From assembly GCA_016871515.1 (NCBI GenBank), contig VHDE01000001.1, positions 81,434-145,433 on the forward strand: a DNA stretch of 64,000 nt, in the 5' to 3' direction. The notes beneath the pieces are model-generated. The model was not told where the DNA came from and made no database searches. It saw only the letters and a program-made list of their open reading frames with translations. The stretch is from Verrucomicrobiota bacterium. Its GTDB lineage: Bacteria > Verrucomicrobiota > Verrucomicrobiia > Limisphaerales > SIBE01. Below are positions 1 through 64,000 of this stretch, piece by piece (the stretch's first letter is position 1; each line of letters begins with the position of its first letter). The translations under genes were made by a program, and so were the position numbers.

Positions 1-453
1 GCGATCAAAGCGGGAGGTTCGGGCTTGCTCAATGACTCGGCTATCGCTTGGAAAAGTGAAAGGAATTCTGCGATTTCCTCGGATGTGCCGACGCCATTGT
101 TCTATCAAGATGACTTTTTCATTGTTGGCGATGCAGGCGGTGAAAACAGGAGTGCTCTTTCGCGCGTGGAGCCGAAAACCGGAAAAATCAAGTGGACCAT
201 CGAGGCTTTGCCAGGCCGCGGGAAGATCGAATCGTCACCCACCGGAGCGGATGGGAAGATTTATTTCATGCGATTTAGCGGCGATGTGATCGTCGTTGAT
301 GCGAATCAAGGCAAAGTTCTCAACGCGATTTCAATGGGTGAGGCTGGAGATAACGAAACGCGTTCATCCATCCCGGCAGCCCAAGGCCAGCTTTTCATTC
401 GCACAAACAGCAAGCTGTTTTGTATAGGCAAACAATTGGCAGGTGGATTTTAG
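1..453 (+). CDS. PQQ-like (BamB/YVTN-type) beta-propeller repeat protein, C-terminal part; the 5' end lies outside the window
   Basis: Frame 1 is open from base 1; the track M at 25 is a TTG. The translation (GKIKWT..SSPTGADGKIYFM..GDVIVVDANQGKVL..GQLFIRTNSKLFCIGK) shows repeated propeller-blade strand patterns. Stop TAG at 451-453. Confidence 0.55.
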   Translation, partial: AIKAGGSGLLNDSAIAWKSERNSAISSDVPTPLFYQDDFFIVGDAGGENRSALSRVEPKTGKIKWTIEALPGRGKIESSPTGADGKIYFMRFSGDVIVVDANQGKVLNAISMGEAGDNETRSSIPAAQGQLFIRTNSKLFCIGKQLAGGF

Positions 454-516
454 GGCGAGTTCTCGGATCGCGTCTTGACTGTCGAGGCCATGAAGGTGAA
501 GGATGTGTTTGGCGTA

Positions 517-537
517 ACGCAGACTGAAAGTCTGCGT
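517..537. repeat. Solo copy of the family hairpin module (ACGCAGACT-GAA-AGTCTGCGT)
   Basis: Perfect 9-bp stem with a 3-nt loop. It has the same architecture as GCAGAGT-NNN-ACTCTGC modules at eight other sites in the window. Confidence 0.75.
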
Positions 538-625
538 CGCGCACGAAGGCAGGCGCGCTATACACCTGCAAAATCGAGCGCTTCATTAGAGCTAAGGTTT
601 CGACAACCTCGAATTCTCGAATCAC

Positions 626-657
626 AAATCAAATCAAATCAAATCAAATCAAATCAA
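626..657 (+). repeat. Pentanucleotide microsatellite (AAATC)x6 running directly into the ATG of the S46 peptidase
   Basis: Six perfect AAATC units at 626-655. The seventh unit, AAATG, contains the start codon at 658-660. Confidence 0.95.
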
Positions 658-2730
658 ATGATCTCTCGTTTACAGATGGCCGCGATCCTAATCGCGTGGT
701 CGCTTTTGTCGGCAGCCCGCGCTGATGAAGGCATGTGGCTGTTCAATGATCCGCCACGCAAGCTAATCAAGGAGCGGTATGGATTCGACCTTACCGATCG
801 ATGGCTGGAACATCTGCAAAAAGCGTCCGTGCGCTTTAATAGCGGCGGCTCGGGATCGTTCGTTTCCGAGGAGGGTTTGGTAATGTCCAATCATCATGTG
901 GGCGCTGATTGTCTCCAGAAACTGAGCGACAAGGATCACGATTATTACCGAGATGGTTTTCATGCAAAGACACGCGCCGAGGAGAAGCGGTGTCATGACC
1001 TCGAGTTGAACGTTCTCATGAGCATCGAGAACGTAACCGACCGGGTCAACGCAGTGGTAAAGGCTGAGATGACCGCGGAACAAGCTTTTCTGGCGCGCCG
1101 GGCGATAATCGCGGAAATTGAAAAGGAATCGCTCGATAAAACCGGGCTGCGCAGCGACGTCGTGACCCTTTATCAAGGCGGCCAATATCATCTCTACCGT
1201 TTCAAGAAGTACACCGATGTGCGGTTGGTTTTCGCTCCCGAACAGCAGATTGCCTTCTTCGGCGGCGACCCCGACAACTTTGAATACCCACGCTTCGACC
1301 TTGATGTGGCTTTTTTCCGCGCTTACGAAAATGATAAGCCGGCCAAGATCGAACATTACCTTAAATGGAGCAAAGCGGGAGCTGCCGAGAACGAGCTGAT
1401 CTTCGTTTCAGGACATCCGGGCCGAACGAGCCGCTTGATGACCGTGGCTGAGTTGGAATATCAGCGCGATCAGCGGTTGCCTTACATCTTAAGCCGGCTT
1501 TATCGCATGGAGGTGTTGTTAACGGCCTACAGTGCGCGCGATGCCGAGAACGCAAGGCGAGCCAAGGAAGAATTGTTCGGGGTACAAAACAGCCGCAAGG
1601 CGCTCAATGGCGGACAGGCGGCGTTGCTTGATGCCAATTTGATCAAAAGCAAAAAGGCCGCCGAAGAGAAATTGAAGCAAGCAGTCAAGGATAACCCGCA
1701 ATTCAAGGACGCTGCTTCAGCGTGGGACCGGATTGAGGAAGCGCAAAAGGCTATCGGGCAGCACGCCGTCCGGTTTAACTTGCTCGAGAGCGGCGACGCC
1801 TTTCGAAGCACGCTCTTTAGCATTGCGCGCACCTTGGTTCGAGCTGCCCAAGAACGGCCAAAGCCAAATCGTGAGCGGCTGCGTGAATTTGGCGAGTCCG
1901 GCCGTGAATCGCTCGAATTCCAGCTTTTCTCCGAGGAACCGCTTTATGATGATTTCGAGCAATTAAAATTGGCCGATGCGCTGACTTGGATGATCAGCCA
2001 ACTGGGTTACAAGGATCCGTTGGTTCAGCAAGTTCTGATGGGCAAGTCTCCCCAAGCGAGGGCAGGGGAGTTGGTGAGCGGGACGAAGGTCAAGGATGTT
2101 GCTGTGCGGAAGAAGCTCTATGCGGAAGGCAAAGCGGCCATCGACGCTTCGAACGATCCGATGATCAAGCTGGCGCAATTGGTCGATGCGGAAGCGCGGG
2201 CGGCGCGGAAAATTGTCGAGACTCAGAACGAAATCAAACAGCAAGCGCACGCGCAAATCGGCAAAGCGCGGTTCGCGGTCGAAGGCACGAGCACGTACCC
2301 TGATGCGACATTCACCTTGCGTCTCGCCTACGGAGCTGTGAAGAGCTACGAGGAAAATGGGCGGCGCATTCCCTTTCAAACATCCTTTGCCGGCCTTTAT
2401 GAACGCGCCGGGCAGCAAAAGTACAAACCACCGTTCGATTTGCCGCCGGCGTGGGTGAAACGGAAGGGCAAGCTCGATTTGAAAACTCCGTACAACTTTG
2501 TCAGCACGGCGGATATTATCGGTGGCAATTCCGGCAGCCCGGTCATCAATCGCCAAAGCGAAGTTGTGGGTCTGATCTTTGATGGGAACATCTATTCGCT
2601 CGCGCTCGATTACAGTTATACGGATCTGCTAGCCCGCGCCATCTCAGTCCATTCCCAGTCCATCATCGAGGCGTTGCGAAAGGTGTACGATGCCGGCAAG
2701 CTTGCGGACGAGATCACGAAGAGCCGGTGA
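658..2730 (+). CDS. Peptidase S46 family (dipeptidyl-peptidase 7/11-like serine protease), secreted
   Basis: ATG at 658 gives the signal peptide MISRLQMAAILIAWSLLSAARA followed by the conserved DEGMW start of mature S46 enzymes. A His motif (SNHHVG) and the Ser motif GGNSGSPVIN are present. The upstream part of the 751-aa ORF starts at a TTG and covers repeats. Confidence 0.9.
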   Translation: MISRLQMAAILIAWSLLSAARADEGMWLFNDPPRKLIKERYGFDLTDRWLEHLQKASVRFNSGGSGSFVSEEGLVMSNHHVGADCLQKLSDKDHDYYRDGFHAKTRAEEKRCHDLELNVLMSIENVTDRVNAVVKAEMTAEQAFLARRAIIAEIEKESLDKTGLRSDVVTLYQGGQYHLYRFKKYTDVRLVFAPEQQIAFFGGDPDNFEYPRFDLDVAFFRAYENDKPAKIEHYLKWSKAGAAENELIFVSGHPGRTSRLMTVAELEYQRDQRLPYILSRLYRMEVLLTAYSARDAENARRAKEELFGVQNSRKALNGGQAALLDANLIKSKKAAEEKLKQAVKDNPQFKDAASAWDRIEEAQKAIGQHAVRFNLLESGDAFRSTLFSIARTLVRAAQERPKPNRERLREFGESGRESLEFQLFSEEPLYDDFEQLKLADALTWMISQLGYKDPLVQQVLMGKSPQARAGELVSGTKVKDVAVRKKLYAEGKAAIDASNDPMIKLAQLVDAEARAARKIVETQNEIKQQAHAQIGKARFAVEGTSTYPDATFTLRLAYGAVKSYEENGRRIPFQTSFAGLYERAGQQKYKPPFDLPPAWVKRKGKLDLKTPYNFVSTADIIGGNSGSPVINRQSEVVGLIFDGNIYSLALDYSYTDLLARAISVHSQSIIEALRKVYDAGKLADEITKSR

Positions 2731-2851
2731 GTAGTGGGCCGGCAGTTCAGCACTCACTGTAAGCACCGGTGCATAATATCCGGATGCACCGTTACCGAAC
2801 GGATTTCCATTCAGATTCCTGCGCGGTACGGTATAGGTAATTACCGCGCAC

Positions 2852-5341
2852 ATGGACGCAAAGCATCTAGAACAGTGCCGCGCACAGCTTCGCAATGGCA
2901 CACCGTTGATAGGAGCTTTGTCGCGATATTGGGCTGTGCGCGCACTAGCCAGGGATGCTTCGCCTGAAAGCATTCGCTTCCTAGCGCAAGCGGTCGCCGA
3001 AAGTGAGTTTGAATCCGTGCGCCGGGCAGGGTTGATCGCCCTGCGACGGTTGACCGACCAACGTTCGATTGACAGCGTGTGTGCGGTCTGGGCCGAACTG
3101 CGGCATCCCGCGTTGGCAGCATTCCTCAGAGAACAAGGTTGGATGGGCTCAGCGCCGGCTCAGGTGAAAGTTCTGACGGCGTTGCGCGCGCACCGAATTG
3201 AGGAGCTTGTCGAGACAGGCGCGGAGATTGTCGATCCTCTCGTTGAAGCGTGCCACGACTCCGACATTGATATTGCGCGGCAAGCGCGGCTGTTGTTGCC
3301 ACGGTTGCGCAATGCCGCCGCCATCGACGCGCTTTGTTTGCGGTGGAGCGCTAAACGCGAGGTGATTTTGGCCGATGTCCTGGCGCAAGGTGGCTTTGTC
3401 TCGCGCGGGCCGGCTCGGGCACGAGTGCTTTCGGCTTTGAAGTTAGGTCGCATTGAAATCGTAACATCAGGGCGTGGGGACATCGTTCCACCCTTGGTCC
3501 AGGCCTGTCAGGATGTTGATCCAGTGATCGCCGAACGCGCCTTCACCGCCGCGCACCAATTAAAGCAGGTCGAAGCGCAGGAGGCTCTCTGCCGTCTTGT
3601 CCTCGAACGTGAACAGCCATTGGCCCGAGAGATTGTTGTAACCGCGCGATATGCTCCAGCAAATCCCACGACGCGGGCGTTGTTCTATTTTCTGACGGAT
3701 CAGTGGGAGCAATACGCGAGCCTCGACTTCGATCAGCGATTGCTTGGCGCAGCTTACGAGGCGGCGGATAAAACACTGCGCTGTCGCATTGCAGAGAAGG
3801 CCCGTCGCGCCGGACGAACGGAGTGGATTGCGGTCATTGCCGGCGGCCGACAGGACCGGCGGCTTAACGAGATGACGGACGAGGAATGGGAAGCCGCGTT
3901 GGCTGTGCTCGTGGAAAGCGAACGCTGGCCCGAAATGTGGCGTCTGGCGCAGGTGACCTCGGCCAATTGGAGCGTTCGTTTGCTCGTTCAACTTAAACAA
4001 AGCGATTGGAGGCCGGACGATAAGCGCGAACGAGATGGCTTGTCCCGATTGATGGACTTGGCGCTGCTGTGCAATCAGGAGCCGCCTTTTCTCGGCAGGT
4101 TGATGCGTTGCGCGGCGCCACTGGAAGGACACACGGATCATGTCAGTTGCGTGGCCATCAGCCGGGATGGACGGACCCTCCTTAGCGCGGGCAACGACGC
4201 TACCGTGCGTTTGTGGGATTTTTTCGACAAGCAACCCGCCAAAACTCTGAGCAACCATGCAGATTGGATCGCTTGTCTGTCGCTCAGTCTCGATGAAATG
4301 CTCTTCGCAACCGGAAGCCGGGACCACACCGCCAATCTCTGGAGTTATCCAAACGGAACGTTGGTGAAACGATTGGAAGGTCACAGCGGCGATATTCATT
4401 GCCTCGCCTTCACTCCGGATGGCCGCCTCCTAACAACAGGAAGCGCTGATCAAACCGTGCGTTTGTGGAAGATGCCCTCCGGCGAAGCGTTGACCGTCTT
4501 GAAGGGACATTCGGATATTGTCAGTTGTTTGGCCGTCAGTCCCGACGGCCGCTTCTTGGCCAGCGGAAGTTACGACAATCAGGTTCGTCTTTGGAGCCTG
4601 CCCAGTGGACAGGCGAGGGGAACGTTGCGCGGACATAAGGCAATGGTGAATTGCCTGCAATTCAGTCCGGATGGTCAGACGCTGGCCAGCGCAGGCAAAG
4701 ATCGATCCGTCCTGCTTTGGAGTGTCACAGACGGAACGCGGCTAAGCCGCTTGAAAGGGCATCGCGATGATATCAGTTGCATGGCGATCAGTGCCGACGG
4801 ACGAGTGCTGGCCACCGGCAGTTGGGACTCGACGGTGCGGCTCTGGAGCATGCCGTCTGGGGAACTCATCGATACGCTCGTCGCCACCGGGACAATGGAT
4901 GGGCACTCAGGCTGGGTGACATGTTTGGCGTTCAGTCCGGATGACCAAGTACTGGCCAGTGGGGGAGCGGACGGTACGGTGCGTCTATGGAGTGTTCCTG
5001 GTGGGGCTCCGCTGAAGGTTCTTGATGAGCATCGCGACCGCGTGCAGTGCCTCTGCTTTAGTTCTGATGGCCGAATGCTCGTCAGTGGCAGTTGGGACAG
5101 CCGGATTTGCGTTTGGAAGTCTGAACTCGCGCGGCTGCGACAAATGCCCGCCGGACGGACAACTTGGGAGGACATGGAATGGACGGAAGAAGTTCTATCC
5201 AATTCGACGCTCTCCGTTCCGGAGCGAAGCTGGCTCGAGTTTTTGCTGGCGCTAATGCGCTGGCGAAGGCGCTACGATATTGACTTGGGCGAATCGACAC
5301 GCATACCGGTGGGTGAGTTTGATATCGAGATCGAAGGGTAA
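2852..5341 (+). CDS. HEAT-repeat / WD40-repeat fusion protein (829 aa)
   Basis: The N-terminal ~400 aa are helical repeats with recurring motifs (VDPLVEACHDSD / VPPLVQACQDVD). The C-terminal half has about 9 WD40 units (GH..xV.C[LV]A[FI]SPDG..LA[ST]G..D.TVRLW). Confidence 0.85.
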   Translation: MDAKHLEQCRAQLRNGTPLIGALSRYWAVRALARDASPESIRFLAQAVAESEFESVRRAGLIALRRLTDQRSIDSVCAVWAELRHPALAAFLREQGWMGSAPAQVKVLTALRAHRIEELVETGAEIVDPLVEACHDSDIDIARQARLLLPRLRNAAAIDALCLRWSAKREVILADVLAQGGFVSRGPARARVLSALKLGRIEIVTSGRGDIVPPLVQACQDVDPVIAERAFTAAHQLKQVEAQEALCRLVLEREQPLAREIVVTARYAPANPTTRALFYFLTDQWEQYASLDFDQRLLGAAYEAADKTLRCRIAEKARRAGRTEWIAVIAGGRQDRRLNEMTDEEWEAALAVLVESERWPEMWRLAQVTSANWSVRLLVQLKQSDWRPDDKRERDGLSRLMDLALLCNQEPPFLGRLMRCAAPLEGHTDHVSCVAISRDGRTLLSAGNDATVRLWDFFDKQPAKTLSNHADWIACLSLSLDEMLFATGSRDHTANLWSYPNGTLVKRLEGHSGDIHCLAFTPDGRLLTTGSADQTVRLWKMPSGEALTVLKGHSDIVSCLAVSPDGRFLASGSYDNQVRLWSLPSGQARGTLRGHKAMVNCLQFSPDGQTLASAGKDRSVLLWSVTDGTRLSRLKGHRDDISCMAISADGRVLATGSWDSTVRLWSMPSGELIDTLVATGTMDGHSGWVTCLAFSPDDQVLASGGADGTVRLWSVPGGAPLKVLDEHRDRVQCLCFSSDGRMLVSGSWDSRICVWKSELARLRQMPAGRTTWEDMEWTEEVLSNSTLSVPERSWLEFLLALMRWRRRYDIDLGESTRIPVGEFDIEIEG

Positions 5342-5488
5342 GCAATGGGAGCGCGGACTGCCAAGTCCCCGCGTTTCTTCGCTTTATTTAATCGTCTGAC
5401 ACGCGGACTCGGCGGTCCGCGCTCCCATACGGACGACGTTGGCGCACTTGCTAAATGGACGCCAAACCGATTATTTTCGAAGTCATCG

Positions 5489-7101
5489 ATGTTGAAGTGT
5501 CTGAAGATCGTTTGTGTTGGGCTCGTCTGGTGTTTGGGGTTGACCGCTGTTGCTGTTGAGTCGGTCGATTACAACCGCGACATACGGCCGATTCTCTCAG
5601 CCAATTGCTTTGCCTGTCACGGACCCGACGAAAACGCTCGAAAAGCAAAGCTCCGACTCGATCAGTCCGAAGCCGCCAAGGCACAACGCGAAGGTGGTCC
5701 TGCTATTGTTCCTGGCGATGCCGGCAAGAGGGAGGTTGTGCGGCGAATCACCTCCACCGATCCGGACGAGGTCATGCCGCCTCCGAAATCGGGCCACAAG
5801 TTAACCACCGATCAGAGTGAAATGATCACGCGCTGGATTCGCGAGGGAGCGCCGTATGCGGTGCACTGGTCTTACACGCCGCCAAAGCGGCCACCGCTTC
5901 CAACTGTGAGGGACACGAGTTGGTTGCGGAATCCCATCGATTACTTCGTTCTCGGGAAACTGGAGAAAAATGGCATGTCGCCAGAACCCGAGGCAAGCAA
6001 GCAGGCTCTCGTTCGCCGACTTTCACCCGACCTCATTGGATTGGCGCCGACGCTATAGGAAGCCGACGCGTTTGTCGCGGATAACTCGCCAAACGCCTAT
6101 GAAAAGCTCGTGGACCGCCTCTTAGCGTCGGAGCACTTCGGAGAACATTGGGCACGCATGTGGCTGGATTTAGCGCGTTACGCGGATACCAAAGGCTACG
6201 AAAAGGATCAGGCGCGTTCGATCTGGAGGTGCCGCGATTGGGTGATCGACGCCTTCGATACAGACATGCCGTACGATCAGTTTACTCGCGAGCAATTAGC
6301 GGGCGACTTGCTTCCGAATGCCACCGAATCGCAGATTCTCGCAATGGAATCGAAGCTGTCAACTTTGCGCGAAGCATTTTGGGCGAAGTCACCGGCCCAG
6401 GCAGAAGGTCAGGCGGCGTGGGGAAGGAAAATCGCCGCACCAAATCCCTGGACGCCACTTAAGTTTATTTCGGGCGCGGGAATTGGCGGATCATCGCTGA
6501 CAGCTCGCGAGGACGGCAGCATCGCGGTTTCTGGAGTGTTTCCCGAGGCCGAGACGAACGTGATCCACGTTGCGGCGCCAAACGAACTGCTGAGCGCGAT
6601 GCGGATCGAGTTGCTCAACGATGAAGGAGTGAAAGGACCGGGCAGGAACAGCGCTGATCGCAACGTCGTCGTTTCCGAACTGATTGTCGCGTGGGAGAAA
6701 CGCGATGGAGCCATCGAACCTGTCAAGCTGAAGAACGCTCCCGCGGATTTCTCGATTCGACGCTGATTGTTTGGGGAGGCGAGTTCGGGCGGACGCCGAT
6801 GATGCAAAACAACGTTCGAACTGAATTGAAGAAAGGATACATTGGGCGCGATCATCATCCGCACGCCTTTACAATGTGGATGGCCGGCGGCGGGATCAAA
6901 CCTGGGCTGGCCTACGGAGCAACCGACGACATCGGTTATTACGGGGTTGAAAACAAAGTGAGCATTCGCGATCTTCAAGCAACTCTCCTTCACTGCCTAG
7001 GCCTCGATCCGCACAAGTCTAGTTTTGCCTACCAGGGATTGAATAACCGGTTGATCGGGCCAACGGACGAAGCGCGAGTCGCGCATGATATTCTGACGTA
7101 A
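5489..7101 (+). pseudogene. Decayed PSCyt1-DUF1549-DUF1553 gene fused by deletion to the C-terminus of a DUF1501 gene
   Basis: Signal peptide plus a CFACH heme motif. In-frame TAG at 6056-6058 inside the DUF1549 region. About 95 aa, including the CxxCHxHKYDP block, are missing at ~6345 relative to the intact paralog at 12760-15975. At 6743-6751 the frame switches to the DUF1501 C-terminus ([30 protein letters not shown]). Confidence 0.85.
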
Positions 7102-7108
7102 ACGCCTT

Positions 7109-7130
7109 GGCGGCCGGCCGCCGGTTTTCT
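7109..7130 (+). terminator. Candidate rho-independent terminator
   Basis: GC palindrome GGCGGCCGGCCGCC followed by GGTTTTCT, 8 nt after the stop at 7101. Confidence 0.4.
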
Positions 7131-7204
7131 AACGAGACTTAAAGGAGAAAGGGACGAATCTCATCGCTGCCGATCCAGGCAAATCTCCGCCATTCCGCTC
7201 ACCT

Positions 7205-8512
7205 CTATGGCTTGCGTTCCCGGCAGCCTTCATGCCGCAAGGTAATTCCTCCCGCCGGACGCAGCGTCACGCCATTGAGGAAAGGCCGAATGGCTGCGTC
7301 CGACTCGAGCCGGAATCGGTGCATGCTCAACAGCGTGCCGAGCGCGATTTGCAATTCGTAATTGGCAAACGCGGCGCCGATACAACGCCGATCTCCGCCG
7401 CCAAAAGGGAAAAACTCATAGGGCGAATATTTCTTGTTCAGGAAACGCTCGGGCCGGAACGACCAGGGATCAGGGAAGATCAAGGGGTCGAAGTGCGTGG
7501 TGAAGATCACGGGATGAAAGACTGTTCCCGCGGGGTAGTCATGGCCCCGCAAAGCAGCGTCGCGAGTGAGGCGGCGCCGCATGAACGGCACGATGGGATG
7601 CAGGCGGAGGGTCTCGTCGCAAACAGCGCTCAGGAATGGGAGCTTCGATAGTGCCTCGGGTTCTTGGCCACAGTTAGCGATCTCGCCGCGGAGCTTCTCG
7701 AGAACTTCTGGATGGCGATGGAGCCGCCAGAGCGCCCAGCCCAGTGTTGTGGCAGTCGTCTCGTGCCCGGCAATCACCAGGGTGCGTAATTCATCGACAA
7801 TTTCGTCATCGGACATCGGTTCGTCATTTTCATCCCGCGCGCCGAGCAAGAGGGAAAGAATGTCCTGACGGTCCGCATCGCGCGTGGCTCGCCCACGAAC
7901 GATCTCTTCGCGCAATAGGGCGGCGAGCGCATGCACGCTTTTCTGGTAACGCGCCCAAGGCGCGAAGAAAGTCCGATGCAAAACAGGCAGGAACATGCGC
8001 CAAGCCGGAAAGGCCGCGACGTTGCTGGTGATAACGTCGCGAAAGCGTTCGACGCGCGCCGCATCTTGCACTCCGAACACTGCGCGGACGATAACTTCGA
8101 GAGAAATCCGCTGCGTCATATCGAGTATCGCCACTTCGCTTCCCTCGACGAGGCTGCCTGCGTGACGCACCGTCGCATCAGTAATGATCTTTGCGTAAGC
8201 GCGCATCCGGCATCCGTGGAATGGCGGCATCATCAACTGGCGCTTTCGTTTGTGCCGCGCTCCGGTTGCGAGGACGATCGATCGTTCTCCCAGGAGGGGT
8301 GTGACAATTTCGTTGGGGGCTTGGAACAGATCGGACTCGCCCCCAAAAACCTCCGCGATCAACGCTGGATCACCGGTTGCGACACCCGGTCCGTTCACCA
8401 ATGACATCCGAAACGTCCGCCCATAACGCGCCGCCAGCTCTTGCATCAGTGCGAGAGGGTCGTTTGCCAAACACCATGTCATCCATGCCGCGCCGGCCTT
8501 TCCTCCCCGCAT
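7205..8512 (-). CDS. Cytochrome P450
   Basis: Heme-binding loop FPFGGGDRRCIGAAFA, K-helix ETLRLHP, I-helix-like AGHETTA. Confidence 0.9.
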   Translation of the reverse strand: MRGGKAGAAWMTWCLANDPLALMQELAARYGRTFRMSLVNGPGVATGDPALIAEVFGGESDLFQAPNEIVTPLLGERSIVLATGARHKRKRQLMMPPFHGCRMRAYAKIITDATVRHAGSLVEGSEVAILDMTQRISLEVIVRAVFGVQDAARVERFRDVITSNVAAFPAWRMFLPVLHRTFFAPWARYQKSVHALAALLREEIVRGRATRDADRQDILSLLLGARDENDEPMSDDEIVDELRTLVIAGHETTATTLGWALWRLHRHPEVLEKLRGEIANCGQEPEALSKLPFLSAVCDETLRLHPIVPFMRRRLTRDAALRGHDYPAGTVFHPVIFTTHFDPLIFPDPWSFRPERFLNKKYSPYEFFPFGGGDRRCIGAAFANYELQIALGTLLSMHRFRLESDAAIRPFLNGVTLRPAGGITLRHEGCRERKP

Positions 8513-8636
8513 CGAGAATCTTCAGTTCCTGAAGCGATTCGAAGGAGTCGGCGGGATTCTGGCCAAACGCAGCCTCCACTTCTCCGCGCAATCTTGCGAG
8601 CCACTCGGCGTGTTTCAAAAGTTGCACCACGGACAA
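8513..8636 (-). pseudogene. Orphan ~40-aa fragment of a second P450 (region around helices J/K) abutting the start of the intact P450
   Basis: VVQLLKHAEWLARLRGEVEAAFGQNPADSFESLQELKILDA parallels WRLHRHPEVLEKLRGEIANCGQEPEALSKLPFLSA of the neighbouring P450. It is in a different frame and has no N- or C-terminal parts. Confidence 0.55.
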
Positions 8637-8655
8637 TTACGAAATCACCTATATC

Positions 8656-9027
8656 ATGCACAACCAGCAGCCATGGGCGAAGCGATCTGACAAGGCGTGC
8701 CTGGCGACCTACAACCCCATCAGCAAAATCGATCCGAAGAAGGTCCTCAAGAGATGGTGGTTCCAGCATATTGTGCACGACGTTTTTCACATTGCGGTTC
8801 TCGTGCCGCTGTTTCGTTTCGTCCAGGGCAAAAGGCGTTCCTGGCACTGCGGCGCGCACACCTTGATGAACAGCCAGGAGACGTGCTTCGTGACCGGCCT
8901 CGCCGCCGCAAGACAACTGGGCGCCGACTACCCCTTCAACGATCGCGAAGCCGCCGGCTGGTTCAACTTTTACGGCCGCCTCCTCTACGGTTGGAAGTTT
9001 AAGAAAGCGCGTGTTAAGGCGTCGTGA
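8656..9027 (+). pseudogene. C-terminal fragment of a FAD/NAD-binding amine-oxidase-like oxidoreductase
   Basis: The 123-aa ORF resembles only the C-terminal end of such enzymes (..WWFQHIVHDVF...QGKRRSWHCGAHT...GLAAARQLG). No N-terminal dinucleotide-binding domain lies upstream. Confidence 0.4.
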
Positions 9028-9060
9028 TGCCTGGTGACCCAGCCGTCCGGCGTCTCATCG

Positions 9061-9531
9061 TCACGTGGGATCATGCGAAACCGCTGCAGATTGAAAATTC
9101 AGAATTACAGCGAAACTCTGCGCTTCGACGGAGTGGTGCCGCGATGCGTCGGCATGCGGTCCGGTGCATCCGGAAGTGGCCGGCACATCGTAGCGGCGGG
9201 CATCCTGCCTGCCGCAGAGCCGAGGCATCCTGCCCGGCGGATCCTTGAAGAAATGGCCGTCCGGTTCCTTGAGAAACACGCCCGCGTTGATCGAAGTTCC
9301 GCCTCCGCGGACGCTTCCGGTGAGGACCCAGCTGCCGGCTTTCGTTTGCTGGCGATTTGTGGCCGAGCCACCGCGGACTGCGGGCCAACCGGCTCCCGTT
9401 TGAGTGAGGGGTTCTTCTTCCGTGCGCTTGCCCCGTTCCAACAGCAGAGTCTTTCCCTTCTTTGATAGCGCACTTGCCAAAGCGCAACCGGACGCGCCAC
9501 CGCCAATAACTATGAAATTGCAGGAGTTCAT
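9061..9531 (-). pseudogene. N-terminal fragment of a GMC-family FAD oxidoreductase
   Basis: FIVIGGGASGCALASALS..LLLERG (dinucleotide fold) and GGGTSINAGVF are present in the first ~95 codons. The remainder of the ORF is not GMC-like, and the ~400-aa body is absent. Confidence 0.6.
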
Positions 9532-9598
9532 GTCTTTCGCCGACGTCTGTTACGTCAGCGACGTAAAACGAGCTGGAGCTCCCGAATAATGCTGCGCT

Positions 9599-10423
9599 TC
9601 ACGTCGAAACGTGGCTCTGCTTTAAGCGCCACTTAGTCCGGGTATATGCAATGCGGAAGCCGTGGCGCTCGGCATTGCGTTGCGATGCGCTGCCGGGAAG
9701 CGCGCACATCATCGCGATGTCACAGCCGTGCTCGGCGGCATAACCCAAGCGTCGATTCAACAACGCGAGTTGGGCGCCCTGCTTGCGTTACTCAGGAATA
9801 GTGCAGGCGCCCGCTAAACTTAGCATGCCGGCTGCAATGGGCCGCCCCTCCAGTTCGGCGAGGAACGAGACACCACCCTTTCGATTTGTCCAGACCGGCG
9901 TCATATCTTGCAGGTAATCGATGTATTCGGGAAAATCGCTCCAGCCTTTGACGATTGTTTGCGAGAGAACGTCTCCTTCATCAGAGCCAACGGGCCGCAC
10001 CTGAATTTGCTCGTTCGACGGTTGGTGCTTTTCGATCAGGCTACGGATCGGCCGGTACATCACGCTGGTCAATTCGACTGGTTCATAACCACGCTCGTTC
10101 AACGAAGTTACCAGCGCTAAGCCAGCCAGCGGGCTGACCTCATGAAAAACGGGCGCCTGCCGATCTCTAAAGAAGCGTTCAATGCCGTCCAGAACCTCAG
10201 CCGTCGCCGGCTCGAACAATCCTAATCCAAACGTTTGCGTCACAGGTGAAGAGACGCCGTCGAACATAGCTTAAGCACCGGCCATTTCGATCCATGTCGA
10301 TCCGATCTTTGGAAACACTTTCGCTCTTGCCTCGACAAACCTCGCGCCTGCCTCGGCCTCAGCTCGTTCGAGGCGCCGTGACAATTCGACGTCGGAGAAA
10401 GGATAAGTTTCGACGCTGCTCAA
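9599..10423 (-). pseudogene. GNAT-family N-acetyltransferase interrupted by two in-frame TAA codons
   Basis: A single frame reads (TTG)SSVETYPFSDVELSRRLERAEAEAGARFVEAR..WIEMAGA-TAA(10271-10273)-AMFDGVSSPVTQTFGLG...LAGACTIPE-TAA(9788-9790)-RKQGAQLALLNRRLGYAAEHGCDIAMMCALPGSASQRNAERHGFRIAYTRTKW. An acetyl-CoA-site-like RKQGAQ motif is present. Confidence 0.8.
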
Positions 10424-10571
10424 GCCTTCAAGCTGCCATCCACGTATCGCCCTTGGTCTATCATGCCGAGAAAGGGAATGATTTTGTCAGAGCCGCACTT
10501 CGCGCATTTTAGATTCATAGTTTAGTCAATGCACAGTCGATCCGGCCGATTTACTCGAAGCAGAGATTCGT

Positions 10572-10646
10572 GATCTTGCTCTTGCCGGGTTCGATGGGGA
10601 GCAAGAGCAAGAGCAAGAGCAAGAGCATGATCAAGAGCAAGAATCC
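10572..10646. repeat. Hexanucleotide (GAGCAA)n element with an upstream inverted partner (copy 1)
   Basis: GATCTTGCTCTTGC (10572-10585), a 13-nt spacer, then seven GAGCAA-type units (five perfect) at 10599-10640. The flank CATGATCAAGAGCAAGAATC is shared with the locus at 56091-56111. Confidence 0.85.
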
Positions 10647-10726
10647 AACAAGGCGCCGATCCAATATGCCTGGGCCTTCTCCGACCAGGTGTTGGTGAGC
10701 AAGAACGGCAACTTTGCTGCATGTCG

Positions 10727-12166
10727 CTACGCCAACAATTTCTCGACAAGTTCGCCGTGCACATCGGTGAGCCGGAAATCACGGCCTTGAAAGCGATAGG
10801 TCAGCTTTGTGTGATCAAAGCCCAGCAAGTGGAGAATCGTGGCGTGCAAATCGTGAACGTGCACTTTGTCGCGCACGGCGTTGAACCCGAACTGATCCGT
10901 CTCGCCAAATGAAAGGCCGGATTTCACACCGCCACCAGCCAGCCACATTGTGAATGCATTCGGGTGGTGGTCGCGGCCATCATTGCCCCCTTGAACCATT
11001 GGTGTCCGCCCAAACTCACCGCCCCAAATTACGAGCGTGTCGTTCAGTAAGCCGCGCTGTTTTAGATCTTTAACCAGCGCCGCGCAGGCCTTGTCGGTAT
11101 CTTGGCAATTCTTCCGCAAGTCCTTAGTCAAATTGCCGTGTTGGTCCCAAGCTTCGTGGAACAGTTGCACGAAGCGCACGCCGCGTTCGACCAACCGCCG
11201 GGCCAAGAGGCAATTGTTGGCGAACGATGATTTGCCGGGCTCGGCGCCGTACATTTCGAGAGTGGCCTTCGATTCTTTCGAGATGTCCATCAGTTCCGGG
11301 GTGCTGGTCTGCATGCGATAGGCCATCTCAAAGGAATTGATACGTGTCGCAATCTCTGGGTCGCCCACGACATCGAGCCGTGTCGCGTTGAGACGCTTCA
11401 ACGTATTGAGCGAATCGCGCTGCATCTCGGCATCGACGCCTTTCGGATTGGAAAGGTAAAGAATGGGATCACCTTGGTTGCGGAACAACACTCCTTGATA
11501 AACGGATGGCAGGAATCCACAGCCCCAGTTCGACGCTCCGCCGCTAGTGCCTTTGCTGCCGGAACTGAAAACAACGTAAGCTGGCAAGTCTTGGGAGTCG
11601 CTCCCAAGGCCGTACGTAACCCACGCGCCCATGCTCGGACGGCCGAATTGGACCGATCCGGTGTTCATGAAGATTTGGCCGGGCGCATGGTTGAACGCAT
11701 CCGTGTGCATCGACTTCACAATGGCGATCTCGTCAACGACACTGGCCAAGTGCGGCAAGAGCTCGGACAACTCGGCGCCCGATCGGCCGTACTTGGCGAA
11801 CCTGAACTTCGGACCAAGCAGTTTCGAATTCGGATTGATGAACGCAGCCCGGTAACCCTTTAGAAGATCGCCTGGCGGCAGTTTCCCATTCCAGGCCGCG
11901 AGTTCGGGTTTGTAGTCGAATAGGTCAAGGTGGCTCGGCGCGCCCGCCATGAAGAGATAGATAACATTCTTAGCCTTCGGCGTGAAATGCGGCTGTTTGG
12001 GCGCCAGTGGATTGCTGAGACTGGGCCTGGCTGCCGCGCCGAAAAGCGTTTGATTCAGCAACGAACTCAGCGCAATGGCGCCGAGTCCGACACCGCATTC
12101 CTTGAAGAACCAGCGGCGGGTTATTTGCTTGCGGTACTCATTGAAGACATGACTCGAGATATTCAT
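10727..12166 (-). CDS. DUF1501 domain protein (sulfatase/alkaline-phosphatase-superfamily-like), Tat-type signal
   Basis: [19 protein letters not shown] signal; conserved [12 protein letters not shown] and [17 protein letters not shown] blocks. Confidence 0.9.
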
Positions 12167-12229
12167 GGGGTAATTCCTCAGGCCGGTTGGTCAAAGTGGA
12201 CACCGTTTCGCCGAGCGTGATCATGGGTT

Positions 12230-12714
12230 GTAGCGCAGAGTTTCACTCTGCCGTATCGCAGACAATCAGCCGCTCTTCGGCGGCGGAAGAATGCAGTAGC
12301 TGACAGTTGCAGCGCCCCTCTCCCTAACCCTCTCCCCATCCGATGGGGCGAGGGAATCGAGCTTTTGCGGTGGGCGATGCCTGATGGACGAACGTGCCCA
12401 GCGCCCAGGTCTTTTCCCTCTCCCCATCCGATGGGGAGAGATTTCTCCGAAACAGGATTTCGCTCATTGCACCCATGAACCACTGCGTCGGTAGGGCGGC
12501 GTTGCCGCGCCGCCGCGATTGCTGTTCGCAGGCTGCGGAGCACCGCAGCCCTACCTTTAGGTTCATGGAGAGGGTTAGGGAGAGGGGCAACATTCACCTT
12601 GCCACTTGGAAGACTTTCAGTCTGCGGCGCTCCCGCAAGATCACAAACGTTGGAACGCCCGAACACGCTGCCGACTGCAAGTCGGCGATAGAGCAGAGTG
12701 AAACTCTGCGCTAC
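12230..12714. repeat. Composite 485-nt MITE/REP-like element filling the DUF1553-DUF1501 intergenic gap
   Basis: Outer inverted repeats GTAGCGCAGAGTTTCACTCTGC (12230-12251) and GCAGAGTGAAACTCTGCGCTAC (12693-12714). Inner arms CCCCTCTCCCTAACCCTCTCCCC / GGAGAGGGTTAGGGAGAGGGG. A nested ATGAACC...GGTTCAT element lies at 12441-12568. Confidence 0.9.
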
Positions 12715-12759
12715 GAATACTGCGGTTGCCTTAATGCTCACGGCCCAGTTCGGTTAAGT

Positions 12760-15700
12760 CTATTCCTTCGTAATCGCTTCGTCCAAGTTCAACAGCACGC
12801 GCGAGACAGCTGTATAAGCTGCGAGTTGCGTCGGGGTTGCGCCAGTTGGCAACTTGGCCGGCTTTTCGTTTTTGCCGGTGGCGAGTTCGAAGGCGTTCAC
12901 CCAGCCTTCGGCAATTCGGTCGCGCTGGCGCTCGAGCATCGCGATCAACGTTTTCGTTTCATCGGTCGTAGGAGGACGGCTGAGTGTCCGGCGAAATGCA
13001 TAGGTAATCCGCTCGGCATCGGACGTGCCGCCTTCTTGGATCGATCGCAGAGCCAACCCTTGAGCACATTCCATCGAGAGCGTCTCATTCAACGTCATGA
13101 GCGCTTGTAACGGAGTGTTAGAGCGCAAGCGGCGTACGCACGAAAAATCGCCGTTTGGCGCGTCGAAGGTCTGCAGCATCGGATAGGGCGTCGAGCGGCG
13201 GCGGAAGGTGTAAAGCGCCCGGCGGTAACGGTCGGAGCCGGTTTCTTCCTTATATGGGAACGGCGCGTAACTGGCCGGTGGTTGAAATAGAAACTCCGGC
13301 GCCGGCGCATAGATCGAAGGCCCGCCTAACTTCGCATTCAACAGGCCGCTGGCCGCGAGTGCAATGTCGCGCACAATTTCACCTTCGACGCGAAAACGCG
13401 GTCCGCGGGCGAGCAGGCGGTTGTATTGATCCTTCGCATAAAGTTCAGGCGTAACTTTCGACGATTGCCGGTAAGTGGCCGAAGTCGTGATCAGCCGATG
13501 GATGTGCTTCAAGCTCCAGCCGTGATCCATCAACTCGACCGCCAGCCAATCCAGCAACTCGGGATGCGACGGCGCTTCGCTTTGCAGTCCGAAATCCTCG
13601 GAAGTGCTGACCAAGCCGGCGCCGAAATAGGTTTGCCAAACACGATTGACGATGACCCGCGCGGTCGTGGGGGATCTTCGATCCACCAACCATCTTGCAA
13701 AGATGAGGCGCGGCGGTTCCTGACTTTCTTGCAACGAATGGAGAAAGGCTGGCACGCCTGCATTCACTGATGCGCCCGGCTTCAGCCAATCGCCACGCTT
13801 CAATAAGTGCGTTGGCCGCGCGTCTTCACGAGCCATTAAGGTCAGCGCAGTCGAGCCGTTGGGCCACGATTTCCAAAGCGCTTCAATTTTATCGTTCGTC
13901 TCCTTGAACTCAGGAACTGTGGTCCGCCAGTAACTGAAGACGGCGGCGATCTGAAAGGCCGACCGCTTGTCGCGTGGAATCGCCAGGATTTCGCGCACGC
14001 GCTTCGGCAATGGGTCAGCCACGGCGTTGGCTGCAGCACTTATAGAGAGGCGAAAGCGACCGATGTTGTTGTTTTGGTGATCGTCGCTGTTCCAGCCACC
14101 ATGATTGTTTTTGAGATGGAACGTCAGGATGGTTCCGTTTGGAAAGGCCACGTTTGTGCTTGCGACAAAAACAGCCTTTCGATCCTGGTTTCGCCGGCCG
14201 GGTCCTGCGTCGATTCCCCAAGCCGTGTCATCGTTGCCATCAATCGCGAAACTGACCGGCCCGGTCACGCGACGTTTGTCAGACTTGTCGTAAAAGTTTG
14301 GTTCTAGTTCGCGCTCTTCGTTGGCGAAATCCGCGGAGACTTCGACCAATCTCGCAGTCACTTTGTTGGTCGGGCTTTGCGCATCAGCCGCTTCCACTCG
14401 GAACTCCGTAAGCGCGCAGGCGCCCTTGAACGATCGGCCTGGTCCGTTGCAAGGCAAGTTTGGGTCTGTGAGCAATTCAAGCCGGAACGCCCGAATCACC
14501 GGGGCAGCGTTGGTGGCGGCAAATGAGAACGTAAACTTGGTTGGCGCGTAACCGAGGCCAAGCGAAGAACCATCCTTCTGCAAGAAGAAGCGCGTGTTCC
14601 CGTCACTAATCTGTTCGGTCGGCACGACGGTCCATTCTGGTTCATTGTCTTTGACCGAGGTTTCCCACTGAGCCATCCGTTCTGCCCAATCGGACTCGGT
14701 GTGTCGCAGACCCTCTTCCAGATCGCGAATCTGGCGCGTGATATCCGCGACGCGCCGTTGTTCCTCGGCTGTGTAAACGATCCGTTCGGCTTCGTGATCG
14801 CTATTAATGAAAGCGAAGAGTTTGTAATACTCCTCTTGAGTGATCGGATCGTACTTGTGGTTGTGGCATTGGGCACATTGGATGGTGAGTCCCAGGACGC
14901 TTTTGCCGATCGCATCCATGCGGTCGAACATCGCGTCCATCCGGAATTGTTCCGGGTCCACGCCGCCTTCCTCGTTGATCATCGAGTTTCGCAGAAAGCC
15001 GGTCGCGACGATTTGGTCCTGGCGGGCATTCGCCAGTAAATCGCCGGCGAGCTGTTCGATGATGAACTGGTCGTAGGGCAGGTCCCGGTTCAGCGCATTG
15101 ATGACCCAATCGCGATAAAACCAGACCGAACGCGACTTGTCCTTCTCGTAGCCATCCGAATCGGCATAACGCGCCGCATCCAGCCAATGCCGTCCCCAGC
15201 GCTCACCGTAATGCGGCGAGTTCAACAGGCGTCCGATCTGCTTTTCGTAGGCGTCTTTGCTGGTGTCCGCGAGAAACGCATCCACCTCCGCAATCGCGGG
15301 CGGCAGCCCAACTAGATCGAGACTCAAGCGACGAAGCAACGTGGTCTTGTCCGCCTCGGGCGACGGTTTGAGTTGTTCTTTCACCTTCTCTTTGCCCTTC
15401 TCCCGTTCCAACGTCTCCTTCTCCAATCGAGCGAGAATGAAATTATCGATCGGGTTGCGAATCCAATCCTTGCCTTGGACTGCGGGTGCGGGCGGTCGAA
15501 CCGGCGCTTTGAAAGCCCAGTGTTGTTTCGAATCTTTTTCCGCAACGGCAACGTCCGGCCAGTCAGCGCCCTGATCGATCCACGCGCGGATCAAGCCAAT
15601 CTCTTGCGCGTTGAGTGGTTCGCCTTTTTTCGGCATGCGTTTCAAATCATCTCGGGCGCCTGCCACCGCATGAACGAGCAAACTCTCCGCGCTCTTGCCC

Positions 15701-15975
15701 GGAACAATGGCCGGTCCCGAGTCGCCTCCTTTGAGGGTTGAAACCTTTTGGTCGAGCCGCAAGCCATGCTCCTGTTTCTGCGATCCGTGGCATTCGTAAC
15801 AATTCTGCGCCAACAACGGCTGAATATCCTTGGCAAAATCAATCTTGCGGCTGGCCACCGGCGGCAATTTCGCCAAGTCCACGGCGGCTGCGTGCGCCCT
15901 GAACGTGTCCAAGTGGAAGGTAACAGCAATCGAGACCAACAGACCGATGCCTGGAGCAGAAATGAAAGACTTCAT
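12760..15975 (-). CDS. PSCyt1 (planctomycete cytochrome c) - DUF1549 - DUF1553 multidomain secreted protein
   Basis: ATG at 15975 gives the signal peptide MKSFISAPGIGLLVSIAV. Motifs include CYECHG heme motif, WGRHWLDAARYADSDGYEKD (DUF1549), CAQCHNHKYDP, and a long DUF1553-type C-terminus. The track start at 15993 is a TTG. Confidence 0.9.
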   Translation of the reverse strand: MKSFISAPGIGLLVSIAVTFHLDTFRAHAAAVDLAKLPPVASRKIDFAKDIQPLLAQNCYECHGSQKQEHGLRLDQKVSTLKGGDSGPAIVPGKSAESLLVHAVAGARDDLKRMPKKGEPLNAQEIGLIRAWIDQGADWPDVAVAEKDSKQHWAFKAPVRPPAPAVQGKDWIRNPIDNFILARLEKETLEREKGKEKVKEQLKPSPEADKTTLLRRLSLDLVGLPPAIAEVDAFLADTSKDAYEKQIGRLLNSPHYGERWGRHWLDAARYADSDGYEKDKSRSVWFYRDWVINALNRDLPYDQFIIEQLAGDLLANARQDQIVATGFLRNSMINEEGGVDPEQFRMDAMFDRMDAIGKSVLGLTIQCAQCHNHKYDPITQEEYYKLFAFINSDHEAERIVYTAEEQRRVADITRQIRDLEEGLRHTESDWAERMAQWETSVKDNEPEWTVVPTEQISDGNTRFFLQKDGSSLGLGYAPTKFTFSFAATNAAPVIRAFRLELLTDPNLPCNGPGRSFKGACALTEFRVEAADAQSPTNKVTARLVEVSADFANEERELEPNFYDKSDKRRVTGPVSFAIDGNDDTAWGIDAGPGRRNQDRKAVFVASTNVAFPNGTILTFHLKNNHGGWNSDDHQNNNIGRFRLSISAAANAVADPLPKRVREILAIPRDKRSAFQIAAVFSYWRTTVPEFKETNDKIEALWKSWPNGSTALTLMAREDARPTHLLKRGDWLKPGASVNAGVPAFLHSLQESQEPPRLIFARWLVDRRSPTTARVIVNRVWQTYFGAGLVSTSEDFGLQSEAPSHPELLDWLAVELMDHGWSLKHIHRLITTSATYRQSSKVTPELYAKDQYNRLLARGPRFRVEGEIVRDIALAASGLLNAKLGGPSIYAPAPEFLFQPPASYAPFPYKEETGSDRYRRALYTFRRRSTPYPMLQTFDAPNGDFSCVRRLRSNTPLQALMTLNETLSMECAQGLALRSIQEGGTSDAERITYAFRRTLSRPPTTDETKTLIAMLERQRDRIAEGWVNAFELATGKNEKPAKLPTGATPTQLAAYTAVSRVLLNLDEAITKE

Positions 15976-16043
15976 AGTGACCGTGACTATCAACGGTAAT
16001 ACTTACGTTACCAATGATCGCACGTCATGCAGATTTGTTGTTG

Positions 16044-16270
16044 CCCCTCTCCCTAACCCTCTCCCCATCCGATGGGGAGAGGGAATCGAGCTTTGGCGGT
16101 GCTCGATGTCTGATGGACGAGCGTGTCCAGCGCCCAGGTCTTTTCCCTCGCCCCATCGGATGGGGAGAGGGTTAGGGAGAGGGGCGCTGCAACTGTCAGC
16201 TACTGCATTCTTCCGTCGCCGAAGAGCGGCTGACTGGCTGCGATACAGCAAAGTGAAACCCTGCGCTACG
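16044..16270. repeat. MITE/REP-like element with 30-bp terminal arms
   Basis: CCCCTCTCCCTAACCCTCTCCCCATCCGAT (16044-16073) pairs with ATCGGATGGGGAGAGGGTTAGGGAGAGGGG (16155-16184). It is followed by the CGCTGCAACTGTCAGC...GCGATACAGCAAAGTGAAACCCTGCGCTAC module. Confidence 0.9.
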
Positions 16271-16290
16271 ACCGGCGCGCGTTCTGACGG

Positions 16291-16926
16291 ATGGTGCTGG
16301 CAAGATGCGCCGCGCTTCTGCGAAGGCTGAGGCTTGTCAGTTCACTCACTTTCGACCAAGGTCAGGGTGTGCAAACGGCAACTCGAAGCGATCATGTGAC
16401 CGTCGAGGAATATCTGGCCGCGGAAGAGAGGAGTGACATTCGCCATGAATATCTGGGCGGCCTGGTCTATGCGATGGCAGGCGAGACGTGCGACCATAAC
16501 CAAATCGCGCAAAACCTCCTGCTGAATCTCAGCCCGCTTCTTAAAGGCAAGCCATGCAAGATTTACATCGGCGATATTCGACTGAACTTCGATTTGCGGA
16601 ACGACGAATGCTACTATTATCCAGACACCGTCGTTACTTGCGACAAACGGCACACGGACAAGCGCTTCGTCCGGTATCCCAAACTCATCATCGAGGTCCT
16701 TTCGCCCAACACCGAAGGGGTAGATAAGCGAGAAAAGTTTTTTGCTTACACCAGCGTCGCGTCGCTCGATGAATATGTGCTCGTCTCGCAGGCCGCAAAG
16801 GAAGTGACTGTTTTTCATCGCGCCACTGGCTGGAAGACGCAAAAAGTCTCCGGCGCCAAGGCGAAGCTCAAGTTGGAATCGATGGGCGTCACCTTGCTGC
16901 TTTCGGCCATCTGCGCCGGCGTTTGA
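16291..16926 (+). CDS. Uma2-family (DUF820) putative endonuclease
   Basis: VTVEEYLAAEERSDIRHEYLGG..AMAGE...H..I..NL...L......C.IY..D......YYPD..V.C......KLIIEVLSPNTEGVDKREKFFAY matches the Uma2 PD-(D/E)xK-like pattern. The first ~25 codons overlap the repeat, so the true start may be the GTG near 16368. Confidence 0.8.
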   Translation: MVLARCAALLRRLRLVSSLTFDQGQGVQTATRSDHVTVEEYLAAEERSDIRHEYLGGLVYAMAGETCDHNQIAQNLLLNLSPLLKGKPCKIYIGDIRLNFDLRNDECYYYPDTVVTCDKRHTDKRFVRYPKLIIEVLSPNTEGVDKREKFFAYTSVASLDEYVLVSQAAKEVTVFHRATGWKTQKVSGAKAKLKLESMGVTLLLSAICAGV

Positions 16927-17041
16927 ATAGCTCATGTGTGGCAATACGATCAGACTGTCGAAGCTCACGCCGCTTACTTGCCAACGGTGCGATAGAAGCG
17001 CTTGCCGCAGACTTCCATCACATTGGACCCAGAGAAGGAGC

Positions 17042-17551
17042 CTATGGCTCATTTTTGTCCCGATTTTCTGAGCCTTGCTGACGAAGCCACTCGCGATAGA
17101 TGGCGGGGGTGTCTGGCAGCAGCTCGAAAAACGACTCCGCCCGCTCAAGCTTGCGTTTGACGTTGTCCACGGCCAGTCCCAGCCCGTTGTTCGCTATGGG
17201 ACGAGTCGCCGCCACTCAAAATTCATGGGCAACCTGTGGAACGATCTGAATATCGTCTTTCCGACGCAGCAGCGTGCGGACACACTCGCGCGCCTCGCGG
17301 TGCATGGGATGATTGCGCTTTGCCATGCGCAGGAGGATATTCGTGTCGAGAACGTAGCGCACCAGCCATCTGCTCAGCCCGGTGCGCTTTCGGCTTTGCG
17401 GATATAACGCGATCCCTCTTTGGAGTTCGCCAACCGTGACTGCGGACAGGTAGAGTTCGGTTTCATGTGCTTCGAGCCAGCCCAATACTCTCGGATTTGG
17501 CGAAAGGCGGGTGGCTTCCCACAAAACGTTCGCATCCGTCAGGAAGTTCAT
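17042..17551 (-). pseudogene. Two collapsed PIN-domain (VapC) toxin genes
   Basis: The N-terminal half of a FitB-like VapC (MNFLTDANVLWEATR..VLGWL...LSAVTVGELQRGI) joins directly to the start of a second PIN gene (RYVLDTNILLR...IVPQVAHEF). An in-frame TGA at 17216-17218 lies where such PINs have EFW-vaTRP, followed by VAATRPIANNGLGL. The C-terminal ~50 aa are missing. Confidence 0.7.
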
Positions 17552-17721
17552 AACAGCGCCTCACCGGGAACATCTCGGAACTTTTCCACCGCCAGATCCT
17601 TGACCGGACATGACTGAAGCACATGAACGATTTTCTTCCTGGCCGGCTTGAGTTTCTTGTATTCAGCGACGGAGATATTCCTGTTCAAATCTTTGAGTCT
17701 TCGCGTCCTTGCGGCTTTGCG
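17548..17721 (-). pseudogene. C-terminal remnant of the cognate Phd/YefM-type antitoxin
   Basis: The open frame ...NISVAEYKKLKPARKKIVHVLQSCPVKDLAVEKFRDVPGEALL ends in TGA overlapping the vapC ATG (ATGA). There is no start codon, and the frame is bounded upstream by TAA. Confidence 0.5.
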
Positions 17722-17880
17722 TTAAGTCTAAATGCCTAATTAGGTCCAAACGCTGGTCTCTGGATGACTAATCTGGTTAATACTAAGCGGAACGGACGTA
17801 GTGCTGAACGGTGGACCGCTCGCGTTTTGGACGCAAGCCATTCTCTTGCATGCATATAAGCGATCGAAAAAGCGTCCAAG

Positions 17881-17908
17881 CCACTTTTGTCCGCGCGGAC
17901 AAAAGTGG
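17881..17908. repeat. Perfect 28-bp palindrome CCACTTTTGTCCGC|GCGGACAAAAGTGG
   Basis: The two 14-nt halves are exact reverse complements. It lies in an ORF-poor ~370-nt region (17722-18088). Confidence 0.9.
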
Positions 17909-18088
17909 GTGTAAAGCCCCAGGCGAGTCGCCGCAAGTTGTTACCACGAAGGACACGAAAGATACGAAACACGTATCAATTCTCAACACCAAGGAACTCG
18001 CCGACCAAGTGAAATCAGCCGCTTACTGAAGCCCTTTCCTTTCGTGTATTTCGTCTCTTTGGTGGTTTGAACTGCTTTCAAGTTCACC

Positions 18089-21000
18089 TCATCTCAAACT
18101 CTGCAAGAACGCGAGCAGGTCGCGGAATTCGTCACGTGTGAGCGCGTTGTCGAGGCCTTCGGGCATGAGCGAAACGCTGGAGCGTTTGAGTTCTTGAATG
18201 TCTTCCTTTCGCAAAGAGGTTTCGGCTCCACTTGCGTCTCGCAGCACCAATGCATCGCCGGTTTGCCGGGCAATCACGCCATCCAATTCACGTCCATCCT
18301 TTAAGACGGCCGAGTGGCGCTCGTAACTTTGAGCCAGGGTTGAACTCGGAAAAACAATCGATTCGATGAGGTCGCGCCCCGAACGAATCGCGCCGATTTT
18401 GGTTAAGTCCGGGCCGACGAGTCCACCGTGATGGCCGACGCGATGGCACGTGGAACAAGCGGCCTTCGCTCCAAGGAACACGGTTCGTCCGCGGGTTTCA
18501 TCGCCATCCTTGAGCAGTGGCTCGAACGCGGCCAATCGTTGGCTTTCTTCGCCGCGCCGCTTGTTCAGGAATTCGGCAAGTGCATCCGCTTTCGGTTGGA
18601 AACCCGCGCTGCGAGCTCGCGAAACAATTTTTTGCAGTTCTTCATCGGCTGGCCGCCATCCGCGGTTCACCGAATCCCTGAAGTAATCAACCACGGACGC
18701 AAACTGGTCTGGGGAAGCGTCCAGCAAACTCGCCAGCAGCGCGGAGGGTGACACTAGAGTATTTCCGCGAATCTTAGTGAGCAGCGGTTTCAATTGATTG
18801 TCCTTTAGGCGTGAGCGTCCAAGCACTTCGGCGGCGGTGAGTTGAGAGGCAGGACTTGCCTCCGGTCCGACATGTTCGAGAAGAAACTGAAAACGCGTGT
18901 CTGGTAGACCCGCTTGCCGGGTAACAAGCACGCGCAAGGCCTCGAGCCGAAGTGTGGCACTGGCCTGTTCATCATCCACAATCCGAGCGAGCGGTTCGTC
19001 CAGAACCGGCGCCGGCCAAGAACGAGCCAACTGGATGCCTAGCAGTCGAATCCGTTCGGAGGAATGCTCCAGCGCTTGCGCGATGGCGGCATTCCAGGGC
19101 GGCGGGAGTTGACGCAAACTTACGTCCGCCAGGCATTCTAGCAGGAATTGGAGACGCTTGGGAGGAAGGCGCCGATTGAAGATTTCACTGACAAGCTGCT
19201 GCATAGAACTCTGCGATTGAAAAGCCACAATGAGGTTGCGGGCAGCCTCCAAATCTTCGGGAGCAAGGTTGTCTTGGGTGAGGCGCGCGCGAACTAAGCC
19301 GATCGCGTGCTCAACCCATTCCGGATGTTTTTGGAGAATTTGCAGAGCCGTCTTGCGCAGCTCCGAATCCATCGCCGAGACGCGTTCGAGGACCGCAGTC
19401 GCTTCGAGCAGTTTGCCGTGCCGTTGATCGAGCAGCAACAGAGCTGCCTTTTGCACACGCGGGTGCTGGTGACGGAGAGCCAATTTCAGCGCTGCATCGG
19501 CGGCCACGGCGTGGGCTGTGTAGATTAACGCGTGCTCAAGAATTCGGTCCGGGCTCCCATCGGCCAGCGCCGACCAAATAGCTGGCAGCGAATTCTCGTT
19601 TCCGCAATGCGCGAGGCTCTGCGCCGCGGCGAGACGAACGTTCATATTTGTGGTATTAAGGAGGGCGTGCAACTGCGGCGCCGCTTCCCGGTCTTTTCGC
19701 AGAGCCAGCGCCTGCGCCGCGAGGCTGGCCAAAGCAGGTTTATGATTCGCCAATGCGCGGCGGAGGATGGCGCCGGCTGCGCCATCGCGAATAGTTGCGA
19801 TTAACCAGAGAGCGTGTTGCTGGGACGTTAGATTGGCCGAGTTCTCGAGGAGCGATGTGAGCGGACTTAACGCGCCGGCCGCACGCGGTTCGAGCAGATG
19901 CTGCGCGCGTTCGCGCACGGCGGGACGGACATCGTTCAGCAGCTTTACGAGTTCGGCTGGCGATAAAGTGGCCCACTTGATCTGCCGGCCCCAAGGATCG
20001 GAAATTGATGTGGGCGCGTCGTGCCAGACGCGGTAAATTCCGCCTGGCGCTTTCGAACTGCGAATCTTTCCGGTCGGACAATGTTGAACGTACCAACCGC
20101 CCGTATCGACGATTAGCAAACTGCCATCGGCATCTTCGAGAACATCGGACGGATGAAAATCTGGATCGTCACTGCTGACGAACTCAAAGTCTTCCGCTCG
20201 ATACGTCGCGCCGTCGGGGATCAAGACGTGCCGGCCGACTTTCCGCGAATTGTGTTGCGCGGTGTAGAGATTCTCGCGCATTGATGGCGGAAAGTTCCGG
20301 CCGCGATACAGAGTCATTCCACTCAGCGCGACGGCGGGATAAAGGGCAATCGCCGGGAGATAATCTCCGGTGTTCACCGAATTGGTCCCCTTATCACGGT
20401 CCAGTGGATAACGACCGCCTTCGACGAGATGAACCAATGCATCACGAACGCCCCCGTTCGGGAGTTGAAACCAATTATCGGCACCGATGATGTTTCCGTT
20501 CGGCGTGAAGACGACTTCGACGAGATTCTCGAATCCGCGGCAGAGTACTTCTGGCTCGGTTCCATCAGGTTGGCAGCGGATCAGAGCGCCGGATGTTCCC
20601 GAAAGGAGAGTTCCATCGGCTCGCCGCAAACGGTAGCCGTCCGGACTGCCCATCGTCATATAGAGCAAACTGTCGGGGCCGAAGATCAAGCCATGCAAGC
20701 TGCCGTTATCTTTGTGCCCGAACCCGCTCAGGATGACCTTCCGTGACTCGGCGACCTTATCTCCGTCGTGATCTTCGTAAACGACCAAGTCCGGGGGATC
20801 AGCCACATACAATTTGCCGGTGCGCCAAGCGAGCCCCATTGGAAAAACCAGTTTATCTACATAAACGCTGGATCGTTCGAAACGCCCGTCGCCATCTTCG
20901 TCTTCGAGCAAGCGCACTCGGCAATTCCTCGATTGCGCTTCCAATTCGGCGTACAAATCGCCACCCGACGACTCCGTGACAAAGAGGCGTCCGCGTTCGT

Positions 21001-21166
21001 CGAATACAGCGAACATTGGAAAAACAACCTCTGGGTGGCCCGCGACTTTTTCGATGGCGAAGCCCCGCGGGACCTGGTGCTTCGTCTCAAGGAATGGCGC
21101 GCCGCCAACTCGATGTACGCAGAGACAAAGGAGGGCGACGACGATCGGACAGGAACGGCGAGCCAT
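18089..21166 (-). CDS. Multidomain redox protein: beta-propeller 'membrane-bound dehydrogenase'-like domain, HEAT repeats, C-terminal c-type cytochrome
   Basis: Signal peptide from the ATG at 21166 (MARRSCPIVVALLCLCV). The N-terminal propeller region resembles the Pirellula/Verrucomicrobium dehydrogenase N-domain. It has long Ala/Leu-rich HEAT-like repeats and CSTCHRVGHHGGLVGPDLTKIG with a later LMPEGL. Confidence 0.8.
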   Translation of the reverse strand: MARRSCPIVVALLCLCVHRVGGAPFLETKHQVPRGFAIEKVAGHPEVVFPMFAVFDERGRLFVTESSGGDLYAELEAQSRNCRVRLLEDEDGDGRFERSSVYVDKLVFPMGLAWRTGKLYVADPPDLVVYEDHDGDKVAESRKVILSGFGHKDNGSLHGLIFGPDSLLYMTMGSPDGYRLRRADGTLLSGTSGALIRCQPDGTEPEVLCRGFENLVEVVFTPNGNIIGADNWFQLPNGGVRDALVHLVEGGRYPLDRDKGTNSVNTGDYLPAIALYPAVALSGMTLYRGRNFPPSMRENLYTAQHNSRKVGRHVLIPDGATYRAEDFEFVSSDDPDFHPSDVLEDADGSLLIVDTGGWYVQHCPTGKIRSSKAPGGIYRVWHDAPTSISDPWGRQIKWATLSPAELVKLLNDVRPAVRERAQHLLEPRAAGALSPLTSLLENSANLTSQQHALWLIATIRDGAAGAILRRALANHKPALASLAAQALALRKDREAAPQLHALLNTTNMNVRLAAAQSLAHCGNENSLPAIWSALADGSPDRILEHALIYTAHAVAADAALKLALRHQHPRVQKAALLLLDQRHGKLLEATAVLERVSAMDSELRKTALQILQKHPEWVEHAIGLVRARLTQDNLAPEDLEAARNLIVAFQSQSSMQQLVSEIFNRRLPPKRLQFLLECLADVSLRQLPPPWNAAIAQALEHSSERIRLLGIQLARSWPAPVLDEPLARIVDDEQASATLRLEALRVLVTRQAGLPDTRFQFLLEHVGPEASPASQLTAAEVLGRSRLKDNQLKPLLTKIRGNTLVSPSALLASLLDASPDQFASVVDYFRDSVNRGWRPADEELQKIVSRARSAGFQPKADALAEFLNKRRGEESQRLAAFEPLLKDGDETRGRTVFLGAKAACSTCHRVGHHGGLVGPDLTKIGAIRSGRDLIESIVFPSSTLAQSYERHSAVLKDGRELDGVIARQTGDALVLRDASGAETSLRKEDIQELKRSSVSLMPEGLDNALTRDEFRDLLAFLQSLR

Positions 21167-21269
21167 GGCCCGACTGTAGTGGCAGCACCGCCTCCGATCA
21201 AGCGGAGGCGAGGAATTGAGTCGGATTGGGCCCGTCTCGGCGCCACCACTGCTCAAACAGGTGTTTGGT

Positions 21270-21521
21270 CATAGCGCAGAGTTCTGCTTGGCCATATCGC
21301 AGCCAATCAGCCGCTCTTCGTTTGGCGCAAGAGTGCAGGAGTTCACAGTTGCAGCGCCCCTCCCCATGAACCTGCAGGCATGTAGTCCCGCCTTTAGGCG
21401 GCTAAGCCGGGACTACATGCCGCAACGCCAGGTTCATCGGCGCCATGCGTGAAAATCTGTTTCGGAGAAGTAACCCTCTCCCTAAGGATTGGCGATACAG
21501 CAGAGTGAAACTCTGCGCTAC
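21270..21521. repeat. Composite 252-nt MITE/REP-like element
   Basis: The degenerate left terminal repeat (ATAGCGCAGAGTTCTGC...) and the intact right one (GCGATACAGCAGAGTGAAACTCTGCGCTAC) enclose an ATGAACC...GGTTCAT hairpin element with the stem GCATGTAGTCCCG/CGGGACTACATGC. Confidence 0.85.
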
Positions 21522-21531
21522 GAGGCGAAAA

Positions 21532-21834
21532 TCAGATTTCGAAATCGAACACAACGACCGACTCAACGTGGGGCAGGATGAGCGCTTTGACTCTTTCGTG
21601 TTCCGCATGCGGAAGGTAGGCATCTCGGGCGGCCGCATCATGAAAGGTCATGATAAAACCATGGGTGTAACCTTGGTTTAGGTTTTCCGGGCTGGAGTTC
21701 TTACCGGATACATAATCCTCGATGCCGGGAATAGACTCGGTGATATCCATAATCTCGTCGAAGAACTTCTCGATCTGTTCTTCGGACGTTCCATCCTTAA
21801 ATTTGAGGAGCGCTATATGTTTAACTTTTGCCAT
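21532..21834 (-). CDS. Dabb-family stress-responsive alpha/beta-barrel protein
   Basis: MAKVKHIALLKFKDGTSEEQIEKF...GYTHGFIMTFHDAAARDAYLPHAEHERV is the typical Dabb pattern. Confidence 0.8.
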   Translation of the reverse strand: MAKVKHIALLKFKDGTSEEQIEKFFDEIMDITESIPGIEDYVSGKNSSPENLNQGYTHGFIMTFHDAAARDAYLPHAEHERVKALILPHVESVVVFDFEI

Positions 21835-21896
21835 AAGAGTCTTCATCTCCAACGATGAGGTGACGCGGGCCGCCAATGCATTGATGAGGTGACGAA

Positions 21897-22445
21897 TTAC
21901 TTTGCGCCCAGCGCGCCTTCGATTGCAGAAATCACTTCCGGCGCATCCGGTGCAACCTTCGGCTCGAATCTCTTGATTATCTTTCCGTCACGTCCGATCA
22001 GGAATTTGCCGAAGTTCCATTGGATATCGCCCGGGTAAGGGGAGTCCTTCCCCGTCAAAGCTCCGAAGAGTGGATGCTGCCCCGCACCTTTCACGTGCAC
22101 TTTATCGAAAAGCGGAAAGGAAACATTGTACTTAGTGGAGCAGAACGTCTTAATTTCCTCGTTTGTGCCGGGTTCCTGCTGGCCAAAATCGTTGCAAGGA
22201 AATCCAAGGACCTTGAAGCCCTTTGCGTTGTACTTCGTATGCGTGGCTTGCAGCGATTTGTACTGCGGTGTCAAACCACACTGCGAAGCAACGTTGACGA
22301 CAAGCAAGACCTGTCCTTTGTAGGGCTTCAACGAGGTCTCCTTGCCGTTAATGTCCTTGAGTGAAATGTCGTACAGTGATGGCATAGTCTCAGCAATCGC
22401 GAATTGACTGACCCACAGAGCGCAGAGCAAAGCAAAAGTTCTCAT
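21897..22445 (-). CDS. gpx: Glutathione peroxidase (Cys-type), secreted
   Basis: VNVASQCGLTPQY, FPCNDFGQQEP and WNFGKFL motifs. The signal peptide MRTFALLCALWVSQFAIA starts at the ATG at 22445. Confidence 0.9.
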   Translation of the reverse strand: MRTFALLCALWVSQFAIAETMPSLYDISLKDINGKETSLKPYKGQVLLVVNVASQCGLTPQYKSLQATHTKYNAKGFKVLGFPCNDFGQQEPGTNEEIKTFCSTKYNVSFPLFDKVHVKGAGQHPLFGALTGKDSPYPGDIQWNFGKFLIGRDGKIIKRFEPKVAPDAPEVISAIEGALGAK

Positions 22446-22576
22446 GGCCGCGATTATGGTTAAAGGCACGACCTTGTCAACCGTCGCGATCCGTCGCGAT
22501 TGGGATATAAGACTTTCGGTCAGGGAACGTGGCGCGTTTCCATGCCGGATCTCGCGACCGTGCTGGCACGAGCGAC

Positions 22577-22804
22577 AACACGCTGGTCTTCGCGGGCACA
22601 GCCGAAGCAAGCAGCGCGGTTTCGGTGACCCTGACCGCCACGATCAGCGTGATGGACCAGACGATCGGCGCGACGGGGAGCGATCGGTTGGCGGTGGTGG
22701 TGTCAGCGGCAGCGGCGAGCAAGCTGGTGTTTTCTGGGGCGAGTTCGAGCACGGCGGGTGTCAACTCCAGCAGCATCACTGTGACGATCGCCAAGGATGC
22801 GAAG
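22577..22804 (+). pseudogene. Possible fragment of an Ig-like-repeat surface protein
   Basis: There are two partial units of the ..KLVF.G....AG....ITVT..D.. type seen in large adhesins, with no start context and no continuation. Confidence 0.25.
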
Positions 22805-23075
22805 ATAAGACCATCGCCAAAGTTTCTTTGCGTTCTTCGCGATCTTGGTGTTAGCCAGAGGCCGCGGTCCAGACATGTGCATCCGAACGAGCGCAAGGTT
22901 GATGAAATCGGCGGTTCGAGCCTGAATTCGACTTTCGAGCGTCCGATCGGAGGTGCTCGACGACGAGAACGCGGCAGCGGCGACCGCAAGTTTGCCCTAC
23001 GAGAGGCTCGGCGCTAGGAGAGAGTTGTGGCGGCGGGCGAGAGTTGCGCTTCGGCGTTGGCGAATACCGTGACCT

Positions 23076-24080
23076 CTAATGCGCCGAAGGTTTAGAAGGG
23101 GTGAGCAATCGACCGGTTGCAGCTTCCCAAACTTTAATTTCTCCCGACCAATCGCCGGTAGCAAGCGTGCGGCCATCCGGACTTATCGCCAATGCATAAA
23201 TCCAATCGTCGTGAGCTTGCCATTGCCTGAGGATCGCATCGCTCTCGGAATCGATGACGCGCACGATTCCCTCTTTGCCTGCCGAAAACAACTGCGCGCC
23301 ATCGCGGCTGTAAACGAGCGCAAAGATTGGCCCTTGATGATGCCGGACAATGCGCACCATCCGCCCAATTTCGGGCTGCCAAACGCGCACGGTGTGATCA
23401 TCGCTGCCGGTTGCGCAGAAGGCAGGGCGCGCTTCTCCGCCGAACTCCGAACCTAAGGGTCGAAAGGCGAGGCAATGAACAATCGCCGTATGGTGACTGA
23501 ACGAACGCAACAGCTTTCCTGTGGGTATCTCCCAAACCTTCACCGATCGGTCGGCGCTTGTCGAAACGGCGAGCCGTCCATCCGGGCTGAACGCAACGGC
23601 CAAGACCGGGCCAGCATGACCAGCCATTGACTGCATCGCCACTGATCGTCCTCGCTCACCAATCTTGAACAACTCAACGTTCCCGTCGCTTCCTGCCGCC
23701 GCCATATATTGCGAATCTGGACTGAACGAAACGCTGTTCACCAAATCCGAGCGATTTGTCGCCTGGAACAAGATGGTGTTCGCCCCCCATTGAGTAAGTT
23801 GGACGCCCCCGACGGCGCCGGGGACTCCACCAGCAATCGCCAGGAAATGTCCCTCACGGCCAAACGAGATCGACGAAACACGTGGCAAAACGCATGGCAA
23901 CGCCCATTGCCGCGATCCGTCTTTGACGGAATAGCCCACTACGGAGCCCGGCCCGGAAGCTGTGAGAGTATTGCCATCCGGCGAGAAGGTTAACGCGGTG
24001 ATTGGCAAACGCCGGGAAGCCGGCTGCCCAAACAGCACTTCGCAACTCAAAAACGAAACAAAAAGAATCAGCCACCTCAC
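23076..24080 (-). CDS. Secreted WD40-repeat beta-propeller protein
   Basis: The GTG start overlaps the upstream stop (GTGA at 24077-24080). It has a signal peptide (MRWLILFVSFLSCEVLFG) and about 7 WD40 units (SPDG..LA..G.D..V.VW). Confidence 0.85.
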   Translation of the reverse strand: MRWLILFVSFLSCEVLFGQPASRRLPITALTFSPDGNTLTASGPGSVVGYSVKDGSRQWALPCVLPRVSSISFGREGHFLAIAGGVPGAVGGVQLTQWGANTILFQATNRSDLVNSVSFSPDSQYMAAAGSDGNVELFKIGERGRSVAMQSMAGHAGPVLAVAFSPDGRLAVSTSADRSVKVWEIPTGKLLRSFSHHTAIVHCLAFRPLGSEFGGEARPAFCATGSDDHTVRVWQPEIGRMVRIVRHHQGPIFALVYSRDGAQLFSAGKEGIVRVIDSESDAILRQWQAHDDWIYALAISPDGRTLATGDWSGEIKVWEAATGRLLTPSKPSAH

Positions 24081-25432
24081 ACTAACTCGGAAATGAAACT
24101 TCCTTCCGCCATAATCTTCAGCGGCCGATTTCCACTCGCCAGATATTCTTTGATCGGATCGACTCCAAGTAGTTTGAGAATGGTAAAGGCCGCGTCCTCA
24201 GGCCGCACCGGCCGCTCAACAGGCACCTCACCGTAAGCATCGGTAGCGCCGATCACCTGACCACCACGCACACCACCCCCAGCGAAGCAGACTGAACCAG
24301 CACGAGGCCAATGATCGCGTCCACCCAAACTGTTCAATTTCGGCGTGCGCCCAAATTCGCCCATCAACACAACCAGCGTCGTTTCGAGCAAGCCGCGTTC
24401 TTTCAAATCCGTCAGCAACCCGGAATACGCTCGATCCAACGCCGGCAGCTTGCCGCTGCCAGGGAAAAACGCATCCGGCAGCGCCTTGAAAATCTGTTGA
24501 TGCGTGTCCCAACCAGTATCCACCACTGTCACAAAACGCGCCCCCGCCTCGACCAACCGCCTCGCCAACAAACAGCCCGTGCCGATGCGGCTGCGTCCGT
24601 ACCGGTCGCGATTCGCGGCGCTTTCGCCGGACAGATTGAACGCGGCCTTCGCTTGAGGAGAGGTAATCAGTCGATAAGCCTGTTCGTAAAAAGCATCGCG
24701 GCTTTGCGTGGAAGGCCCTTCTTCGATCGCGCGCGAAAAATCGTCAATGCTCTTCAGCATGCTTTGACGACGTTGTGTTCGGTCAAAACTGACGCCTTCC
24801 GGCGCATCGAGATCGCGGACTTTATAATCACCGCGGGAGGGGTCGCCGCCAACGCTAAACGGCGCATAAGCGCCTGGCAAGTAGCCAGCCTTTGCGGCGC
24901 CTGAATCGCCGCCCACCCCGTCGTTTGGTATGGCCAAATATGGCGGCATCGCTCTGGCAAAGCCGGTCTCATGCGCGACGATGCTGCCGAGACTCGGATA
25001 GTTGACCGCCGGAGTTGGGCGATGACCGGTCAACAGATAACGCGCCCCGGTGTCATGATTGCCTAATTCGTGAGTGAGCGAACGAATCAACGCCACGTCT
25101 TGCATCACCTTGGCTGTGCGGGGCAAATGCTCGCAAATCTGAATGCCGCTCGCGCTTGTCGAGATGGGTTTGAAGTCACCACGAATTTCGTGTGGGGCAT
25201 CCGGTTTCAGGTCGAACATCTCGAGATGGCTCGGACCGCCATCCAGCCAGATGAGAATGCAGGAATTGTCCTTCGGAGACCGAACACGTCGTGCCGAATC
25301 CCCCGCGACTGCTTGAAATCGGAACATGTCAGCGAGGCTCACGCCCAGGCACGAGAGCGTACCCAAGTGCAGGAAATCGCGACGGCTTATTCCATCGCAG
25401 CGGCAATCACGCTGTTTTAGTTTTGTTTTCAT
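24077..25432 (-). CDS. DUF1501 domain protein, Tat-type signal
   Basis: ATG at 25432. SRRDFLHLGTLSCLGVSLA signal; LMGEFGRTPK and GGRDHWPRAGSVCFAGGG blocks. Confidence 0.9.
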   Translation of the reverse strand: MKTKLKQRDCRCDGISRRDFLHLGTLSCLGVSLADMFRFQAVAGDSARRVRSPKDNSCILIWLDGGPSHLEMFDLKPDAPHEIRGDFKPISTSASGIQICEHLPRTAKVMQDVALIRSLTHELGNHDTGARYLLTGHRPTPAVNYPSLGSIVAHETGFARAMPPYLAIPNDGVGGDSGAAKAGYLPGAYAPFSVGGDPSRGDYKVRDLDAPEGVSFDRTQRRQSMLKSIDDFSRAIEEGPSTQSRDAFYEQAYRLITSPQAKAAFNLSGESAANRDRYGRSRIGTGCLLARRLVEAGARFVTVVDTGWDTHQQIFKALPDAFFPGSGKLPALDRAYSGLLTDLKERGLLETTLVVLMGEFGRTPKLNSLGGRDHWPRAGSVCFAGGGVRGGQVIGATDAYGEVPVERPVRPEDAAFTILKLLGVDPIKEYLASGNRPLKIMAEGSFISELV

Positions 25433-25445
25433 ACTGTTGTTTGCC

Positions 25446-25476
25446 GTAACGCAGAGTTGCACTCTGCTGTATCACC
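25446..25476. repeat. Family hairpin module (GTAACGCAGAGT-TGC-ACTCTGCTGTATCACC) inside a 50-nt intra-operon gap
   Basis: 7-bp core stem with a 3-nt loop. The flanks are identical to the terminal repeats of the composite elements. Confidence 0.85.
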
Positions 25477-25482
25477 ACGAGC

Positions 25483-27672
25483 CTAGTGATTATACGCGAA
25501 CTCGCGAGAATTCAACAACGCCCAGAGCAAGTCCTCAAGTGCCTCCGCGCGGTCTGATGTCGCCACAAGCGTTTCCCATTGCGCCGTCTCATGCGATTCC
25601 GGCGATCGGCCCATCGTCGCGAAATAGAAGCTGGTGATGATTTCCGGCATTGGCCGGTTCGCATCGAGATATTTTGCCACAGCTTGTTTCAACTTCCCGT
25701 TAATTGTTGGCCCGTTGATCAAATGCAATGCCTGTGACAATCCGCCGCCGCTTTGCCCAGCACTTTCGCAAACCGCTTCACGCTCGCAGCGCCCGAAAAC
25801 ATCGAGCGCGTACGACTGGACAGCCGGATCCAGAAGCTGCACCGCGCGCGTTCCCTCCGGATACCCGGAATAATCGCCGGCGATTCCGGTGGCCTGCGAC
25901 ACCGCATCGGCGAGCACCTGAGCACTTAGCGGTTTGGCATAGGCGCTCGCAAACAAGCGATCGTCCAGGCGATTGACTTCATTCGCTCGCGACGACAACT
26001 GGTACGTGCGCGAGGCGGCGATCGTCCGAACAAGCCTTCTCAGATCGTAACCGCCCTTGATAAAGTCGCTCACCAAAGCTTCCAGCAATGCCGGGTTCGA
26101 AGCGGGGTTCGTCACGCGCAAATCGTCCACCGGCTCAATCAGTCCGCGACCCATCAACTCCTTCCACACGCGATTGACCAGCGCACGGCCCAAAGCTCGG
26201 TTCTCATTCGACCTCAACCATTCCGCGAAATGAGCGCGCCGGTCGGAGGGCAGCTCACTCGGTTCACTGGCGCCGAGCGGTTTCGCGTTCATCCGCTGGT
26301 TGGTTTTGGGATGCAGGACTTCGCCATGAGTATTCAGTGAAACAGTCTGGCCATCGACGGTCGTCCGCGCGAAGTACGCGGCGAAGCGGTGATAATCCTC
26401 CTGCGTCCATCGATCCGTCGGATGATTATGGCAACGGGCGCACGCGACTCGAATTCCGAGCAAGGCCCGGCTGGCATAATCCGCCATATCGCGAGGATCC
26501 TGCTTTAACCGATGGAAGTTAGCGGGACCATACTCAGCCGCGTTTCCCTGGGCAGTCAAAAGTTCGCTGACCAATTTATCCAGCGGCGTGTTGCTCGCGA
26601 CGTGACGACGCAGCCAAGAGTAATACGCTCGCGCGGGAGCATCGCCGAGGCGTTTGGAATGAATCAACAGCAAGTCAGCCAGTTTCATCGTCCAAAAATC
26701 GATGAACCCGTCGCTGGCCAGCAGATCGTCGATGACCCGTTCGCGCGCTGCCGCGTCCCTTGGAGAGTTCAGGAACGCGCGCACATCCGCTTCGGTGGGC
26801 AAAGCTCCGATCAGGTCAAGATGAATGCGCCGATAAAATTCGCTGTCATTGCTTAGCGGCGAAGGGGGAAGCCGCAAACGTTTCAACTCCTTTAAGACCC
26901 ACTCATCGACGAGCGTGCGCGTGGCAAATTCGATCTTGTCTAGCGGCGTTTCCTGAAATGGCACGGCGACACGAACGGCCGCGACCTGCCCAGAGTAACG
27001 CACCATAATCGCCGTGACACCGCGGCGTCGCACGGTGACTGCGCCCTGGTTATCTACTTCCGCCAAGCTGTCGTCGTTTGAGCTGTATAACGCCAAGCCG
27101 GAAACCTCTTGTTGGCCGCCATCAGAAAGTAACGCCGTCACGCGGATGCGGAATGTGCTGTTCGTTCGTTCGAGCAAAACATCGCTCGGCTGCACCTCGA
27201 TTCTCTCGACTCGCAAACTCCGGTTGCCGTACGGCGCGCCACTGGCAATCCAATCCGCGATTTTTGCGCAAGCCTCGGAGTCGCGCTTGATTCGCCTTCC
27301 ACCTTCGTGCTCGATTTGCCGTGTCGGCTTAAGCAGCACGAGACTCCGGGCCGGGGTCGCGAGATCGATTCGGCGCCCTTCCAATTCGCGCGTAATTGCT
27401 TCGTAGTCGCTTTCTGGATCGTAACCGAGCAAACTGAGCCGGAAGCCCCCTTGCCCGACCGCCGCTCCGTGGCATGCGCCCGAGTTGCATCCGGCTTTCG
27501 TCAACAGCGGAAGAATTTGCGTGGGAAAATCGAGGCGTCCTATGTTCGGACCGTCGGTAGCACAGGCTGTCAGCACGCCCAGGGAAATGCAGAACGCCGA
27601 GAAGACGCGAGACAGCCAAAACGGTAGTGCGCAACGCTCCGTACGGTTCACGGGGAAGGGCCCAAGGCTCAT
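25483..27672 (-). CDS. DUF1549 / Ig-like (BIG2) / DUF1553 secreted protein with an N-terminal CNSGACH motif
   Basis: The ATG at 27672 overlaps the stop of the upstream gene (ATGA). Features include signal peptide, GCNSGACHGAAVGQGGFRLSLLGYDP, BIG2-like segment (VTALLSDG..EVSGLALYSSNDDSLAEVDNQGAVTV), CARCHNHPTDRW, and a DUF1553-type C-terminus. Confidence 0.85.
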   Translation of the reverse strand: MSLGPFPVNRTERCALPFWLSRVFSAFCISLGVLTACATDGPNIGRLDFPTQILPLLTKAGCNSGACHGAAVGQGGFRLSLLGYDPESDYEAITRELEGRRIDLATPARSLVLLKPTRQIEHEGGRRIKRDSEACAKIADWIASGAPYGNRSLRVERIEVQPSDVLLERTNSTFRIRVTALLSDGGQQEVSGLALYSSNDDSLAEVDNQGAVTVRRRGVTAIMVRYSGQVAAVRVAVPFQETPLDKIEFATRTLVDEWVLKELKRLRLPPSPLSNDSEFYRRIHLDLIGALPTEADVRAFLNSPRDAAARERVIDDLLASDGFIDFWTMKLADLLLIHSKRLGDAPARAYYSWLRRHVASNTPLDKLVSELLTAQGNAAEYGPANFHRLKQDPRDMADYASRALLGIRVACARCHNHPTDRWTQEDYHRFAAYFARTTVDGQTVSLNTHGEVLHPKTNQRMNAKPLGASEPSELPSDRRAHFAEWLRSNENRALGRALVNRVWKELMGRGLIEPVDDLRVTNPASNPALLEALVSDFIKGGYDLRRLVRTIAASRTYQLSSRANEVNRLDDRLFASAYAKPLSAQVLADAVSQATGIAGDYSGYPEGTRAVQLLDPAVQSYALDVFGRCEREAVCESAGQSGGGLSQALHLINGPTINGKLKQAVAKYLDANRPMPEIITSFYFATMGRSPESHETAQWETLVATSDRAEALEDLLWALLNSREFAYNH

Positions 27673-28745
27673 TTCTTCAGCTTGTCCACAAAGGCTTGTC
27701 CGGCCTTGTGCGCGTACGGCGTTCCGTACTTCAAATGCAACACGCGCGTCCAACCGCCAATGGCCTGTTTCGTGAGGGCCTGATCCCCTTTCACGTAGTG
27801 TTCGACATCAGCCAGCACTCTGTCGACGGTTGCATCATCATTCGTCGGCTGAATGAACCGGCGCAGCAAGCCGATCAATCGTTGATCGGTCGGCGCCGCC
27901 CCCGGAAGTTCTTCCTTTAGATTGCCTTTGCCGGCCTCGGTTTGCGGCTTAGGCAGCCCAGCGTCTAATTCGGCGCGCAATGATTGCACTTCGGCAATGA
28001 GCAGCTTAACGGCATCGCGCAGGCCCGCTTCGCTTTCCAGATTCAGCTTCGAGAAGTCGGTCGCCGCTCGACCTGCAGCGGGCCTGGCCATTTCAGAACG
28101 CATTGCGTCGCGCCCCATCGCCCGGCCGGTGCTCTCACGGCGACGAGCTTCCAGGTCCGCCGCGCGCGGAGGATCGCGATCACCGGCGGTCGTTGCCAGA
28201 GCTTCGATGATTTTAGGCGCATCGGCGATGCCGGGTTGAACCAAAGCGAAATTCGCGGTCACGCGGTCCTCCTTAGCTACGACAACCGTCAAGAGACATT
28301 CCTTGTTCAATCCATAATTTCCAGGTCCTTCGGCGCCGTCCACTGACAAGCTGAATCTCGACTGCAAGCGCAATGATCTCGCGACCGCCGGGAACCGTTG
28401 TTCCGCTGCCAAACGGTCTCCGGATAGAAAAACCATTTCCGTTCGGAGCAACTGCTTTCGTTCGGCGCCATATTGATCGATGGTCTGCAACAGCGGCGCC
28501 ATCGATCGTTCAACGCCATGAACAAACACCAGCGCGATTGGCTTGCCGCCATTCTCGGCAATCGGGTCAATCTTGCTTTTTCCGGCGGCGGCGCCGAGTT
28601 CAACGACCTTGAAGGAGGTGATCTTTTCTCCAGGCTGCGGGCCCGAATAAACCTTTTCCTTTGCTTGCCCAAAACAGGTTCCAATCGTCGCAAATGCGGC
28701 GATGCAATAAACGGCGAAAACGTTCAATTTCGTCATCAGTTTCAT
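27669..28745 (-). CDS. Secreted hypothetical protein; N-terminal thioredoxin-fold-like region without CxxC, Arg-rich linker, conserved C-terminal helical domain
   Basis: Signal peptide MKLMTKLNVFAVYCIAAFATIGTCFG. The KPIALVFVHGVERSMAPLL segment is reminiscent of redoxin strand-helix topology but lacks catalytic Cys. It is the first gene of the coupled operon. Confidence 0.6.
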   Translation of the reverse strand: MKLMTKLNVFAVYCIAAFATIGTCFGQAKEKVYSGPQPGEKITSFKVVELGAAAGKSKIDPIAENGGKPIALVFVHGVERSMAPLLQTIDQYGAERKQLLRTEMVFLSGDRLAAEQRFPAVARSLRLQSRFSLSVDGAEGPGNYGLNKECLLTVVVAKEDRVTANFALVQPGIADAPKIIEALATTAGDRDPPRAADLEARRRESTGRAMGRDAMRSEMARPAAGRAATDFSKLNLESEAGLRDAVKLLIAEVQSLRAELDAGLPKPQTEAGKGNLKEELPGAAPTDQRLIGLLRRFIQPTNDDATVDRVLADVEHYVKGDQALTKQAIGGWTRVLHLKYGTPYAHKAGQAFVDKLKK

Positions 28746-28888
28746 AAAGATAATGGACGCAAAGATAGTCGATGAAGTTACCCTTGGCGAACGATTTCAG
28801 GGACCGAGTGGAATCGGTCCTTACCAATCGGTCGCGTCATCGCACTTACACGGACACTACTTGTTGCCCGGTCCCGTGCGCAGTCTGT

Positions 28889-29338
28889 TCAAGGCCTCGT
28901 CATCTCAAAGATGCCATGATCGTGTTTGGATCGGTAGGTGGAGAAAAAGTTGGTCGGAGTTGCGCGGCCGGAATAAAAGTACTGTCCGCCGGCGAGCCAG
29001 CCCAGATCAGCTTCCCCTTGAAACGTAAAGAGATCGTTTGTCCTCTGCACGTTCAACACAACTGTATATCCGAAGCTCAGTATCTTGCGGTACTTTGCGT
29101 GAAAGCGCGCTTCGTACTTTCCGGGCGAGCTCTGCGAAACGAGACAGCGCAAGCGCCCATTGTGTCCGTTGACTTCGCTCAACCAGCGCCCATCCCAGCG
29201 GCCTTGAATATCATTCGCCGGAACTGGATTTGCGGCAGCTCGCTTCCAATCGCGGTTAAAAGTCGAACAACCGCCCGCAAGGAGCAGCAGCGGTAGAATC
29301 ACGAGCGCGCAGAGACGCTGAAAGAAGCTCCTCCCCAT
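28889..29338 (-). CDS. Small lipoprotein, unknown function
   Basis: The ATG at 29338 gives MGRSFFQRLCALVILPLLLLAGGC (lipobox LAGGC). The longer track ORF extends into repeats. Confidence 0.7.
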   Translation of the reverse strand: MGRSFFQRLCALVILPLLLLAGGCSTFNRDWKRAAANPVPANDIQGRWDGRWLSEVNGHNGRLRCLVSQSSPGKYEARFHAKYRKILSFGYTVVLNVQRTNDLFTFQGEADLGWLAGGQYFYSGRATPTNFFSTYRSKHDHGIFEMTRP

Positions 29339-29344
29339 GACCCT

Positions 29345-29540
29345 GCGCGGCAGGATAGGCGTCCTGCCTGTCCTGCCAAACGGTTTCATGGCTCCAATGA
29401 TTGAAAATGTGTTTCGGAGACATCTTTCCGATGAACGCGGTAGCAGCGCAGCGTTTGCGCTTCTTCTGCGTTTGGAGCTCCAGCGACGTCGGACATTGAA
29501 GCGGCGTAAACGCCGCGCTCCTGCGGCCAGGTTCATGCAG
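29345..29540. repeat. Cluster of family repeat modules
   Basis: GGCAGGATAGGCGTCCTGCCTGTCCTGCC (also at 41830-41855), AAAATGTGTTTCGGAGACATC (a variant of AAATTTTGTTTCGGAGAAGTC), and GAAGCGGCGTAAACGCCGCGCTCCTGCGGCCAGGTTCAT (also at 58424-58456). Confidence 0.8.
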
Positions 29541-29550
29541 AAGCTCGATT

Positions 29551-32500
29551 TCATTGCGTCAAAAATGTTCCGTCGTTCGTCTCCACGCGAATGTGGTCCG
29601 GCAACGCGCGTGCGTCCAGTTTCACAATGAACGTATGGATTCCGGCGTCCAGTTCCGCAGAAATGGAACTTGCAGCCGTGACAGGACGGCCATCAATCCA
29701 CAGTCCGAGATGCGATTTGCCGACCAGATCCAAATGAACCTTGCCTGCTTTGGCTGTCTGAAACCGAGCCGCGGCATAAATCGCCGAAGGATGGCGTCCG
29801 GCAACGGATTTTAATTTCGCTTCCAATTCCTGTTTCGCCAGGCGCCCATCAACGAAGGCTGAGGCTTGGCTCCAGCCGCGACCGTCTAAGCCTTCTTTTA
29901 CCACCCGTTCATCGCCGAACTGCGCGCTGTCGATCGTCAAGGCAAAGAGTTTCCAAGCTCGCGCCACGCTGCCTTTAGACGCATCGTAAGATCCAGGCTT
30001 TCCAAGTTCAGAGAGGAACCGATAAAGGTCGACTTGCTCGCCGTGGCTCAAGGCATCGAGAAGGCCTGAAGGCATAAGGGATCCTCCAATCGCGCGCCTT
30101 GCAATATTGTTCTTGGCCACGGTGAGTTCTTTGTTCGTGGCATCCACGATGACTAACTGGTCGTTGGTTTCGCGCGCCAAGATTCCGGTGAGCTCCTGGC
30201 CATCCTTCGTTTCAACCATGACCGAATGATAGCCCTCCTTTACTTTTCGATTCGGATAGAGCAGTGATTCGATCAGATAATCGACCGGCGCGCTCGCGCC
30301 AATTGAAGTCAAATCGGGTCCAGCCTTTCCGCCAACACCGCCGATCGCGTGGCAGGTGACGCACGCTAGCTCCTGACGGCGAAAGATGTTTTCGCCCCGG
30401 GCCGGATCGCCGGTCTGAATCGTGGCTGCCGCGATCTTCTTAATCTCCTCTGCCGTCAAATTCGTCGTCTCATCTTCGAGATTTCCGCTCCGGGCAAGCG
30501 CGAGGACAAGGTCGGGCTCGCTGCGGCCGCCTTCGCGCGCGACGCGCATTCCGGCCTTGGCGACAGCCGGTGACAACCCGCTCTTGGGCAAAGCACGAGC
30601 CAGGACTGGGGCCGCCCCTTTGTTGCTGAGCAAAGAACGCCAGAGACCTAAGGCCTCCGATTCGTCCGTGGTATCAGCCAACACTTCCACAACGGTCGGC
30701 GCGGACTTCTGCAAATCAAGCGCGGCGAGGGCTTGGACAGCTTGACGCCGGATGGCCGGCCTTTGATCCTTCGCGGTGAGAGGTTGCAAGCGGGCAATGA
30801 CCTCCGGGCCACCGATTTCCCGCAAGCTCTCAATAGCCGCTCGTGCAAGTGAATTCGGCGCCGAAGCATCCGCAGCTTGACTCAACATAGCACCGGTCAA
30901 GCGGTTCAGCTTCCACGATCCAACCAATCGGATGGCCTCTTCGCGCACTTTGTCGTCCGAGCTTTTCAAGAGGCCTGAGACATTGCCGAGATCACCCGAA
31001 GGCTTGGCTTTGCGATTCCGCGCTGCCTGTGCCAGAGCCGACAGCGCGCGCGCGCTTGCCGGCTGGTCGAGCCGCGAGGCCAAAATCAAGTCGAACAAAT
31101 GGCGAAGTTCCTTTTCCGTGCCGGCTTTTGCGATTAATTCCAACCACGGACCGCTGCCATCTTTCGGGATCGGTCGCGATTCGAGCAATTGACCGAGAAC
31201 CGATCCGGCGAGAGCCGGTTCGATGGCAAGCAATCCAAATTCAAGCTGCTTCTCGCGGCCTTCGATCTTCCAACTCCCTGATTTGATCGCTTCCACCCAA
31301 GGCTTCGCAAGATCATTGATGCTGAGCCAAACGCCGTAATCGAGGAACGGGTCCATTGTCATATCGAGAGCACCCAGGACCAATTCGGCCGAGCGCGCCG
31401 TGGGCAAATGGCTCAATGCGCGCATAGCTTCGAGACGGACGCGCGGATGTTGATCGGCAATCCGCTTCTCCAAGAGATCGCCCGCATTACTCAATCGATT
31501 GTGCCAGAAACGAACGACTCGCGTCGCGGCTGCTCGAATGCGGCCATCTTCCGCCTCGAGAAGTTTCCCCAGTAGAGTCGGTTCGATTACGTCGATCGAT
31601 TGATACATCCAAAGCGCTTCGAGCAAGGATTTCTCGGAGGTTTGATTCTTCACCCAGCTCGCTAAGTCCGGGGCAATAGCAGGTCCGCGCTCTGTCAGAA
31701 CGCGGTGCGCCCGCCGGCGAACGTACGCATTCGGTGAGAGAAGATGATCGAACAATTGCGCATTCGCGGCGTCCACCAGTTTGACCTGCGGCACCAACGG
31801 ACGACCTTTCGCGCTGATCCGCCAAATCCGGCCATGCTCATGATCTCGGCGCGGATCACGGAAATCGACTTCACCATGTTGAATGATTGGGTTCGACCAA
31901 TCGGCGACATAAAGCGCGCCATCCGGACCCAACTTCACATCGATCGGACGGAATGTGACGTCGCTGGTCCGGAGCAAATCCGGCATCTCTTTCGTGACGT
32001 AAGCCGAGCCTTGTGCGCTAATCGCAAACCGAACCACGCGATGCGCGCGAAAATCGCACGTGATCATATTGCCCTGCCAATCGGGCGGGAAATGTTCACT
32101 CTGCATCACTTCCACGCCGCAGAATTTCGGATAACTGCCGGGACTGACACTTCCGAGAATTCGGCGCGCGCCCGCATAGGTAACGTACATGGCGCCCGGA
32201 ACGCCGTAATTGATCCCTTGCCCTCCCGCGCCATCAGTGACGAACGACTGGCCATACGCATCGAAATCGTGTCCCCAGGTGTTAACGAAGCCTTTCAGGA
32301 AAATCCCGAGCTCCATCGTGGGCGGGCGAAGGTGAAGAATCCCCCCGCTGTTCAGGCGCACCACGCCGTGGGGCGTTTCGATGTGGCTGTGAATGTAAAT
32401 TGATTGGTTGAAATAAAGCTGTCCGTCATGCCCCCAACGGAGTGTGTGAATGATGTGATGGGTGTCTTCCGTGCCAAAACCCGACAGGACGATTCGCTTC

Positions 32501-34281
32501 TGATCGGAGCGACCGTCACCGTTGGTGTCTTTGAAATGAAGCAATTCCGTGCTCTGGCCTACATAAACGCCGCCATCACCAGGTTCGATGCCGGTGGGAA
32601 TCAATAAGCCTTCCGCAAAAACGGTTGATTTGTCCGCTTTGCCATCGTGATCGGTATCTTCGATGACGACAATCTTGTCATTGGCAACCTGCCCGGGCTG
32701 AATTTGCGGATAGACGGCCGAACTGGCAATCCAGAGACGGCCTTGCGGATCGAAATTCATTTGGATCGGCTTCGCTAACTGAGGGTCTTCGGCAAACAAT
32801 GTGACCTCGAAGCCGTCGGCCACCTGGAATTGTGGCAAGGCCTTCACTTGCCCCGCCGGAGCGACAACTGACGAACGCGTGCCGTCGCTATTCGGCGGCG
32901 TAACTTTCTCTTTTTCTTTGGCAGGCGATTGAATCGCATTCAAGTCGCTGACCTGAGACAGTTCGTAAACGTGAGTGGCGGGCTTGCGCAAAGTCGCGAT
33001 GAGCGCTTCCACGTCGCTGACCAGAGGATCGAACATTGGAATCTCTTTGGCGTTCTGGCCCTGCTCGTATTTGCGAAAGCCGAACAAGTAAGTTTCGTTC
33101 TGCGGACGCCAGCGATGGAAGTACAGTTCGTTTTTCTTGATCACCGCTTGGCGCAGCTTTTCGGCTCGATCGGAAGCAGGCCCGCCGCTGAGAATTATCT
33201 GCGGGCTTTGCCAATCAGACTCACGCAGAGCGACAATCGGGTGACCATCGATCTTCAAGGCGTACAACCCCGGCGTCAGACCGATAAACTGCAGCAAGTT
33301 CGGCGGCGTTACACGCGGTATGTTGCCTTCGTCGGCGGGCGGAGCAGGCTCGGCTGGGAAATCCAAGGTTCCTTTGAACTTCACGAAATCCGGCTTCCGC
33401 TCCAGGTCTTCCACTTTCATACCTTGACTCCCATCGCGCACAGTTCCTTGGGCTGTGATTCCGACACGCCAGGAATTTGGCGTCCATCCCAGTCCCCATT
33501 CGATCACCTCTGCGAGCCGCCAGTACCCGAGCGCGTTCAAGTGAATGCCATTATCGGTTAGCGGGAGAGGCGGATTGGTCGTCGTTCCATCCTTCAGCAT
33601 ATCGAACACCGGAACGAAGTGAGCTTGCCGTTGCTCGGCAACTTCGCGAATGGCTTTGGTGTACAGGGCCAGCTGTTCGTTATGCCGAGTTGGATCTGGC
33701 AAAGGCGGCGGCAATTTCTCGTGTCGAATCGGACTCAGCAATATGAACCGGACGTTCGCCGAGATAGCTTTGATTGCATCCATCAATTTCCCGAGGTCCT
33801 CCTTGAACTTCGGCGCCCCTGCTTCGCCTTCAAAGGAAGCCGCCATGCCATAGCCAAGGATGGCAACCGTCGGCTTGACCGCCGCGAGATGCTCTTTCAA
33901 GCGGTCGAATCCTTTTTCGGGCGGATCAAAACCGGCGCGCGATTCGCCCAGGACGGTGTCCGCGCTCCAGCCTAAGTTTCGAAAAATGAGATTGCGGTCT
34001 GGATACCGGCTGATCAATCGGGCTTCCACGTAGCCATAAAGCTGCTCGCGTTCAATGAGCGTGTCTCCAAGCAGCGCCACTCGATCACCATCGTGAAACT
34101 CGAACGGTGATCGCTGCCGCGTTTCAGGCGCGGCGCTGGCGGGCGGTGCTGCTTGGGCAACGCGCACAGCGGGTGCAGCACCGGGTGATTTCGTAGTTTC
34201 TTGGGAACGGACGGCAACGACGAGGAAACCACTCAATAGTAGTGGAACTAAGCAGGAATTCATCTTGAGCAATCTACTCAT
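29551..34281 (-). CDS. Giant multidomain protein: SGNH/GDSL-like hydrolase, dehydrogenase-like beta-propeller, HEAT repeats, c-type cytochrome, C-terminal beta-sandwich
   Basis: Start at the ATG at 34281 or 34263 (signal peptide MNSCLVPLLLSGFLVVAV). Features in order:
- a GDTLIE block and later SGNH-like blocks
- a propeller region paralogous to 18089-21166
- HEAT-like repeats
- CVTCHAIGGVGGKAGPDLTSIG followed by LMPSGL
- a 190-aa C-terminal domain. Confidence 0.8.
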   Translation of the reverse strand: MSRLLKMNSCLVPLLLSGFLVVAVRSQETTKSPGAAPAVRVAQAAPPASAAPETRQRSPFEFHDGDRVALLGDTLIEREQLYGYVEARLISRYPDRNLIFRNLGWSADTVLGESRAGFDPPEKGFDRLKEHLAAVKPTVAILGYGMAASFEGEAGAPKFKEDLGKLMDAIKAISANVRFILLSPIRHEKLPPPLPDPTRHNEQLALYTKAIREVAEQRQAHFVPVFDMLKDGTTTNPPLPLTDNGIHLNALGYWRLAEVIEWGLGWTPNSWRVGITAQGTVRDGSQGMKVEDLERKPDFVKFKGTLDFPAEPAPPADEGNIPRVTPPNLLQFIGLTPGLYALKIDGHPIVALRESDWQSPQIILSGGPASDRAEKLRQAVIKKNELYFHRWRPQNETYLFGFRKYEQGQNAKEIPMFDPLVSDVEALIATLRKPATHVYELSQVSDLNAIQSPAKEKEKVTPPNSDGTRSSVVAPAGQVKALPQFQVADGFEVTLFAEDPQLAKPIQMNFDPQGRLWIASSAVYPQIQPGQVANDKIVVIEDTDHDGKADKSTVFAEGLLIPTGIEPGDGGVYVGQSTELLHFKDTNGDGRSDQKRIVLSGFGTEDTHHIIHTLRWGHDGQLYFNQSIYIHSHIETPHGVVRLNSGGILHLRPPTMELGIFLKGFVNTWGHDFDAYGQSFVTDGAGGQGINYGVPGAMYVTYAGARRILGSVSPGSYPKFCGVEVMQSEHFPPDWQGNMITCDFRAHRVVRFAISAQGSAYVTKEMPDLLRTSDVTFRPIDVKLGPDGALYVADWSNPIIQHGEVDFRDPRRDHEHGRIWRISAKGRPLVPQVKLVDAANAQLFDHLLSPNAYVRRRAHRVLTERGPAIAPDLASWVKNQTSEKSLLEALWMYQSIDVIEPTLLGKLLEAEDGRIRAAATRVVRFWHNRLSNAGDLLEKRIADQHPRVRLEAMRALSHLPTARSAELVLGALDMTMDPFLDYGVWLSINDLAKPWVEAIKSGSWKIEGREKQLEFGLLAIEPALAGSVLGQLLESRPIPKDGSGPWLELIAKAGTEKELRHLFDLILASRLDQPASARALSALAQAARNRKAKPSGDLGNVSGLLKSSDDKVREEAIRLVGSWKLNRLTGAMLSQAADASAPNSLARAAIESLREIGGPEVIARLQPLTAKDQRPAIRRQAVQALAALDLQKSAPTVVEVLADTTDESEALGLWRSLLSNKGAAPVLARALPKSGLSPAVAKAGMRVAREGGRSEPDLVLALARSGNLEDETTNLTAEEIKKIAAATIQTGDPARGENIFRRQELACVTCHAIGGVGGKAGPDLTSIGASAPVDYLIESLLYPNRKVKEGYHSVMVETKDGQELTGILARETNDQLVIVDATNKELTVAKNNIARRAIGGSLMPSGLLDALSHGEQVDLYRFLSELGKPGSYDASKGSVARAWKLFALTIDSAQFGDERVVKEGLDGRGWSQASAFVDGRLAKQELEAKLKSVAGRHPSAIYAAARFQTAKAGKVHLDLVGKSHLGLWIDGRPVTAASSISAELDAGIHTFIVKLDARALPDHIRVETNDGTFLTQ

Positions 34282-34318
34282 AAGCCGCCTCCATTTCCTT
34301 CGAGCACGCACTGGGACA

Positions 34319-34413
34319 ATGAAACATTGCGCCGGTAGGGCGGCGTTGCTGCGCCGCCAAACGTCGGGGTTTATCGAGGCGGCGCAGCAACGCCGCCCTG
34401 CCTTCAGGTTCAT
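34319..34413. repeat. ATGAAAC...GGTTCAT-bounded hairpin element
   Basis: The stem GTAGGGCGGCGTTGCTGCGCCGCC (34335-34358) pairs with GGCGGCGCAGCAACGCCGCCCTGCC (34378-34402). Confidence 0.9.
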
Positions 34414-34532
34414 AGTAGCGTCATTTCAGCTTGTCTAGTGAGGGCTCCATTAAGCGCAAGGAAGATTTGCTGCGCAAGCGGGTAATTCATCGTTGAAGAA
34501 CTGCAAATGAGGATTAGAGTAACGCAGTGACG

Positions 34533-35312
34533 ATGACGCCAGATTTGACGAATCAGGTAACAGCTGGCCTTCTCCTCATGACTTTGGGGATAGTCGTCGC
34601 GATTCTTTTCTCGTTTGTTTTCCTCGTCGTCCGGTACATGAGGATGAGGAAGAACTGGTCCCAAAACTCGTCGAGCCGGGCCAACAAGAATGAGTTGCCA
34701 AGTGATCCGGGCTTTCGCGTGGCAGCCCTCGACGTCCCGAGTCGGTGGCTGGCGATTCGGAGCAGCAACTTGGTCGCAGTCCAGTCAGCGCTTGGCCTCC
34801 ATAATCCGATTCCCTGTTCTTGGAGCGATGGCTTATCTCGCCACAACGAATCAACGCTTTTCGTGTCGCCGCCGGTCAAGGATTGGATTCTGGTCATTGG
34901 ACAGGGGCTTCCCGACCCGGCAGAGGATGTGGACGAATGCTTTCGTTTTGTTCTGAAGTTGAGCCGAACGATGGGACACGTGCAGTTCTTTAGCGCCAAT
35001 CGGGCCGTCAATCACCATGCGTGGGTCCGTGCGGATGACGGCCATGTTCAGCGCGCTTACGCTTGGGCAGGTGAAACGGTATGGAACCAGGGCCGGCTTA
35101 CCCAAGCGGAGATTGACCTGGGGCTGAAATGTTTCGGATACGCTGAAAACGCTCCGATGACCGGTTTCTCGGAACAAAGTCATCAACTAAATGCGGAAAG
35201 GATTAACCTCCTGGCGGCTCGCTGGAGCGTCGATCCCTCCTCGATCGATGAAGAGATGTTGCCGCGGCGCGAGGGCATTTCGGGCGAGCTGATTCATTCC
35301 AGGCAACATTAA
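34533..35312 (+). CDS. Hypothetical single-pass membrane protein
   Basis: N-terminal TM segment (AGLLLMTLGIVVAILFSFVFLVV) followed by a ~200-aa soluble domain. I recognise no motif. Start is the ATG at 34533 or the GTG at 34527. Confidence 0.55.
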   Translation: MTPDLTNQVTAGLLLMTLGIVVAILFSFVFLVVRYMRMRKNWSQNSSSRANKNELPSDPGFRVAALDVPSRWLAIRSSNLVAVQSALGLHNPIPCSWSDGLSRHNESTLFVSPPVKDWILVIGQGLPDPAEDVDECFRFVLKLSRTMGHVQFFSANRAVNHHAWVRADDGHVQRAYAWAGETVWNQGRLTQAEIDLGLKCFGYAENAPMTGFSEQSHQLNAERINLLAARWSVDPSSIDEEMLPRREGISGELIHSRQH

Positions 35313-35332
35313 TTCGCCTGGTTGGTAGGGCG

Positions 35333-35412
35333 GCGTTGCTGCGCCGCCTAGATCGCGGCTTTAACCAGGCGGCGCGGCAACGCCGCCCTACCTTTCTACC
35401 TTTAGGTTCATG
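35333..35412. repeat. Hairpin element of the same class; its terminal GGTTCATG supplies the ATG of the next ORF
   Basis: GTAGGGCGGCGTTGCTGCGCCGCC pairs with GGCGGCGCGGCAACGCCGCCCTACC. The terminal AGGTTCATG ends at 35412. Confidence 0.9.
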
Positions 35413-35676
35413 CCTTTCGAATGCCCCAATTGTGGCGCCGATGTTCCCGCGAAGGCGAAGGCATGTCCGGAATGCGGTTCCTGCGAAGAAACCGGCTGGT
35501 CAGAAAATGCCGCCGCGGATGGATTAGATCTTCCCAACGATTCTTTCAACTACGACGAGTACGTTCAGAAGGAGTTCAAGCCTAACAGATTCTTTTTTCG
35601 TGGCCGCCGAATCATCTGGTGCATCGTCGCCGTCGTGCTTGTCCTCGCCCTGCTTGGGTTTTTCCTGAGGTTTTGA
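35410..35676 (+). CDS. Zinc-ribbon protein with C-terminal transmembrane anchor
   Basis: CPNCG-x11-CPECG double CxxC motif. The C-terminal segment IIWCIVAVVLVLALLGFFL is hydrophobic. Confidence 0.65.
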   Translation: MPFECPNCGADVPAKAKACPECGSCEETGWSENAAADGLDLPNDSFNYDEYVQKEFKPNRFFFRGRRIIWCIVAVVLVLALLGFFLRF

Positions 35677-35762
35677 GTCTTGCCGAGAACCCAACCAGAC
35701 GGCGCCGTCTACGGGCGTAAACGCTTCAAATCTTCTAAGACGCTCGAACTTGCGGGCGATTC

Positions 35763-35980
35763 GCAGAATACAATTCTGCCAAGTAGCAAGGTGAAGGTTG
35801 CCCCCTCTCCCCATCCGATGGGGAGAGGGAAAAGACCGGGGCGTTGGGCACGTTCGTCCGTCAGGCATCGACCATCTCAAAAGCTCGATTCCCTCGCCCC
35901 ATCGGATGGGGAGAGGGGCGCTGCAACTGTCAGCTACTGCATTGGCTGCGATACAGCAGAACAGAATGCCTGCGCTGCGA
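35763..35980. repeat. Family repeat cluster (variant hairpin plus inverted-orientation core plus degenerate terminal repeat)
   Basis: GCAGAAT-ACA-ATTCTGC at 35763-35779. CCCCCTCTCCCCATCCGATGGGGAGAGGG and CCCTCGCCCCATCGGATGGGGAGAGGGG flank the core in reverse orientation. CGCTGCAACTGTCAGCTACTGC is also present. Confidence 0.85.
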
Positions 35981-35987
35981 TTTCTTT

Positions 35988-36695
35988 CTACTTCTTCTTG
36001 GTGGCTTTAGACGGAGCAAGGGAAGGCTTTTCCTCCTTCTCCGCTGCCTTGGGCGGGGCCGCTAACGGTTTCTCTTCCTTGTCTTTGTCCGAAGTAAAAA
36101 AGCCGGGAGGCGCCGTCGAATTGAGTTGGCGAATGACTTCCTCCGTGAGGTCATTTTGGCCGTTCGTATAGAGAAGGACGGGGGTTTGGAAGAAGGCCAA
36201 TGCGGAACGATCGAAAACGAACGTAAAATTGCCGGCGCTCGCCTTGCTGTTAATGACGTCTTGAATGAGTTTCAAGATGTTTTCGCGCATGCGTTGTTTC
36301 TGCTCCATGATGTTCGTCTCCGCTTGTCTGCGGAACTGCATCACGCTCTGTTCGATCTCTTTGAGTTCCGCCAATTTGGTTTCACCCGATTTGCGGCGTT
36401 TTTCGCGTTCGTCCGCCGAAACAGCCTGATCGTTCGCGCTTTCGATTAGTTTGTTATATTCCTGCTGCTTCTTTTTATGTTCCTCGAGCATGTTAGCGAG
36501 GACCTTGTCGGCGTCGGCGCCGCTGGCCTGCAACAGCGTATCGCATTCTTTCGTCTTATAGAATCCGTCAAAGACCTTCTTCAAATCGATGGTGGCAATC
36601 TTCGGCTGTGCCTGTAAAGACGGGGCAATTAGACAAAAAGCTAGAAGACTCAGGGCCAGTGCAGTCGTATGTTTGGCGAAAGAAAAAGTTCTCAT
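35988..36695 (-). CDS. skp: OmpH/Skp-family periplasmic chaperone
   Basis: Signal peptide, then IATIDLKKVFDGFYKTKE, a long coiled-coil and a Lys/Pro-rich tail. It lies immediately downstream of bamA. Confidence 0.85.
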   Translation of the reverse strand: MRTFSFAKHTTALALSLLAFCLIAPSLQAQPKIATIDLKKVFDGFYKTKECDTLLQASGADADKVLANMLEEHKKKQQEYNKLIESANDQAVSADEREKRRKSGETKLAELKEIEQSVMQFRRQAETNIMEQKQRMRENILKLIQDVINSKASAGNFTFVFDRSALAFFQTPVLLYTNGQNDLTEEVIRQLNSTAPPGFFTSDKDKEEKPLAAPPKAAEKEEKPSLAPSKATKKK

Positions 36696-36705
36696 CGGAT
36701 ATCAA

Positions 36706-39066
36706 TTAATAATCGGCGGTGTAATTAACGCTGAATTGGAAGCGACCACGCCCGCTAATAAAGTCATCATGTGAAATGGGTATGCCATAGTCAAGGCGCA
36801 GCGGCCCCAGCCTCGGGATATTCAAACGAATTCCCACGCCCCAGTTATCGTTGTAAAACTTCTGCCCGTTCTTCCGGTCAAAGCTGAAGGCATCTTCATA
36901 GACATTACCGATGTCATAAAACATGGCAAAGCGCAAACGTTCAATAATCGGCAGGCTGTACTCGGCCGACCCAAACCAGTAAGTCTCGCCGCCCACGGGC
37001 TCATCATCCCCAAGCGGTCCAATCTCGCGCGGGCCAACATCGCGGTACCGATAGCCACGCAACGAATAAACTCCCCCTAGAAAGTAACGATCAAACAAAG
37101 GAACCCGTTCCGAATCGCCGTAACTCTCGACAACACCCGCTCGACCGCGAAATTCCCAAACGTGGTTCTCGAAAAACCCTGGGAAATACCACGCGGAACG
37201 CAATTCAAACTTGTAGAAATCCGTATCGGCCCCGAATGGACCGCCCGCCAATTCGCTCAACAACTCTGAGCGCTGCCCGCGGTCGGGCAATTGAACGCTG
37301 TTTCGCGTATCATAAGCAATCGAGGCGCCGATTTTTGAAACCAGACGACTCGACGGTTCTTGTTGAATCACCAGGGGAGCTCGAACATCAACGTCCCTGA
37401 TCCCAATATTCTCAATCGTGTAACTGACGCTTCCGATCAGGAATTCACTGCCGAGCGCCTTCCGCAGTCCGAGTCGCGCTCCCGTCTGATGAATGTCGTA
37501 CAGATCGCTGTAGAATCGCAAATCGCGATGATACAAATCTGTCTCAAACGCCAGCCGCCGCCCCAAAAACCAAGGCTCGACAAACGAGATTTGGAAATCT
37601 TTCCGCCGGGTTCCCATCTGCACATGAATGCGGAACTTCTGGCCCCCTCCGCGGAAGTACGGCGGGTTAAAAAGATCGAAGTTCCCTTCGCGCAACCCAA
37701 CGAAGCCGACCAAATTATCTACCGAACTGAAACCTGCGCCCAGTTCAATGTTGCCGGTAGTCGCTTCTTCGACATCAACCACGAGGTTTTTGCGATTCGG
37801 AATATCGGTCGGGTCGGTCTCTGTTTCCACCTTTTCAAAGAAGTTCATCTGTTCCAAACGGCTCTTGCTCCGTTTGACGCGAACCATGTCAAAGACTTCG
37901 CCTGGCGCCACAGCCAGTTCGCGCCGGATGACTTTATCCTTGGTTTTGACATTGCCGCGAATTTCGATCTTCTCAATAAAGGATTTGCCTTTGTCCTCAT
38001 CGCGAATCTCGTAAACCAAATCCATGGTCCCCTTTTCCGTGTTGGGATGTTTGAGAGCGCGAACCCAAGTGTCGATATAGCCGCGGCTGCCGTAAAAATC
38101 GCGAATCGCCTCGATGTCGGCTTCCAGTCCCTTTGGAGTGAAGATTTCGCCGACCCCCATTCTAATGCCTTTGCTATTCCGGTCACCCTTCATGATGTCT
38201 TCGTCCGAGAAGAGCGAATTGTCTTTGATATCCAAGGCGCCGACTTTGTATTGGTTTCCTTCGGAGATGACGAAGCGGATGACCACGTGTCTGGGATCGA
38301 GATATTCAAACTGGACATCGCGGATTTCGAAGTCGATATACCCTTCATTGCGGTAGAAGTTGGCGAGCTTCTCCTTGTCGTCCTCGAATTGCTCGTCCTT
38401 GAGAACTCCGCTGCCAGTGATCCAGGAAAAAATCCAGTGGCGGCGGGTCTTAATCACCCGGCGAAGTTTCTTTTGTGGAAATGTTTTTGCTCCGACAAAC
38501 TCGACGCGCTCGATGCGCACCTTTGGACTCTCTTTGATTTGAAACGTGACAGTTCCGCGTCCGGTTTCGTCGACAATCGTTGGAACATACTCGACCTTCG
38601 TGGCCTGATAGCCGGCCTTCTGGTACATCTTCAGAATCTCTTGGCTGTCAGCGAAAAGCTTCCTCTCATCCAACGGTTCGCCGGTTTTCGACGTCACCTT
38701 TTTGAACAGCTTCTTGTTATTATACTTTTTGTTCCCTTCGAATCGGATGTCCGTCAGGATCGGTTTTCCTTGCACGACATAGATCAGCTTGATTCCCTCG
38801 GGCGTGCGTTCTTCAGCGACGCGAATGTTATAAAACAAACCGGTCGAATAGAGGGTCTTGACGTCATCGTCGACACCCGTGCGGCTGTAAGTGTCGCCGG
38901 GCTTAACCCGAATATTCGCCTTGATCAATTCGTCGCTAGCGGCCGGCGGGCCGACATGGCGAATCTCAATGCTTTGGATGGCTTGTGCCGAAACGGTCGG
39001 CTCCCAGGCAAAACAAAGAAGCAACGCCCAGACTAGCCATATGCGGCGAAGGATCAACGCAGTCAT
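36706..39066 (-). CDS. bamA: Outer-membrane protein assembly factor BamA
   Basis: There are five POTRA-like repeats (I..I.F.GN........). The C-terminal beta-barrel has a terminal aromatic residue (..FSVNYTADY). Confidence 0.9.
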   Translation of the reverse strand: MTALILRRIWLVWALLLCFAWEPTVSAQAIQSIEIRHVGPPAASDELIKANIRVKPGDTYSRTGVDDDVKTLYSTGLFYNIRVAEERTPEGIKLIYVVQGKPILTDIRFEGNKKYNNKKLFKKVTSKTGEPLDERKLFADSQEILKMYQKAGYQATKVEYVPTIVDETGRGTVTFQIKESPKVRIERVEFVGAKTFPQKKLRRVIKTRRHWIFSWITGSGVLKDEQFEDDKEKLANFYRNEGYIDFEIRDVQFEYLDPRHVVIRFVISEGNQYKVGALDIKDNSLFSDEDIMKGDRNSKGIRMGVGEIFTPKGLEADIEAIRDFYGSRGYIDTWVRALKHPNTEKGTMDLVYEIRDEDKGKSFIEKIEIRGNVKTKDKVIRRELAVAPGEVFDMVRVKRSKSRLEQMNFFEKVETETDPTDIPNRKNLVVDVEEATTGNIELGAGFSSVDNLVGFVGLREGNFDLFNPPYFRGGGQKFRIHVQMGTRRKDFQISFVEPWFLGRRLAFETDLYHRDLRFYSDLYDIHQTGARLGLRKALGSEFLIGSVSYTIENIGIRDVDVRAPLVIQQEPSSRLVSKIGASIAYDTRNSVQLPDRGQRSELLSELAGGPFGADTDFYKFELRSAWYFPGFFENHVWEFRGRAGVVESYGDSERVPLFDRYFLGGVYSLRGYRYRDVGPREIGPLGDDEPVGGETYWFGSAEYSLPIIERLRFAMFYDIGNVYEDAFSFDRKNGQKFYNDNWGVGIRLNIPRLGPLRLDYGIPISHDDFISGRGRFQFSVNYTADY

Positions 39067-39068
39067 TC

Positions 39069-39285
39069 TCCCCTCTCCCTAGCCCTCTCCCCATCCGATG
39101 GGGAGAGGGAAAAGAATCTGCGGAGCGTGCACTCTCGTGGAGTAATTTCCCCCGCCCCATCGGATGGGGAGAGGGTTAAGGAGAGACTTCTCCGAAACAA
39201 AATTTCGTGCATTGAACCCATGAACCACTGCGTCGGTAGGGCGGCGTTGCTGCGCCGCCCTGCCTTTAGGTTCATGGGGAGGGGT
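39069..39285. repeat. Composite family element starting 3 nt upstream of the bamA ATG
   Basis: CCCCTCTCCCTAGCCCTCTCCCCATCCGATGGGGAGAGGG, core, CCCGCCCCATCGGATGGGGAGAGGGTTAAGGAGAG, then ACTTCTCCGAAACAAAATTTCG and an ATGAACC..GGTTCATG hairpin. Confidence 0.9.
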
Positions 39286-39308
39286 AGCATTGACTGCATA
39301 CTTACTCT

Positions 39309-40772
39309 TTAGTTCTCTTGCGGCACATCTTCGGCGCTGACTTTGGCGGCACTTTCGAAACGCGTGTACGATTTCAGGAACGTTAAGTTGACATCGCCGG
39401 TTGGTCCGTTGCGCTGTTTGGCGATCAACAGATTGACGGGAAGAGCTTCGGACTCGTGACCGACTTCTTCGTCATCCGTCTTGTCTTTTTCTTTGTAAAG
39501 CAGACAAACCAAATCAGCATCCTGTTCAATAGAGCCGGACTCGCGTAAGTCCGACAGGCGAGGCTTGCTACGGTTGTCTCGCTCGATCTCCCGGTTCAAT
39601 TGGCTCAGGACAATGACCGGAACGTTCAGTTCCTTGGCCAACGCTTTGATGCCGTTGGAAATATCGGCGATTTCCTGCTGCCGGTTTTCAACTCGCCGCG
39701 AAGTAGAATTGAGCAGTTGTAAGTAGTCAATCACAAAGAGCTTAATCCCGTATTGCTGATACATCCGCCGCGCTTTGGCGCGCAATTGCAGAATGGAAAG
39801 CCCCGACGTGTCATCGATAAACAAGGGGGCGTTAGCCAGTTTGCCCGCCGAACCAGTCAGCTTGGGAAAATCGCGCTCCGCCAGGAAACCTTCCCGAATA
39901 CTCCGCAAATTCACGCGCGACCGCGAACATAACATGCGCAACACCAAAGATTCCGCCGTCATTTCCAAACTGAAGACGCCCACCGGCAATTTCTGTTCGA
40001 TCGCTACGTGCTCGGCGATATTCATCGCCAACGATGTTTTGCCCACGCTGGGACGCGCGGCGATCACGATCATTTCGCCGCCATGCAATCCACTCGTCAT
40101 CTTGTCGAAGTCCGCAAAGCCGGTCGCGAGTCCCGTCAGCATCCCTTGGCGTTGATGAAACTCCTCGATGGTATTGATCGCTTTGTGCACCAAATCTTTG
40201 ATTGTCCGCGAAGCCGCTTCCACGCGTTCTTCGCTGATCCGGAGCACATCGCGTTCGACTTCGTCCAAGAGTCCATCCACCTCCCCTTCATGCTCGTAAA
40301 CGCGCCCGACCACCGCCGTGCAGGTATGGATCATTTTCCTCAGCAAATATTTTTCCCGCACGATCTCGACGTAGTACTCCAGATTCGCGGCCGAGGGCAC
40401 ACAGTCCGCGAGTGATGACAGGTAAGCCAAACCTCCGACCACTTCGAGCTGATTCCGGTCCTTGAGCCGCTGGTGAATTGTGATGAGATCGATGGCTTCC
40501 TTCTGATCGTACATTTCAGCCAGGAGATCGAAGATGTGCTGGTGTCGCAGGTCGTAGAATATCTCGCTGCCACGCTTGAACTTCTCGATACAGACCCCCA
40601 TGCACTCGGGCGGCGAAAGCAAAACGCAACCTAACACCCCCTGCTCTGCTTCATTCGAATGCGGCGGCAACCGATCGATCGTGGTGGAAGCGATCGCCGC
40701 GCTCTTATTGTGGCGGGTTTTCTTGAGGTCGGCCGAGGCCGTGCGAGATTCAGAATCGATCGAGTCAATCAT
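39309..40772 (-). CDS. dnaB: Replicative DNA helicase DnaB
   Basis: N-terminal PPHSNEAEQGVLG motif, Walker A AARPSVGKTS, and the DYLQL and SQLNR motifs. Confidence 0.95.
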   Translation of the reverse strand: MIDSIDSESRTASADLKKTRHNKSAAIASTTIDRLPPHSNEAEQGVLGCVLLSPPECMGVCIEKFKRGSEIFYDLRHQHIFDLLAEMYDQKEAIDLITIHQRLKDRNQLEVVGGLAYLSSLADCVPSAANLEYYVEIVREKYLLRKMIHTCTAVVGRVYEHEGEVDGLLDEVERDVLRISEERVEAASRTIKDLVHKAINTIEEFHQRQGMLTGLATGFADFDKMTSGLHGGEMIVIAARPSVGKTSLAMNIAEHVAIEQKLPVGVFSLEMTAESLVLRMLCSRSRVNLRSIREGFLAERDFPKLTGSAGKLANAPLFIDDTSGLSILQLRAKARRMYQQYGIKLFVIDYLQLLNSTSRRVENRQQEIADISNGIKALAKELNVPVIVLSQLNREIERDNRSKPRLSDLRESGSIEQDADLVCLLYKEKDKTDDEEVGHESEALPVNLLIAKQRNGPTGDVNLTFLKSYTRFESAAKVSAEDVPQEN

Positions 40773-40977
40773 GGTTCAAGCAAACGGGAATTTCGCAGGC
40801 AGTGCAATTCCGAGTTGCTAAAGCTACTGCCAATATATTCACCAGCTACTGACAGGCGGAATTATTCGCAGCCGGGAAAAGGCTTGGGCCAGACGTGTTC
40901 GAGACCAGGCGGCCTGAACGAAGTTCAACATGGGCGGCGTTCCATTGCTGGTTACCATCGCCAACCGCGACGCCGGC

Positions 40978-41373
40978 TTAGGCCTGCTCCACTCGCAGCT
41001 TGTCGCCAACACCCTGCCGGGCGGCGTCGAAGTGAGCGTCCCGGCAAACGACGGGAAAGCCCGTGCGAATGGCCACTGTGGCAACGAACAGGTCGTTTCG
41101 GGGGACGGTCAATCCCCGCACTCGCAGGTGGCGTTCGAGCAGCGCGGCATCTTGCCAGTCACCCGGCTCGAACAACAGATGATGGCTCAGCGCGAGCGCC
41201 TGTTCGAGATCGTTTTCTTCGTGCGGCTTCACTCCGCTGAGCAACTCAAATCGAATCGGGCAAGTGTAGGCAGCTTCGTCAGACTGGAGGAGCCGGGCCA
41301 CGAGGCTCTTGACGCTGGGATCGCCCTTGCGCCGGAGGAATTCCACCCACACAGACGAGTCAATGATCCTCAT
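40978..41373 (-). CDS. vapC: PIN-domain toxin VapC
   Basis: MRIIDSSVWVEFL (first acidic residue); later E and D residues (RFELLSG, NDLFVATVA). It overlaps vapB by 14 nt. Confidence 0.8.
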   Translation of the reverse strand: MRIIDSSVWVEFLRRKGDPSVKSLVARLLQSDEAAYTCPIRFELLSGVKPHEENDLEQALALSHHLLFEPGDWQDAALLERHLRVRGLTVPRNDLFVATVAIRTGFPVVCRDAHFDAARQGVGDKLRVEQA

Positions 41374-41575
41374 AGAAGTCGCGCGCTTCCAACTCCGCGT
41401 TGGTCAGAGAGAAGTCCGTTTCGCCTGCGAACGCTCTCTCAATAAGACGCTTCTTTTCCTGCATCCGAAGGTAATCAGCGAGCGCTTGGCTGACCGCCGG
41501 CGATTTCTTCTTTTGGCCGGTCAGTTTCTGAATTCGCTTCAGTTCAGAAGCATCAATATCAATCGTTATTCGCAT
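41360..41575 (-). CDS. vapB: VapB-type antitoxin
   Basis: MRITIDIDASELKRIQKLTGQKKKSPAVSQALADYLR is typical of small ribbon-helix-helix/VapB antitoxins. It lies directly upstream of the PIN gene. Confidence 0.75.
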   Translation of the reverse strand: MRITIDIDASELKRIQKLTGQKKKSPAVSQALADYLRMQEKKRLIERAFAGETDFSLTNAELEARDFYEDH

Positions 41576-41651
41576 ATTTCGGATTGATATTATGCCTCAA
41601 CTCGCGGCCACGCAAGCAGCATCAAACCGCTCCTCAGCCGGCGCGCGCATC

Positions 41652-41855
41652 CTGGCACTGCCCCAAATGGCAGGGGACGGCGCAGCAACGCCGCCCTACC
41701 CACCGATGGGTTCATGGTCCAATGCGTGTCAAAAAAGGAAAGGAAACTTTCCATTGAACCGTTGCAAAAACTCAACGCTCAACATCCAACTTTTAACTTC
41801 CAACGCGTTCGCGACACGATTGCAGGCTGGCAGGATAGGCGTCCCGCCTGTCCAC
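41652..41855. repeat. Family repeat cluster
   Basis: Half-hairpin GACGGCGCAGCAACGCCGCCCTACC..GGGTTCATGG, the GGAAAG-GAAA-CTTTCC hairpin, CTCAACGCTCAACATCCAAC motif repeats, and GGCAGGATAGGCGTCCCGCCTGTCC. Confidence 0.75.
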
Positions 41856-41918
41856 CATTTTTCCTGCGCCTGAAGCAGGACAGCCGGAACGCGCTCTCCT
41901 ACCTAAGTGTTTCCAGCT

Positions 41919-43109
41919 TTATTTCGGATTCTGTGTCCGGCAACGAAGCCGGAGGACGCCGGCGAGTCCGATGACGAGCAATCCGCTGACGGCCAGCGCT
42001 CCACTGTCCGGACGATAGGGAAAGAAATAGAGCGCCAACCCGCCGACGGCCGGTCCAGTGAAAAGGCCAATTCCAATCGCCGCTTCGTGAAATCCGCCGT
42101 GCTCCGCCTTGTTGTCACCAATATGCATCGAGTAAAAGAGCGACGAGTAGTAGATCAGGCCCAAGCCCATCCCGAACGCAATCTGAGCCGCCACGACAAT
42201 CCAGAGATTTTTCACCAGCAAGAGCGTGGAAAAGCCTGCTGTTAACATCACAAACGCCGTGATGAACCAGCGAAATCGATAATGCCATCCATCCCATAAC
42301 CATAACCCGACGAACGTGCCGAACCGAACGAAGAACCAAATCGAGCAAACAAATCCTGTCCACATTGGGCTGAGGTTCAAGCGTTGCGCCAAACCTGGAA
42401 CCACCGCGGCGATTGTGTTCACGGCAATGTAAGCAAATGGATTGGCCAGCCAGGCCATGCGCAAAAACGATTTCGTGCGCGCAATGGGACGCGGGTTCAA
42501 TGGCGGCAATGCGGGCTTGACGTCCACGCTGGTTCTCGGTTCAAGCGGGACAGCCTTTGCCTTCTTTCTTAACCAAAGCAGCAAGCCGAGCTGCAGCAGA
42601 TGAACCGTCGCCGGACCGTAAAACAGACTCCGTAAGCCCAAGGTCTCGAGGAGCGCGCCGCCGCTGAAGAACGCGATTCCGCTGACACCTGCCCAAACCA
42701 TGTTATAAATGCCGACCACCGTCTGAAGCCCGTCGGGCTCTTCATGTTCGCTGATCAAGGCCTGCAAGTTCGGCCAGGTGAAGCACATTCCGAGCGTACA
42801 CGTCAGCATGGTGGCTATATGCCCCTTGACGCTTTGCAGGGAACTGCCGACAACTAACGCGCCCGCCATGATGGAAAAACCGAGGCCAAGCGCTTTGAAC
42901 CCGCCATATTTTTGTCCGAAGCGGCCCGCGAACCAAGCGCCAAACATATAGAGGAACCCTTGCGATGCGGAGAGGAACAGGTTCTCGCGATTGCCAAAAC
43001 CAAACTGCTTGGTCATGAAAAAATAGATGTAATAGAAGTAGTACGTCGTCGCGAGCGAGTTAAGTCCCTCCAAAACGAAGTAACGGGCTTTCAGCTGGCG
43101 CAGGGTCAT
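41919..43109 (-). CDS. MFS transporter
   Basis: 396 aa with about 12 hydrophobic segments and an MFS-like loop motif between TM2 and TM3 (GRFGQKYGG). Confidence 0.75.
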   Translation of the reverse strand: MTLRQLKARYFVLEGLNSLATTYYFYYIYFFMTKQFGFGNRENLFLSASQGFLYMFGAWFAGRFGQKYGGFKALGLGFSIMAGALVVGSSLQSVKGHIATMLTCTLGMCFTWPNLQALISEHEEPDGLQTVVGIYNMVWAGVSGIAFFSGGALLETLGLRSLFYGPATVHLLQLGLLLWLRKKAKAVPLEPRTSVDVKPALPPLNPRPIARTKSFLRMAWLANPFAYIAVNTIAAVVPGLAQRLNLSPMWTGFVCSIWFFVRFGTFVGLWLWDGWHYRFRWFITAFVMLTAGFSTLLLVKNLWIVVAAQIAFGMGLGLIYYSSLFYSMHIGDNKAEHGGFHEAAIGIGLFTGPAVGGLALYFFPYRPDSGALAVSGLLVIGLAGVLRLRCRTQNPK

Positions 43110-43123
43110 TCCGGAGCCACGTG

Positions 43124-43645
43124 CTACGTGATGCGTGATGCGTGATGCGTGATATGCGACGACGCGGTCCGGTCAGAGCCCGAAAGTTCCTCGATGGCCT
43201 TGAGGCAATACCATTTCACGGCGGCGGACAGCGGAGGAGCGAGGGCTTCCAGATCGTTACTCGAACACCAGCGAATGTCGTGGTGCTCGCTTGCGGAAAG
43301 CGTTAACGCGCCATTCTTCGGCCGAGCCCAGTAGATGAGCCCAATATGTTCGTGCGTATCGTGGATGCGATGGATGTCGAGAAAACGTGGCGCGATCAAG
43401 GCGCGGGTTCCATCTCCCGTGGTGGGTGGCCGTTCGCCGAGCAGTTCTACATCTAAACCGCTTTCCTCCTTGGCTTCGCGCAGAGCCGCAGCTTCGGGGT
43501 CTTCGTCCAATTCGATATGCCCGCCTAAAGGCAGCCATTTGTCGAGCTGGCGATGATGAATCAGAAGCACCCTGCCCCGCTGCACCACAAATATGGCAAC
43601 GGTGAAATCAATTTTGTCGTGGATATGCGGCATGTCGCGTGACAT
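43124..43645 (-). CDS. NUDIX hydrolase
   Basis: Nudix box GGHIELDEDPEAAALREAKEESGL. Start at the ATG at 43645 or 43633; the longer track ORF overlaps the upstream gene. Confidence 0.85.
   Translation of the reverse strand: MSRDMPHIHDKIDFTVAIFVVQRGRVLLIHHRQLDKWLPLGGHIELDEDPEAAALREAKEESGLDVELLGERPPTTGDGTRALIAPRFLDIHRIHDTHEHIGLIYWARPKNGALTLSASEHHDIRWCSSNDLEALAPPLSAAVKWYCLKAIEELSGSDRTASSHITHHASRIT
43127..43154. repeat. Heptanucleotide tandem repeat (CGTGATG)x3 plus CGTGATA inside the last 10 codons of the Nudix gene
   Basis: Units at 43127-43133, 43134-43140, 43141-47 and 43148-54. They encode ..HITHHASRIT on the minus strand. Confidence 0.9.
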
Positions 43646-43805
43646 GAAACAGCAAACGTTTCCAAAAGCAAGTGAAGCCGAAGGACGAGGCCGTTTTGCC
43701 AGGAGCGCAGCGTTTACGCTGCAGAAACGTCCCAATGCTCGCACGTTTTGCGCATCTCGTCGTCGCTCGCAATCGCTCAAATTTCGAGCACGATGGAACG
43801 CGCGA

Positions 43806-44327
43806 TTAGTAATCGTACAGCCCACTGTCGCGCGAGTATCCGCCACCTCCGTAACCGCCGCCCATCCCGCCTTCATCTTCCGGGCCGCCCATAAAATCAC
43901 CGAGCACATCGCCCATATCTTCTTCGATTTTTTCCGGGTCTTCGCCGGCTTCAAGGCGTTTGATGGCAATATCGAGTTCTTTCGGCATCGTGCCTGCGGG
44001 CAGAATATCCTTCATCTTGCGCATCATATGGGCCATGTGCTTCGGGTTATTCTCGTCCAAGTGCGCGATGTCGCGTTCCATTTCGCTCATGGCCCGCATG
44101 ACGCGGCGATCGTCAAAGTCTGGCATCGGCGGTTCATCGCCGCCCATGTCGCCGCCCGCAGCAGACGGTTCTTTGAGTCCTCGCGGCATGGCGAAGCCGC
44201 TCATCTGCTTCACCATCTCTTTGCTGCCGCACTTGGGACAGACCGGGAGACGATCTGGTTGAATTCGCTTCGAAAGAAAGTTGAAGATTACCCTGCACTT
44301 GGGGCAGGCAAATTCGTAGATAGGCAT
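43806..44327 (-). CDS. FmdB-family zinc-ribbon protein with acidic/Gly-rich tail
   Basis: MPIYEFACPKCRVIF...PVCPKCGS is the hallmark N-terminus. Start at the ATG at 44327. Confidence 0.8.
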   Translation of the reverse strand: MPIYEFACPKCRVIFNFLSKRIQPDRLPVCPKCGSKEMVKQMSGFAMPRGLKEPSAAGGDMGGDEPPMPDFDDRRVMRAMSEMERDIAHLDENNPKHMAHMMRKMKDILPAGTMPKELDIAIKRLEAGEDPEKIEEDMGDVLGDFMGGPEDEGGMGGGYGGGGYSRDSGLYDY

Positions 44328-44381
44328 AAACTCGTTGATTGGTGGCCCTCTCTCGTTCCTCTTCGCCAACGCTGCCGGTTG

Positions 44382-44504
44382 GTCAGGACGGATTCCACTC
44401 TAATGACTTTCGGTAATTCAAAGAGCCTCTGTCCCTCCGGGACAACCATCTGCCACAAGGCCTTGAATTACCGAACGGCATTAGAGTGGAATCCGTCCTG
44501 ACCA
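44382..44504. repeat. 123-nt long inverted repeat (near-perfect hairpin) between korB and the fmdB-like gene
   Basis: The left arm GGTCAGGACGGATTCCACTCTAATG..TTCGGTAATTCAA pairs with TTGAATTACCGAA..CATTAGAGTGGAATCCGTCCTGACC (25 + 13 bp perfect blocks). The apex contains a GTCCC-TCC-GGGAC hairpin. Confidence 0.9.
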
Positions 44505-44513
44505 GCGCACCGG

Positions 44514-45455
44514 TCACTTCAGCCGATCAAAATTCTTCTGCAAGATTTGCCAATCCTTGAGGCCTTTGACTTTCTCCATATTGCCGGAGTTGATCTTAGC
44601 TTCGTTGGCATTCTTCGTCGGACGATTCGCCTTGTAAAAAATCCCGAAGTGTCCCGGAAACGGAGCGTCCGACAATTTATAAGCCGCTATTTCATCGGTG
44701 ATATCGTGTTCCGCCGGGACGACGTTGAACACGCCTCCTTTTCGCGGGTTCGACGCGTCGAAAGCGCCTTCGTAGAATTCAACGCATTCGCTGAGACATT
44801 CGATAAAGCTAAACCCATCGTGATCCATCGCCGCTTCCATCATTTGAAGGACATGGTTCGGATTGGTGTGGGTCGTGCGAGCGACGAAGGTAGCGCCCGC
44901 AGCAATAGCCTGTTTCATCGGGTTAATCGGCTGATCGACCGCTCCCCAAACGTCTGTCTTGCTTTTGAAGCCGGGCGGCGATGTCGGCGATGTCTGTTTC
45001 TTCGTCAGGCCGTAAACCCAGTTGTCCATGACGACGTAGGTCATCTTAATGTTCTTGCGAGCGGTATGATTGAAATGGTTGCCGCCAATCGAAAAGGCAT
45101 CGCCATCACCGCCGAAAACAAAAACGTGCAAGTCGGGCCGGCTGAGAGAAACACCGCTCGCAAAAGGAAGCGCCCGTCCATGGATATAATGCGCGCCGTG
45201 CGCCTGAACGAAATAGGGAAACCGGCTCGAACAGCCGATCCCTGCGATGGTCGTTATCTTCTCATGCCAAAGCTTTCGCTTTTCAATCAGTTTGAAATAA
45301 AGCGCCAAGACCGAGAAATCACCGCAGCCCGGACACCAGGTTGGATGGTCGGCCGAAAGTTCTTTTTTCGTGAGAGCACGGCGCTCTGATTCTGGAAGCG
45401 GAACCGTATTGATGTTGACGCTTCGCGCTGGAGCGTCAGCAAGGGGAGAACTCAT
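44514..45455 (-). CDS. korB: 2-oxoglutarate/2-oxoacid:ferredoxin oxidoreductase beta subunit
   Basis: TWCPGCGDFSVL and the GGDGD TPP-binding motif. Adjacent to the alpha subunit. Confidence 0.9.
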   Translation of the reverse strand: MSSPLADAPARSVNINTVPLPESERRALTKKELSADHPTWCPGCGDFSVLALYFKLIEKRKLWHEKITTIAGIGCSSRFPYFVQAHGAHYIHGRALPFASGVSLSRPDLHVFVFGGDGDAFSIGGNHFNHTARKNIKMTYVVMDNWVYGLTKKQTSPTSPPGFKSKTDVWGAVDQPINPMKQAIAAGATFVARTTHTNPNHVLQMMEAAMDHDGFSFIECLSECVEFYEGAFDASNPRKGGVFNVVPAEHDITDEIAAYKLSDAPFPGHFGIFYKANRPTKNANEAKINSGNMEKVKGLKDWQILQKNFDRLK

Positions 45456-45516
45456 ACTAAGGTTAAATGTGTTAAACAGTTAAAAAGGTTAAAGCGAAAG
45501 ACACAGCCTGTTTGAC

Positions 45517-47340
45517 TTATAGCTTGCGGAGACCGGCGGCGACGTTGCTCTTGGCCCGTTCGAGAATTTCACGGACCTTAAACGTCAGGCCATCCGTCTT
45601 GGTAATACCTCGAATCTTCGGGTCGCAAAATCGCGCTCGCAGCAACCCTGCCAGTTGGCCGTAGCCATAGATGCCTTCATCGTTCATCTCGACGACAAAC
45701 ACATGGTTAAATCCGGCGAAAATGTTTTCCAAACCGGGCGGGAGCGGGTTCAGATGTTTGATGTGGAGCGAAGAAACGCTATCGCCCCCGGCGCGCGCCC
45801 GATCAACAGCCTCACGAATTGGTCCTTGAGTGGAACCCCAGCCGACCAGAAGGACGTTGCCTTCGGAAGGCCCGTAAAGCTGCGGCGTCGGAAGTTTGGC
45901 GGCGAGTGCCTGCAGTTTTTTGCGCCGCTTGGCGACCATCTGCGTGTGCAGCTTGGGCGATCCCGTCGGGTGCCCCAATTCATCGTGCTCTAGCCCGGTG
46001 ACAATCGGATATTTTCCGCTTTGAATCCGAGTCCCGGGAGCAACATGACGCGTGACACCGCTTGAGACGGAGAGATCGTAAGGTTTATGGTCAGTCACCG
46101 GCGTGAGATCAGGCGAGATGTCCTGGCAAACCTTCTGCAAGTCGGGCTCCGGAAAGGCCTCGATGCGCGTCGCGATAGCTTGATCGCTCAAGATAAGGAC
46201 GGGCACGCTGAACTCGCGGGCTATGTTCACTGCTTCAATCGCCGTGTAAAAACAATCTTCGACATTCGCCGGCGCCAGCACAACACGCGGGCTGTCACCG
46301 TGTCCTCCGAAAACCGCGATGTTCAAGTCCGATTGTTCCACATTCGTCGGCATTCCGGTCGAAGGGCCGCCGCGCTGAATGTCACAAATGACCAACGGCA
46401 TTTCCGCCATGACTGCCCAGCCTAACGCTTCGGTCTTCAACGAGATGCCAGGCCCACTGGACCCCGTCACCGCGACGCGGCCGGCGTAACTCGCTCCCAA
46501 CGCCATCGAAATCGAAGCAATCTCATCTTCGCACTGCACAAAAATACCGCCATACTTCGGCAATTCGCGCCGCAACAATTCCATCACGTCGGACCACGGA
46601 GTAATCGGATAGCCCGCGCCGAAACGCACACCAGCAGCAATCAAACCATACCCGAGCGCCTCGTTCCCGTTCATCACAACCTGCTGCCCAACCTTCTTCT
46701 GGCTTTCAACAAACTGGAACGTTTCGAGAATGCTGCCCAAGGAATGGCTATAGCCCGCATGGAAAGCAGCCAGCGCGTTGTTCAGCACGCTGGCGTCCTT
46801 GCCGGTAAACCGTTCCGAAATAAGCTTCGTCAGTTTAGGAACGTTCAAATCGAACATCTTCGCCACTAAACCGAGCGCAAAAATGTTTTTGCCTTTGTCC
46901 TTGGCGGTTCCTCCAATCGCTTCCACGGTCAATCCCGAAATCGGCACGCCGACGTGGTGATATTCCTTTTCCCACTCCAGCTTCGGTTCCACATGATCAG
47001 AATCGTAAAGAACGATGCCGTTCTTCTTCAGTGAATTGATATGGTCTTCGTAAGAATGTTGATAGAACGCCAACAAAACGTCGGCTTCATCTCCGGAGCT
47101 CAGGACTTCTCCCGATCCGATACGAACTTGAAAAATGGAAGGTCCGCCCGAGATCGTGGAAGGAATTGTCATGAATGTCATGACTTCCTGTTCGCTGCGT
47201 CCGGCCAGCCGGGCCAAAAACCCGCCAATGGCCTGAATGCCATCTTGAGAATTGCCAGCAATTCGGATGACCGCCTCGGAGATTTTGGAGATTTTGGGGG
47301 AACCGCCCGTGGAGGGAGCGGCTACAGTTGCTTCACTCAT
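45517..47340 (-). CDS. korA: 2-oxoglutarate/2-oxoacid:ferredoxin oxidoreductase alpha subunit
   Basis: 607 aa with the N-terminal gamma-like domain fused to the alpha domain (GNEALGYGLIAAG..YPITPWS). It lies directly upstream of korB. Confidence 0.9.
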   Translation of the reverse strand: MSEATVAAPSTGGSPKISKISEAVIRIAGNSQDGIQAIGGFLARLAGRSEQEVMTFMTIPSTISGGPSIFQVRIGSGEVLSSGDEADVLLAFYQHSYEDHINSLKKNGIVLYDSDHVEPKLEWEKEYHHVGVPISGLTVEAIGGTAKDKGKNIFALGLVAKMFDLNVPKLTKLISERFTGKDASVLNNALAAFHAGYSHSLGSILETFQFVESQKKVGQQVVMNGNEALGYGLIAAGVRFGAGYPITPWSDVMELLRRELPKYGGIFVQCEDEIASISMALGASYAGRVAVTGSSGPGISLKTEALGWAVMAEMPLVICDIQRGGPSTGMPTNVEQSDLNIAVFGGHGDSPRVVLAPANVEDCFYTAIEAVNIAREFSVPVLILSDQAIATRIEAFPEPDLQKVCQDISPDLTPVTDHKPYDLSVSSGVTRHVAPGTRIQSGKYPIVTGLEHDELGHPTGSPKLHTQMVAKRRKKLQALAAKLPTPQLYGPSEGNVLLVGWGSTQGPIREAVDRARAGGDSVSSLHIKHLNPLPPGLENIFAGFNHVFVVEMNDEGIYGYGQLAGLLRARFCDPKIRGITKTDGLTFKVREILERAKSNVAAGLRKL

Positions 47341-47547
47341 TTACAACGATGGCATTAAAAGTTCGCGAAACGCGCCTGACCAGACACCCGTTCTGCTGAA
47401 ACGTTATCGCGTGCGTGGGTCACACTATCACCCTCTCCTCGGCTGTCAAACGAGAAACTTGGATATATCCAGCGTGTCAGTAACTACTTGCGCACAGAAG
47501 CAATCCGAAAGCCGCGCCGCCGATTGCCAAGCATCAAACTTCCTGAC

Positions 47548-48360
47548 TCACAATCCCGACACTTCAGACGAAACTGGGTCTGCAGCAAGCGACTTCAGAA
47601 CCACTTCTAATCCATCAGCAACACCGTAACCATGAGGCAAGTCGCTGACGTAGCCACACTGACGCCGGACGGTTAGCTTGACTGCATCGACCGCGTTTCG
47701 CGGGGCAATCAACCAGCGCGCATAATCCAGCGAGAGCATCGGCAAGTCATTCAAGTGATCTCCCGCCGCCACAATTTGGTCGGGCCCAACGCAAAGGCGT
47801 CGTCCAATCTCAGCTAGAGCCGATCCTTTGTTATATGCCGCATGGCTGAAGCGCGCATAAACGTCGTTCCGCACGTAAGCCAGATTCGGTATCCCTCGGC
47901 AATAGTCGTTAAGGTATTCGTGAATGACGTCGGCGTGTCCGTTGTTTTGGGCGATCAGACAAAAAGGCGAATAGCTGTCTTCATAAATCGTGGCTTGAAA
48001 CCGGCTTCGGATCCACTCCACCAGTCGAGGCAAGTCTTCTCTTAGTTGAACAAACACCTTCTCGTGCGCCGACTTGCATTTCGTGTTCCAAGTTTCGAGG
48101 TCGACGTATTGCGAATCCTCGCGTCGATAAATCTCGCGTTCCACGATCACGACGTAATCGGGCCAGATGGATAGTTGCGCTCGGCCGAGCGCAACTATCA
48201 AACTAGAAAGGTCCCGCCCGGTATTGATCACCCAAGTAACCCCTTTGGCCTGCAAGCTTGCGATCAAATCCTCCAGCACACGAGGCACGGGTGGATCTTC
48301 AAAATCTGTGTGGAAGGTGCCGTCAAAATCGGTCGATACGATTTGAATAGGAAATTTCAT
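47548..48360 (-). CDS. HAD-IIB (Cof/sucrose-phosphatase-like) hydrolase
   Basis: Motif I STDFDGT, motif II NTGR, motif IV GDHLNDLPM. Start at the ATG at 48360. Confidence 0.8.
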   Translation of the reverse strand: MKFPIQIVSTDFDGTFHTDFEDPPVPRVLEDLIASLQAKGVTWVINTGRDLSSLIVALGRAQLSIWPDYVVIVEREIYRREDSQYVDLETWNTKCKSAHEKVFVQLREDLPRLVEWIRSRFQATIYEDSYSPFCLIAQNNGHADVIHEYLNDYCRGIPNLAYVRNDVYARFSHAAYNKGSALAEIGRRLCVGPDQIVAAGDHLNDLPMLSLDYARWLIAPRNAVDAVKLTVRRQCGYVSDLPHGYGVADGLEVVLKSLAADPVSSEVSGL

Positions 48361-48514
48361 GGCTGCACGCATGCAACAGAGCGCGGACCGCTGAGTCCGC
48401 GCGTTTTCGTCTTTCAACCATTCTGTACTTGCGGACTCGGCGGTTCGCGCTCCCGAAGTCCGCACTTGCGCGGGCATTACATTGGTGCGATATCGTTGAT
48501 TGTCAAAAAGATTT

Positions 48515-48970
48515 ATGGCCGGACTCCAGGAGCAATACGACGACGCGATGTTCGAGTTCAGCACGAGGAATTACGACGCAGCCATTGCGAAGCTCCAATC
48601 AATTTTGGCGGAAGACCCGACTTATTTCGACGCTCAACTCTCCCTCGGCATGGCGTATTACCGCAAGGGGGACTTGGCGACAGCGATCGCGGAAGGTCAT
48701 AAAGCAGAAAAGCTGCGGCCAAAAGAGCAATTGGTGCACACAAATCTCTCGCTCTTTTACATGAAGAGCGGTGACAAAAAGACGGCTGAACATCATGGCT
48801 TGCAAGCCCGAATCGCCTCGTGGCGAGAGTCGACGCCGTCAGCCCCTGGTCATACGAGCGATCCTGAACTTGAAATCGCAAAACCGACACCTCCTCCAAT
48901 CAAGCTGCCGGAAAAATTTCCAGATATGCCTTGGAAGAAAAAGCCGCCTGTTGGAGGGGGAAAGCATTAG
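48515..48970 (+). CDS. TPR-repeat protein
   Basis: TPR-like units (A..Y..AI..L...L..DP.YFDAQLSLGMAYYRKGDLATAI). ATG at 48515; the track start at 48500 is a TTG. Confidence 0.7.
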   Translation: MAGLQEQYDDAMFEFSTRNYDAAIAKLQSILAEDPTYFDAQLSLGMAYYRKGDLATAIAEGHKAEKLRPKEQLVHTNLSLFYMKSGDKKTAEHHGLQARIASWRESTPSAPGHTSDPELEIAKPTPPPIKLPEKFPDMPWKKKPPVGGGKH

Positions 48971-49018
48971 TCCGGCGCAGCCAACTGCGTTCCTCGTCAT
49001 TTCGTCAGCCGTTCCAAT

Positions 49019-49324
49019 ATGAGCGAATACATCTCAATCGCTGAAACAAAGGCCATTCCAATGGATCGAGGTCTCTCGGTTAAACTGGATGGCCGGCAAT
49101 TTGCGCTTTTCCGCATTGGTGGAGACTATTATGCGTTGGACGGAGAATGTCCGCATCGCGGCGGACCGCTTGGCGAAGGGTTAATTGAAAATGGCCAGGT
49201 TTATTGTCCGATGCACGGATGGAGATTCGACGCAAAAACCGGCGCGTGCGTGGACAACCCGAATAAGCCTGTTCGCTGCTTTCGAACAAGGGTCGTCGAT
49301 GGTTTTGTGCAAATTGAACTTTAG
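49019..49324 (+). CDS. Rieske [2Fe-2S] domain protein (NirD-like small subunit)
   Basis: CPHRGGPL ... CPMHGWRF cluster-binding motifs. Confidence 0.85.
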   Translation: MSEYISIAETKAIPMDRGLSVKLDGRQFALFRIGGDYYALDGECPHRGGPLGEGLIENGQVYCPMHGWRFDAKTGACVDNPNKPVRCFRTRVVDGFVQIEL

Positions 49325-49341
49325 GCTCAGCGTAATTATCT

Positions 49342-49617
49342 ATGAAATCTGCCTACGAACTCGCTATGGAGCGCCTCAACAAGACGGCGCCGACGGTAAA
49401 ATTGACTGAGGATCAAAAGAAACAACTCGCCGAACTAGATTCTGTGTATGCGGCGAAGATCGCTGAACGCGAGATCTTCATAAATGGCGAACTTGGCAAA
49501 GCCGCGCAGAAGGGCGATTACGAAGCCATGGAACAACTCCAAAAGCAGCTCGTCAGCGACCGCAAAAGTTTGCAAGCCGAACTCGAGGAGAAAAAAGAAA
49601 AGGTCCGGCAAACGTAG
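49342..49617 (+). CDS. Small coiled-coil hypothetical protein
   Basis: Charged helical 91-aa ORF, 18 nt after the Rieske gene. No recognisable motif. Confidence 0.5.
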   Translation: MKSAYELAMERLNKTAPTVKLTEDQKKQLAELDSVYAAKIAEREIFINGELGKAAQKGDYEAMEQLQKQLVSDRKSLQAELEEKKEKVRQT

Positions 49618-49746
49618 GACAGCGCGTTTCGCCTGTCTTGGCTTCGAGGGAAACATCAGCCCGCGGCAAACCACAGCGTTTTTCGAAATAGGAATCAGAT
49701 CGAAAGAGGATTTTCTTGGTGATCTCAAAGTTCAGGGCCAGAAACT

Positions 49747-49890
49747 TTACGGCGTTCGCCAGAGATCATGATGGGGCTCGTTGCCACTGTTCCACCGGCC
49801 GCGCGCTGAATCGGTAGCGTCCAGGTAAAGTTTCCGGTAATCGAAAGCTTCAACGTGGCCATCGCAGAATGTCACGTTCCTCGCGCACAT
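49747..49890 (-). pseudogene. C-terminal remnant of a prepilin-type H-X9-DG (DUF1559-like) protein
   Basis: NVTFCDGHVEAFDYRKLY carries the ..DGHVE.. signature of the C-terminal H-X9-DG motif. The N-terminal methylation motif and the body are absent, and a repeat element lies where they should be. Confidence 0.55.
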
Positions 49891-49945
49891 GAAGGAACAA
49901 GCGCATCTGCCAGCACGCCGTCGTTTTGCACCGGAACGCCTTGGT

Positions 49946-50082
49946 CGTAACGCAGACTTGCAGTCTGCTGTATCGCCGACTTTCAGTCGGCACCTGCTTG
50001 GCTTGTCCAGTGGGTCCGAGGTTGCGGAAGCTCCGCGGATTGAAAATCCGCGATACAGCAGAGTGAAACTCTGCGTTACGAC
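49946..50082. repeat. Minimal 137-nt MITE-like element with 31-bp terminal inverted repeats
   Basis: CGTAACGCAGACTTGCAGTCTGCTGTATCGC (49947-49977) and GCGATACAGCAGAGTGAAACTCTGCGTTACG (50050-50080). Internal hairpins are GCCGACT-TTC-AGTCGGC and GCGGATT-GAAA-ATCCGC. Confidence 0.9.
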
Positions 50083-50168
50083 AATGGCACGTTCGAACTG
50101 GTGGTGCTGCCAAGATGAATTACACCAAGCGCTAAAGCGAACTTGGCCCGAGGGCGGAATGCGCTGTT

Positions 50169-50735
50169 CTAAGGCACCGCGTGCTTCCTTCTCCATAATT
50201 CAAAGTGGTACAAAGCGACTACAACCAAGGAATGCTGGATTTTGCCTGACCTGACCAACTCTGAAATATCCCCCACGGGAACCAACCGTGTGATCAAATC
50301 CTCGCCGTGATCGAAAACTGTCGGATGTTTGAGTAAGCAATTCTCGACGAGCACGGTGAAGCACGTATTGCTCATGATCGCCGGGTTCGGATAAATCTGG
50401 CCGATAATCTGCGCGTTCTCGCCTTCGTAGCCCGTTTCTTCCCCGAGTTCACGAGTTCCAGCTGTTACCGGTGATTCATCCTCGGCATCGATCATTCCCC
50501 CGGGAATTTCCAATTCGATTGAGTTGGAACCATGGCGATACTGTTCGACCATGACCAACTGCTTCTCCGGCGTGACCGCGATGACATTGACCCAGTTGAC
50601 ACAATCAATGACAAAGAAATCATGTTCGCGACCAGTTCGTGGGGAGCGTTTGACATCGGTTCGAACTTGAAAAATTCGAAAATCACCAGCCGGACACGAA
50701 CTGATCTTTGACCAAGGTTTGATCATCGTCACCAT
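50169..50735 (-). CDS. NUDIX hydrolase (ADP-ribose pyrophosphatase-like)
   Basis: Nudix box GGMIDAEDESPVTAGTRELGEETGY. Confidence 0.85.
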   Translation of the reverse strand: MVTMIKPWSKISSCPAGDFRIFQVRTDVKRSPRTGREHDFFVIDCVNWVNVIAVTPEKQLVMVEQYRHGSNSIELEIPGGMIDAEDESPVTAGTRELGEETGYEGENAQIIGQIYPNPAIMSNTCFTVLVENCLLKHPTVFDHGEDLITRLVPVGDISELVRSGKIQHSLVVVALYHFELWRRKHAVP

Positions 50736-50923
50736 CCTTTTTCTTTTGCCGCCCAGCCCTGCTTCATCAAAGACAACAAATGAAGCATCGCGGTATCGTA
50801 CGGGGCATTCTTTTGCTCCGCCAGTTGCTTCGCGCGCTTGTCAAGTTGCGCCGCCATTTCCACCGATTTGTCTGCCGGGCAGCCCATTGAAACCAGGACC
50901 GTGGCAAGTTCAGTCAATTGCAT
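50729..50923 (-). CDS. Small hypothetical protein (64 aa)
   Basis: ATG at 50923 (the track start is a TTG). Its end overlaps the Nudix start by 7 nt, which suggests co-translation. No motif recognised. Confidence 0.45.
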   Translation of the reverse strand: MQLTELATVLVSMGCPADKSVEMAAQLDKRAKQLAEQKNAPYDTAMLHLLSLMKQGWAAKEKGW

Positions 50924-51062
50924 GTTGGAGAATTGATGCAAATCATCAGTGCGTCATGTCTCGGTGAAATCAGCGCCATCGACATTGCATAAATACCTGC
51001 CACGGATTGGCCGCAAAGTCACGCTGCGATCGGCCACCGCCGATTTCTCCGATCGTTGGCAA

Positions 51063-51130
51063 GGGCCGATTCCACTCCAATGCCTTTCGGTAATTCGAAG
51101 AGGATTGTCCCGGAGGGACACGAGAACCTA
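51063..51130. repeat. Solo half-copy of the 44382-44504 palindromic element
   Basis: GATTCCACTCCAATGCCTTTCGGTAATTCGAAGAGGATTGTCCCGGAGGGACA aligns with the left arm plus apex of the long hairpin (~80% identity by eye). No right arm is present. Confidence 0.7.
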
Positions 51131-51366
51131 ACGACTATCGAATCGCTCATCAGGACGATGAACCAAACAATGTTCAACGCCAAACGTTGAAAGCTCAACA
51201 TTCAAACATTCAAGGGATGGATTCGTTGAACGTTGAGCGTTTCCGCCTGTAAGTGGAAAGACCTCATCCTAGATGCCTTATGGATAGCATTGTGAAGTTG
51301 CAATCCTAGTCCATTCTTTAGATAACAACGCGCAGTCATTCGTGCGCCGAATGGCCTCAAACAGCC

Positions 51367-52102
51367 ATGATCTATCAGACGTATCGTCCAAGCTTTCCGC
51401 TTTCGCAGTTCATCGAGTTCCTTTGGTTTTTCGAGGGCGCCTGTCCCGGCTGCACCAAAGAGCGGGTGCTGCCGAACGGTGTATGCGAATTGATTATCAA
51501 TTTGCGGCCGGAACCGAAGCGTCTCTTTGATCGCGAGAATCTTTCGCGTTACCAATCCTTTCGCCGAAGTTGGATTTCCGGCACGCATTCGGAGTTCATC
51601 GTTATCGACGCGAGCGAAAACTCCTCGATGAGGGGGATCCATTTCAAGCCTGGCGGCGCGCATCCGTTCTTTGAGTTTCCAATCTCAGAATTGGCCGATG
51701 CTGTGGTGGAGTTCGATACCGTTTGGGGCGGCCAAGCCACCGAGTTCCGCGACCGGTTGCTAGAACTCGTGGACCCGATAGACAAGTTCCGAGCGCTCGA
51801 AGAGTTCCTGCTGCTGCGTCTTTCTCACGCACGCCCGCACAGTCATCGTGTAGCATTCGCGCTGCGTCAGTTTGAGTCTTTGCCGCATTCGGCGATTTCA
51901 GCCCGTTTTGATGGGCATTGAGAAGAAGCGGCGATTGGAATGGGCCGACGTGGCGTGCGCGTGCGGTTACTTCGATCAAGCTCACTTCGTCCGCGATTTT
52001 CAGAGCTTTTCCGGGTTGAATCCTTCGAGATACCTGACGGTCCGAGGCGAATACATCAATCACGTTCCAATCCCCGACACCAATGAAGCGAGCGCGTGGT
52101 AA
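51367..52102 (+). pseudogene. AraC-family transcriptional regulator with internal deletion and frameshift
   Basis: The N-terminal sensor domain is intact (51367-51921). Only the second half of the HTH domain survives, in another frame (RIRRFQPVL....LEWADVACACGYFDQAHFVRDFQSFSGLNPSRYL). About 35 aa covering the first HTH helix pair are missing. Confidence 0.75.
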
Positions 52103-52168
52103 AGTTTTTACAATACCACCGAGCGCGCATTTGATAGAACGTCTGCAACCAACAAGCGAACTCCAATT

Positions 52169-52708
52169 ATGCAACGACTGACAAGCAGCCTCCTCCTGGC
52201 GCTACTGTTCACGAATGGCCTTCTCGCCGCAGATAACCCCAGCGCGACTCTCGCCAAAGAACTGGAGCCGCTAAAAGCTTTCGTCGGCAAGTCCTGGAAA
52301 GGACCACTTCGCAATTCTACGCCAGAAAAGCCCGTCATTGATGTGATGAGATGGGAACGCGCCCTCAATGGCCAGGCCATTCGCATTCTGCATTCGATCA
52401 ACGAAGGCGATTAGGGCGGAGAAACGATCGTTATCTGGAACCGGAAAACGCAACGGCTCGAGTATCATTACTTCACAACGGCTGGCTTTCAAACGCATGG
52501 CACAATGACGCTCGAGAACGGCAAACTTATCTCGCATGAGGAAGTGACCGGCAACGAAGGCGGTGTCGCCGCCGTAAAGGCGACGACGCAAATCCTGTCC
52601 AATGGGCGGATGCACCTCAAGTCACGTTACCTCAAAAACGGCGAGTGGGTCGATGGCCACGAAGTTACCTGCGAGGAGACCCCGGGCGCGGAAGTGAAAT
52701 TCAGGTAA
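52169..52708 (+). pseudogene. Secreted hypothetical protein interrupted by a single in-frame TAG
   Basis: ORFs 52169-52414 and 52505-52708 are in the same frame. The sequence reads through as ..HSINEGD-TAG(52412-52414)-GGETIVIWNRKTQRLEYHYFTTAGF.. with no other lesion. A signal peptide is present. Confidence 0.75.
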
Positions 52709-52857
52709 GCGTCGTGCGGAGAAAACTTTGTCGAGAACTTCGTCGAAGTGGACGTTTTTTCAGCCTCTTTTGACAAAGACGGGCGACGAAGTTCGGCAGG
52801 CCTTGCTTCTGCCACCAGCTCTAAATCGAAACAGACAACCTTGGGACACTGCTACAG

Positions 52858-52929
52858 GAGCGCGGATGCCCGCATCCCCGACATACATAACCGGTCCAAC
52901 GAACTGCGCGGTTGTGGGCATCCGCGCTC
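52858..52929. repeat. 14-bp perfect inverted repeat (GAGCGCGGATGCCC ... GGGCATCCGCGCTC) between convergent genes
   Basis: Arms at 52858-52871 and 52916-52929 with a 44-nt loop. Possible bidirectional terminator or REP. Confidence 0.6.
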
Positions 52930-52987
52930 CGATTACCGCACGAGAGACTGTCCCAATCCCTCTTGTTTTGATTTAGCGAAGGAGTCG

Positions 52988-54562
52988 TCAGGCTTTCTGG
53001 AGTCTCGGTTGGCCATTCTCGACGACGAATGAAGCTCGAGTGACCAGAGGCCCTCCTTTGCGCGTGACGTATTCCACGATCTGATAATCTGTTCTCCATT
53101 CCTTGGCTGAGACCTCGCATTGCACGTAACCGCGCTCAGCGTTGTGGAATTTTACAAAAGGATTTTCGCGCAGCAATTGCTCGAGGCTCTTCGGTGATTG
53201 AGTTCCATCGCCTCCAGACGAAATGGAAGTGCCCACGAACTCAGTTGCCACCGGAGCAGCTTCGAGGTTCTCGAAGTCAGTGAGCAATTCGTTGGCCCAG
53301 TTGCTATGAATGTCGCCCCCCAGAACGACCGGGTTGGATATTTGTCGCTCGCGGAAGAATTTCAGGAGTCTGCGTCGTTCGATTTCGTAGCCAGGCCATT
53401 GGTCCATGCTGTAAGCATACGGTTCGCCGGGAGTGCGATCGACGCAGGCCATCATGATTTGTTGCGCCAGGACGTTCCATCGCGCCGTGGAGTTGGTCAG
53501 GGATTGTTCGAGCCACTCGGATTGGCGGTGGCCAAGAAGGGTCGCCTTCAGATCGTACGCGGCTGCACAGGGTGGGTGATTGCCATCGCCGCACGGTTGG
53601 TCGGTTCGGTACTGCCTGGTATCGAGGACCAAAAAGTCAGCGAGCCGTCCAAAGGAAATTCGCCGATAAAGTTTCATGTCCGGCCCATTAGGAATCGAAG
53701 TGCGCCGCAACGGCATGTGTTCGTAATAGGCCTGATACGCTCCGGCGCGCCGACGCAGGAAGTCCGCCGGTTGTACTTTGGCCTCTTCCGAGATGTCCCC
53801 GGCGCAGTTGTTGTCAAACTCATGGTCGTCCCAGGTGACGATCCAAGGTGCGGCTGCATGCATTGTTTGCAGAGCTTCATCGGTTCTGTACTGAGCGTGA
53901 CGAATTCGGTAGTCGTCGAGCGACCTTAGCTCTGCGCCAACGTGCCGCCGAACCTGCTTTTCCTGAGCGGCCCCTTCGTAAATGTAATCTCCGAGATGCA
54001 ACACGAGGTCGAGGCCTTCGCGAGCCATGTGTTCGTAAGCCGTAAAGTATCCAGTCTCGAAGTGCTGACAGGACGCAAACGCAAAACGGAGCTTTTCGGG
54101 AAAGGCACGGTTCGATGGCATCGTGCGTGTTCTTCCTTTGGGGCTCACCTCACCGCCGGCTTTGAATTGATACCAATACCAACGATTTGCGCGCAGGCCT
54201 TCAACTTCCACGTGCACGGAATGCGCCCACTCGGGGCGGGCCACGGTCTTGCCCTGGCGAATCACTTTGCCCATCCGTTCATCTTCCGCGATTTGCCAGA
54301 AAACTTCGATGGGCTCGTCCGACAGGCCGCCGCCGATCAATGGGTTAGGCGCCAGGCGTGTCCAAAGAACAACGCCATCCGGTGTTGGATCACCCGAAGC
54401 AATGCCAAGTTGGAATGGGTAGGCCGAGAATTTTGGGTTCCGCCGCACGGCGCCAAACGAACTGGACGACCAGAGAGCAGCGGCAGCAAGTGAGCCGCTA
54501 GTCCGGATAAAAGCGCGACGGCTGATGGGACGTGCATCACAAGTCGGATAAAGGGGATTCAT
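52988..54562 (-). CDS. phoD: Alkaline phosphatase D (PhoD-family), Tat-secreted
   Basis: The ATG at 54562 gives MNPLYPTCDARPISRRAFIRTSGSLAAAAL (twin-arginine signal). Motifs include HLGDYIYE, WDDHEFDNN and GGDIHSNW. Confidence 0.9.
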   Translation of the reverse strand: MNPLYPTCDARPISRRAFIRTSGSLAAAALWSSSSFGAVRRNPKFSAYPFQLGIASGDPTPDGVVLWTRLAPNPLIGGGLSDEPIEVFWQIAEDERMGKVIRQGKTVARPEWAHSVHVEVEGLRANRWYWYQFKAGGEVSPKGRTRTMPSNRAFPEKLRFAFASCQHFETGYFTAYEHMAREGLDLVLHLGDYIYEGAAQEKQVRRHVGAELRSLDDYRIRHAQYRTDEALQTMHAAAPWIVTWDDHEFDNNCAGDISEEAKVQPADFLRRRAGAYQAYYEHMPLRRTSIPNGPDMKLYRRISFGRLADFLVLDTRQYRTDQPCGDGNHPPCAAAYDLKATLLGHRQSEWLEQSLTNSTARWNVLAQQIMMACVDRTPGEPYAYSMDQWPGYEIERRRLLKFFRERQISNPVVLGGDIHSNWANELLTDFENLEAAPVATEFVGTSISSGGDGTQSPKSLEQLLRENPFVKFHNAERGYVQCEVSAKEWRTDYQIVEYVTRKGGPLVTRASFVVENGQPRLQKA

Positions 54563-54610
54563 TTGCGACCTCTTTTCAACCAGGACCAGGGTTGATGTCA
54601 AGGAATCCGT

Positions 54611-54637
54611 CATTCGCTGCATTCGCTGCATTCGCTG
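54611..54637 (-). promoter_or_regulatory. Three tandem 9-bp direct repeats (CAGCGAATG on the coding strand) 49-75 nt upstream of the phoD ATG; candidate regulator binding array
   Basis: CATTCGCTG x3, perfect and head-to-tail. A TTGACA hexamer (complement of 54596-54601) lies immediately downstream on the phoD strand. Confidence 0.3.
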
Positions 54638-55032
54638 TTCGCAGGGCGGCACGCATTGGGACCATGAACGCGATAGGGGCGGGGACAGCCTGTCCCCCGG
54701 TGCGGTAGCTTCGGAATCGCGGACAGCTGTCCCCGCTCCTAAATCAAACCACAGGACATTGCTACGTTTCAGCTTCCCTGCCATCAACGTGTGTGCCAAT
54801 CTTGCCGGGTTCGATTTTAGCGCGTTCAGGAAAATCTTCGGGACGTTAGCGAGGTAACAAAGAGCGCTCCCCCATAGGAGCATTCCTGCCGCGTCAACGC
54901 TGGCTCTTGTCGGAATCAAATTACAGTAGCGAGCCAAACGAAGGCGCTTTCACCTTGCGCCAGAGGTTGTCCGGCGATTACCTTCCTTCACGACCGCCGA
55001 AAATGAATGTTTTATCAGCGAAAGGATAATTC

Positions 55033-55887
55033 ATGGTTAAGACAATGCTGCTCCTGCTTTGCGTTCAAAGCCTCCTCGTTGCCGCCGAAGTCAAGCGCCT
55101 CGCCGATGGAATGAAATTCACGGAAGGACCGATTGCCGATGGAAAGGGCAATGTTTATTACAGTGACATTCCCAACAACCGGATCATGAAGTGGAACGGA
55201 ACTAAAAACAGCGTGTGGCGCGAGAATTCCGGCAGAGCGAATGGGTTAAAACTCGATAAAAACGGAAACCTCATTGTCTGCGAAGGAGGTAATCGTCGCG
55301 TGACCCGCATTTCGATTGCAGATCAGCAAGTGACGGTCCTGGCCGACAGCTTCGAAGGAAAGAAGCTGAATTCGCCAAACGACCTCGCCATTGACGCGAA
55401 GGGCGGCATCTATTTCACCGACCCGCGCTACGGCAACCGCGATGATATGGTCTTAGACAAGGAAGCTGTCTATTACATCCCACCGACCGGCGGGAAGATC
55501 CTTCGCGTCGCTGACGATCTTGTGCGCCCGAACGGAGTTCATCTCCACAAGGACAAGATTTACATTGCCGACGCCGGCGGACGGAAAACATATGTCTACG
55601 CGATGAACGCCGACGGCACACTCCGGGACAAGAAAGAATTCGTCGCCTTCGGTTCCGACGGGATGAAGGTGGATGAGAAGGGAAACGTTTATCTGACGAC
55701 CGGTGGCAAGGTTGAAATTTTCGCTCCCGATGGCAAAGCGGCAGGCTCGATCCAAATGCCCGAGGTGGAGATCGCTGGCAAGAAGGTCCGCGAAGGCCCG
55801 GCAAACCTCGTCTTTAGTGGCAACACACTCTACATCACAGCACAGACAGGTTTTTATTCAGTGCAATTGGATGTAAAAGGAGATTAA
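55033..55887 (+). CDS. SMP-30/gluconolactonase/LRE-family protein, secreted
   Basis: Signal peptide, then TEGPIADGKGNVYYSDIPNNRI, NGL..D..GNLI.CE, LNSPNDLAID..GGIYFTDP and PNGV motifs. Confidence 0.85.
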   Translation: MVKTMLLLLCVQSLLVAAEVKRLADGMKFTEGPIADGKGNVYYSDIPNNRIMKWNGTKNSVWRENSGRANGLKLDKNGNLIVCEGGNRRVTRISIADQQVTVLADSFEGKKLNSPNDLAIDAKGGIYFTDPRYGNRDDMVLDKEAVYYIPPTGGKILRVADDLVRPNGVHLHKDKIYIADAGGRKTYVYAMNADGTLRDKKEFVAFGSDGMKVDEKGNVYLTTGGKVEIFAPDGKAAGSIQMPEVEIAGKKVREGPANLVFSGNTLYITAQTGFYSVQLDVKGD

Positions 55888-55926
55888 GCCGGCACGGTTC
55901 TGCGATCCTGGCTATTCTCGTTTTAG

Positions 55927-55966
55927 CAGGATTGGCGAGGTGATAGGGTGCGCTGCGCCAATCCTG
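55927..55966 (+). terminator. Hairpin downstream of the gluconolactonase-like gene
   Basis: CAGGATTGGCG, an 18-nt loop, CGCCAATCCTG, then TTGAATT. Confidence 0.4.
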
Positions 55967-55990
55967 TTGAATTAAGGGCGTGAGCGTGGT

Positions 55991-56116
55991 TCTTGCTCGT
56001 TGCTCTTGCTCTTGCTCTTGCTCTTGCTCTTGCTCTTGCTCTTGCTCTTGCTCTTGCTCTTGCTCCACAAAGAACTCACACCAACAAGATTATGATCAAG
56101 AGCAAGGATCAAGATC
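55991..56116. repeat. Hexanucleotide (CTTGCT)n element, about 11 units, with a downstream inverted partner (copy 2)
   Basis: Perfect TGCTCT/CTTGCT run at ~56001-56065. TATGATCAAGAGCAAGGATCAAGATC at 56091-56116 is complementary to the run and shares its flank with 10626-10646. Confidence 0.9.
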
Positions 56117-56177
56117 ATGAAAGCACCAGGTCTAATTCAACAGCAGTGGCGCGCCGTCCCGACCGCCAAAATGTGCC

Positions 56178-57294
56178 ATGCGGCTAAGTTCTCATCACAA
56201 GACACTCTCCAGCTTGGCCAACGATGTTGTGGATGTCTTAGTCGTGGGCGGAGGCATTGTGGGCGCAGGTATCGCGCGCGACGCCGCGATGCTGGGCTTG
56301 AAGGTTGGACTGATTGACCGGCATGATTTTGCGTTTGGGACCAGCAGCCGATCAAGCCGTCTTTTGCACGGCGGAATCCGTTATCTGGCGCAGGGCCGGC
56401 TCCGCCTCGTGCGGCAGCCGAGTATTGTGAAGAGGATTGTCCACCAGATCGCACCGCACCTGACCGACCCTCTCGGGTTTATCTTCCCTGCGTACCGCGA
56501 TAGCTCCTGGCCGTTTTGGCAGCTCCGCATTGGTGTGAAGATGTGCGATTTGCTTTGCAGTGGCCGGAATTTCAGACATTCAGAATCGCTTTCCGCTCGA
56601 AAGGTCTGTGCACAACTCTCGGGGATTAAGCCGGATGGGCTGCGTGGCGCGGTCCTTTATTACGACGCGCTCACTCAAGATGCGCGCCTCGTCATTGACA
56701 CACTTCGATCAGCGAGCTTAGCCGGCGCGGCATTGGCCAACTACGTGCGTTCCAGCGGACCGAACGGCGTGGTGAGGTTTTTGTCCGTCAGGTCGTGGAC
56801 GAGCTAAGTGGCTATTCGTTTCATCTCCGCGCGCGCTCCGTCGTCAATGCGACTGGTCCGTGGGCTCAAGGACTGTCTTTAAGCCGCGTCTGTTTGCGGC
56901 TTACCAAAGGCATCCATCTTGTGTTTGATCGGGGCCGATTGCCCAGCGATGACGCGGTCGTCGTGACCGTAGGGTCACGCTTGTTGTTTGTTATTCCTTG
57001 GGGTGACCGTGTTATTGTCGGCACCACGGATACCGACTACACCCGGTCCGGTCGAAGGCGTCCGAAGCCAGGCGCAAGATGTGGAATACCTGCTATGTGC
57101 GGTGAACGATTTATTCCGGCAAGCTGCTCTGGATTCAGACGACGTTGTCAGTAGTTGGGCGGGATTGCGACCTCTTATTGCCGATCTGGATGGACGCCCT
57201 TCGGACATATCCCGATCACACCGAATCCAACAGGTCCAGCCGGTGGGATGTCGCCGGGGGCAAACTCACGACGTATCGCCTTATGGCTGATTAG
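56178..57294 (+). pseudogene. glpD: FAD-dependent glycerol-3-phosphate dehydrogenase (GlpD-like), multiply frameshifted and truncated
   Basis: DVLVVGGGIVGAGIARDAAMLGL..SSRSSRLLHGGIRYL (frame a), SVVNATGPW..TKGIHLV (frame b), AGLRPLI..SDISRSH (frame a), and DVAGGKLTTYRLMAD-TAG (frame c, 57292-57294). There are at least 3 frameshifts and the C-terminal domain is missing. Confidence 0.8.
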
Positions 57295-57565
57295 ACATTC
57301 ACCAGGAGAATTCAGCGGCTGTTTGTTTGCGACGACTTGAGTTTGGGGGATTAGACCCAAAAACCTGAATCGAACATCGGCATTTGTCGGGGAACATAGC
57401 CCAAAACGGCCGGCTGTCACACAACTCCCGCCGAGGGGCATTCTGTATCCAGCATGTGGCCAAATGTTTAGCTGGAGCCTCTATTGCTGGTACGCTGACT
57501 GCATTTAGATATTCAGAATGTCACTGGGACATATGCGACAAACAACAACTAACAAAACCATTACC

Positions 57566-58210
57566 ATGAAAAGAATTAAACTCCTTGCTTGGCTCTGCGC
57601 ACTTAATGCCTGCTTGCTCGTGCAATCAAATGCTCAGGCAGTCAGTGCCGAGGTCACTTCAAATGCGAATGCGTCGGTGAACGCCGACAGTTCTGTCACA
57701 GCAAAACACGAAACCAGCGCCAGCACATCCGCAACCGCCGCGGCAACGACAGACGGCAACGTCTCCGGCACGTCGGACACCACCGCTTCGGGCGACGTCA
57801 AAAGCAACACTTCCGCAGATGCGAAAACGACGGTTGGAACTGAGAAGCCCGAGAAGCCGGCGCCGCCTGCTCCGCCGGAAAAGCCAACGCGGTTAGGTTT
57901 GCTCGTCTCCACTGAGTTGAAGGGCGCGCTTGAGGCGATTAGACAATCCCGCGCTGCCTTTCTCGAAGCCCAAAGCGAACTGCGTGTTCAACTGAAAGAA
58001 TCCACCGGCGAACAGCGGTCGAAGATTCGAGCCGAGCTACAGTCAAAACGTCAGGAATTTCTCGAACAACAGAAAGAAGCGCGCGCGGACCTCCACGCCG
58101 AGGTGAAAGCGGTCCTGAAGAATCACTTGGAGGTATTAGCCGACGCGAAAGCGGAAGCGAAAGCCGAAGCCAAGGCGAACCTCCGCGCGCGCAAAGGTGG
58201 CGACGAGTAG
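57566..58210 (+). CDS. Secreted low-complexity / coiled-coil protein
   Basis: The ATG at 57566 gives MKRIKLLAWLCALNACLLVQSNAQA. It has a Ser/Thr/Ala-rich region followed by a charged helical C-terminus (Spy/CpxP-like flavour, not established). Confidence 0.6.
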   Translation: MKRIKLLAWLCALNACLLVQSNAQAVSAEVTSNANASVNADSSVTAKHETSASTSATAAATTDGNVSGTSDTTASGDVKSNTSADAKTTVGTEKPEKPAPPAPPEKPTRLGLLVSTELKGALEAIRQSRAAFLEAQSELRVQLKESTGEQRSKIRAELQSKRQEFLEQQKEARADLHAEVKAVLKNHLEVLADAKAEAKAEAKANLRARKGGDE

Positions 58211-58267
58211 GAATTCGACAGTGCACCGAGCGTGTGCTTGCTTCCGGGCAGATTGGGTAGTATGTGA

Positions 58268-58298
58268 CCAGGCGACTGATAAGGTCGCCTGGCTTTTT
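58268..58298 (+). terminator. Rho-independent terminator
   Basis: CCAGGCGAC-TGATAAG-GTCGCCTGG followed by CTTTTTG, 58 nt after the stop at 58210. Confidence 0.8.
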
Positions 58299-58306
58299 GT
58301 CTAAGC

Positions 58307-59707
58307 ATGTTGCGCCTAAACCATAAGTGTATAACCCCAATTGCCTCTTTCCATGAACCTGGCTCCAGGAGAGCGGCGTTTACGCCGCTTCAACTTCCAG
58401 ACGTGAGGGAGCTTAGCGAGCCGAAGCGGCGTAAACGCCGCGCTCCTGTGGTTCATGGGCGCAATACGCGAAATTTTGTTTCGGAGAAGTCTTACAATGA
58501 ACCTTCTTCCTGTAGCGGCGTCTCGGGAGAGCGTCGCCAGCTCGGGTTCTTTGAAAATGGCGGCGCTCTTCCGAGACGCCGCTACAGGGAGAAGATTATT
58601 GGTCCCGATCGATACGCTGTTCTCTTCGCCATCGCGTTGGTCTTTTGGGGACGGGGTTTCGCGCAGGAATCCGGCGCAACTCCACCGCCATCGCCCTGGA
58701 ACAATATTTACAACATTCGGAGCTGGGCTGGTTACAAGGACAATGTATTGCTGGGCAACCGTTCAACCGTGGACAACGCCTTCGTCGCCGGCGGGTTGGA
58801 CGCGCTTTTGTGGCGAATGCCGGTGAATGGCTGTGAATATTTCTTTTTCGGGACGGCCGACTACCTGCGGTACTTTCCGGGTGACGAGGTAAACAAGGAG
58901 TTAACTGCAATCGCTCAGGCTCAGGTTAAGAGACATTTTAATGACGGCTGGCGAACTGGACTTTCGCTCGATTACGTTTATTTCGATCAGGTGTTCGATA
59001 ATTCGACGTTCGAGCGCGAGCAGGCGTCTATCCAAGTGCAAGCGCATAGTTTGACGTTGCGCCCGTCGGTCCGAAAAGAGATTGCCAAGCATTGGTTTGA
59101 GTTGGAGTTTCCAATAACTCGCCAGGACTTCAGAGAATTCATTGATGATTATTGGGAAGGCGGGCCGAAGCTGATTTGGGGCCGTAAGTACAGCGAGAAA
59201 TCTGAGATAAGCGTGAGCTACGAATTCAATAATCGTTTCCATGACACGCGTGAGATTCGCGATGCGCAAGGTGGGTTGGCGCCCGGAACCAATTTAGAGT
59301 TTCAGCAGCATGAAGTCTTTGCCTCGTTGCGGCATTACTGGGACAAAGCTCAACGGTGGCGCACGCTTGCCAGGATCGGTCTCGAGCGTAACGATGATAA
59401 TGGCTCGGGTTATTACGATTACTGGAGACCGCAGCTAACGCAGCAGGTTCGCTATCAGACGAAAGTTTGGGAAGTGAAGTCGGAGGCTCGGCTCTCTTAT
59501 TACGATTACGATTCACAGCCACTGAGCGATGTTGATCCATCTACGCGGCACAGACTCAATCTCATCCTAAATCTTCGCGGCGAACGAACCCTATTCAAAA
59601 GCTTGAAATGTTTTGCCGAATACGAACATGAACGCTCGATCTCGAATCTCGGGTTCGATGAATACAAGGTGAACACCATTATGGGCGGGGTAGATTGGGG
59701 GTTTTGA
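58307..59707 (+). CDS. Putative outer-membrane beta-barrel protein; true start unresolved
   Basis: From ~58592 the ORF reads KIIGPDRYAVLFAIALVFWGRGFAQE (signal-peptide-like), then alternating-hydrophobic strands ending ..GGVDWGF (terminal aromatic). The first ~95 codons of the ORF are translated repeat elements. There is no in-frame ATG/GTG/TTG just upstream of the signal peptide. Confidence 0.55.
   Translation: MLRLNHKCITPIASFHEPGSRRAAFTPLQLPDVRELSEPKRRKRRAPVVHGRNTRNFVSEKSYNEPSSCSGVSGERRQLGFFENGGALPRRRYREKIIGPDRYAVLFAIALVFWGRGFAQESGATPPPSPWNNIYNIRSWAGYKDNVLLGNRSTVDNAFVAGGLDALLWRMPVNGCEYFFFGTADYLRYFPGDEVNKELTAIAQAQVKRHFNDGWRTGLSLDYVYFDQVFDNSTFEREQASIQVQAHSLTLRPSVRKEIAKHWFELEFPITRQDFREFIDDYWEGGPKLIWGRKYSEKSEISVSYEFNNRFHDTREIRDAQGGLAPGTNLEFQQHEVFASLRHYWDKAQRWRTLARIGLERNDDNGSGYYDYWRPQLTQQVRYQTKVWEVKSEARLSYYDYDSQPLSDVDPSTRHRLNLILNLRGERTLFKSLKCFAEYEHERSISNLGFDEYKVNTIMGGVDWGF
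58351..58587. repeat. Family repeat cluster (two hairpin elements plus the TTCTCCGAAAC module)
   Basis: CCATGAACC..GAGCGGCGTTTACGCCGCTTC..GAAGCGGCGTAAACGCCGCGCTC..GGTTCATGG, then GCGAAATTTTGTTTCGGAGAAGTC. GTAGCGGCGTCTCGG (58512-58526) pairs with CCGAGACGCCGCTAC (58571-58585). Confidence 0.85.
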
Positions 59708-59801
59708 CAGGGAATGGTATGCGCTGCGCTAAATTGGGCGATAATGACAAATTTCTCAAGCTGCGCAGAGGCGGACGTTCTTGAATTGACGTAAGACGCG
59801 A

Positions 59802-61277
59802 ATGACCTCAGAGGCTTCCAGACCACAGCAGCAAACGTTAGTAACTGAAACCAGCGCTCGCCGTCTGAATGGGAAAGCCATGCCTGCTGCCGTCATCCTA
59901 TTGACGCTTCTAATTCTCGGTGGCGCGATCCTCGCAGGTCACTTACGGCTTCGGGAAACGATCCGCCAACAATTGGCTGACACGCACGGAAAGGTTCTTT
60001 ACGCGCTCTGGCTCAATCAAGAATTAGACATTGCGCTGGACGACGGAGTTGACGAAGTGACGGAAGACCCGGCCGATCAAATGTACACCGCGCTAAAAAC
60101 ATCTTTGCTTCCGCAGCTTAAAGATGTGCTGGCGACACGTTTATTCGACAGCGAGGGAAAACTGATTGCGACGATTCCAAATTCCCTGGACCCGACGTCT
60201 GAAATTGAGCCGAACGTCTTCGGGCGATTGAAACAGTTGCGTCCAGTGAGCCGCTTTCAGAAATCAATCGATCTGGGCCAACTGTTTCCACTCGAAGACG
60301 AGATGCAAAAAATGGGGCCAAGTCCATTGTTGGAGATATCGATTCCATTGCACGCGCGTGGTGGAAAGCGTCTCCTGGGAGTCGCGCAATACCTGATGGA
60401 CGGCGCTAGCCTATCGAGGGAGTTCAGGGATTTGGATCGCAGTTTATTCGCGCAGGGTTCACTCGTGTTTCTGGTTGGCGGCGCCATTCTTGTCATTGGC
60501 TTGGGTGCGACATTTCATCAGCTTCAACGAACGAATCGCTTGCTCACCGAACGAACGCGGAATTTGCGGCAAGCCAACCAGGAATTGGCTCTGGCGGCAA
60601 AAACGTCGGCGGTCGGAGCGGTTGCAGCGCATCTCATTCACGGCCTGAAGAACCCGCTTTCGGGGCTGAATCAGTTTATTGCGAGCCGCAGCTCCGCGCC
60701 GAGCGATGGAAGCGACACGGAATGGCAAGTTGCTGCCTCGACAGCGCGGCGCATGCAAAGCTTGGTCAGCGATGTCGTGCGCGTCTTGCGGGAAGAGAAC
60801 AGCGTCACGCAGTACGAGATTTCGCTCAAGGAACTCGCCGAAGTTATCACGGCGCATATGCTGCCGCTGGCTCGGCAAGCTGGTGTGCGGTTCGAAACGA
60901 AACTCAATGCTGATGGAATGCTCACGAACCGCGACGCGAACCTAATCATTCTCGTTTTGGAGAACCTTATTCAAAATGCGATTCAAGCGAGCCCAAAGGA
61001 TAAATGCGTTAGACTCAAGCTCGAAGCCGTGGCGGACAAGGTTGTGTGCGAAGTGCGCGACGAAGGTCCGGGCCTTTCTGACCGCGCCCGGCAGTCTCTG
61101 TTTACGTCCTGCCAATCGAACAAAGACGGCGGCAGCGGCATTGGCTTGGCGATTAGCAAACAGCTGGCAGGGTACATTGGCGCCGATCTCGATCTGAAGG
61201 CCAATCAGCCAGGCCGCTGCGTTTTTGCACTTACTCTTTCTTCCGGTGTGGTCGCGAACAGAACACAGATTCCATAA
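59802..61277 (+). CDS. Sensor histidine kinase (two TM segments, periplasmic domain, HisKA + HATPase_c)
   Basis: H-box AAHLIHGLKNPLSGL, N-box LENLIQNAIQA, G-boxes RDEGPGL and GGSGIGLAISKQL. Confidence 0.85.
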   Translation: MTSEASRPQQQTLVTETSARRLNGKAMPAAVILLTLLILGGAILAGHLRLRETIRQQLADTHGKVLYALWLNQELDIALDDGVDEVTEDPADQMYTALKTSLLPQLKDVLATRLFDSEGKLIATIPNSLDPTSEIEPNVFGRLKQLRPVSRFQKSIDLGQLFPLEDEMQKMGPSPLLEISIPLHARGGKRLLGVAQYLMDGASLSREFRDLDRSLFAQGSLVFLVGGAILVIGLGATFHQLQRTNRLLTERTRNLRQANQELALAAKTSAVGAVAAHLIHGLKNPLSGLNQFIASRSSAPSDGSDTEWQVAASTARRMQSLVSDVVRVLREENSVTQYEISLKELAEVITAHMLPLARQAGVRFETKLNADGMLTNRDANLIILVLENLIQNAIQASPKDKCVRLKLEAVADKVVCEVRDEGPGLSDRARQSLFTSCQSNKDGGSGIGLAISKQLAGYIGADLDLKANQPGRCVFALTLSSGVVANRTQIP

Positions 61278-61362
61278 CCAGACAGATGGGAGGACAGGCT
61301 TGAGTATTGGTTGGTGGCTGCGGTCTCGATTGAATTGCTGCGACGAATTAAAGAACCGAACT

Positions 61363-63453
61363 ATGAGCTGCGATATTATCCGAATAACAAAATCTCTATG
61401 TCTTGGACTGATCTCATCCTTGGCCGCGTCGCACCTGGCCGCGGCCAGTCTTCCTCTAGTGTGGCGTTGGGCAAATCCGTATCCGCACGGCGCGAACATT
61501 ATCGACATGGCCCAAGTCGCCGGCCTGGCCGTGCAAGTAGGCGAGAGGGGACAAGTTTACACGAGCAGTGATCTGTTGGCATGGACGGCACGCGACAGTC
61601 GGACCAGCAATTCTCTGCGCGCGGTGACTGGGTTCAACAATCGCATCGTGATCGCAGGCGAAAGTGGGACCATCGTTTATGCGGATACGCCCGAGAACTT
61701 TAGACTAGTTTCTCTGGGAACCTCGGACTGGCTTGAAGGGGTCGCAGCCTCGCCCAACCTGGCGGTGGCGGTTGGGGACAACGCTGCAATTTACACGAGC
61801 AGCGACGGGGCAACCTGGCGCCGTCGATCTGCGCCGTTTAGCGATTGGCTGCGCAGCGTGGCGTACGGTTTGCCTGGAGGTGTGGGAACTTTTGTGGCGG
61901 TTGGCGAAAGAGGCATTGTGGCCTCCAGCACAGACGGGATGACATGGCAAAAACGGAACATTGCTACGTCGCAAGACTTAAATCGCGTTCGATGGCTTAA
62001 CGGTCAATTTTGGACTGTTGGCAATTCGGGCGCGTCGTTTACGAGCGATTCCGGCGTCACGTGGCAAGCAGTTCAGTCCGGTGCGACTAATACCCTCAAT
62101 GATGTGGCTGGGACGACAGGAATCCGGCTGGTCGCCGGCGACGCGGAGGTTCGGCTTTTGGAAGGGCGTGGACCGTGGTCGAATGAGCTGGACCGATCAA
62201 AACAATTGCCTCCGCCCGAGTGGACCTATCTCAGCGCTGTTTGGACGGGCACGAATTATCTGCTCGGTGGCCGAACGGGAATGATGGTCGAAAGCATCAA
62301 AACGAATAACATCACCAGCCCCACTTTTTGGTTTCCGTTCTCGGATTCCTTGCGCAACTGGCTCTGGGATATTAAGAGGATGCCGAACGTTTACCTAGCC
62401 GTCGGCGACCGCGCAACAATCATGAGCAGTCTCGATGGAATCGATTGGCAACAGGAATTGGCGCCCGAATCGGTGGCGAATGCCATCTTCCTTGGAATCG
62501 GAGCGAACTCAACTATGGCTGTTGCTGTGGGAAGCGCGGGAACGATCATTTACAGCCCAGACGAGCGTCGCGAGGTTGTGACGACAAATCCTGATGGCAC
62601 GAAGACAGCCAATCTCGTCAGCACACTTGGGATCATCTGGTATGCGGCAAATCCCGCGCCCGTGAACAGCGATCTTCAAGGGATTACCGCCTCAGGCAAT
62701 TTGTTCGTGGCAACCGGCGCCGCCGGCACGGTGCGGACAAGCTCCGACGCTGCGAACTGGACGAAACGTTCAGCGCCAACCGGGCTTTTCCTATCGTCGG
62801 TGGAAGCTTTTCCAGGAGGCTTCGTGGCCGTTGGCGACGATGGCGTCATTCTGACTAGCGCCAACGGTCTGGACTGGACAATGCGTTCGTCAGGCACGGC
62901 CAACTGGATTTATCGGGTACGTTATCTCGGCGGACGACTGGTCGCAATCGGCCAAAACGGCCTCATCTTGACGAGCGCGGATGGCGTGAATTGGCAAAGC
63001 CAAAACAGCGGGACGACGCGCTGGTTGAATGACGTTCAGTTTATCGACAACACTTATTTCGCCGTCGGAACGCAAGGCACGGTGCTGTCGAGCAGTGATG
63101 CTATGAATTGGACGAGCATCGGGACCATCACGCAAAAATCGTTGTATGCCGCCGCACACGACGGCGCGGGCCAACTCGTGACGGTGGGAATTGAAGGCAT
63201 CATTCTCCGCAGCCAGGTTACGACGCAAAGTGGCCCGGTCACATTCTTACAGTTTCCCCGCCAGGCGACACAGAATCGTTTCATTTTCAAAGGTCAAGCC
63301 GGCCAGACTTTCTCCTTGGATCGCAGCACGGATTTGGTGAACTGGCTGACCGGACCGCAGTTGACGATTACCGACCCTTCGGGAGTGTTGATCCACCACG
63401 ACAGCGGAAACAATGCGGCATCCGCCCAATTCTTCCGCGGCAAGCCGAAGTAA
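61363..63453 (+). CDS. Secreted multi-blade beta-propeller protein (BNR/Ycf48-like repeats) with C-terminal beta-sandwich
   Basis: The ATG at 61363 gives a signal peptide (MSCDIIRITKSLCLGLISSLAASHLAAA). There are 12 or more repeats of the type G..G.I..S.DG..W......T...L..V. The C-terminal F.F.G..G..F.L..STDLVNW........FFR motif is common in such secreted proteins. Confidence 0.75.
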   Translation: MSCDIIRITKSLCLGLISSLAASHLAAASLPLVWRWANPYPHGANIIDMAQVAGLAVQVGERGQVYTSSDLLAWTARDSRTSNSLRAVTGFNNRIVIAGESGTIVYADTPENFRLVSLGTSDWLEGVAASPNLAVAVGDNAAIYTSSDGATWRRRSAPFSDWLRSVAYGLPGGVGTFVAVGERGIVASSTDGMTWQKRNIATSQDLNRVRWLNGQFWTVGNSGASFTSDSGVTWQAVQSGATNTLNDVAGTTGIRLVAGDAEVRLLEGRGPWSNELDRSKQLPPPEWTYLSAVWTGTNYLLGGRTGMMVESIKTNNITSPTFWFPFSDSLRNWLWDIKRMPNVYLAVGDRATIMSSLDGIDWQQELAPESVANAIFLGIGANSTMAVAVGSAGTIIYSPDERREVVTTNPDGTKTANLVSTLGIIWYAANPAPVNSDLQGITASGNLFVATGAAGTVRTSSDAANWTKRSAPTGLFLSSVEAFPGGFVAVGDDGVILTSANGLDWTMRSSGTANWIYRVRYLGGRLVAIGQNGLILTSADGVNWQSQNSGTTRWLNDVQFIDNTYFAVGTQGTVLSSSDAMNWTSIGTITQKSLYAAAHDGAGQLVTVGIEGIILRSQVTTQSGPVTFLQFPRQATQNRFIFKGQAGQTFSLDRSTDLVNWLTGPQLTITDPSGVLIHHDSGNNAASAQFFRGKPK

Positions 63454-63477
63454 GCTTTACTTTCGTCCGAAAGCGAA

Positions 63478-63855
63478 TTGCCAGCAGTCGTTGACAGTCT
63501 TCAATGGGTGAGACAGCATTGTCTCTCGATCAAAACAGCCACAGTCAGAGATTTGCGGAATCCGTTTCCCCGCGCAGCAGCATGGATCGAGCAAGGGGAA
63601 CCGTTGGAGATCACGAAGGGTGGAAAGCCCTTCGCGCGATTGGTGCCAGTCGCGCCAGAGAAGCCGCGCCGATTCAAGATGCCGGACATCATGGCGCGAC
63701 TCGAACGAGCGTTTGGCAGCACTTGCTACGATGCGGCGGACGTAGCGCGTGGCCTAGCCGCGAGCCGGGGAGCTATCCGGACGCGAGTTTTCTGTGCGCG
63801 TTCTACCTCAAGCAGTCGAATTCCCCAGCCGCCGCGACGCACGCGGCCAGGATGA
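63478..63855 (+). CDS. Phd/YefM-type antitoxin (the last ~30 codons of the ORF are probably out-of-frame read-through)
   Basis: IKTATVRDLRNPFPRAAAWIEQGEPLEITKGGKPFARLVPV is the typical antitoxin N-terminus. The likely start is the GTG at 63508. After ..LAASRG (about 63770) the homologous reading continues in another frame as a PIN toxin. Confidence 0.6.
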   Translation: MPAVVDSLQWVRQHCLSIKTATVRDLRNPFPRAAAWIEQGEPLEITKGGKPFARLVPVAPEKPRRFKMPDIMARLERAFGSTCYDAADVARGLAASRGAIRTRVFCARSTSSSRIPQPPRRTRPG

Positions 63856-64000
63856 AAGAACCGCTGCAAATCACGGAATTCGTCAAGTACGAGTTTCGTC
63901 AGTCGCTCCGGTTTCAGGTGTGGCGGCATGCGGCAAACGCGCGCGAAGGAATTGCCTTGAGTGACGCACTTGCCGCGCTCAGCCAGTTTGAAGCGGACTT
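63771..64000 (+). CDS. PIN-domain (VapC-like) toxin, N-terminal part; 3' end outside the window and no identifiable start codon
   Basis: SYPDASFLCAFYLKQSNSPAAATHAARMKEPLQITEFVKYEFRQSL resembles the Y-L-D-[AT]-S start of VapC toxins. The frame is -1 relative to the antitoxin. Confidence 0.5.

Follow-up and report, generated by a model that had tools for sequence, protein, structure and literature searches.

Anatomy of the repeats

The window, a stretch of 64,000 nucleotides of Verrucomicrobiota DNA, carries hairpin-rich repeats at 13 sites that a preliminary description had placed between genes. Their presence is confirmed at all of these sites. The proposed motifs occur far above chance at 13 of 13 and are reproduced in independent assemblies; each site was recovered by repeat finding and self-BLAST, and every one was read by eye. 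With up to 3 mismatches allowed, the block (a) core GCGCAGAGTNNNACTCTGC gives 19 matches in the window against 0.69 expected, and the block (b) palindrome is found at 8 places against 0 expected. Gene calls made on the public contigs agree with an intergenic location for 12 of the 13 sites. The remaining one, 517-537, falls inside a called ORF, within the first 50 nt of a peptidase S46 gene. Three weak ORFs lacking Pfam hits (29337-29630, 35680-36171 and 49747-50196) are called across repeats. The elements are given below by position, strand (a dot where no strand applies) and content.

514-535, +: single (a) REP hairpin, GTAACGCAGACT-GAA-AGTCTGC, a GTAA tag variant with compensated stem, in the 5' end of the peptidase S46 ORF
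12230-12274, +: left (a) arm of the 485-nt composite, in which the GTAG tag and hairpin 1 are preserved and hairpin 2 has degenerated
12315-12588,.: (b) doublet with its core between hairpins 12328-12354 and 12416-12442 and with outer arms at 12315-12327 and about 12575-12588; right arm interrupted by a d/frame/REPIN insert (comparison copy, the intact 16044-16184)
12441-12568, +: carrier element inside (b); d leader 12441-12473, GGAGAG at both sides; frame CCATGAACC (12473-12481) and GGTTCATGG (12560-12568); (c) REP doublet 12490-12555, variants GGTAGGGCGGCG... and GGTAGGGCTGCGG...
12670-12714, -: right (a) arm closing the composite, with two intact hairpins
16044-16184,.: intact (b) doublet without insert, the 'empty' reference for interrupted copies
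16185-16269, -: linker x and degenerate (a) arm, GCAAAGT-GAA-ACCCTGC
21271-21521,.: (a)-bounded 251-nt element; decayed left arm 21271-21300, right (a) arm 21492-21521; inside, frame 21363-21440 around a GTAGTCCCG-type REP doublet (21378-21420) and d leader 21440-21471 in minus orientation
25446-25473, +: single (a) REP, which takes up the 50-nt spacer separating a PSD1 from a DUF1501 gene
29333-29423, -: carrier element around a single (e) REP (29349-29373, GGCAGGATAGGCGTCCTGCCTGTCC, GYAG-type tag); frame halves 29333-29343 and 29382-29391, d leader 29390-29423
29430-29543, +: second framed unit, GATGAACGC ... (f)-type REP 29498-21 (GAAGCGGCGTAAACGCCGCGCTCC) ... GGTTCAT
34319-34415,.: (c) REPIN in a frame ATGAAAC...GGTTCAT; REPIN 34334-34402, two inverted GGTAGGGCGGCGTTGCTGCGCCGCC units
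35324-35414,.: (c) REPIN 35324-35392; the frame has lost its left half and keeps the right one (35405-35414)
35762-35979,.: composite of an (a)-like hairpin (35762-35779), a (b) doublet (35803-35917) whose core is inverted with respect to 12328-12440, linker x and a decayed (a) arm (35948-35979)
39070-39284, +: (b) doublet with inserted carrier; (b) 39070-39185, d 39186-39218, frame, single (c) REP 39235-39264
41679-41720, -: half (c) REP and right half-frame
41829-41853, +: isolated (e) REP hairpin
44381-44503,.: additional palindromic family, 42-nt arms 95% complementary; half copy at 51058-51102
49947-50079,.: intact (a) REPIN of the canonical 133-nt size; each arm with two hairpins and a GTAA tag
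58351-58492, -: carrier element enclosing an (f)-type REP doublet (GGAGAGCGGCGTTTACGCCGC...); frame halves 58351-58359 and 58450-58458, d leader 58459-58490
58497-58587,.: adjoining framed doublet whose REPs are of another GTAG type, CTGTAGCGGCGTCTCGG...CCGAGACGCCGCTACAG

The repeats had been taken for a single modular family occupying about 2.9 kb (about 4.5%) of the window. They are instead at least seven distinct families nested in one another, to a depth of up to four levels, and the 13 sites total 2,400 nt (3.75%). Site 41652-41855, previously given as one stretch, holds only the two short modules at 41679-41720 and 41829-41853, and the stretch between them is non-repeated. The palindromic family at 44381-44503 and 51058-51102 was absent from the earlier list. 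The whole 12230-12714 element folds as nested hairpins (z = -12.65), and 138 nt of the 16-kb composite (16136-16273) are 93% complementary to 12226-12363.

The window sequence is not an artefact, as JGI, ENA and Logan assemblies from several samples agree to at least 99.9% at the locus. All public assemblies of the locus represent one strain at this level of identity, so that no presence/absence polymorphism is visible. Short-read contigs end within the repeats. The only extension past the window end is a 3.8-kb contig, itself broken in a repeat. Loci fetched from GTDB representatives matched the window by no more than one 78%-identical gene; L266, although drawn from the same metagenome, is a planctomycete of low GC and a different organism.

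Several other classes of element were considered for the modules and rejected. Terminator-like sites number 26 against 22.6 +/- 5.2 expected in 25-42 kb, two modules matching weakly. CRISPR arrays, group II introns and tRNA-derived elements were discarded from anatomy alone, with no regular spacers, intron domains or tRNA-like folds. Rfam 15 yielded 0 matches at gathering score over the whole window.

Block (a) is a REPIN with two hairpins per arm

Block (a) consists of two inverted 45-nt arms separated by a spacer of about 45 nt. Each arm begins with an unpaired GTAG tag, often GTAA in the window, which is followed by two short hairpins. Among 217 (a) hairpins collected from the window and from loci of other species, the tag is GTAG in 194, GTAA in 18 and GTGG in 5. 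The inverted doublet is the predominant unit (78 doublets, holding 156 of the 217 hairpins), and its modal length of 133-134 nt is that of 43 of the 78. Elements bounded by this block had been described in sizes of 137, 252 and 485 nt with different cargo. The 137-nt element (49946-50082; 133 nt between the GTAA tags, 49947-50079) indeed has the canonical size, and it was matched full-length in 64-127 BLAST alignments to other species, a count of alignments and not of distinct loci. The cargo is better understood as nested insertion, the ends of the 252- and 485-nt elements being those of the canonical unit and other repeat families having inserted between them.

Covariation was analyzed on 55 (a) doublets from many Verrucomicrobiota. 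Bases are paired in 98.6% of cells, a value that none of 500 shuffles reached (87.5% after shuffling), and two-sided changes occur in 184 cells compared to 61.7 in shuffled controls and to 4-40 with partners slid. For hairpin 1 this covariation is partly built into the search pattern; hairpin 2 played no role in sequence selection, and the covariation holds there too. Within a doublet the compensated stems often differ between the two arms, which implies that each hairpin is selected on its own strand.

The flanks of 54 canonical (a) doublets are all different and show no target-site duplication, the only preference being a C before GTAG and a G after CTAC. Therefore block (a) is not a classical MITE, as the preliminary description had proposed for the whole family. 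In the window most (a) arms are decayed and a single doublet is intact; the (a) family may thus be inactive in this genome.

Further REP types

GTAG- or GYAG-tagged REP doublets also make up the hairpin cores enclosed by the ATGAACC...GGTTCAT frames, among them blocks (c) and (e) and three more types. The (c) sequence is GGTAGGGCGGCG-TTGCTG-CGCCGCC, and its doublets lie at 34334-34402 and 35324-35392. One 81-nt (c) interior recurs unchanged in 6 distinct loci and nearly unchanged in two further copies. The types at 21378 and 58510 carry the GTAG tag; those of (e) and (f) are degenerate (GGCAGG / GGTAGG, and GGAG). The earlier term 'REP-like' is thereby borne out for (a) and for the (c) and (e) hairpin cores by GTAG tags, inverted doublets and hairpin covariation, the formal covariation test having covered block (a) alone.

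Block (b) and the carrier

Block (b) is a REPIN-like doublet that lacks a GTAG tag and is found across Verrucomicrobiota. Its stem is a 10-11-bp C/T-rich run, to which outer inverted arms of 10-13 nt are added (CCCCTC[AT]CCC / GGG[AT]GAGGGG). The intact copy at 16044-16184 can be compared with two copies interrupted at different positions of the right arm, one at 12.4 kb and the other at 39070-39284. No RAYT gene adjoins (b) in the 119 loci that were fetched with it. Two RAYT genes present in (b) loci were rejected as partners, being 4-6 kb away and flanked by other REP types; the ORFs lying between close (b) copies proved to be housekeeping genes.

Block (d) and the ATGAACC...GGTTCAT frame form an asymmetric carrier, whose 31-nt d leader is one-sided and sets it apart from classical REPINs. 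The carrier (the CCCATGAACC...GGTTCATGGG frame together with d) always encloses one of several unrelated REP doublets. Other contigs from Lake Tanganyika, 248 kb in all, contain it at another 24 sites, and one frame there, the counterpart of that at 58351-58492, is empty (L474). Among the 29 carrier copies the majority have GGGGAGAG as their left border and GGGGAGRG as their right border, several lacking the motif on one side. At 12441-12568 the insert lies between two GGAGAG hexamers, and dropping one of them would restore an intact (b) arm. The GGGGAGAG-like direct repeats could be a target-site duplication, which would imply a different kind of enzyme for the carrier. The G-rich border may equally be a target preference or a part of the element, because it is also the (b) arm and resembles the 5' end of the element. 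No enzyme linked to block (d) was demonstrated.

RAYT genes flanked by the same repeats in relatives

The preliminary description had noted that no transposase is present and had suggested mobilization in trans, possibly by a RAYT/IS200-like enzyme. No RAYT was found in the window with E. coli RayT (phmmer) or the verrucomicrobial RAYT (jackhmmer) as queries against all six-frame ORFs. In relatives the (a) and (c) repeats are linked to RAYT genes, and together with the tags, inverted doublets and hairpin covariation these shared flanks fit mobilization in trans of block (a) and of the (c) and (e) cores.

For block (a), the genes at loci L198 and L132 have (a) doublets at both sides, and about ten further (a) loci are of this kind. 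The protein encoded at L198 reaches 94.5 bits with the NCBI model NF047646, 'REP-associated tyrosine transposase' (cutoff 80), and is also recognized by Pfam Y1_Tnp (29 bits, cutoff 23). Its sole PDB match is E. coli TnpArep (4ER8), in an alignment that spans the HUH (HvH) motif and the Tyr region (YvvNNPV / YiyINPV). RAYTs at least 54% identical to the L198 protein have GTAGCGCAG-type hairpins, which are of the (a) kind, next to them, on both sides in all but two cases, and more distant clades have other GTAG hairpins alongside. Further NF047646 scores are 97.3 (L015), 81.3 (L460) and 80.6 (L374).

For block (c), a RAYT-like gene of another verrucomicrobial MAG (L423; 75.6 bits, just below the cutoff of 80) lies between (c)-type REPs, with gaps of about 100-150 nt on one side and about 300 nt on the other. 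Both REP variants of 12490-12555 flank this gene: the REP GGTAGGGCTGCGGTGCTCCGCAGCC is identical to the right arm of the window doublet (12531-12555), and the other differs from the left arm in the loop. L460 is a contig of the same lake lineage as the window, and its RAYT is flanked by a different hairpin, GCGAACCGTCCCGGTTCGC, absent from the window. Within the sequence of the source lineage no RAYT with (a) or (c) flanks was detected.

Dispersal, nesting and a model for their origin

Across 248 kb from other contigs of this lake lineage, each module recurs 7 to 24 more times, at a density similar to that of the window, and the modules are found in hundreds of loci of other species with flanks that are always different. 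The modules are thus neither confined to the window nor parts of one duplicated segment, the two outcomes that had been named as arguing against a mobile family. Indirect signs of mobility are the empty and filled frames, the interrupted and intact (b) copies, and a 75%-identical paralogue of the whole 485-nt composite between unrelated genes (L473). Moreover, an orthologous intergenic spot in L044 holds a different element.

The families, their structure, covariation, dispersal and nesting and, in relatives, their link to RAYT genes are observed in these sequences, and their best explanation, to which we assign a probability of about three in four, is that co-resident REP/REPIN families driven by RAYTs have inserted into each other. 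By analogy with known REPIN systems, a RAYT of the HUH/Y1 family, encoded once elsewhere in the genome and flanked by its own REP type, would recognize the hairpins as folded single-stranded DNA and would cut and rejoin the DNA beside the tag. Doublets would reach new intergenic sites in this way without target-site duplication. Large elements such as 12230-12714 would have been built stepwise, with a (b) doublet placed between (a) arms and a d/frame/REPIN unit in the (b) arm, and this composite would later have been copied whole. The biochemical mechanism and any present-day activity in this genome are inferred. If the model is correct, the source genome should possess a RAYT flanked by GTA[AG]CGCAGAGT-type doublets and a RAYT flanked by GTAGGGCGGCG-type doublets.

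Alternative origins

The carriers, and perhaps block (b), could instead be classical MITEs with terminal inverted repeats and target-site duplications, moved by the DDE transposase of an insertion sequence located elsewhere. The paired borders of most of the 29 carriers and the GGAGAG pair around 12441-12568 would suit such an origin, as would the outer inverted arms of the (b) doublets and the lack of an adjacent RAYT at the 119 (b) loci. We consider it distinctly improbable, however, as the carrier's G-rich border is shared with the (b) arm, resembles its own 5' end and is missing from one side of several copies, and no DDE transposase was found in the window or beside any inspected copy; block (a), for its part, lacks duplications at 54 independent sites and ends in the GTAG hairpins that flank RAYT genes. 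It is possible, if doubtful, that the carrier and (b) are more than ordinary REPs. The carrier would then be a composite non-autonomous element that captures resident REPINs and moves with them, or a landing pad whose hairpin loop is a preferred RAYT insertion site, and (b) would be moved by a not-yet-recognized enzyme or be a domesticated structural element.

Selection by the host offers another explanation, in which the hairpins mainly serve as stabilizers of mRNA 3' ends, attenuators or terminators within operons, protein-binding sites or small RNAs, the RAYT link being incidental. Roles of this kind are documented for E. coli REPs (summarized in PMC3733652). Blocks (a) and (b) show near base-for-base conservation in many species, hairpin covariation indicates selection on structure, and sites lie in operon-like spacers, for example three times between PSD1 and DUF1501 genes and in L050 within rpsB-tsf-pyrH-frr. 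However, the modules belong to no Rfam family at gathering score and lack T tails, and terminator-like sites are not enriched. Copies in both orientations, decayed, truncated and nested, are typical of insertion; their flanks are unrelated, and orthologous spots hold different families across species. The two-sided flanking of RAYT genes in dozens of genomes would also be left unexplained. We therefore regard a mainly host-selected origin as unlikely, although host selection and mobile DNA are not mutually exclusive. Spread only by segmental duplication or recombination of a few ancestral segments, for instance together with PSD1-DUF1501 pairs, is already largely refuted. It could account for (a) in three PSD1-DUF1501 spacers and for the 138 nt shared at 93% by the 12226-12363 and 16136-16273 composites. 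Nevertheless the flanks differ at all 54 canonical doublets and 29 carrier copies, similarity ends sharply at the element ends, and the L473 paralogue lies between unrelated genes, so that we hold this explanation to be hardly credible.

Relation to known repeat systems

GTAG REPs and REPINs with their RAYT genes (REPtrons) have been described (Nunvar 2010, PMC2817692; Bertels and Rainey 2011, PMC3116915; Di Nocera 2013, PMC3733652). Repeat-specific REPtrons and REP dimers in 'target palindromes' are on record as well, the verrucomicrobium Opitutus terrae with its families GTAG-17, -19 and -20 being included (PMC3733652). Most repeats of the window are this known kind of element in a little-studied phylum. 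They share with it the unpaired 5' GTAG tag followed by a short hairpin, the inverted doublets with spacer, the extragenic location at high copy number, several families per genome, matched in related genomes for (a) and (c) to a RAYT gene flanked by the family, the lack of target-site duplication, and REP dimers within longer 'target palindromes'; with the O. terrae families the comparison is one of described features. The differences are that the (a) arm has two covarying hairpins (45 nt) and not one, that the length of the 133-134-nt doublet, but not the sequence of its spacer, is conserved among many species, that nesting is unusually deep, and that the RAYTs linked to these repeats, at about 230-250 aa, are longer and extended at the N terminus. 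Identity to E. coli RayT is 26% over 92 aligned residues (tblastn of RayT to the L460 gene).

Other systems resemble the repeats in part. The BIMEs of E. coli are also intergenic mosaics in which REP hairpins of alternating orientation are combined with a small set of conserved motifs, but they show no sequence relationship, and the mosaics described here are whole elements inserted into each other rather than a fixed grammar of linker motifs. The carrier, asymmetric and with different structured ends, is what would be expected of Y1-family single-strand transposons such as palindrome-associated or IS200/IS605 miniatures. However, no IS200/IS605 copy with the carrier ends was found, and the possible flanking direct repeat is foreign to that family. 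Block (b) recalls the CGTC-tagged REPs (Di Nocera 2013), abundant hairpin doublets for which no dedicated flanking transposase gene was found, but it lacks a CGTC tag, has a 10-11-bp C/T-rich stem and carries the extra outer arms.

REP families with matching RAYT clades are now described in Verrucomicrobiota, extending to Planctomycetota. To our knowledge, REPIN-RAYT systems have been studied almost only in Gammaproteobacteria. With an architecture kept across dozens of species, the single 134-nt REPIN provides an independent test case for REPINs as long-lived, vertically inherited replicators, and the deep nesting and framed carriers are material on where RAYTs insert their substrates. Finally, in MAGs of this phylum the repeats interrupt short-read assemblies and give rise to spurious ORF calls.

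Distribution of the repeats

The repeats of the window, called REP-like in the preliminary description, are for the most part new families of GTAG REPs (tagged hairpins) and REPINs (inverted REP doublets) with REP-associated tyrosine transposases (RAYTs) in relatives, and the finding is real. GTAG REP families with RAYTs are already known in the phylum from Opitutus terrae (PMC3733652). The motifs of blocks (a) to (e), the modules first distinguished, could be read at all 13 sites assigned to them. The block (a) core occurs 19 times in the window against 0.69 expected, and the block (b) palindrome at eight places against 0 expected. Twelve sites do lie between called genes, but the one at 517-537 overlaps the start of a called peptidase S46 ORF. 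Together the sites cover 2,400 nt (3.75%) rather than about 2.9 kb. Two short modules are present at 41652-41855 and nothing else of that site is repeated. A palindromic family at 44381-44503 and 51058-51102 had been overlooked. It has 42-nt arms, GGTCAGGACGGATTCCACTCTAATGACTTTCGGTAATTCAA, and the core GTCCCTCCGGGAC; relatives occur in other lake contigs, one of them (L468) within a (d)/frame carrier. In public contigs, three ORFs that lack Pfam hits are called across repeats (29337-29630, 97 aa; 35680-36171, 163 aa; 49747-50196, 149 aa); the repeats have probably given rise to false gene calls here.

The window lies within JGI metagenome contig Ga0194119_10000192 (122 kb, sample 3300020220); its positions 727-22166 are 99.99% identical to the locus L120. 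Other Ga01941xx JGI samples, and further samples assembled by ENA and Logan, contain the same sequence at an identity of at least 99.9%. From one MAG title and the sample names, we take the sample to come from Lake Tanganyika. Short-read contigs break off within repeats at 12259, 16171 and 58436, the usual sign of a dispersed repeat. The pyruvate-oxidoreductase operon of the window encodes a protein 86% identical to that of a 'Verrucomicrobia bacterium' MAG, PSCyt/PSD1/DUF1501 gene pairs are present, and the genomes with the same repeats are mostly Verrucomicrobiota; on these three grounds the source is most likely a verrucomicrobial bacterium.

The modules are not confined to the window. When metagenomes were scanned for (d) with ATGAAMC behind it, 50 stretches were obtained that do not overlap the window (248 kb of non-redundant sequence), 49 of them from Ga01941xx samples, the series of the window's contig. 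All modules were counted in these lake contigs: (a) 7, (b) 12, (c) 22, (d) 24, (e) 4 and (f), a further framed REP type, 5. The densities are similar in magnitude to those of the window, ranging from about one quarter of its value for (a) to slightly more than its value for (d). One (d)-like block (L243) is from another species.

Block (a) is a REPIN

With a pattern allowing any compensated inner stem, 217 (a) hairpins were collected from the window and 221 loci of other genomes (L001-L119 and L130-L231). Their tags are GTAG (194), GTAA (18) and GTGG (5), and their inner stems GAGT/ACTC, GATT/AATC, GACT/AGTC, GGTT/AACC and GAAT/ATTC. They form 78 inverted doublets, 43 of which measure 133 or 134 nt; the copy at 49947-50079 (133 nt) is a canonical unit. 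In an alignment of 55 doublets, each arm consists of two hairpins and the length of the spacer is kept while its sequence is not. The four hairpins are paired in 98.6% of cells, a value reached by none of 500 shuffles (87.5% in shuffles), and double-sided changes occur in 184 cells compared to 61.7 in shuffles and 4-40 with slid partners. Hairpin 1 was partly chosen by the search pattern, but hairpin 2, which was not, covaries at least as strongly (pair 34-40: UA 24, AU 17, CG 7, GC 7). Compensated stems often differ between the left and right arms of a single doublet, so it is the individual intrastrand hairpin that is under selection. Every flank differs among 54 doublets, and the only bias in these flanks is a preference for C before GTAG and for G after CTAC.

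In three PSCyt/PSD1-DUF1501 pairs (window 10727-15975 and 24077-27672; 825-4809 of L473, a locus from elsewhere), (a) lies in the intergenic spacer, from a bare 28-nt hairpin up to the 485-nt composite. This may reflect site preference or inheritance along with duplicated gene pairs. A decayed pair seems to be present at 5345-7101 as short ORFs of 237, 202 and 100 aa with PSCyt1, PSCyt2 and DUF1501 hits; 6065-6322 resembles 15025-15282, within an intact PSD1 gene.

RAYT genes in relatives are flanked by such repeats

Six-frame ORFs of all loci were searched with E. coli RayT (from NC_000913), and four matched. Two of the genes (L198 and L132) have an (a) doublet on each side, that of L015 has GTAGGGCAGGC-type doublets on each side, and that of L081 is followed by a GGAGCGCCGGC-type doublet similar to the GGAGAGCGGCG type of the window. 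Against NCBIfam NF047646 'REP-associated tyrosine transposase', with its cutoff of 80 bits, the proteins of L198 and L015 reach 94.5 and 97.3 bits; both also pass Pfam Y1_Tnp. The sole PDB match is TnpArep (4ER8), in an alignment spanning the HUH motif as well as YvvNNPV / YiyINPV, a region that presumably contains the catalytic tyrosine.

With an alignment of three of the proteins as query, relatives were found in 575 of 600 candidate stretches (one genome per species). Among the best 80, GTAG hairpins flank nearly all verrucomicrobial and planctomycete genes; RAYTs at least 54% identical to the L198 protein have GTAGCGCAG-type hairpins of the (a) kind, and its closest relatives the flanking stem GTAGCGCAGAnT...AnTCTGC. 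This is the arrangement of published GTAG REPtrons (RAYT genes flanked by their own REPs), whose transposases are repeat-specific where a species holds several families (PMC3733652).

A lake contig (L460, GC 57%), which we infer to be from the same organism as the window, holds a RAYT gene (81.3 bits) and a (d)/(c) carrier. On each side of the gene (150-560 and 1330-1650) lie two to three tandem units of ~100 nt, each a GCGAACCGTCCCGGTTCGC hairpin plus a GGGACGTCCC palindrome, an unusual array-like REPtron flank; this hairpin is absent from the window. In the same metagenome, the RAYT of a low-GC Planctomycetota MAG (L266, 1408-2190) is flanked by 68-70-nt doublets, GTAGCGCAGGC-TTCCA-GCCTGC, which share the GTAGCGCAG head with block (a) across phyla. 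Many verrucomicrobial repeats and RAYTs also occur in TPA MAGs (L008, L015, L134 and others) labelled 'uncultured Bifidobacterium/Bifidobacteriaceae', 'Candidatus Limnocylindrales' or 'Acidoferrum', which look like taxonomic mis-assignments.

Other hairpin cores and their carrier

Block (c) is GGTAGGGCGGCG-TTGCTG-CGCCGCC, block (e) a GG[C/T]AGGA-hairpin with a degenerate GYAG tag, and the GGAGAGCGGCG type has a GGAG tag.

Hairpin cores in the window
34334-34402: clean inverted (c) doublet
35324-35392: clean inverted (c) doublet
21378-21420: hairpin core, GTAGTCCCG type
58510-58587: hairpin core, GTAGCGGCGTCTCGG type

More than 112 stretches, most of them verrucomicrobial, contain the (c) pattern. 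In L423, a RAYT-like gene scoring 75.6 bits, slightly below the cutoff of 80, has (c)-type REPs at distances of ~100-150 nt on one side and ~300 nt on the other. One REP, GGTAGGGCTGCGGTGCTCCGCAGCC, is identical to the right (c) arm of the window (12531-12555); the other, GGTAGGGCGGCGCTGCTGCGCCGCC, shares its stem with the left arm (12490-12514) and has a different loop. In an acidobacterial MAG (L374), GTAGGGCG-type hairpins flank a truncated RAYT.

Such cores sit in a carrier whose plan, from 29 copies, is [GGGGAGAG] AYT TCTCCGAAACAnnWTTTCGYGCATTGMRCCC ATGAACC [interior] GGTTCAT GGGGAGRG. Interiors are of about five REP-doublet types, each in a fixed context; six distinct loci have the 81-nt (c) interior in identical form, and two more copies are nearly identical. 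One frame (L474) is empty, ATGAACC-ACAGGAGCCA-GGTTCAT, compared to filled frames, ACAGGAGC[GCGGCG...CTCCTGGAGC]CA; an insertion into the loop of the frame hairpin and a precise loss would both fit. Dimers of REPs within 'target palindromes' are known from Anabaena variabilis, Thermomicrobium roseum and Halothiobacillus neapolitanus (PMC3733652). The leader (d) of the carrier is one-sided.

In the (b) unit, a 13-nt outer arm precedes the hairpin CCCTCTCCCC-ATCSGAT-GGGGAGAGGG. Two inverted units around a sequence-variable core (mostly 33-43 nt, up to ~70) make the doublet, the hairpins starting 88-97 nt apart. More than 119 stretches of Verrucomicrobiota contain this hairpin without any change. 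Other species also have (b) as a unit of 75 nt and three stems that includes a GGCC hairpin, and the loop-closing pair is variously A-T, T-A, G-C or C-G. In one locus (L050) it lies between rpsB, tsf, pyrH and frr, genes named by reading ORF translations. It bears no GTAG tag, and no RAYT adjoins it among the fetched (b) loci; in form it is REPIN-like.

Nesting and dispersal

The fold of the 485-nt composite (12230-12714) is one of hairpins nested in each other, with -147 kcal/mol and z = -12.65.

Layers of the composite, from the outside inwards
12230-12274 and 12670-12714: (a) arms
next inwards: linker, a constant companion of (b)
next inwards: (b) doublet
12441-12568: carrier with (c) doublet, innermost, inserted in the right (b) arm

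The carrier has a GGAGAG hexamer on each side, and the uninterrupted (b) arm is seen at 16145-16184; at 39070-39284 the same arm is broken by another carrier, at a different position. The whole composite recurs in L473 at 75% identity between genes unrelated to those of the window, and was therefore copied as a unit. Downstream (3') of an orthologous oxidoreductase gene, the window has the 44381-44503 palindrome and L044, a locus of another genome, a (b) unit.

Mode of movement

Beyond the observed structure, covariation, dispersal and nesting of the elements and the association of genes with repeats, we infer that RAYT chemistry moves them, and does so in this genome. The mechanism is carried over from RAYTs and IS200/IS605 (PMC3479197, PMC3116915, PMC6006769): an HUH/Y1 enzyme would bind the folded single-stranded hairpin, read its tag, and cut and rejoin single strands without leaving a duplication, probably at the replication fork.

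The preliminary description had also called the family MITE-like. A classical MITE is excluded for (a), where no target-site duplication was found in the flanks of the 54 doublets, and is possible for the carrier; the G-rich motif on both carrier borders may have arisen as a target-site duplication, reflect a preferred target or belong to the element itself. The unrelated flanks speak against segmental duplication as the sole means of spread. Purely functional, non-mobile hairpins are unlikely given the decayed copies, the nesting, again these flanks, and the lack of any Rfam match in the window and of terminator enrichment; secondary host use may occur. One intrinsic terminator of textbook form, GACCAGGCGAC-TGATAAG-GTCGCCTGGC with TTTTTG behind it, is found at 58264-58300, 3' of a gene ending at 58210 and just 5' of a repeat cluster; thus genuine terminators here look unlike the repeat modules.

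Small genes at 17216-17688 and 41360-41575, one adjoining the repeats at 41679-41853, have faint PIN and weak VapB-antitoxin matches, which suggests toxin-antitoxin modules. A hexanucleotide array, (GAGCAA)n at 10589-10645, recurs 45 kb away as its reverse complement, (TTGCTC)n at 56000-56077, with similar flanks; the latter differs by 6 nt between two public assemblies (L128 and L129), consistent with one unit.

Follow-up and report, generated by a model that had tools for sequence, protein, structure and literature searches.

The segment 23076-28745 of the window, by which we mean the whole 64,000-nucleotide stretch of Verrucomicrobiota DNA that was analysed, is filled in the open reading frame (ORF) analysis by four minus-strand genes, here called A, B, C, and D. 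The boundaries of A, B, and C (358, 729, and 451 aa) were reproduced in the gene calls made independently by JGI and Logan for identical contigs. A preliminary description of this DNA had reported four co-directional, tightly packed genes separated by an ATGA overlap, a 50-nt gap with a hairpin, and a GTGA overlap, and reading of the sequence placed all three junctions at the coordinates given there (Table 1). Its DUF1549/DUF1553, DUF1501, and WD40 assignments were likewise upheld by Pfam. Hydrophobic N-termini, indicative of export signals as had been proposed for each gene, were found in all four window proteins and were conserved in orthologues of A (49 of 49), B (46 of 50), and D (46 of 50), with C having a twin-arginine leader.

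Table 1 Features of the four-gene segment (window coordinates; residues are those of the respective protein)
Feature	Position	Strand	Basis or remark
Gene A, 358 aa	27669..28745	-	ORF
A signal peptide, predicted	~residues 1-26	-	hydrophobic N-terminus
A cysteine-less thioredoxin-fold domain	~residues 30-190, 28176-28658	-	AF2 model and Foldseek
A variable coiled-coil linker	~residues 195-263	-	
A conserved 4-helix C-terminal domain	~residues 285-358	-	
A/B junction, ATGA	27669..27672	-	A stop codon overlaps B start codon; sequence reading
Gene B, 729 aa	25483..27672	-	ORF from ATG overlapping A stop; signal peptide predicted
B PSCyt1-like N-domain, invariant C62-x4-C67-H68	motif 27469-27489	-	aligns to canonical PSCyt1
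B Ig-like Big_2 domain	~residues 155-237, 26962-27210	-	structure match
B PSCyt2/DUF1549 (PF07583)	residues 255-437	-	Pfam 8.5e-42
B internal motif C411-x2-C414-H415, invariant	26428-26442	-	ortholog alignments
B PSD1/DUF1553 (PF07587), invariant C629 and C635	residues 478-701	-	Pfam 1.3e-37
B-C spacer, 50 nt	25433..25482	-	one copy of dispersed REP-like hairpin repeat at 25451-25467
Gene C, 451 aa	24077..25432	-	ORF
C twin-arginine signal SRRDFL	residues 16-21, 25370-25387	-	motif and ortholog alignment
C DUF1501 domain (PF07394)	residues 56-450	-	Pfam 8.2e-108
C/D junction, GTGA	24077..24080	-	C stop codon overlaps GTG start of D; sequence reading
Gene D, 334 aa, GTG start	23076..24080	-	ORF; signal peptide predicted
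D single WD40 beta-propeller, no other domain	~residues 26-326	-	Pfam WD40 2.6e-47

Start/stop overlaps and short gaps are commonly seen where subunits are produced in a fixed ratio. In orthologous loci a 4-nt overlap was available at the A/B junction in 37 of 50 cases and at the C/D junction in 34 of 50, with a 1-nt overlap at the latter in 5 more; 4-nt overlaps thus recur in ~70% of loci. No terminator-like site was found between the four genes. The hairpin in the B-C gap, GCAGAGTGCAACTCTGC, belongs to a dispersed repeat with ~9 sites (14 strand matches at ≤3 mismatches against 0.15 expected). Since the B-C gap is mostly 1-30 nt in the orthologous loci (35 of 50), its extra length in the window looks like an inserted repeat. 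Given this repeat-bearing gap, tight coupling at the B-C junction is dispensable.

With 361.5 bits (cut-off 27), the DUF1501 match to C covered positions 2-389 of the 390 in the profile. The leader of C, of the Tat type common in the family, reads SRRDFLHLG (residues 16-24), with R17, R18, and F20 invariant in 21 orthologues, and a HiPIP has a Tat leader that aligns with it. Besides the two arginines, the alignment of C contains the invariant positions G65-G-P, H69, D74, H126, W308-D-x-H311, E359-F-G-R, and G371-R-D-H374. The PDB holds no structure of any DUF1501 protein, and we take the family to be placed by Pfam in the alkaline-phosphatase clan. The C-terminal half of C shows weak local similarity to the alkaline-phosphatase superfamily, namely sulfatases and LtaS (phmmer/hmmsearch E 0.04-0.5; hhalign probability 9%), including the sulfatase metal/catalytic blocks, on which the matches place H311 and E359-F-G. 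Candidate alkaline phosphatase-type residues (D64, T120/H126, D309/H311, E359, and D373/H374) are invariant or nearly so, but the C/S-x-P-x-R formylglycine motif of sulfatases is absent from C. From the weak similarity and the presumed clan membership, we infer a catalytic role for C.

In B, PSCyt2 is followed by PSD1 (143.9 and 129.9 bits against gathering cut-offs of 29.8 and 28.5), and the internal motif extends to an invariant CxxCH-x-H, C411-A-R-C-H-N-H417-P. The BIG2 domain of the preliminary description fell below the cut-off by sequence (PF02368, E 0.009, 16.4 versus 22.8 bits), although phmmer matched the Ig region of a teneurin-like protein (1.3e-7) and Foldseek matched the modelled domain to LigA/LigB and Big_2-CBM56 domains (E 1.8e-4, rmsd 1.2 Å); a Big_2-type Ig domain, weak by sequence, is thereby confirmed at the level of the structure model. 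The AF2 model of B (pLDDT 78, pTM 0.80) drops in confidence precisely at the Cys/His motifs, and the Ig domain alone was matched by Foldseek, which placed no part of the protein on a cytochrome-c fold. The N-terminal domain was rejected as a standard PSCyt1 "Planctomycete cytochrome C" domain (PF07635), as it scored 13.6 bits (cut-off 22) and its motif is C-x4-C-H, not CXXCH. It is nevertheless collinear with a true PSCyt1 (BLASTP E 0.003) and is therefore a divergent relative of that domain, with the invariant His122 lying within ~1 alignment position of the PSCyt1 Met. All examined B-type proteins with A adjoining or fused have CX4CH, not CXXCH.

No Pfam or NCBIfam model matched A even at E≤10, among them Redoxin, AhpC-TSA, and PPC; one relative gave a weak Redoxin sequence match, and the family comprises 1134 representative clusters. 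The AF2 model of A (pLDDT 88) had TlpA/DsbE/ResA/Bcp/Tpx proteins as top Foldseek matches (best E 1.9e-7, TM up to 0.83), and of the 513 matches at E≤1e-3, the best 50 listed were all thioredoxin-fold. The "CxxC-less thioredoxin-fold-like" protein that had been proposed is thus confirmed as a confidently modelled TlpA/ResA/peroxiredoxin-type fold, shared with TlpA, ResA, CcmG (DsbE), Bcp, and Tpx (rmsd 2.5 Å to 3gl3), which are periplasmic, as A is predicted to be. In contrast to these proteins, A reads V78-E79-R80-S81 at the CxxC position, has an additional coiled-coil and 4-helix C-terminal domain, and belongs to no Pfam or NCBIfam family. The invariant residues among 62 homologues are H76, E79, R80, S81, D136, E139-G-P-G-N143, N147, C150, Q170-P-G, and D175; C150, the only ortholog-invariant cysteine, is lost in more distant relatives. 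A redox-active oxidoreductase or peroxiredoxin was rejected, as A has neither a CxxC nor a peroxidatic Cys at the N-terminus of helix 1. The thioredoxin-like domain is also fused to unrelated partners (BlaR1/M56, TPR, ExbD, and EF-hand), which marks it as a general-purpose module rather than one dedicated to this system.

For D, the WD40 model (PF00400) scored 157.7 bits with five repeats passing individually, and whole-propeller families matched residues 29-326.

The preliminary description had coupled A and D to the DUF1549/DUF1553-DUF1501 pair. A lack of conserved co-occurrence, which would have spoken against this coupling, was not what the comparison showed. Among 56 genomes whose sequence extends far enough downstream of an A homologue, both co-occurred with this pair in 46, in the order A-B-C-D on one strand and with the D orthologue immediately downstream of C; four shorter contigs had the complete set as well, and the search from D was concordant, as its orthologues were preceded by A-B-C. 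The remaining 10 of the 56 were incomplete beside A (A alone in 5, A-B only in 3, A-B-C only in 2), so the association is not absolute. No fifth gene was conserved across the loci, and the flanks were variable. The module was found in Verrucomicrobiota, Planctomycetota, and Acidobacteriota. The cultured planctomycete Humisphaera borealis has it, with identities of 47, 54, 65, and 40% for A, B, C, and D, and a cultured strain carrying the module makes these abundant orphan families accessible to study. The Acidobacteriota have the permuted order C-D-[A::B], with A fused to B; this natural 923-aa fusion was found in 24 independent sequences, on contigs of up to 6 Mb.

The window contains a second DUF1549/DUF1553-DUF1501 pair at 10727-15993 (12760-15993 and 10727-12166) and another WD40 gene at 2852-5341. 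This canonical pair resembles the module in its adjacent, co-directional core families (PSCyt1/PSCyt2/PSD1 and DUF1501) and in the twin-arginine leader of its DUF1501 protein. It differs in that it is a two-gene set, counted by core families only, in that its B-type member, which lacks an Ig domain, carries a genuine PSCyt1 with CXXCH, and in its stronger Pfam scores (546 versus 361 bits for DUF1501, 316 versus 130 for PSD1). B and C are far closer to their module orthologues than to this pair; the identity of C is 56-88% to the former and 31% to the canonical DUF1501 protein in the same window.

Taken together, the conserved synteny, the overlaps, the retention across phyla, the presence of an unlinked D orthologue in both genomes without D beside C, and the permuted order with the A::B fusion provide good comparative evidence for one functional unit, and we consider it very probable that A-B-C-D is one. 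The comparative data fit a multi-subunit periplasmic assembly. Of the multi-subunit periplasmic machine put forward in the preliminary description, synteny, overlaps, and fusion bear out the single functional unit, while the complex itself is something we infer. That the unit includes a physical periplasmic complex with C as its catalytic subunit we give slightly less than an even chance.

We propose that A-B-C-D is a self-contained, co-inherited operon whose four exported products would act jointly in the periplasm. C would fold in the cytoplasm, where it would probably be loaded with metal, before export by Tat, and could be the catalytic subunit, a hydrolase or transferase of the alkaline-phosphatase/sulfatase-superfamily type. 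B, presumably Sec-exported, would be its obligatory partner, with a large, all-helical PSCyt2/PSD1 body that appears to have no solved structural relative, plus the Ig-like domain; its N-terminal CX4CH and internal CXXCH motifs are possible binding sites for a cofactor (haem c or metal) after export. A would be a pseudo-thioredoxin that retains the fold, has a conserved polar pocket where the CxxC would have been, and is presumably incapable of thiol chemistry; it could serve as a binding or adaptor subunit on B. D, a propeller of seven-blade size, may act as a scaffold. A more specific version seems unlikely to us, namely a four-subunit periplasmic enzyme in which a Tat-exported DUF1501 metallo-enzyme and a novel-fold haem-binding partner (a bis-His CX4CH haem c site plus CXXCH) are held by the pseudo-thioredoxin and the WD40 scaffold, making a redox-linked hydrolase/oxidase without a characterised analogue. 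If true, it would give the huge DUF1501, DUF1549, and DUF1553 families their first function.

The Cys/His motifs of B could alternatively point to an electron-transfer module, as proposed by Kamneva et al. 2012 (PMC3542564), with B as a two-haem c-type cytochrome (CX4CH and CXXCH) that donates electrons to, or accepts them from, C as a Tat-exported redox enzyme, and with A and D as accessories. Both motifs are invariant in every orthologue, the N-terminal domain is collinear with the canonical PSCyt1 cytochrome-c domain, with His122 near its Met, the signal on B is of the Sec type, as in c-type cytochromes, the AF2 model of B, confident overall, collapses right at the motifs, as it might at cofactor sites, and a cofactor would be compatible with the Tat export of C. 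However, Foldseek gave no cytochrome-c match in B, the PSCyt1 match is below threshold, DUF1501 resembles hydrolases and not known redox enzymes, A has no redox cysteines, the searchable literature yielded no PSCyt protein with demonstrated haem, and the motifs might just as well form disulfides or a metal site. We regard electron transfer as improbable.

We think it similarly doubtful that the four proteins form a co-regulated pathway without a complex, acting sequentially or independently on a common periplasmic substrate. Synteny and overlaps prove co-inheritance and probably co-expression, not contact. D can also be unlinked from A-B-C, as the two genomes without D beside C (L008 and L025) have an unlinked D orthologue elsewhere in their assemblies (L112 and L114), and a Pirellulales locus (L132) has C-D without adjacent A-B. 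In contrast, the A::B fusion argues for physical proximity of at least A and B, and no catalytic signature is seen in A, D, or the Ig domain of B, all of them classic types of interaction module. B-type and C-type genes are, moreover, paired in all PVC paralogues covered by the survey of Kamneva et al. (PMC3542564).

The relatives of A raise the further idea that A matures B, as a holdase of the ResA/CcmG type, devoid of its former redox cysteines, which presents the CX4CH of apo-B to haem attachment. ResA and DsbE/CcmG, which are apocytochrome thiol reductases, are among the closest structural relatives of A, its conserved pocket lies at the CxxC site, and CX4CH accompanies A in every examined B-type protein, while the canonical in-window paralogue, taken as partner-less, has CXXCH. 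Yet the ResA match is unspecific, as TlpA-like folds are all alike and peroxiredoxins score equally; the stable A::B fusion and the conserved C-terminal domain of A point to a lasting association, many contexts of the A-type domain have nothing to do with cytochromes, and haem on B is itself putative. We hold a maturation role to be very unlikely. Accidental adjacency without a functional link, conceivable in a genome rich in DUF1549/DUF1553-DUF1501 paralogues and WD40 genes such as those at 10727-15993 and 2852-5341, is refuted by the synteny data, as 46 of the 56 loci keep four orthologous genes in order across phyla between variable flanks and fused and permuted versions exist.

The proposed functional unit has a close counterpart in the literature. 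A computational study by Kamneva et al. 2012 (Genome Biol Evol 4:1375; PMC3542564) described modules of DUF1501 and PSCyt/PSD1 genes in the PVC superphylum; its "most complex four-gene cluster" encodes a DUF1501 protein together with a WD40 protein, a protein of PSCyt1/Big_2/PSCyt2/PSD1 architecture, and a secreted one that is uncharacterised. Hu et al. 2017 (PMC5587647) drew attention to a WD40-DUF1501 neighbourhood as well. The "undescribed system" of the preliminary description was thus too strong. As that cluster is described (PMC3542564), it shares with the module a Tat-signal DUF1501 protein, a WD40 protein, a secreted protein without characterised domains, the PSCyt1/Big_2/PSCyt2/PSD1 architecture of B (with the PSCyt1 part divergent here), and conservation across genomes, which for the cluster means PVC genomes. 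In contrast, the description has a PSCyt1/WD40 fusion where D is a bare 334-aa propeller with neither room nor motif for PSCyt1, and a protein with weak PPC domains where A has no PPC match at E≤10; the N-terminal domain of B is below the PSCyt1 threshold, with CX4CH replacing CXXCH. On this comparison with a text description, the module may be that very cluster under different annotation, or else a sister type. Absent from the account of the cluster in that paper (PMC3542564) are the A::B fusion, the version seen in Acidobacteriota, and the thioredoxin fold of A. New here are family A, for which no Pfam or NCBIfam model exists, the A-B fusion, the invariant CX4CH in B, and the spread over three phyla.

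Genes A to D were read directly from the sequence as four consecutive open reading frames on the minus strand of the window (23076-28745), with A and B overlapping in an ATGA at 27669-27672 and C and D in a GTGA at 24077-24080. JGI and Logan, calling genes independently on identical contigs, arrived at the same 358-, 729- and 451-residue boundaries for A, B and C. The 50-nt spacer between B and C contains GCAGAGTGCAACTCTGC at 25451-25467, one copy of a dispersed REP-like repeat with the rough consensus (hairpin cNGACTGaAAGTCNg) CGATACA GCAGAGTGAAACTCTGC GYTACGA, which occurs at about nine sites in the window (14 strand matches versus 0.15 expected by shuffling). Since the orthologous B/C gaps are mostly 1-30 nt, the longer gap in the window is attributed to insertion of this repeat. 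A terminator role for the hairpin was rejected, as its folding energy is ordinary (z -1.35) and no T-run lies 3' of it, and the hairpin was read as the dispersed repeat. A terminator scan found no terminator-like site between the four genes, and promoter and terminator scans around the module gave no informative signal. In A, B and D the N-terminus is hydrophobic and precedes an Ala-rich cleavage region, a pattern shared by the window proteins and by 46-49 of roughly 50 orthologues; C carries a twin-arginine SRRDFL motif whose RR is invariant among orthologues. The preliminary description had reported four co-directional genes, these two junctions, a 50-nt gap holding a repeat hairpin and an export signal on each gene, all of which are seen here. 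A lipoprotein reading of A and B, based on IGTC and LTAC near the cleavage sites in the window, was rejected because the cysteine is absent in orthologues.

Coordinates of the module genes and of other features in the window
Feature	Position	Strand	Basis or description
Gene A	27669-28745	minus	ORF, 358 aa
Gene B	25483-27672	minus	ORF, 729 aa from the ATG overlapping the stop of A
Gene C	24077-25432	minus	ORF, 451 aa
Gene D	23076-24080	minus	ORF, 334 aa, GTG start
Canonical PSCyt1/PSCyt2/PSD1 protein	12760-15993	minus	Pfam; 1077 aa, true CXXCH
Canonical DUF1501 protein	10727-12166	minus	Pfam; 479 aa
Two giant exported proteins flanking the module	18089-21256, 29551-34413	minus	DUF7133 + HEAT repeats + C-terminal cytochrome c
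Glutathione peroxidase, then Dabb protein	21532-22610	minus	downstream of D
221-aa ORF	28889-29554	minus	just upstream of A
REP-like intergenic repeat	519, 12235, 12693, 16248, 21500, 25451, 35763, 49952, 50058		window sites
S46 peptidase	475-2730		
HEAT + WD40 protein	2852-5341		829 aa
BamA/Omp85	36706-39066		
DnaB helicase	39309-40772		
PhoD-like phosphatase	52988-54937		

A search with protein A, taking one genome per GTDB species, returned 372 relatives, and 81 unique loci were examined; in 56 of these the contig extends 5.6 kb or more downstream of A. All four genes were found in the same order and on the same strand in 46 of these 56 loci, and four shorter contigs were complete too; the others held A-B-C only (2 loci), A-B only (3 loci, in one of which C-D follow beyond a 4.5-kb insertion) or A alone (5 loci). 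Clustering of all ORFs in the 46 loci revealed A-D as the sole recurring families, with neither a fifth gene nor the flanks being conserved, and a fifth module gene was rejected on this ground. A 4-nt start/stop overlap was available at A/B in 37 of 50 loci and at C/D in 34 of 50, and a reciprocal search from D recovered orthologues preceded by A-B-C. The gene neighbourhood first noticed in a single window is thus conserved, its flanks are not, and A-D are a real, conserved four-component unit.

Two lone D orthologues (loci L112 and L114) come from the same assemblies as two D-less A-B-C copies (L008 and L025, respectively), so that D is unlinked in those genomes and not lost. In both assemblies, MAG F1-120-MAGs170 (L008, L112) and Pedosphaera MAG Baikal-deep-G226 (L025, L114), D lies on another contig than A-B-C, and in both D-less copies the coiled-coil linker of A is deleted. 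The Pedosphaera MAG additionally carries a complete A-B-C-D copy (L001). At L034:141-833, one ORF combines ~165 residues from the start of an A homologue with ~85 from the end of a DUF1501 protein; this ORF looks like a module deletion remnant or an assembly artefact.

The complete module was also found in the cultured planctomycete Humisphaera borealis (CP063458.1) and in a Planctomycetota MAG, while a Pirellulales MAG has C-D only, with the 4-nt overlap kept. In Acidobacteriota, the A thioredoxin-like domain is directly joined to a full B-type protein with CX4CH (A::B, 923 aa), a fusion represented by 24 independent sequences on contigs of up to 6 Mb. The order at this locus is C (54% identity), D (31%), A::B and an extra free A-domain. 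In one Logan contig (SRR23258159, locus L140, Acidobacteriota cluster of protein P0201), the DUF1501 gene is followed by the WD40 gene, the 923-aa fusion and a stand-alone A-domain of 203 aa, with a 4-nt overlap at D/A::B and a 3-nt gap at C/D. The fusion and the permuted order are classical evidence that the products act together and lead us to predict physical contact between A and B.

Protein C is 54-88% identical to its orthologues in other Verrucomicrobiota, Planctomycetota and Acidobacteriota versus 31% to the canonical DUF1501 protein of the same window. This strong conservation, with that of B, suggests a fixed, specific function, unlike the diversifying roles proposed for the two-gene paralogues.

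Among the domains named in the preliminary description, DUF1549 and DUF1553 in B, DUF1501 in C and WD40 in D scored far above the Pfam threshold, while Big_2 in B was marginal by sequence. Neither B nor C matched NCBIfam. The canonical pair, the two-gene PSCyt1/PSCyt2/PSD1 and DUF1501 set of the window, has much higher Pfam scores than B and C.

Protein A itself had no match in Pfam at E ≤ 10, including PPC and Redoxin, or in NCBIfam, and sequence and profile searches of the PDB returned coiled-coil noise only. It has at least 659 close homologues, all of which, where a source name is given, are labelled hypothetical, and its 1134 representative clusters at 50% identity define an unannotated protein family that lacks a Pfam or NCBIfam model. 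In the structural model (pLDDT 88), residues 30-190 adopt a thioredoxin fold; the other two parts are a coiled-coil linker, missing from some orthologues, and a conserved 4-helix C-terminal domain. In Foldseek, the N-domain groups with TlpA/DsbE/ResA and Bcp/Tpx proteins (E 2e-7, TM up to 0.83). The homologue alignment places V-E-R-S at the CxxC position, with E79, R80 and S81 invariant; together with H76, D136, E139-GPG-N143, N147 and Q170-PG, these make up a conserved polar patch where the active site classically lies. The fold and the replaced CxxC make the earlier label of a CxxC-less thioredoxin-fold-like protein correct. Elsewhere, the A-type domain is fused to BlaR1/M56, TPR, ExbD-like and EF-hand regions and also occurs in tandem; it thus resembles a periplasmic binding module of general use. 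Proteins with this cysteine-less domain in other contexts are P0134, P0237, P0261, P0194, P0172, P0124 and P0131; in proteins of this type that are BlaR1/M56 sensors or TPR proteins it is C-terminal, and in others it adjoins ExbD-like and EF-hand regions or is duplicated in tandem.

The AlphaFold model of B (pLDDT 78, pTM 0.80) includes an Ig-like domain whose superposition on Leptospira LigA/LigB gives 1.2 Å. A Foldseek search of the PDB gave no match for the N-domain or the PSCyt2/PSD1 body, which leaves the helical body without a solved relative. The N-terminal 100 residues are collinear with the canonical PSCyt1 cytochrome-c-like domain, with an invariant C-x4-C-H where PSCyt1 has CXXCH and an invariant His near the PSCyt1 Met position. 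PSCyt2 has a second invariant motif, C411-x2-C-H-x-H, and PSD1 has two invariant Cys. Model confidence falls below 50 at residues 64-75, 116-125, 414-419 and 632-649, exactly the invariant Cys/His motifs, while the remainder is well predicted; this would be consistent with sites whose folding depends on a cofactor or a partner. Protein C shows weak similarity to sulfatases and LtaS, with marginal matches only in PDB sequence and profile searches, and its profile aligned to a sulfatase from locus L012 with 9% probability in a single block (hhalign).

We propose that the four products would form a periplasmic assembly in which C may be the catalytic subunit, of the alkaline-phosphatase-superfamily type and exported folded by Tat. 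Protein B, with its cofactor-type Cys/His motifs and Ig domain, would be the obligatory partner of C, A a putative non-redox adaptor bound to B, and D a candidate scaffold. The four components probably interact physically. A rival reading makes A a maturation factor for the CX4CH site of B. Another takes A-D as a pathway without a complex, against which stands, for A and B at least, the A::B fusion. The module may also be read as an electron-transfer system; Kamneva et al. 2012 (PMC3542564) suggested electron transport for the DUF1501 and PSCyt/PSD1 modules they described in PVC genomes.

The 'most complex' cluster of that paper comprises a Tat-DUF1501 protein, a PSCyt1/Big_2/PSCyt2/PSD1 protein, a PSCyt1/WD40 protein and a secreted protein in which weak PPC domains accompany conserved but uncharacterised regions, whereas the D described here has no PSCyt1 and A no PPC. 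The module is either that cluster under a different annotation or a sister type. The same families and a WD40-DUF1501 neighbourhood were also noted by He et al. 2017 (PMC5615132) and Hu et al. 2017 (PMC5587647). The preliminary interpretation is partly supported: A-D form a conserved four-component unit, but this type of system is not wholly undescribed. New with regard to family A are its thioredoxin fold and its size; also new are the A::B fusion, the permuted arrangement in Acidobacteriota, a PSCyt1 variant with invariant CX4CH, a PSCyt2/PSD1 body without any PDB relative, and a cultured host available for experiments.

DUF1501, DUF1549 and DUF1553 rank with the largest groups of paralogues in Planctomycetes and Verrucomicrobia, and the papers searched assign them no function since their first description (PMC3542564, PMC5615132). 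Our literature search found no functional study of them (including DUF1800/DUF1501 and 'planctomycete cytochrome'), in agreement with the preliminary description, and no paper mentioning DUF1501 together with DUF1553. Most copies are fast-evolving two-gene pairs that are hard to study. The module is useful here: its high conservation, fixed four-partner set, contact-predicting fusion and cultured, complete-genome carrier H. borealis make the function of these families directly testable.

The flanking DUF7133-HEAT-cytochrome c giants, one of which additionally has a GDSL lipase domain, were rejected as linked to the module because, of the first 34 loci, only 4 have similar genes next to it. The 829-aa WD40 protein was likewise rejected as a 'PSCyt1/WD40' partner, since its N-terminus consists of HEAT repeats and not PSCyt1. 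The N-terminal extension of the glutathione peroxidase is long, and the protein has a hydrophobic segment; its gene and that of the Dabb stress-responsive barrel protein are not kept beside the module elsewhere. The 221-aa ORF, which matches no family, has a 4-nt overlap with the stop of the 1620-aa gene; at the position of this ORF, JGI and Logan call two short opposite-strand genes instead.
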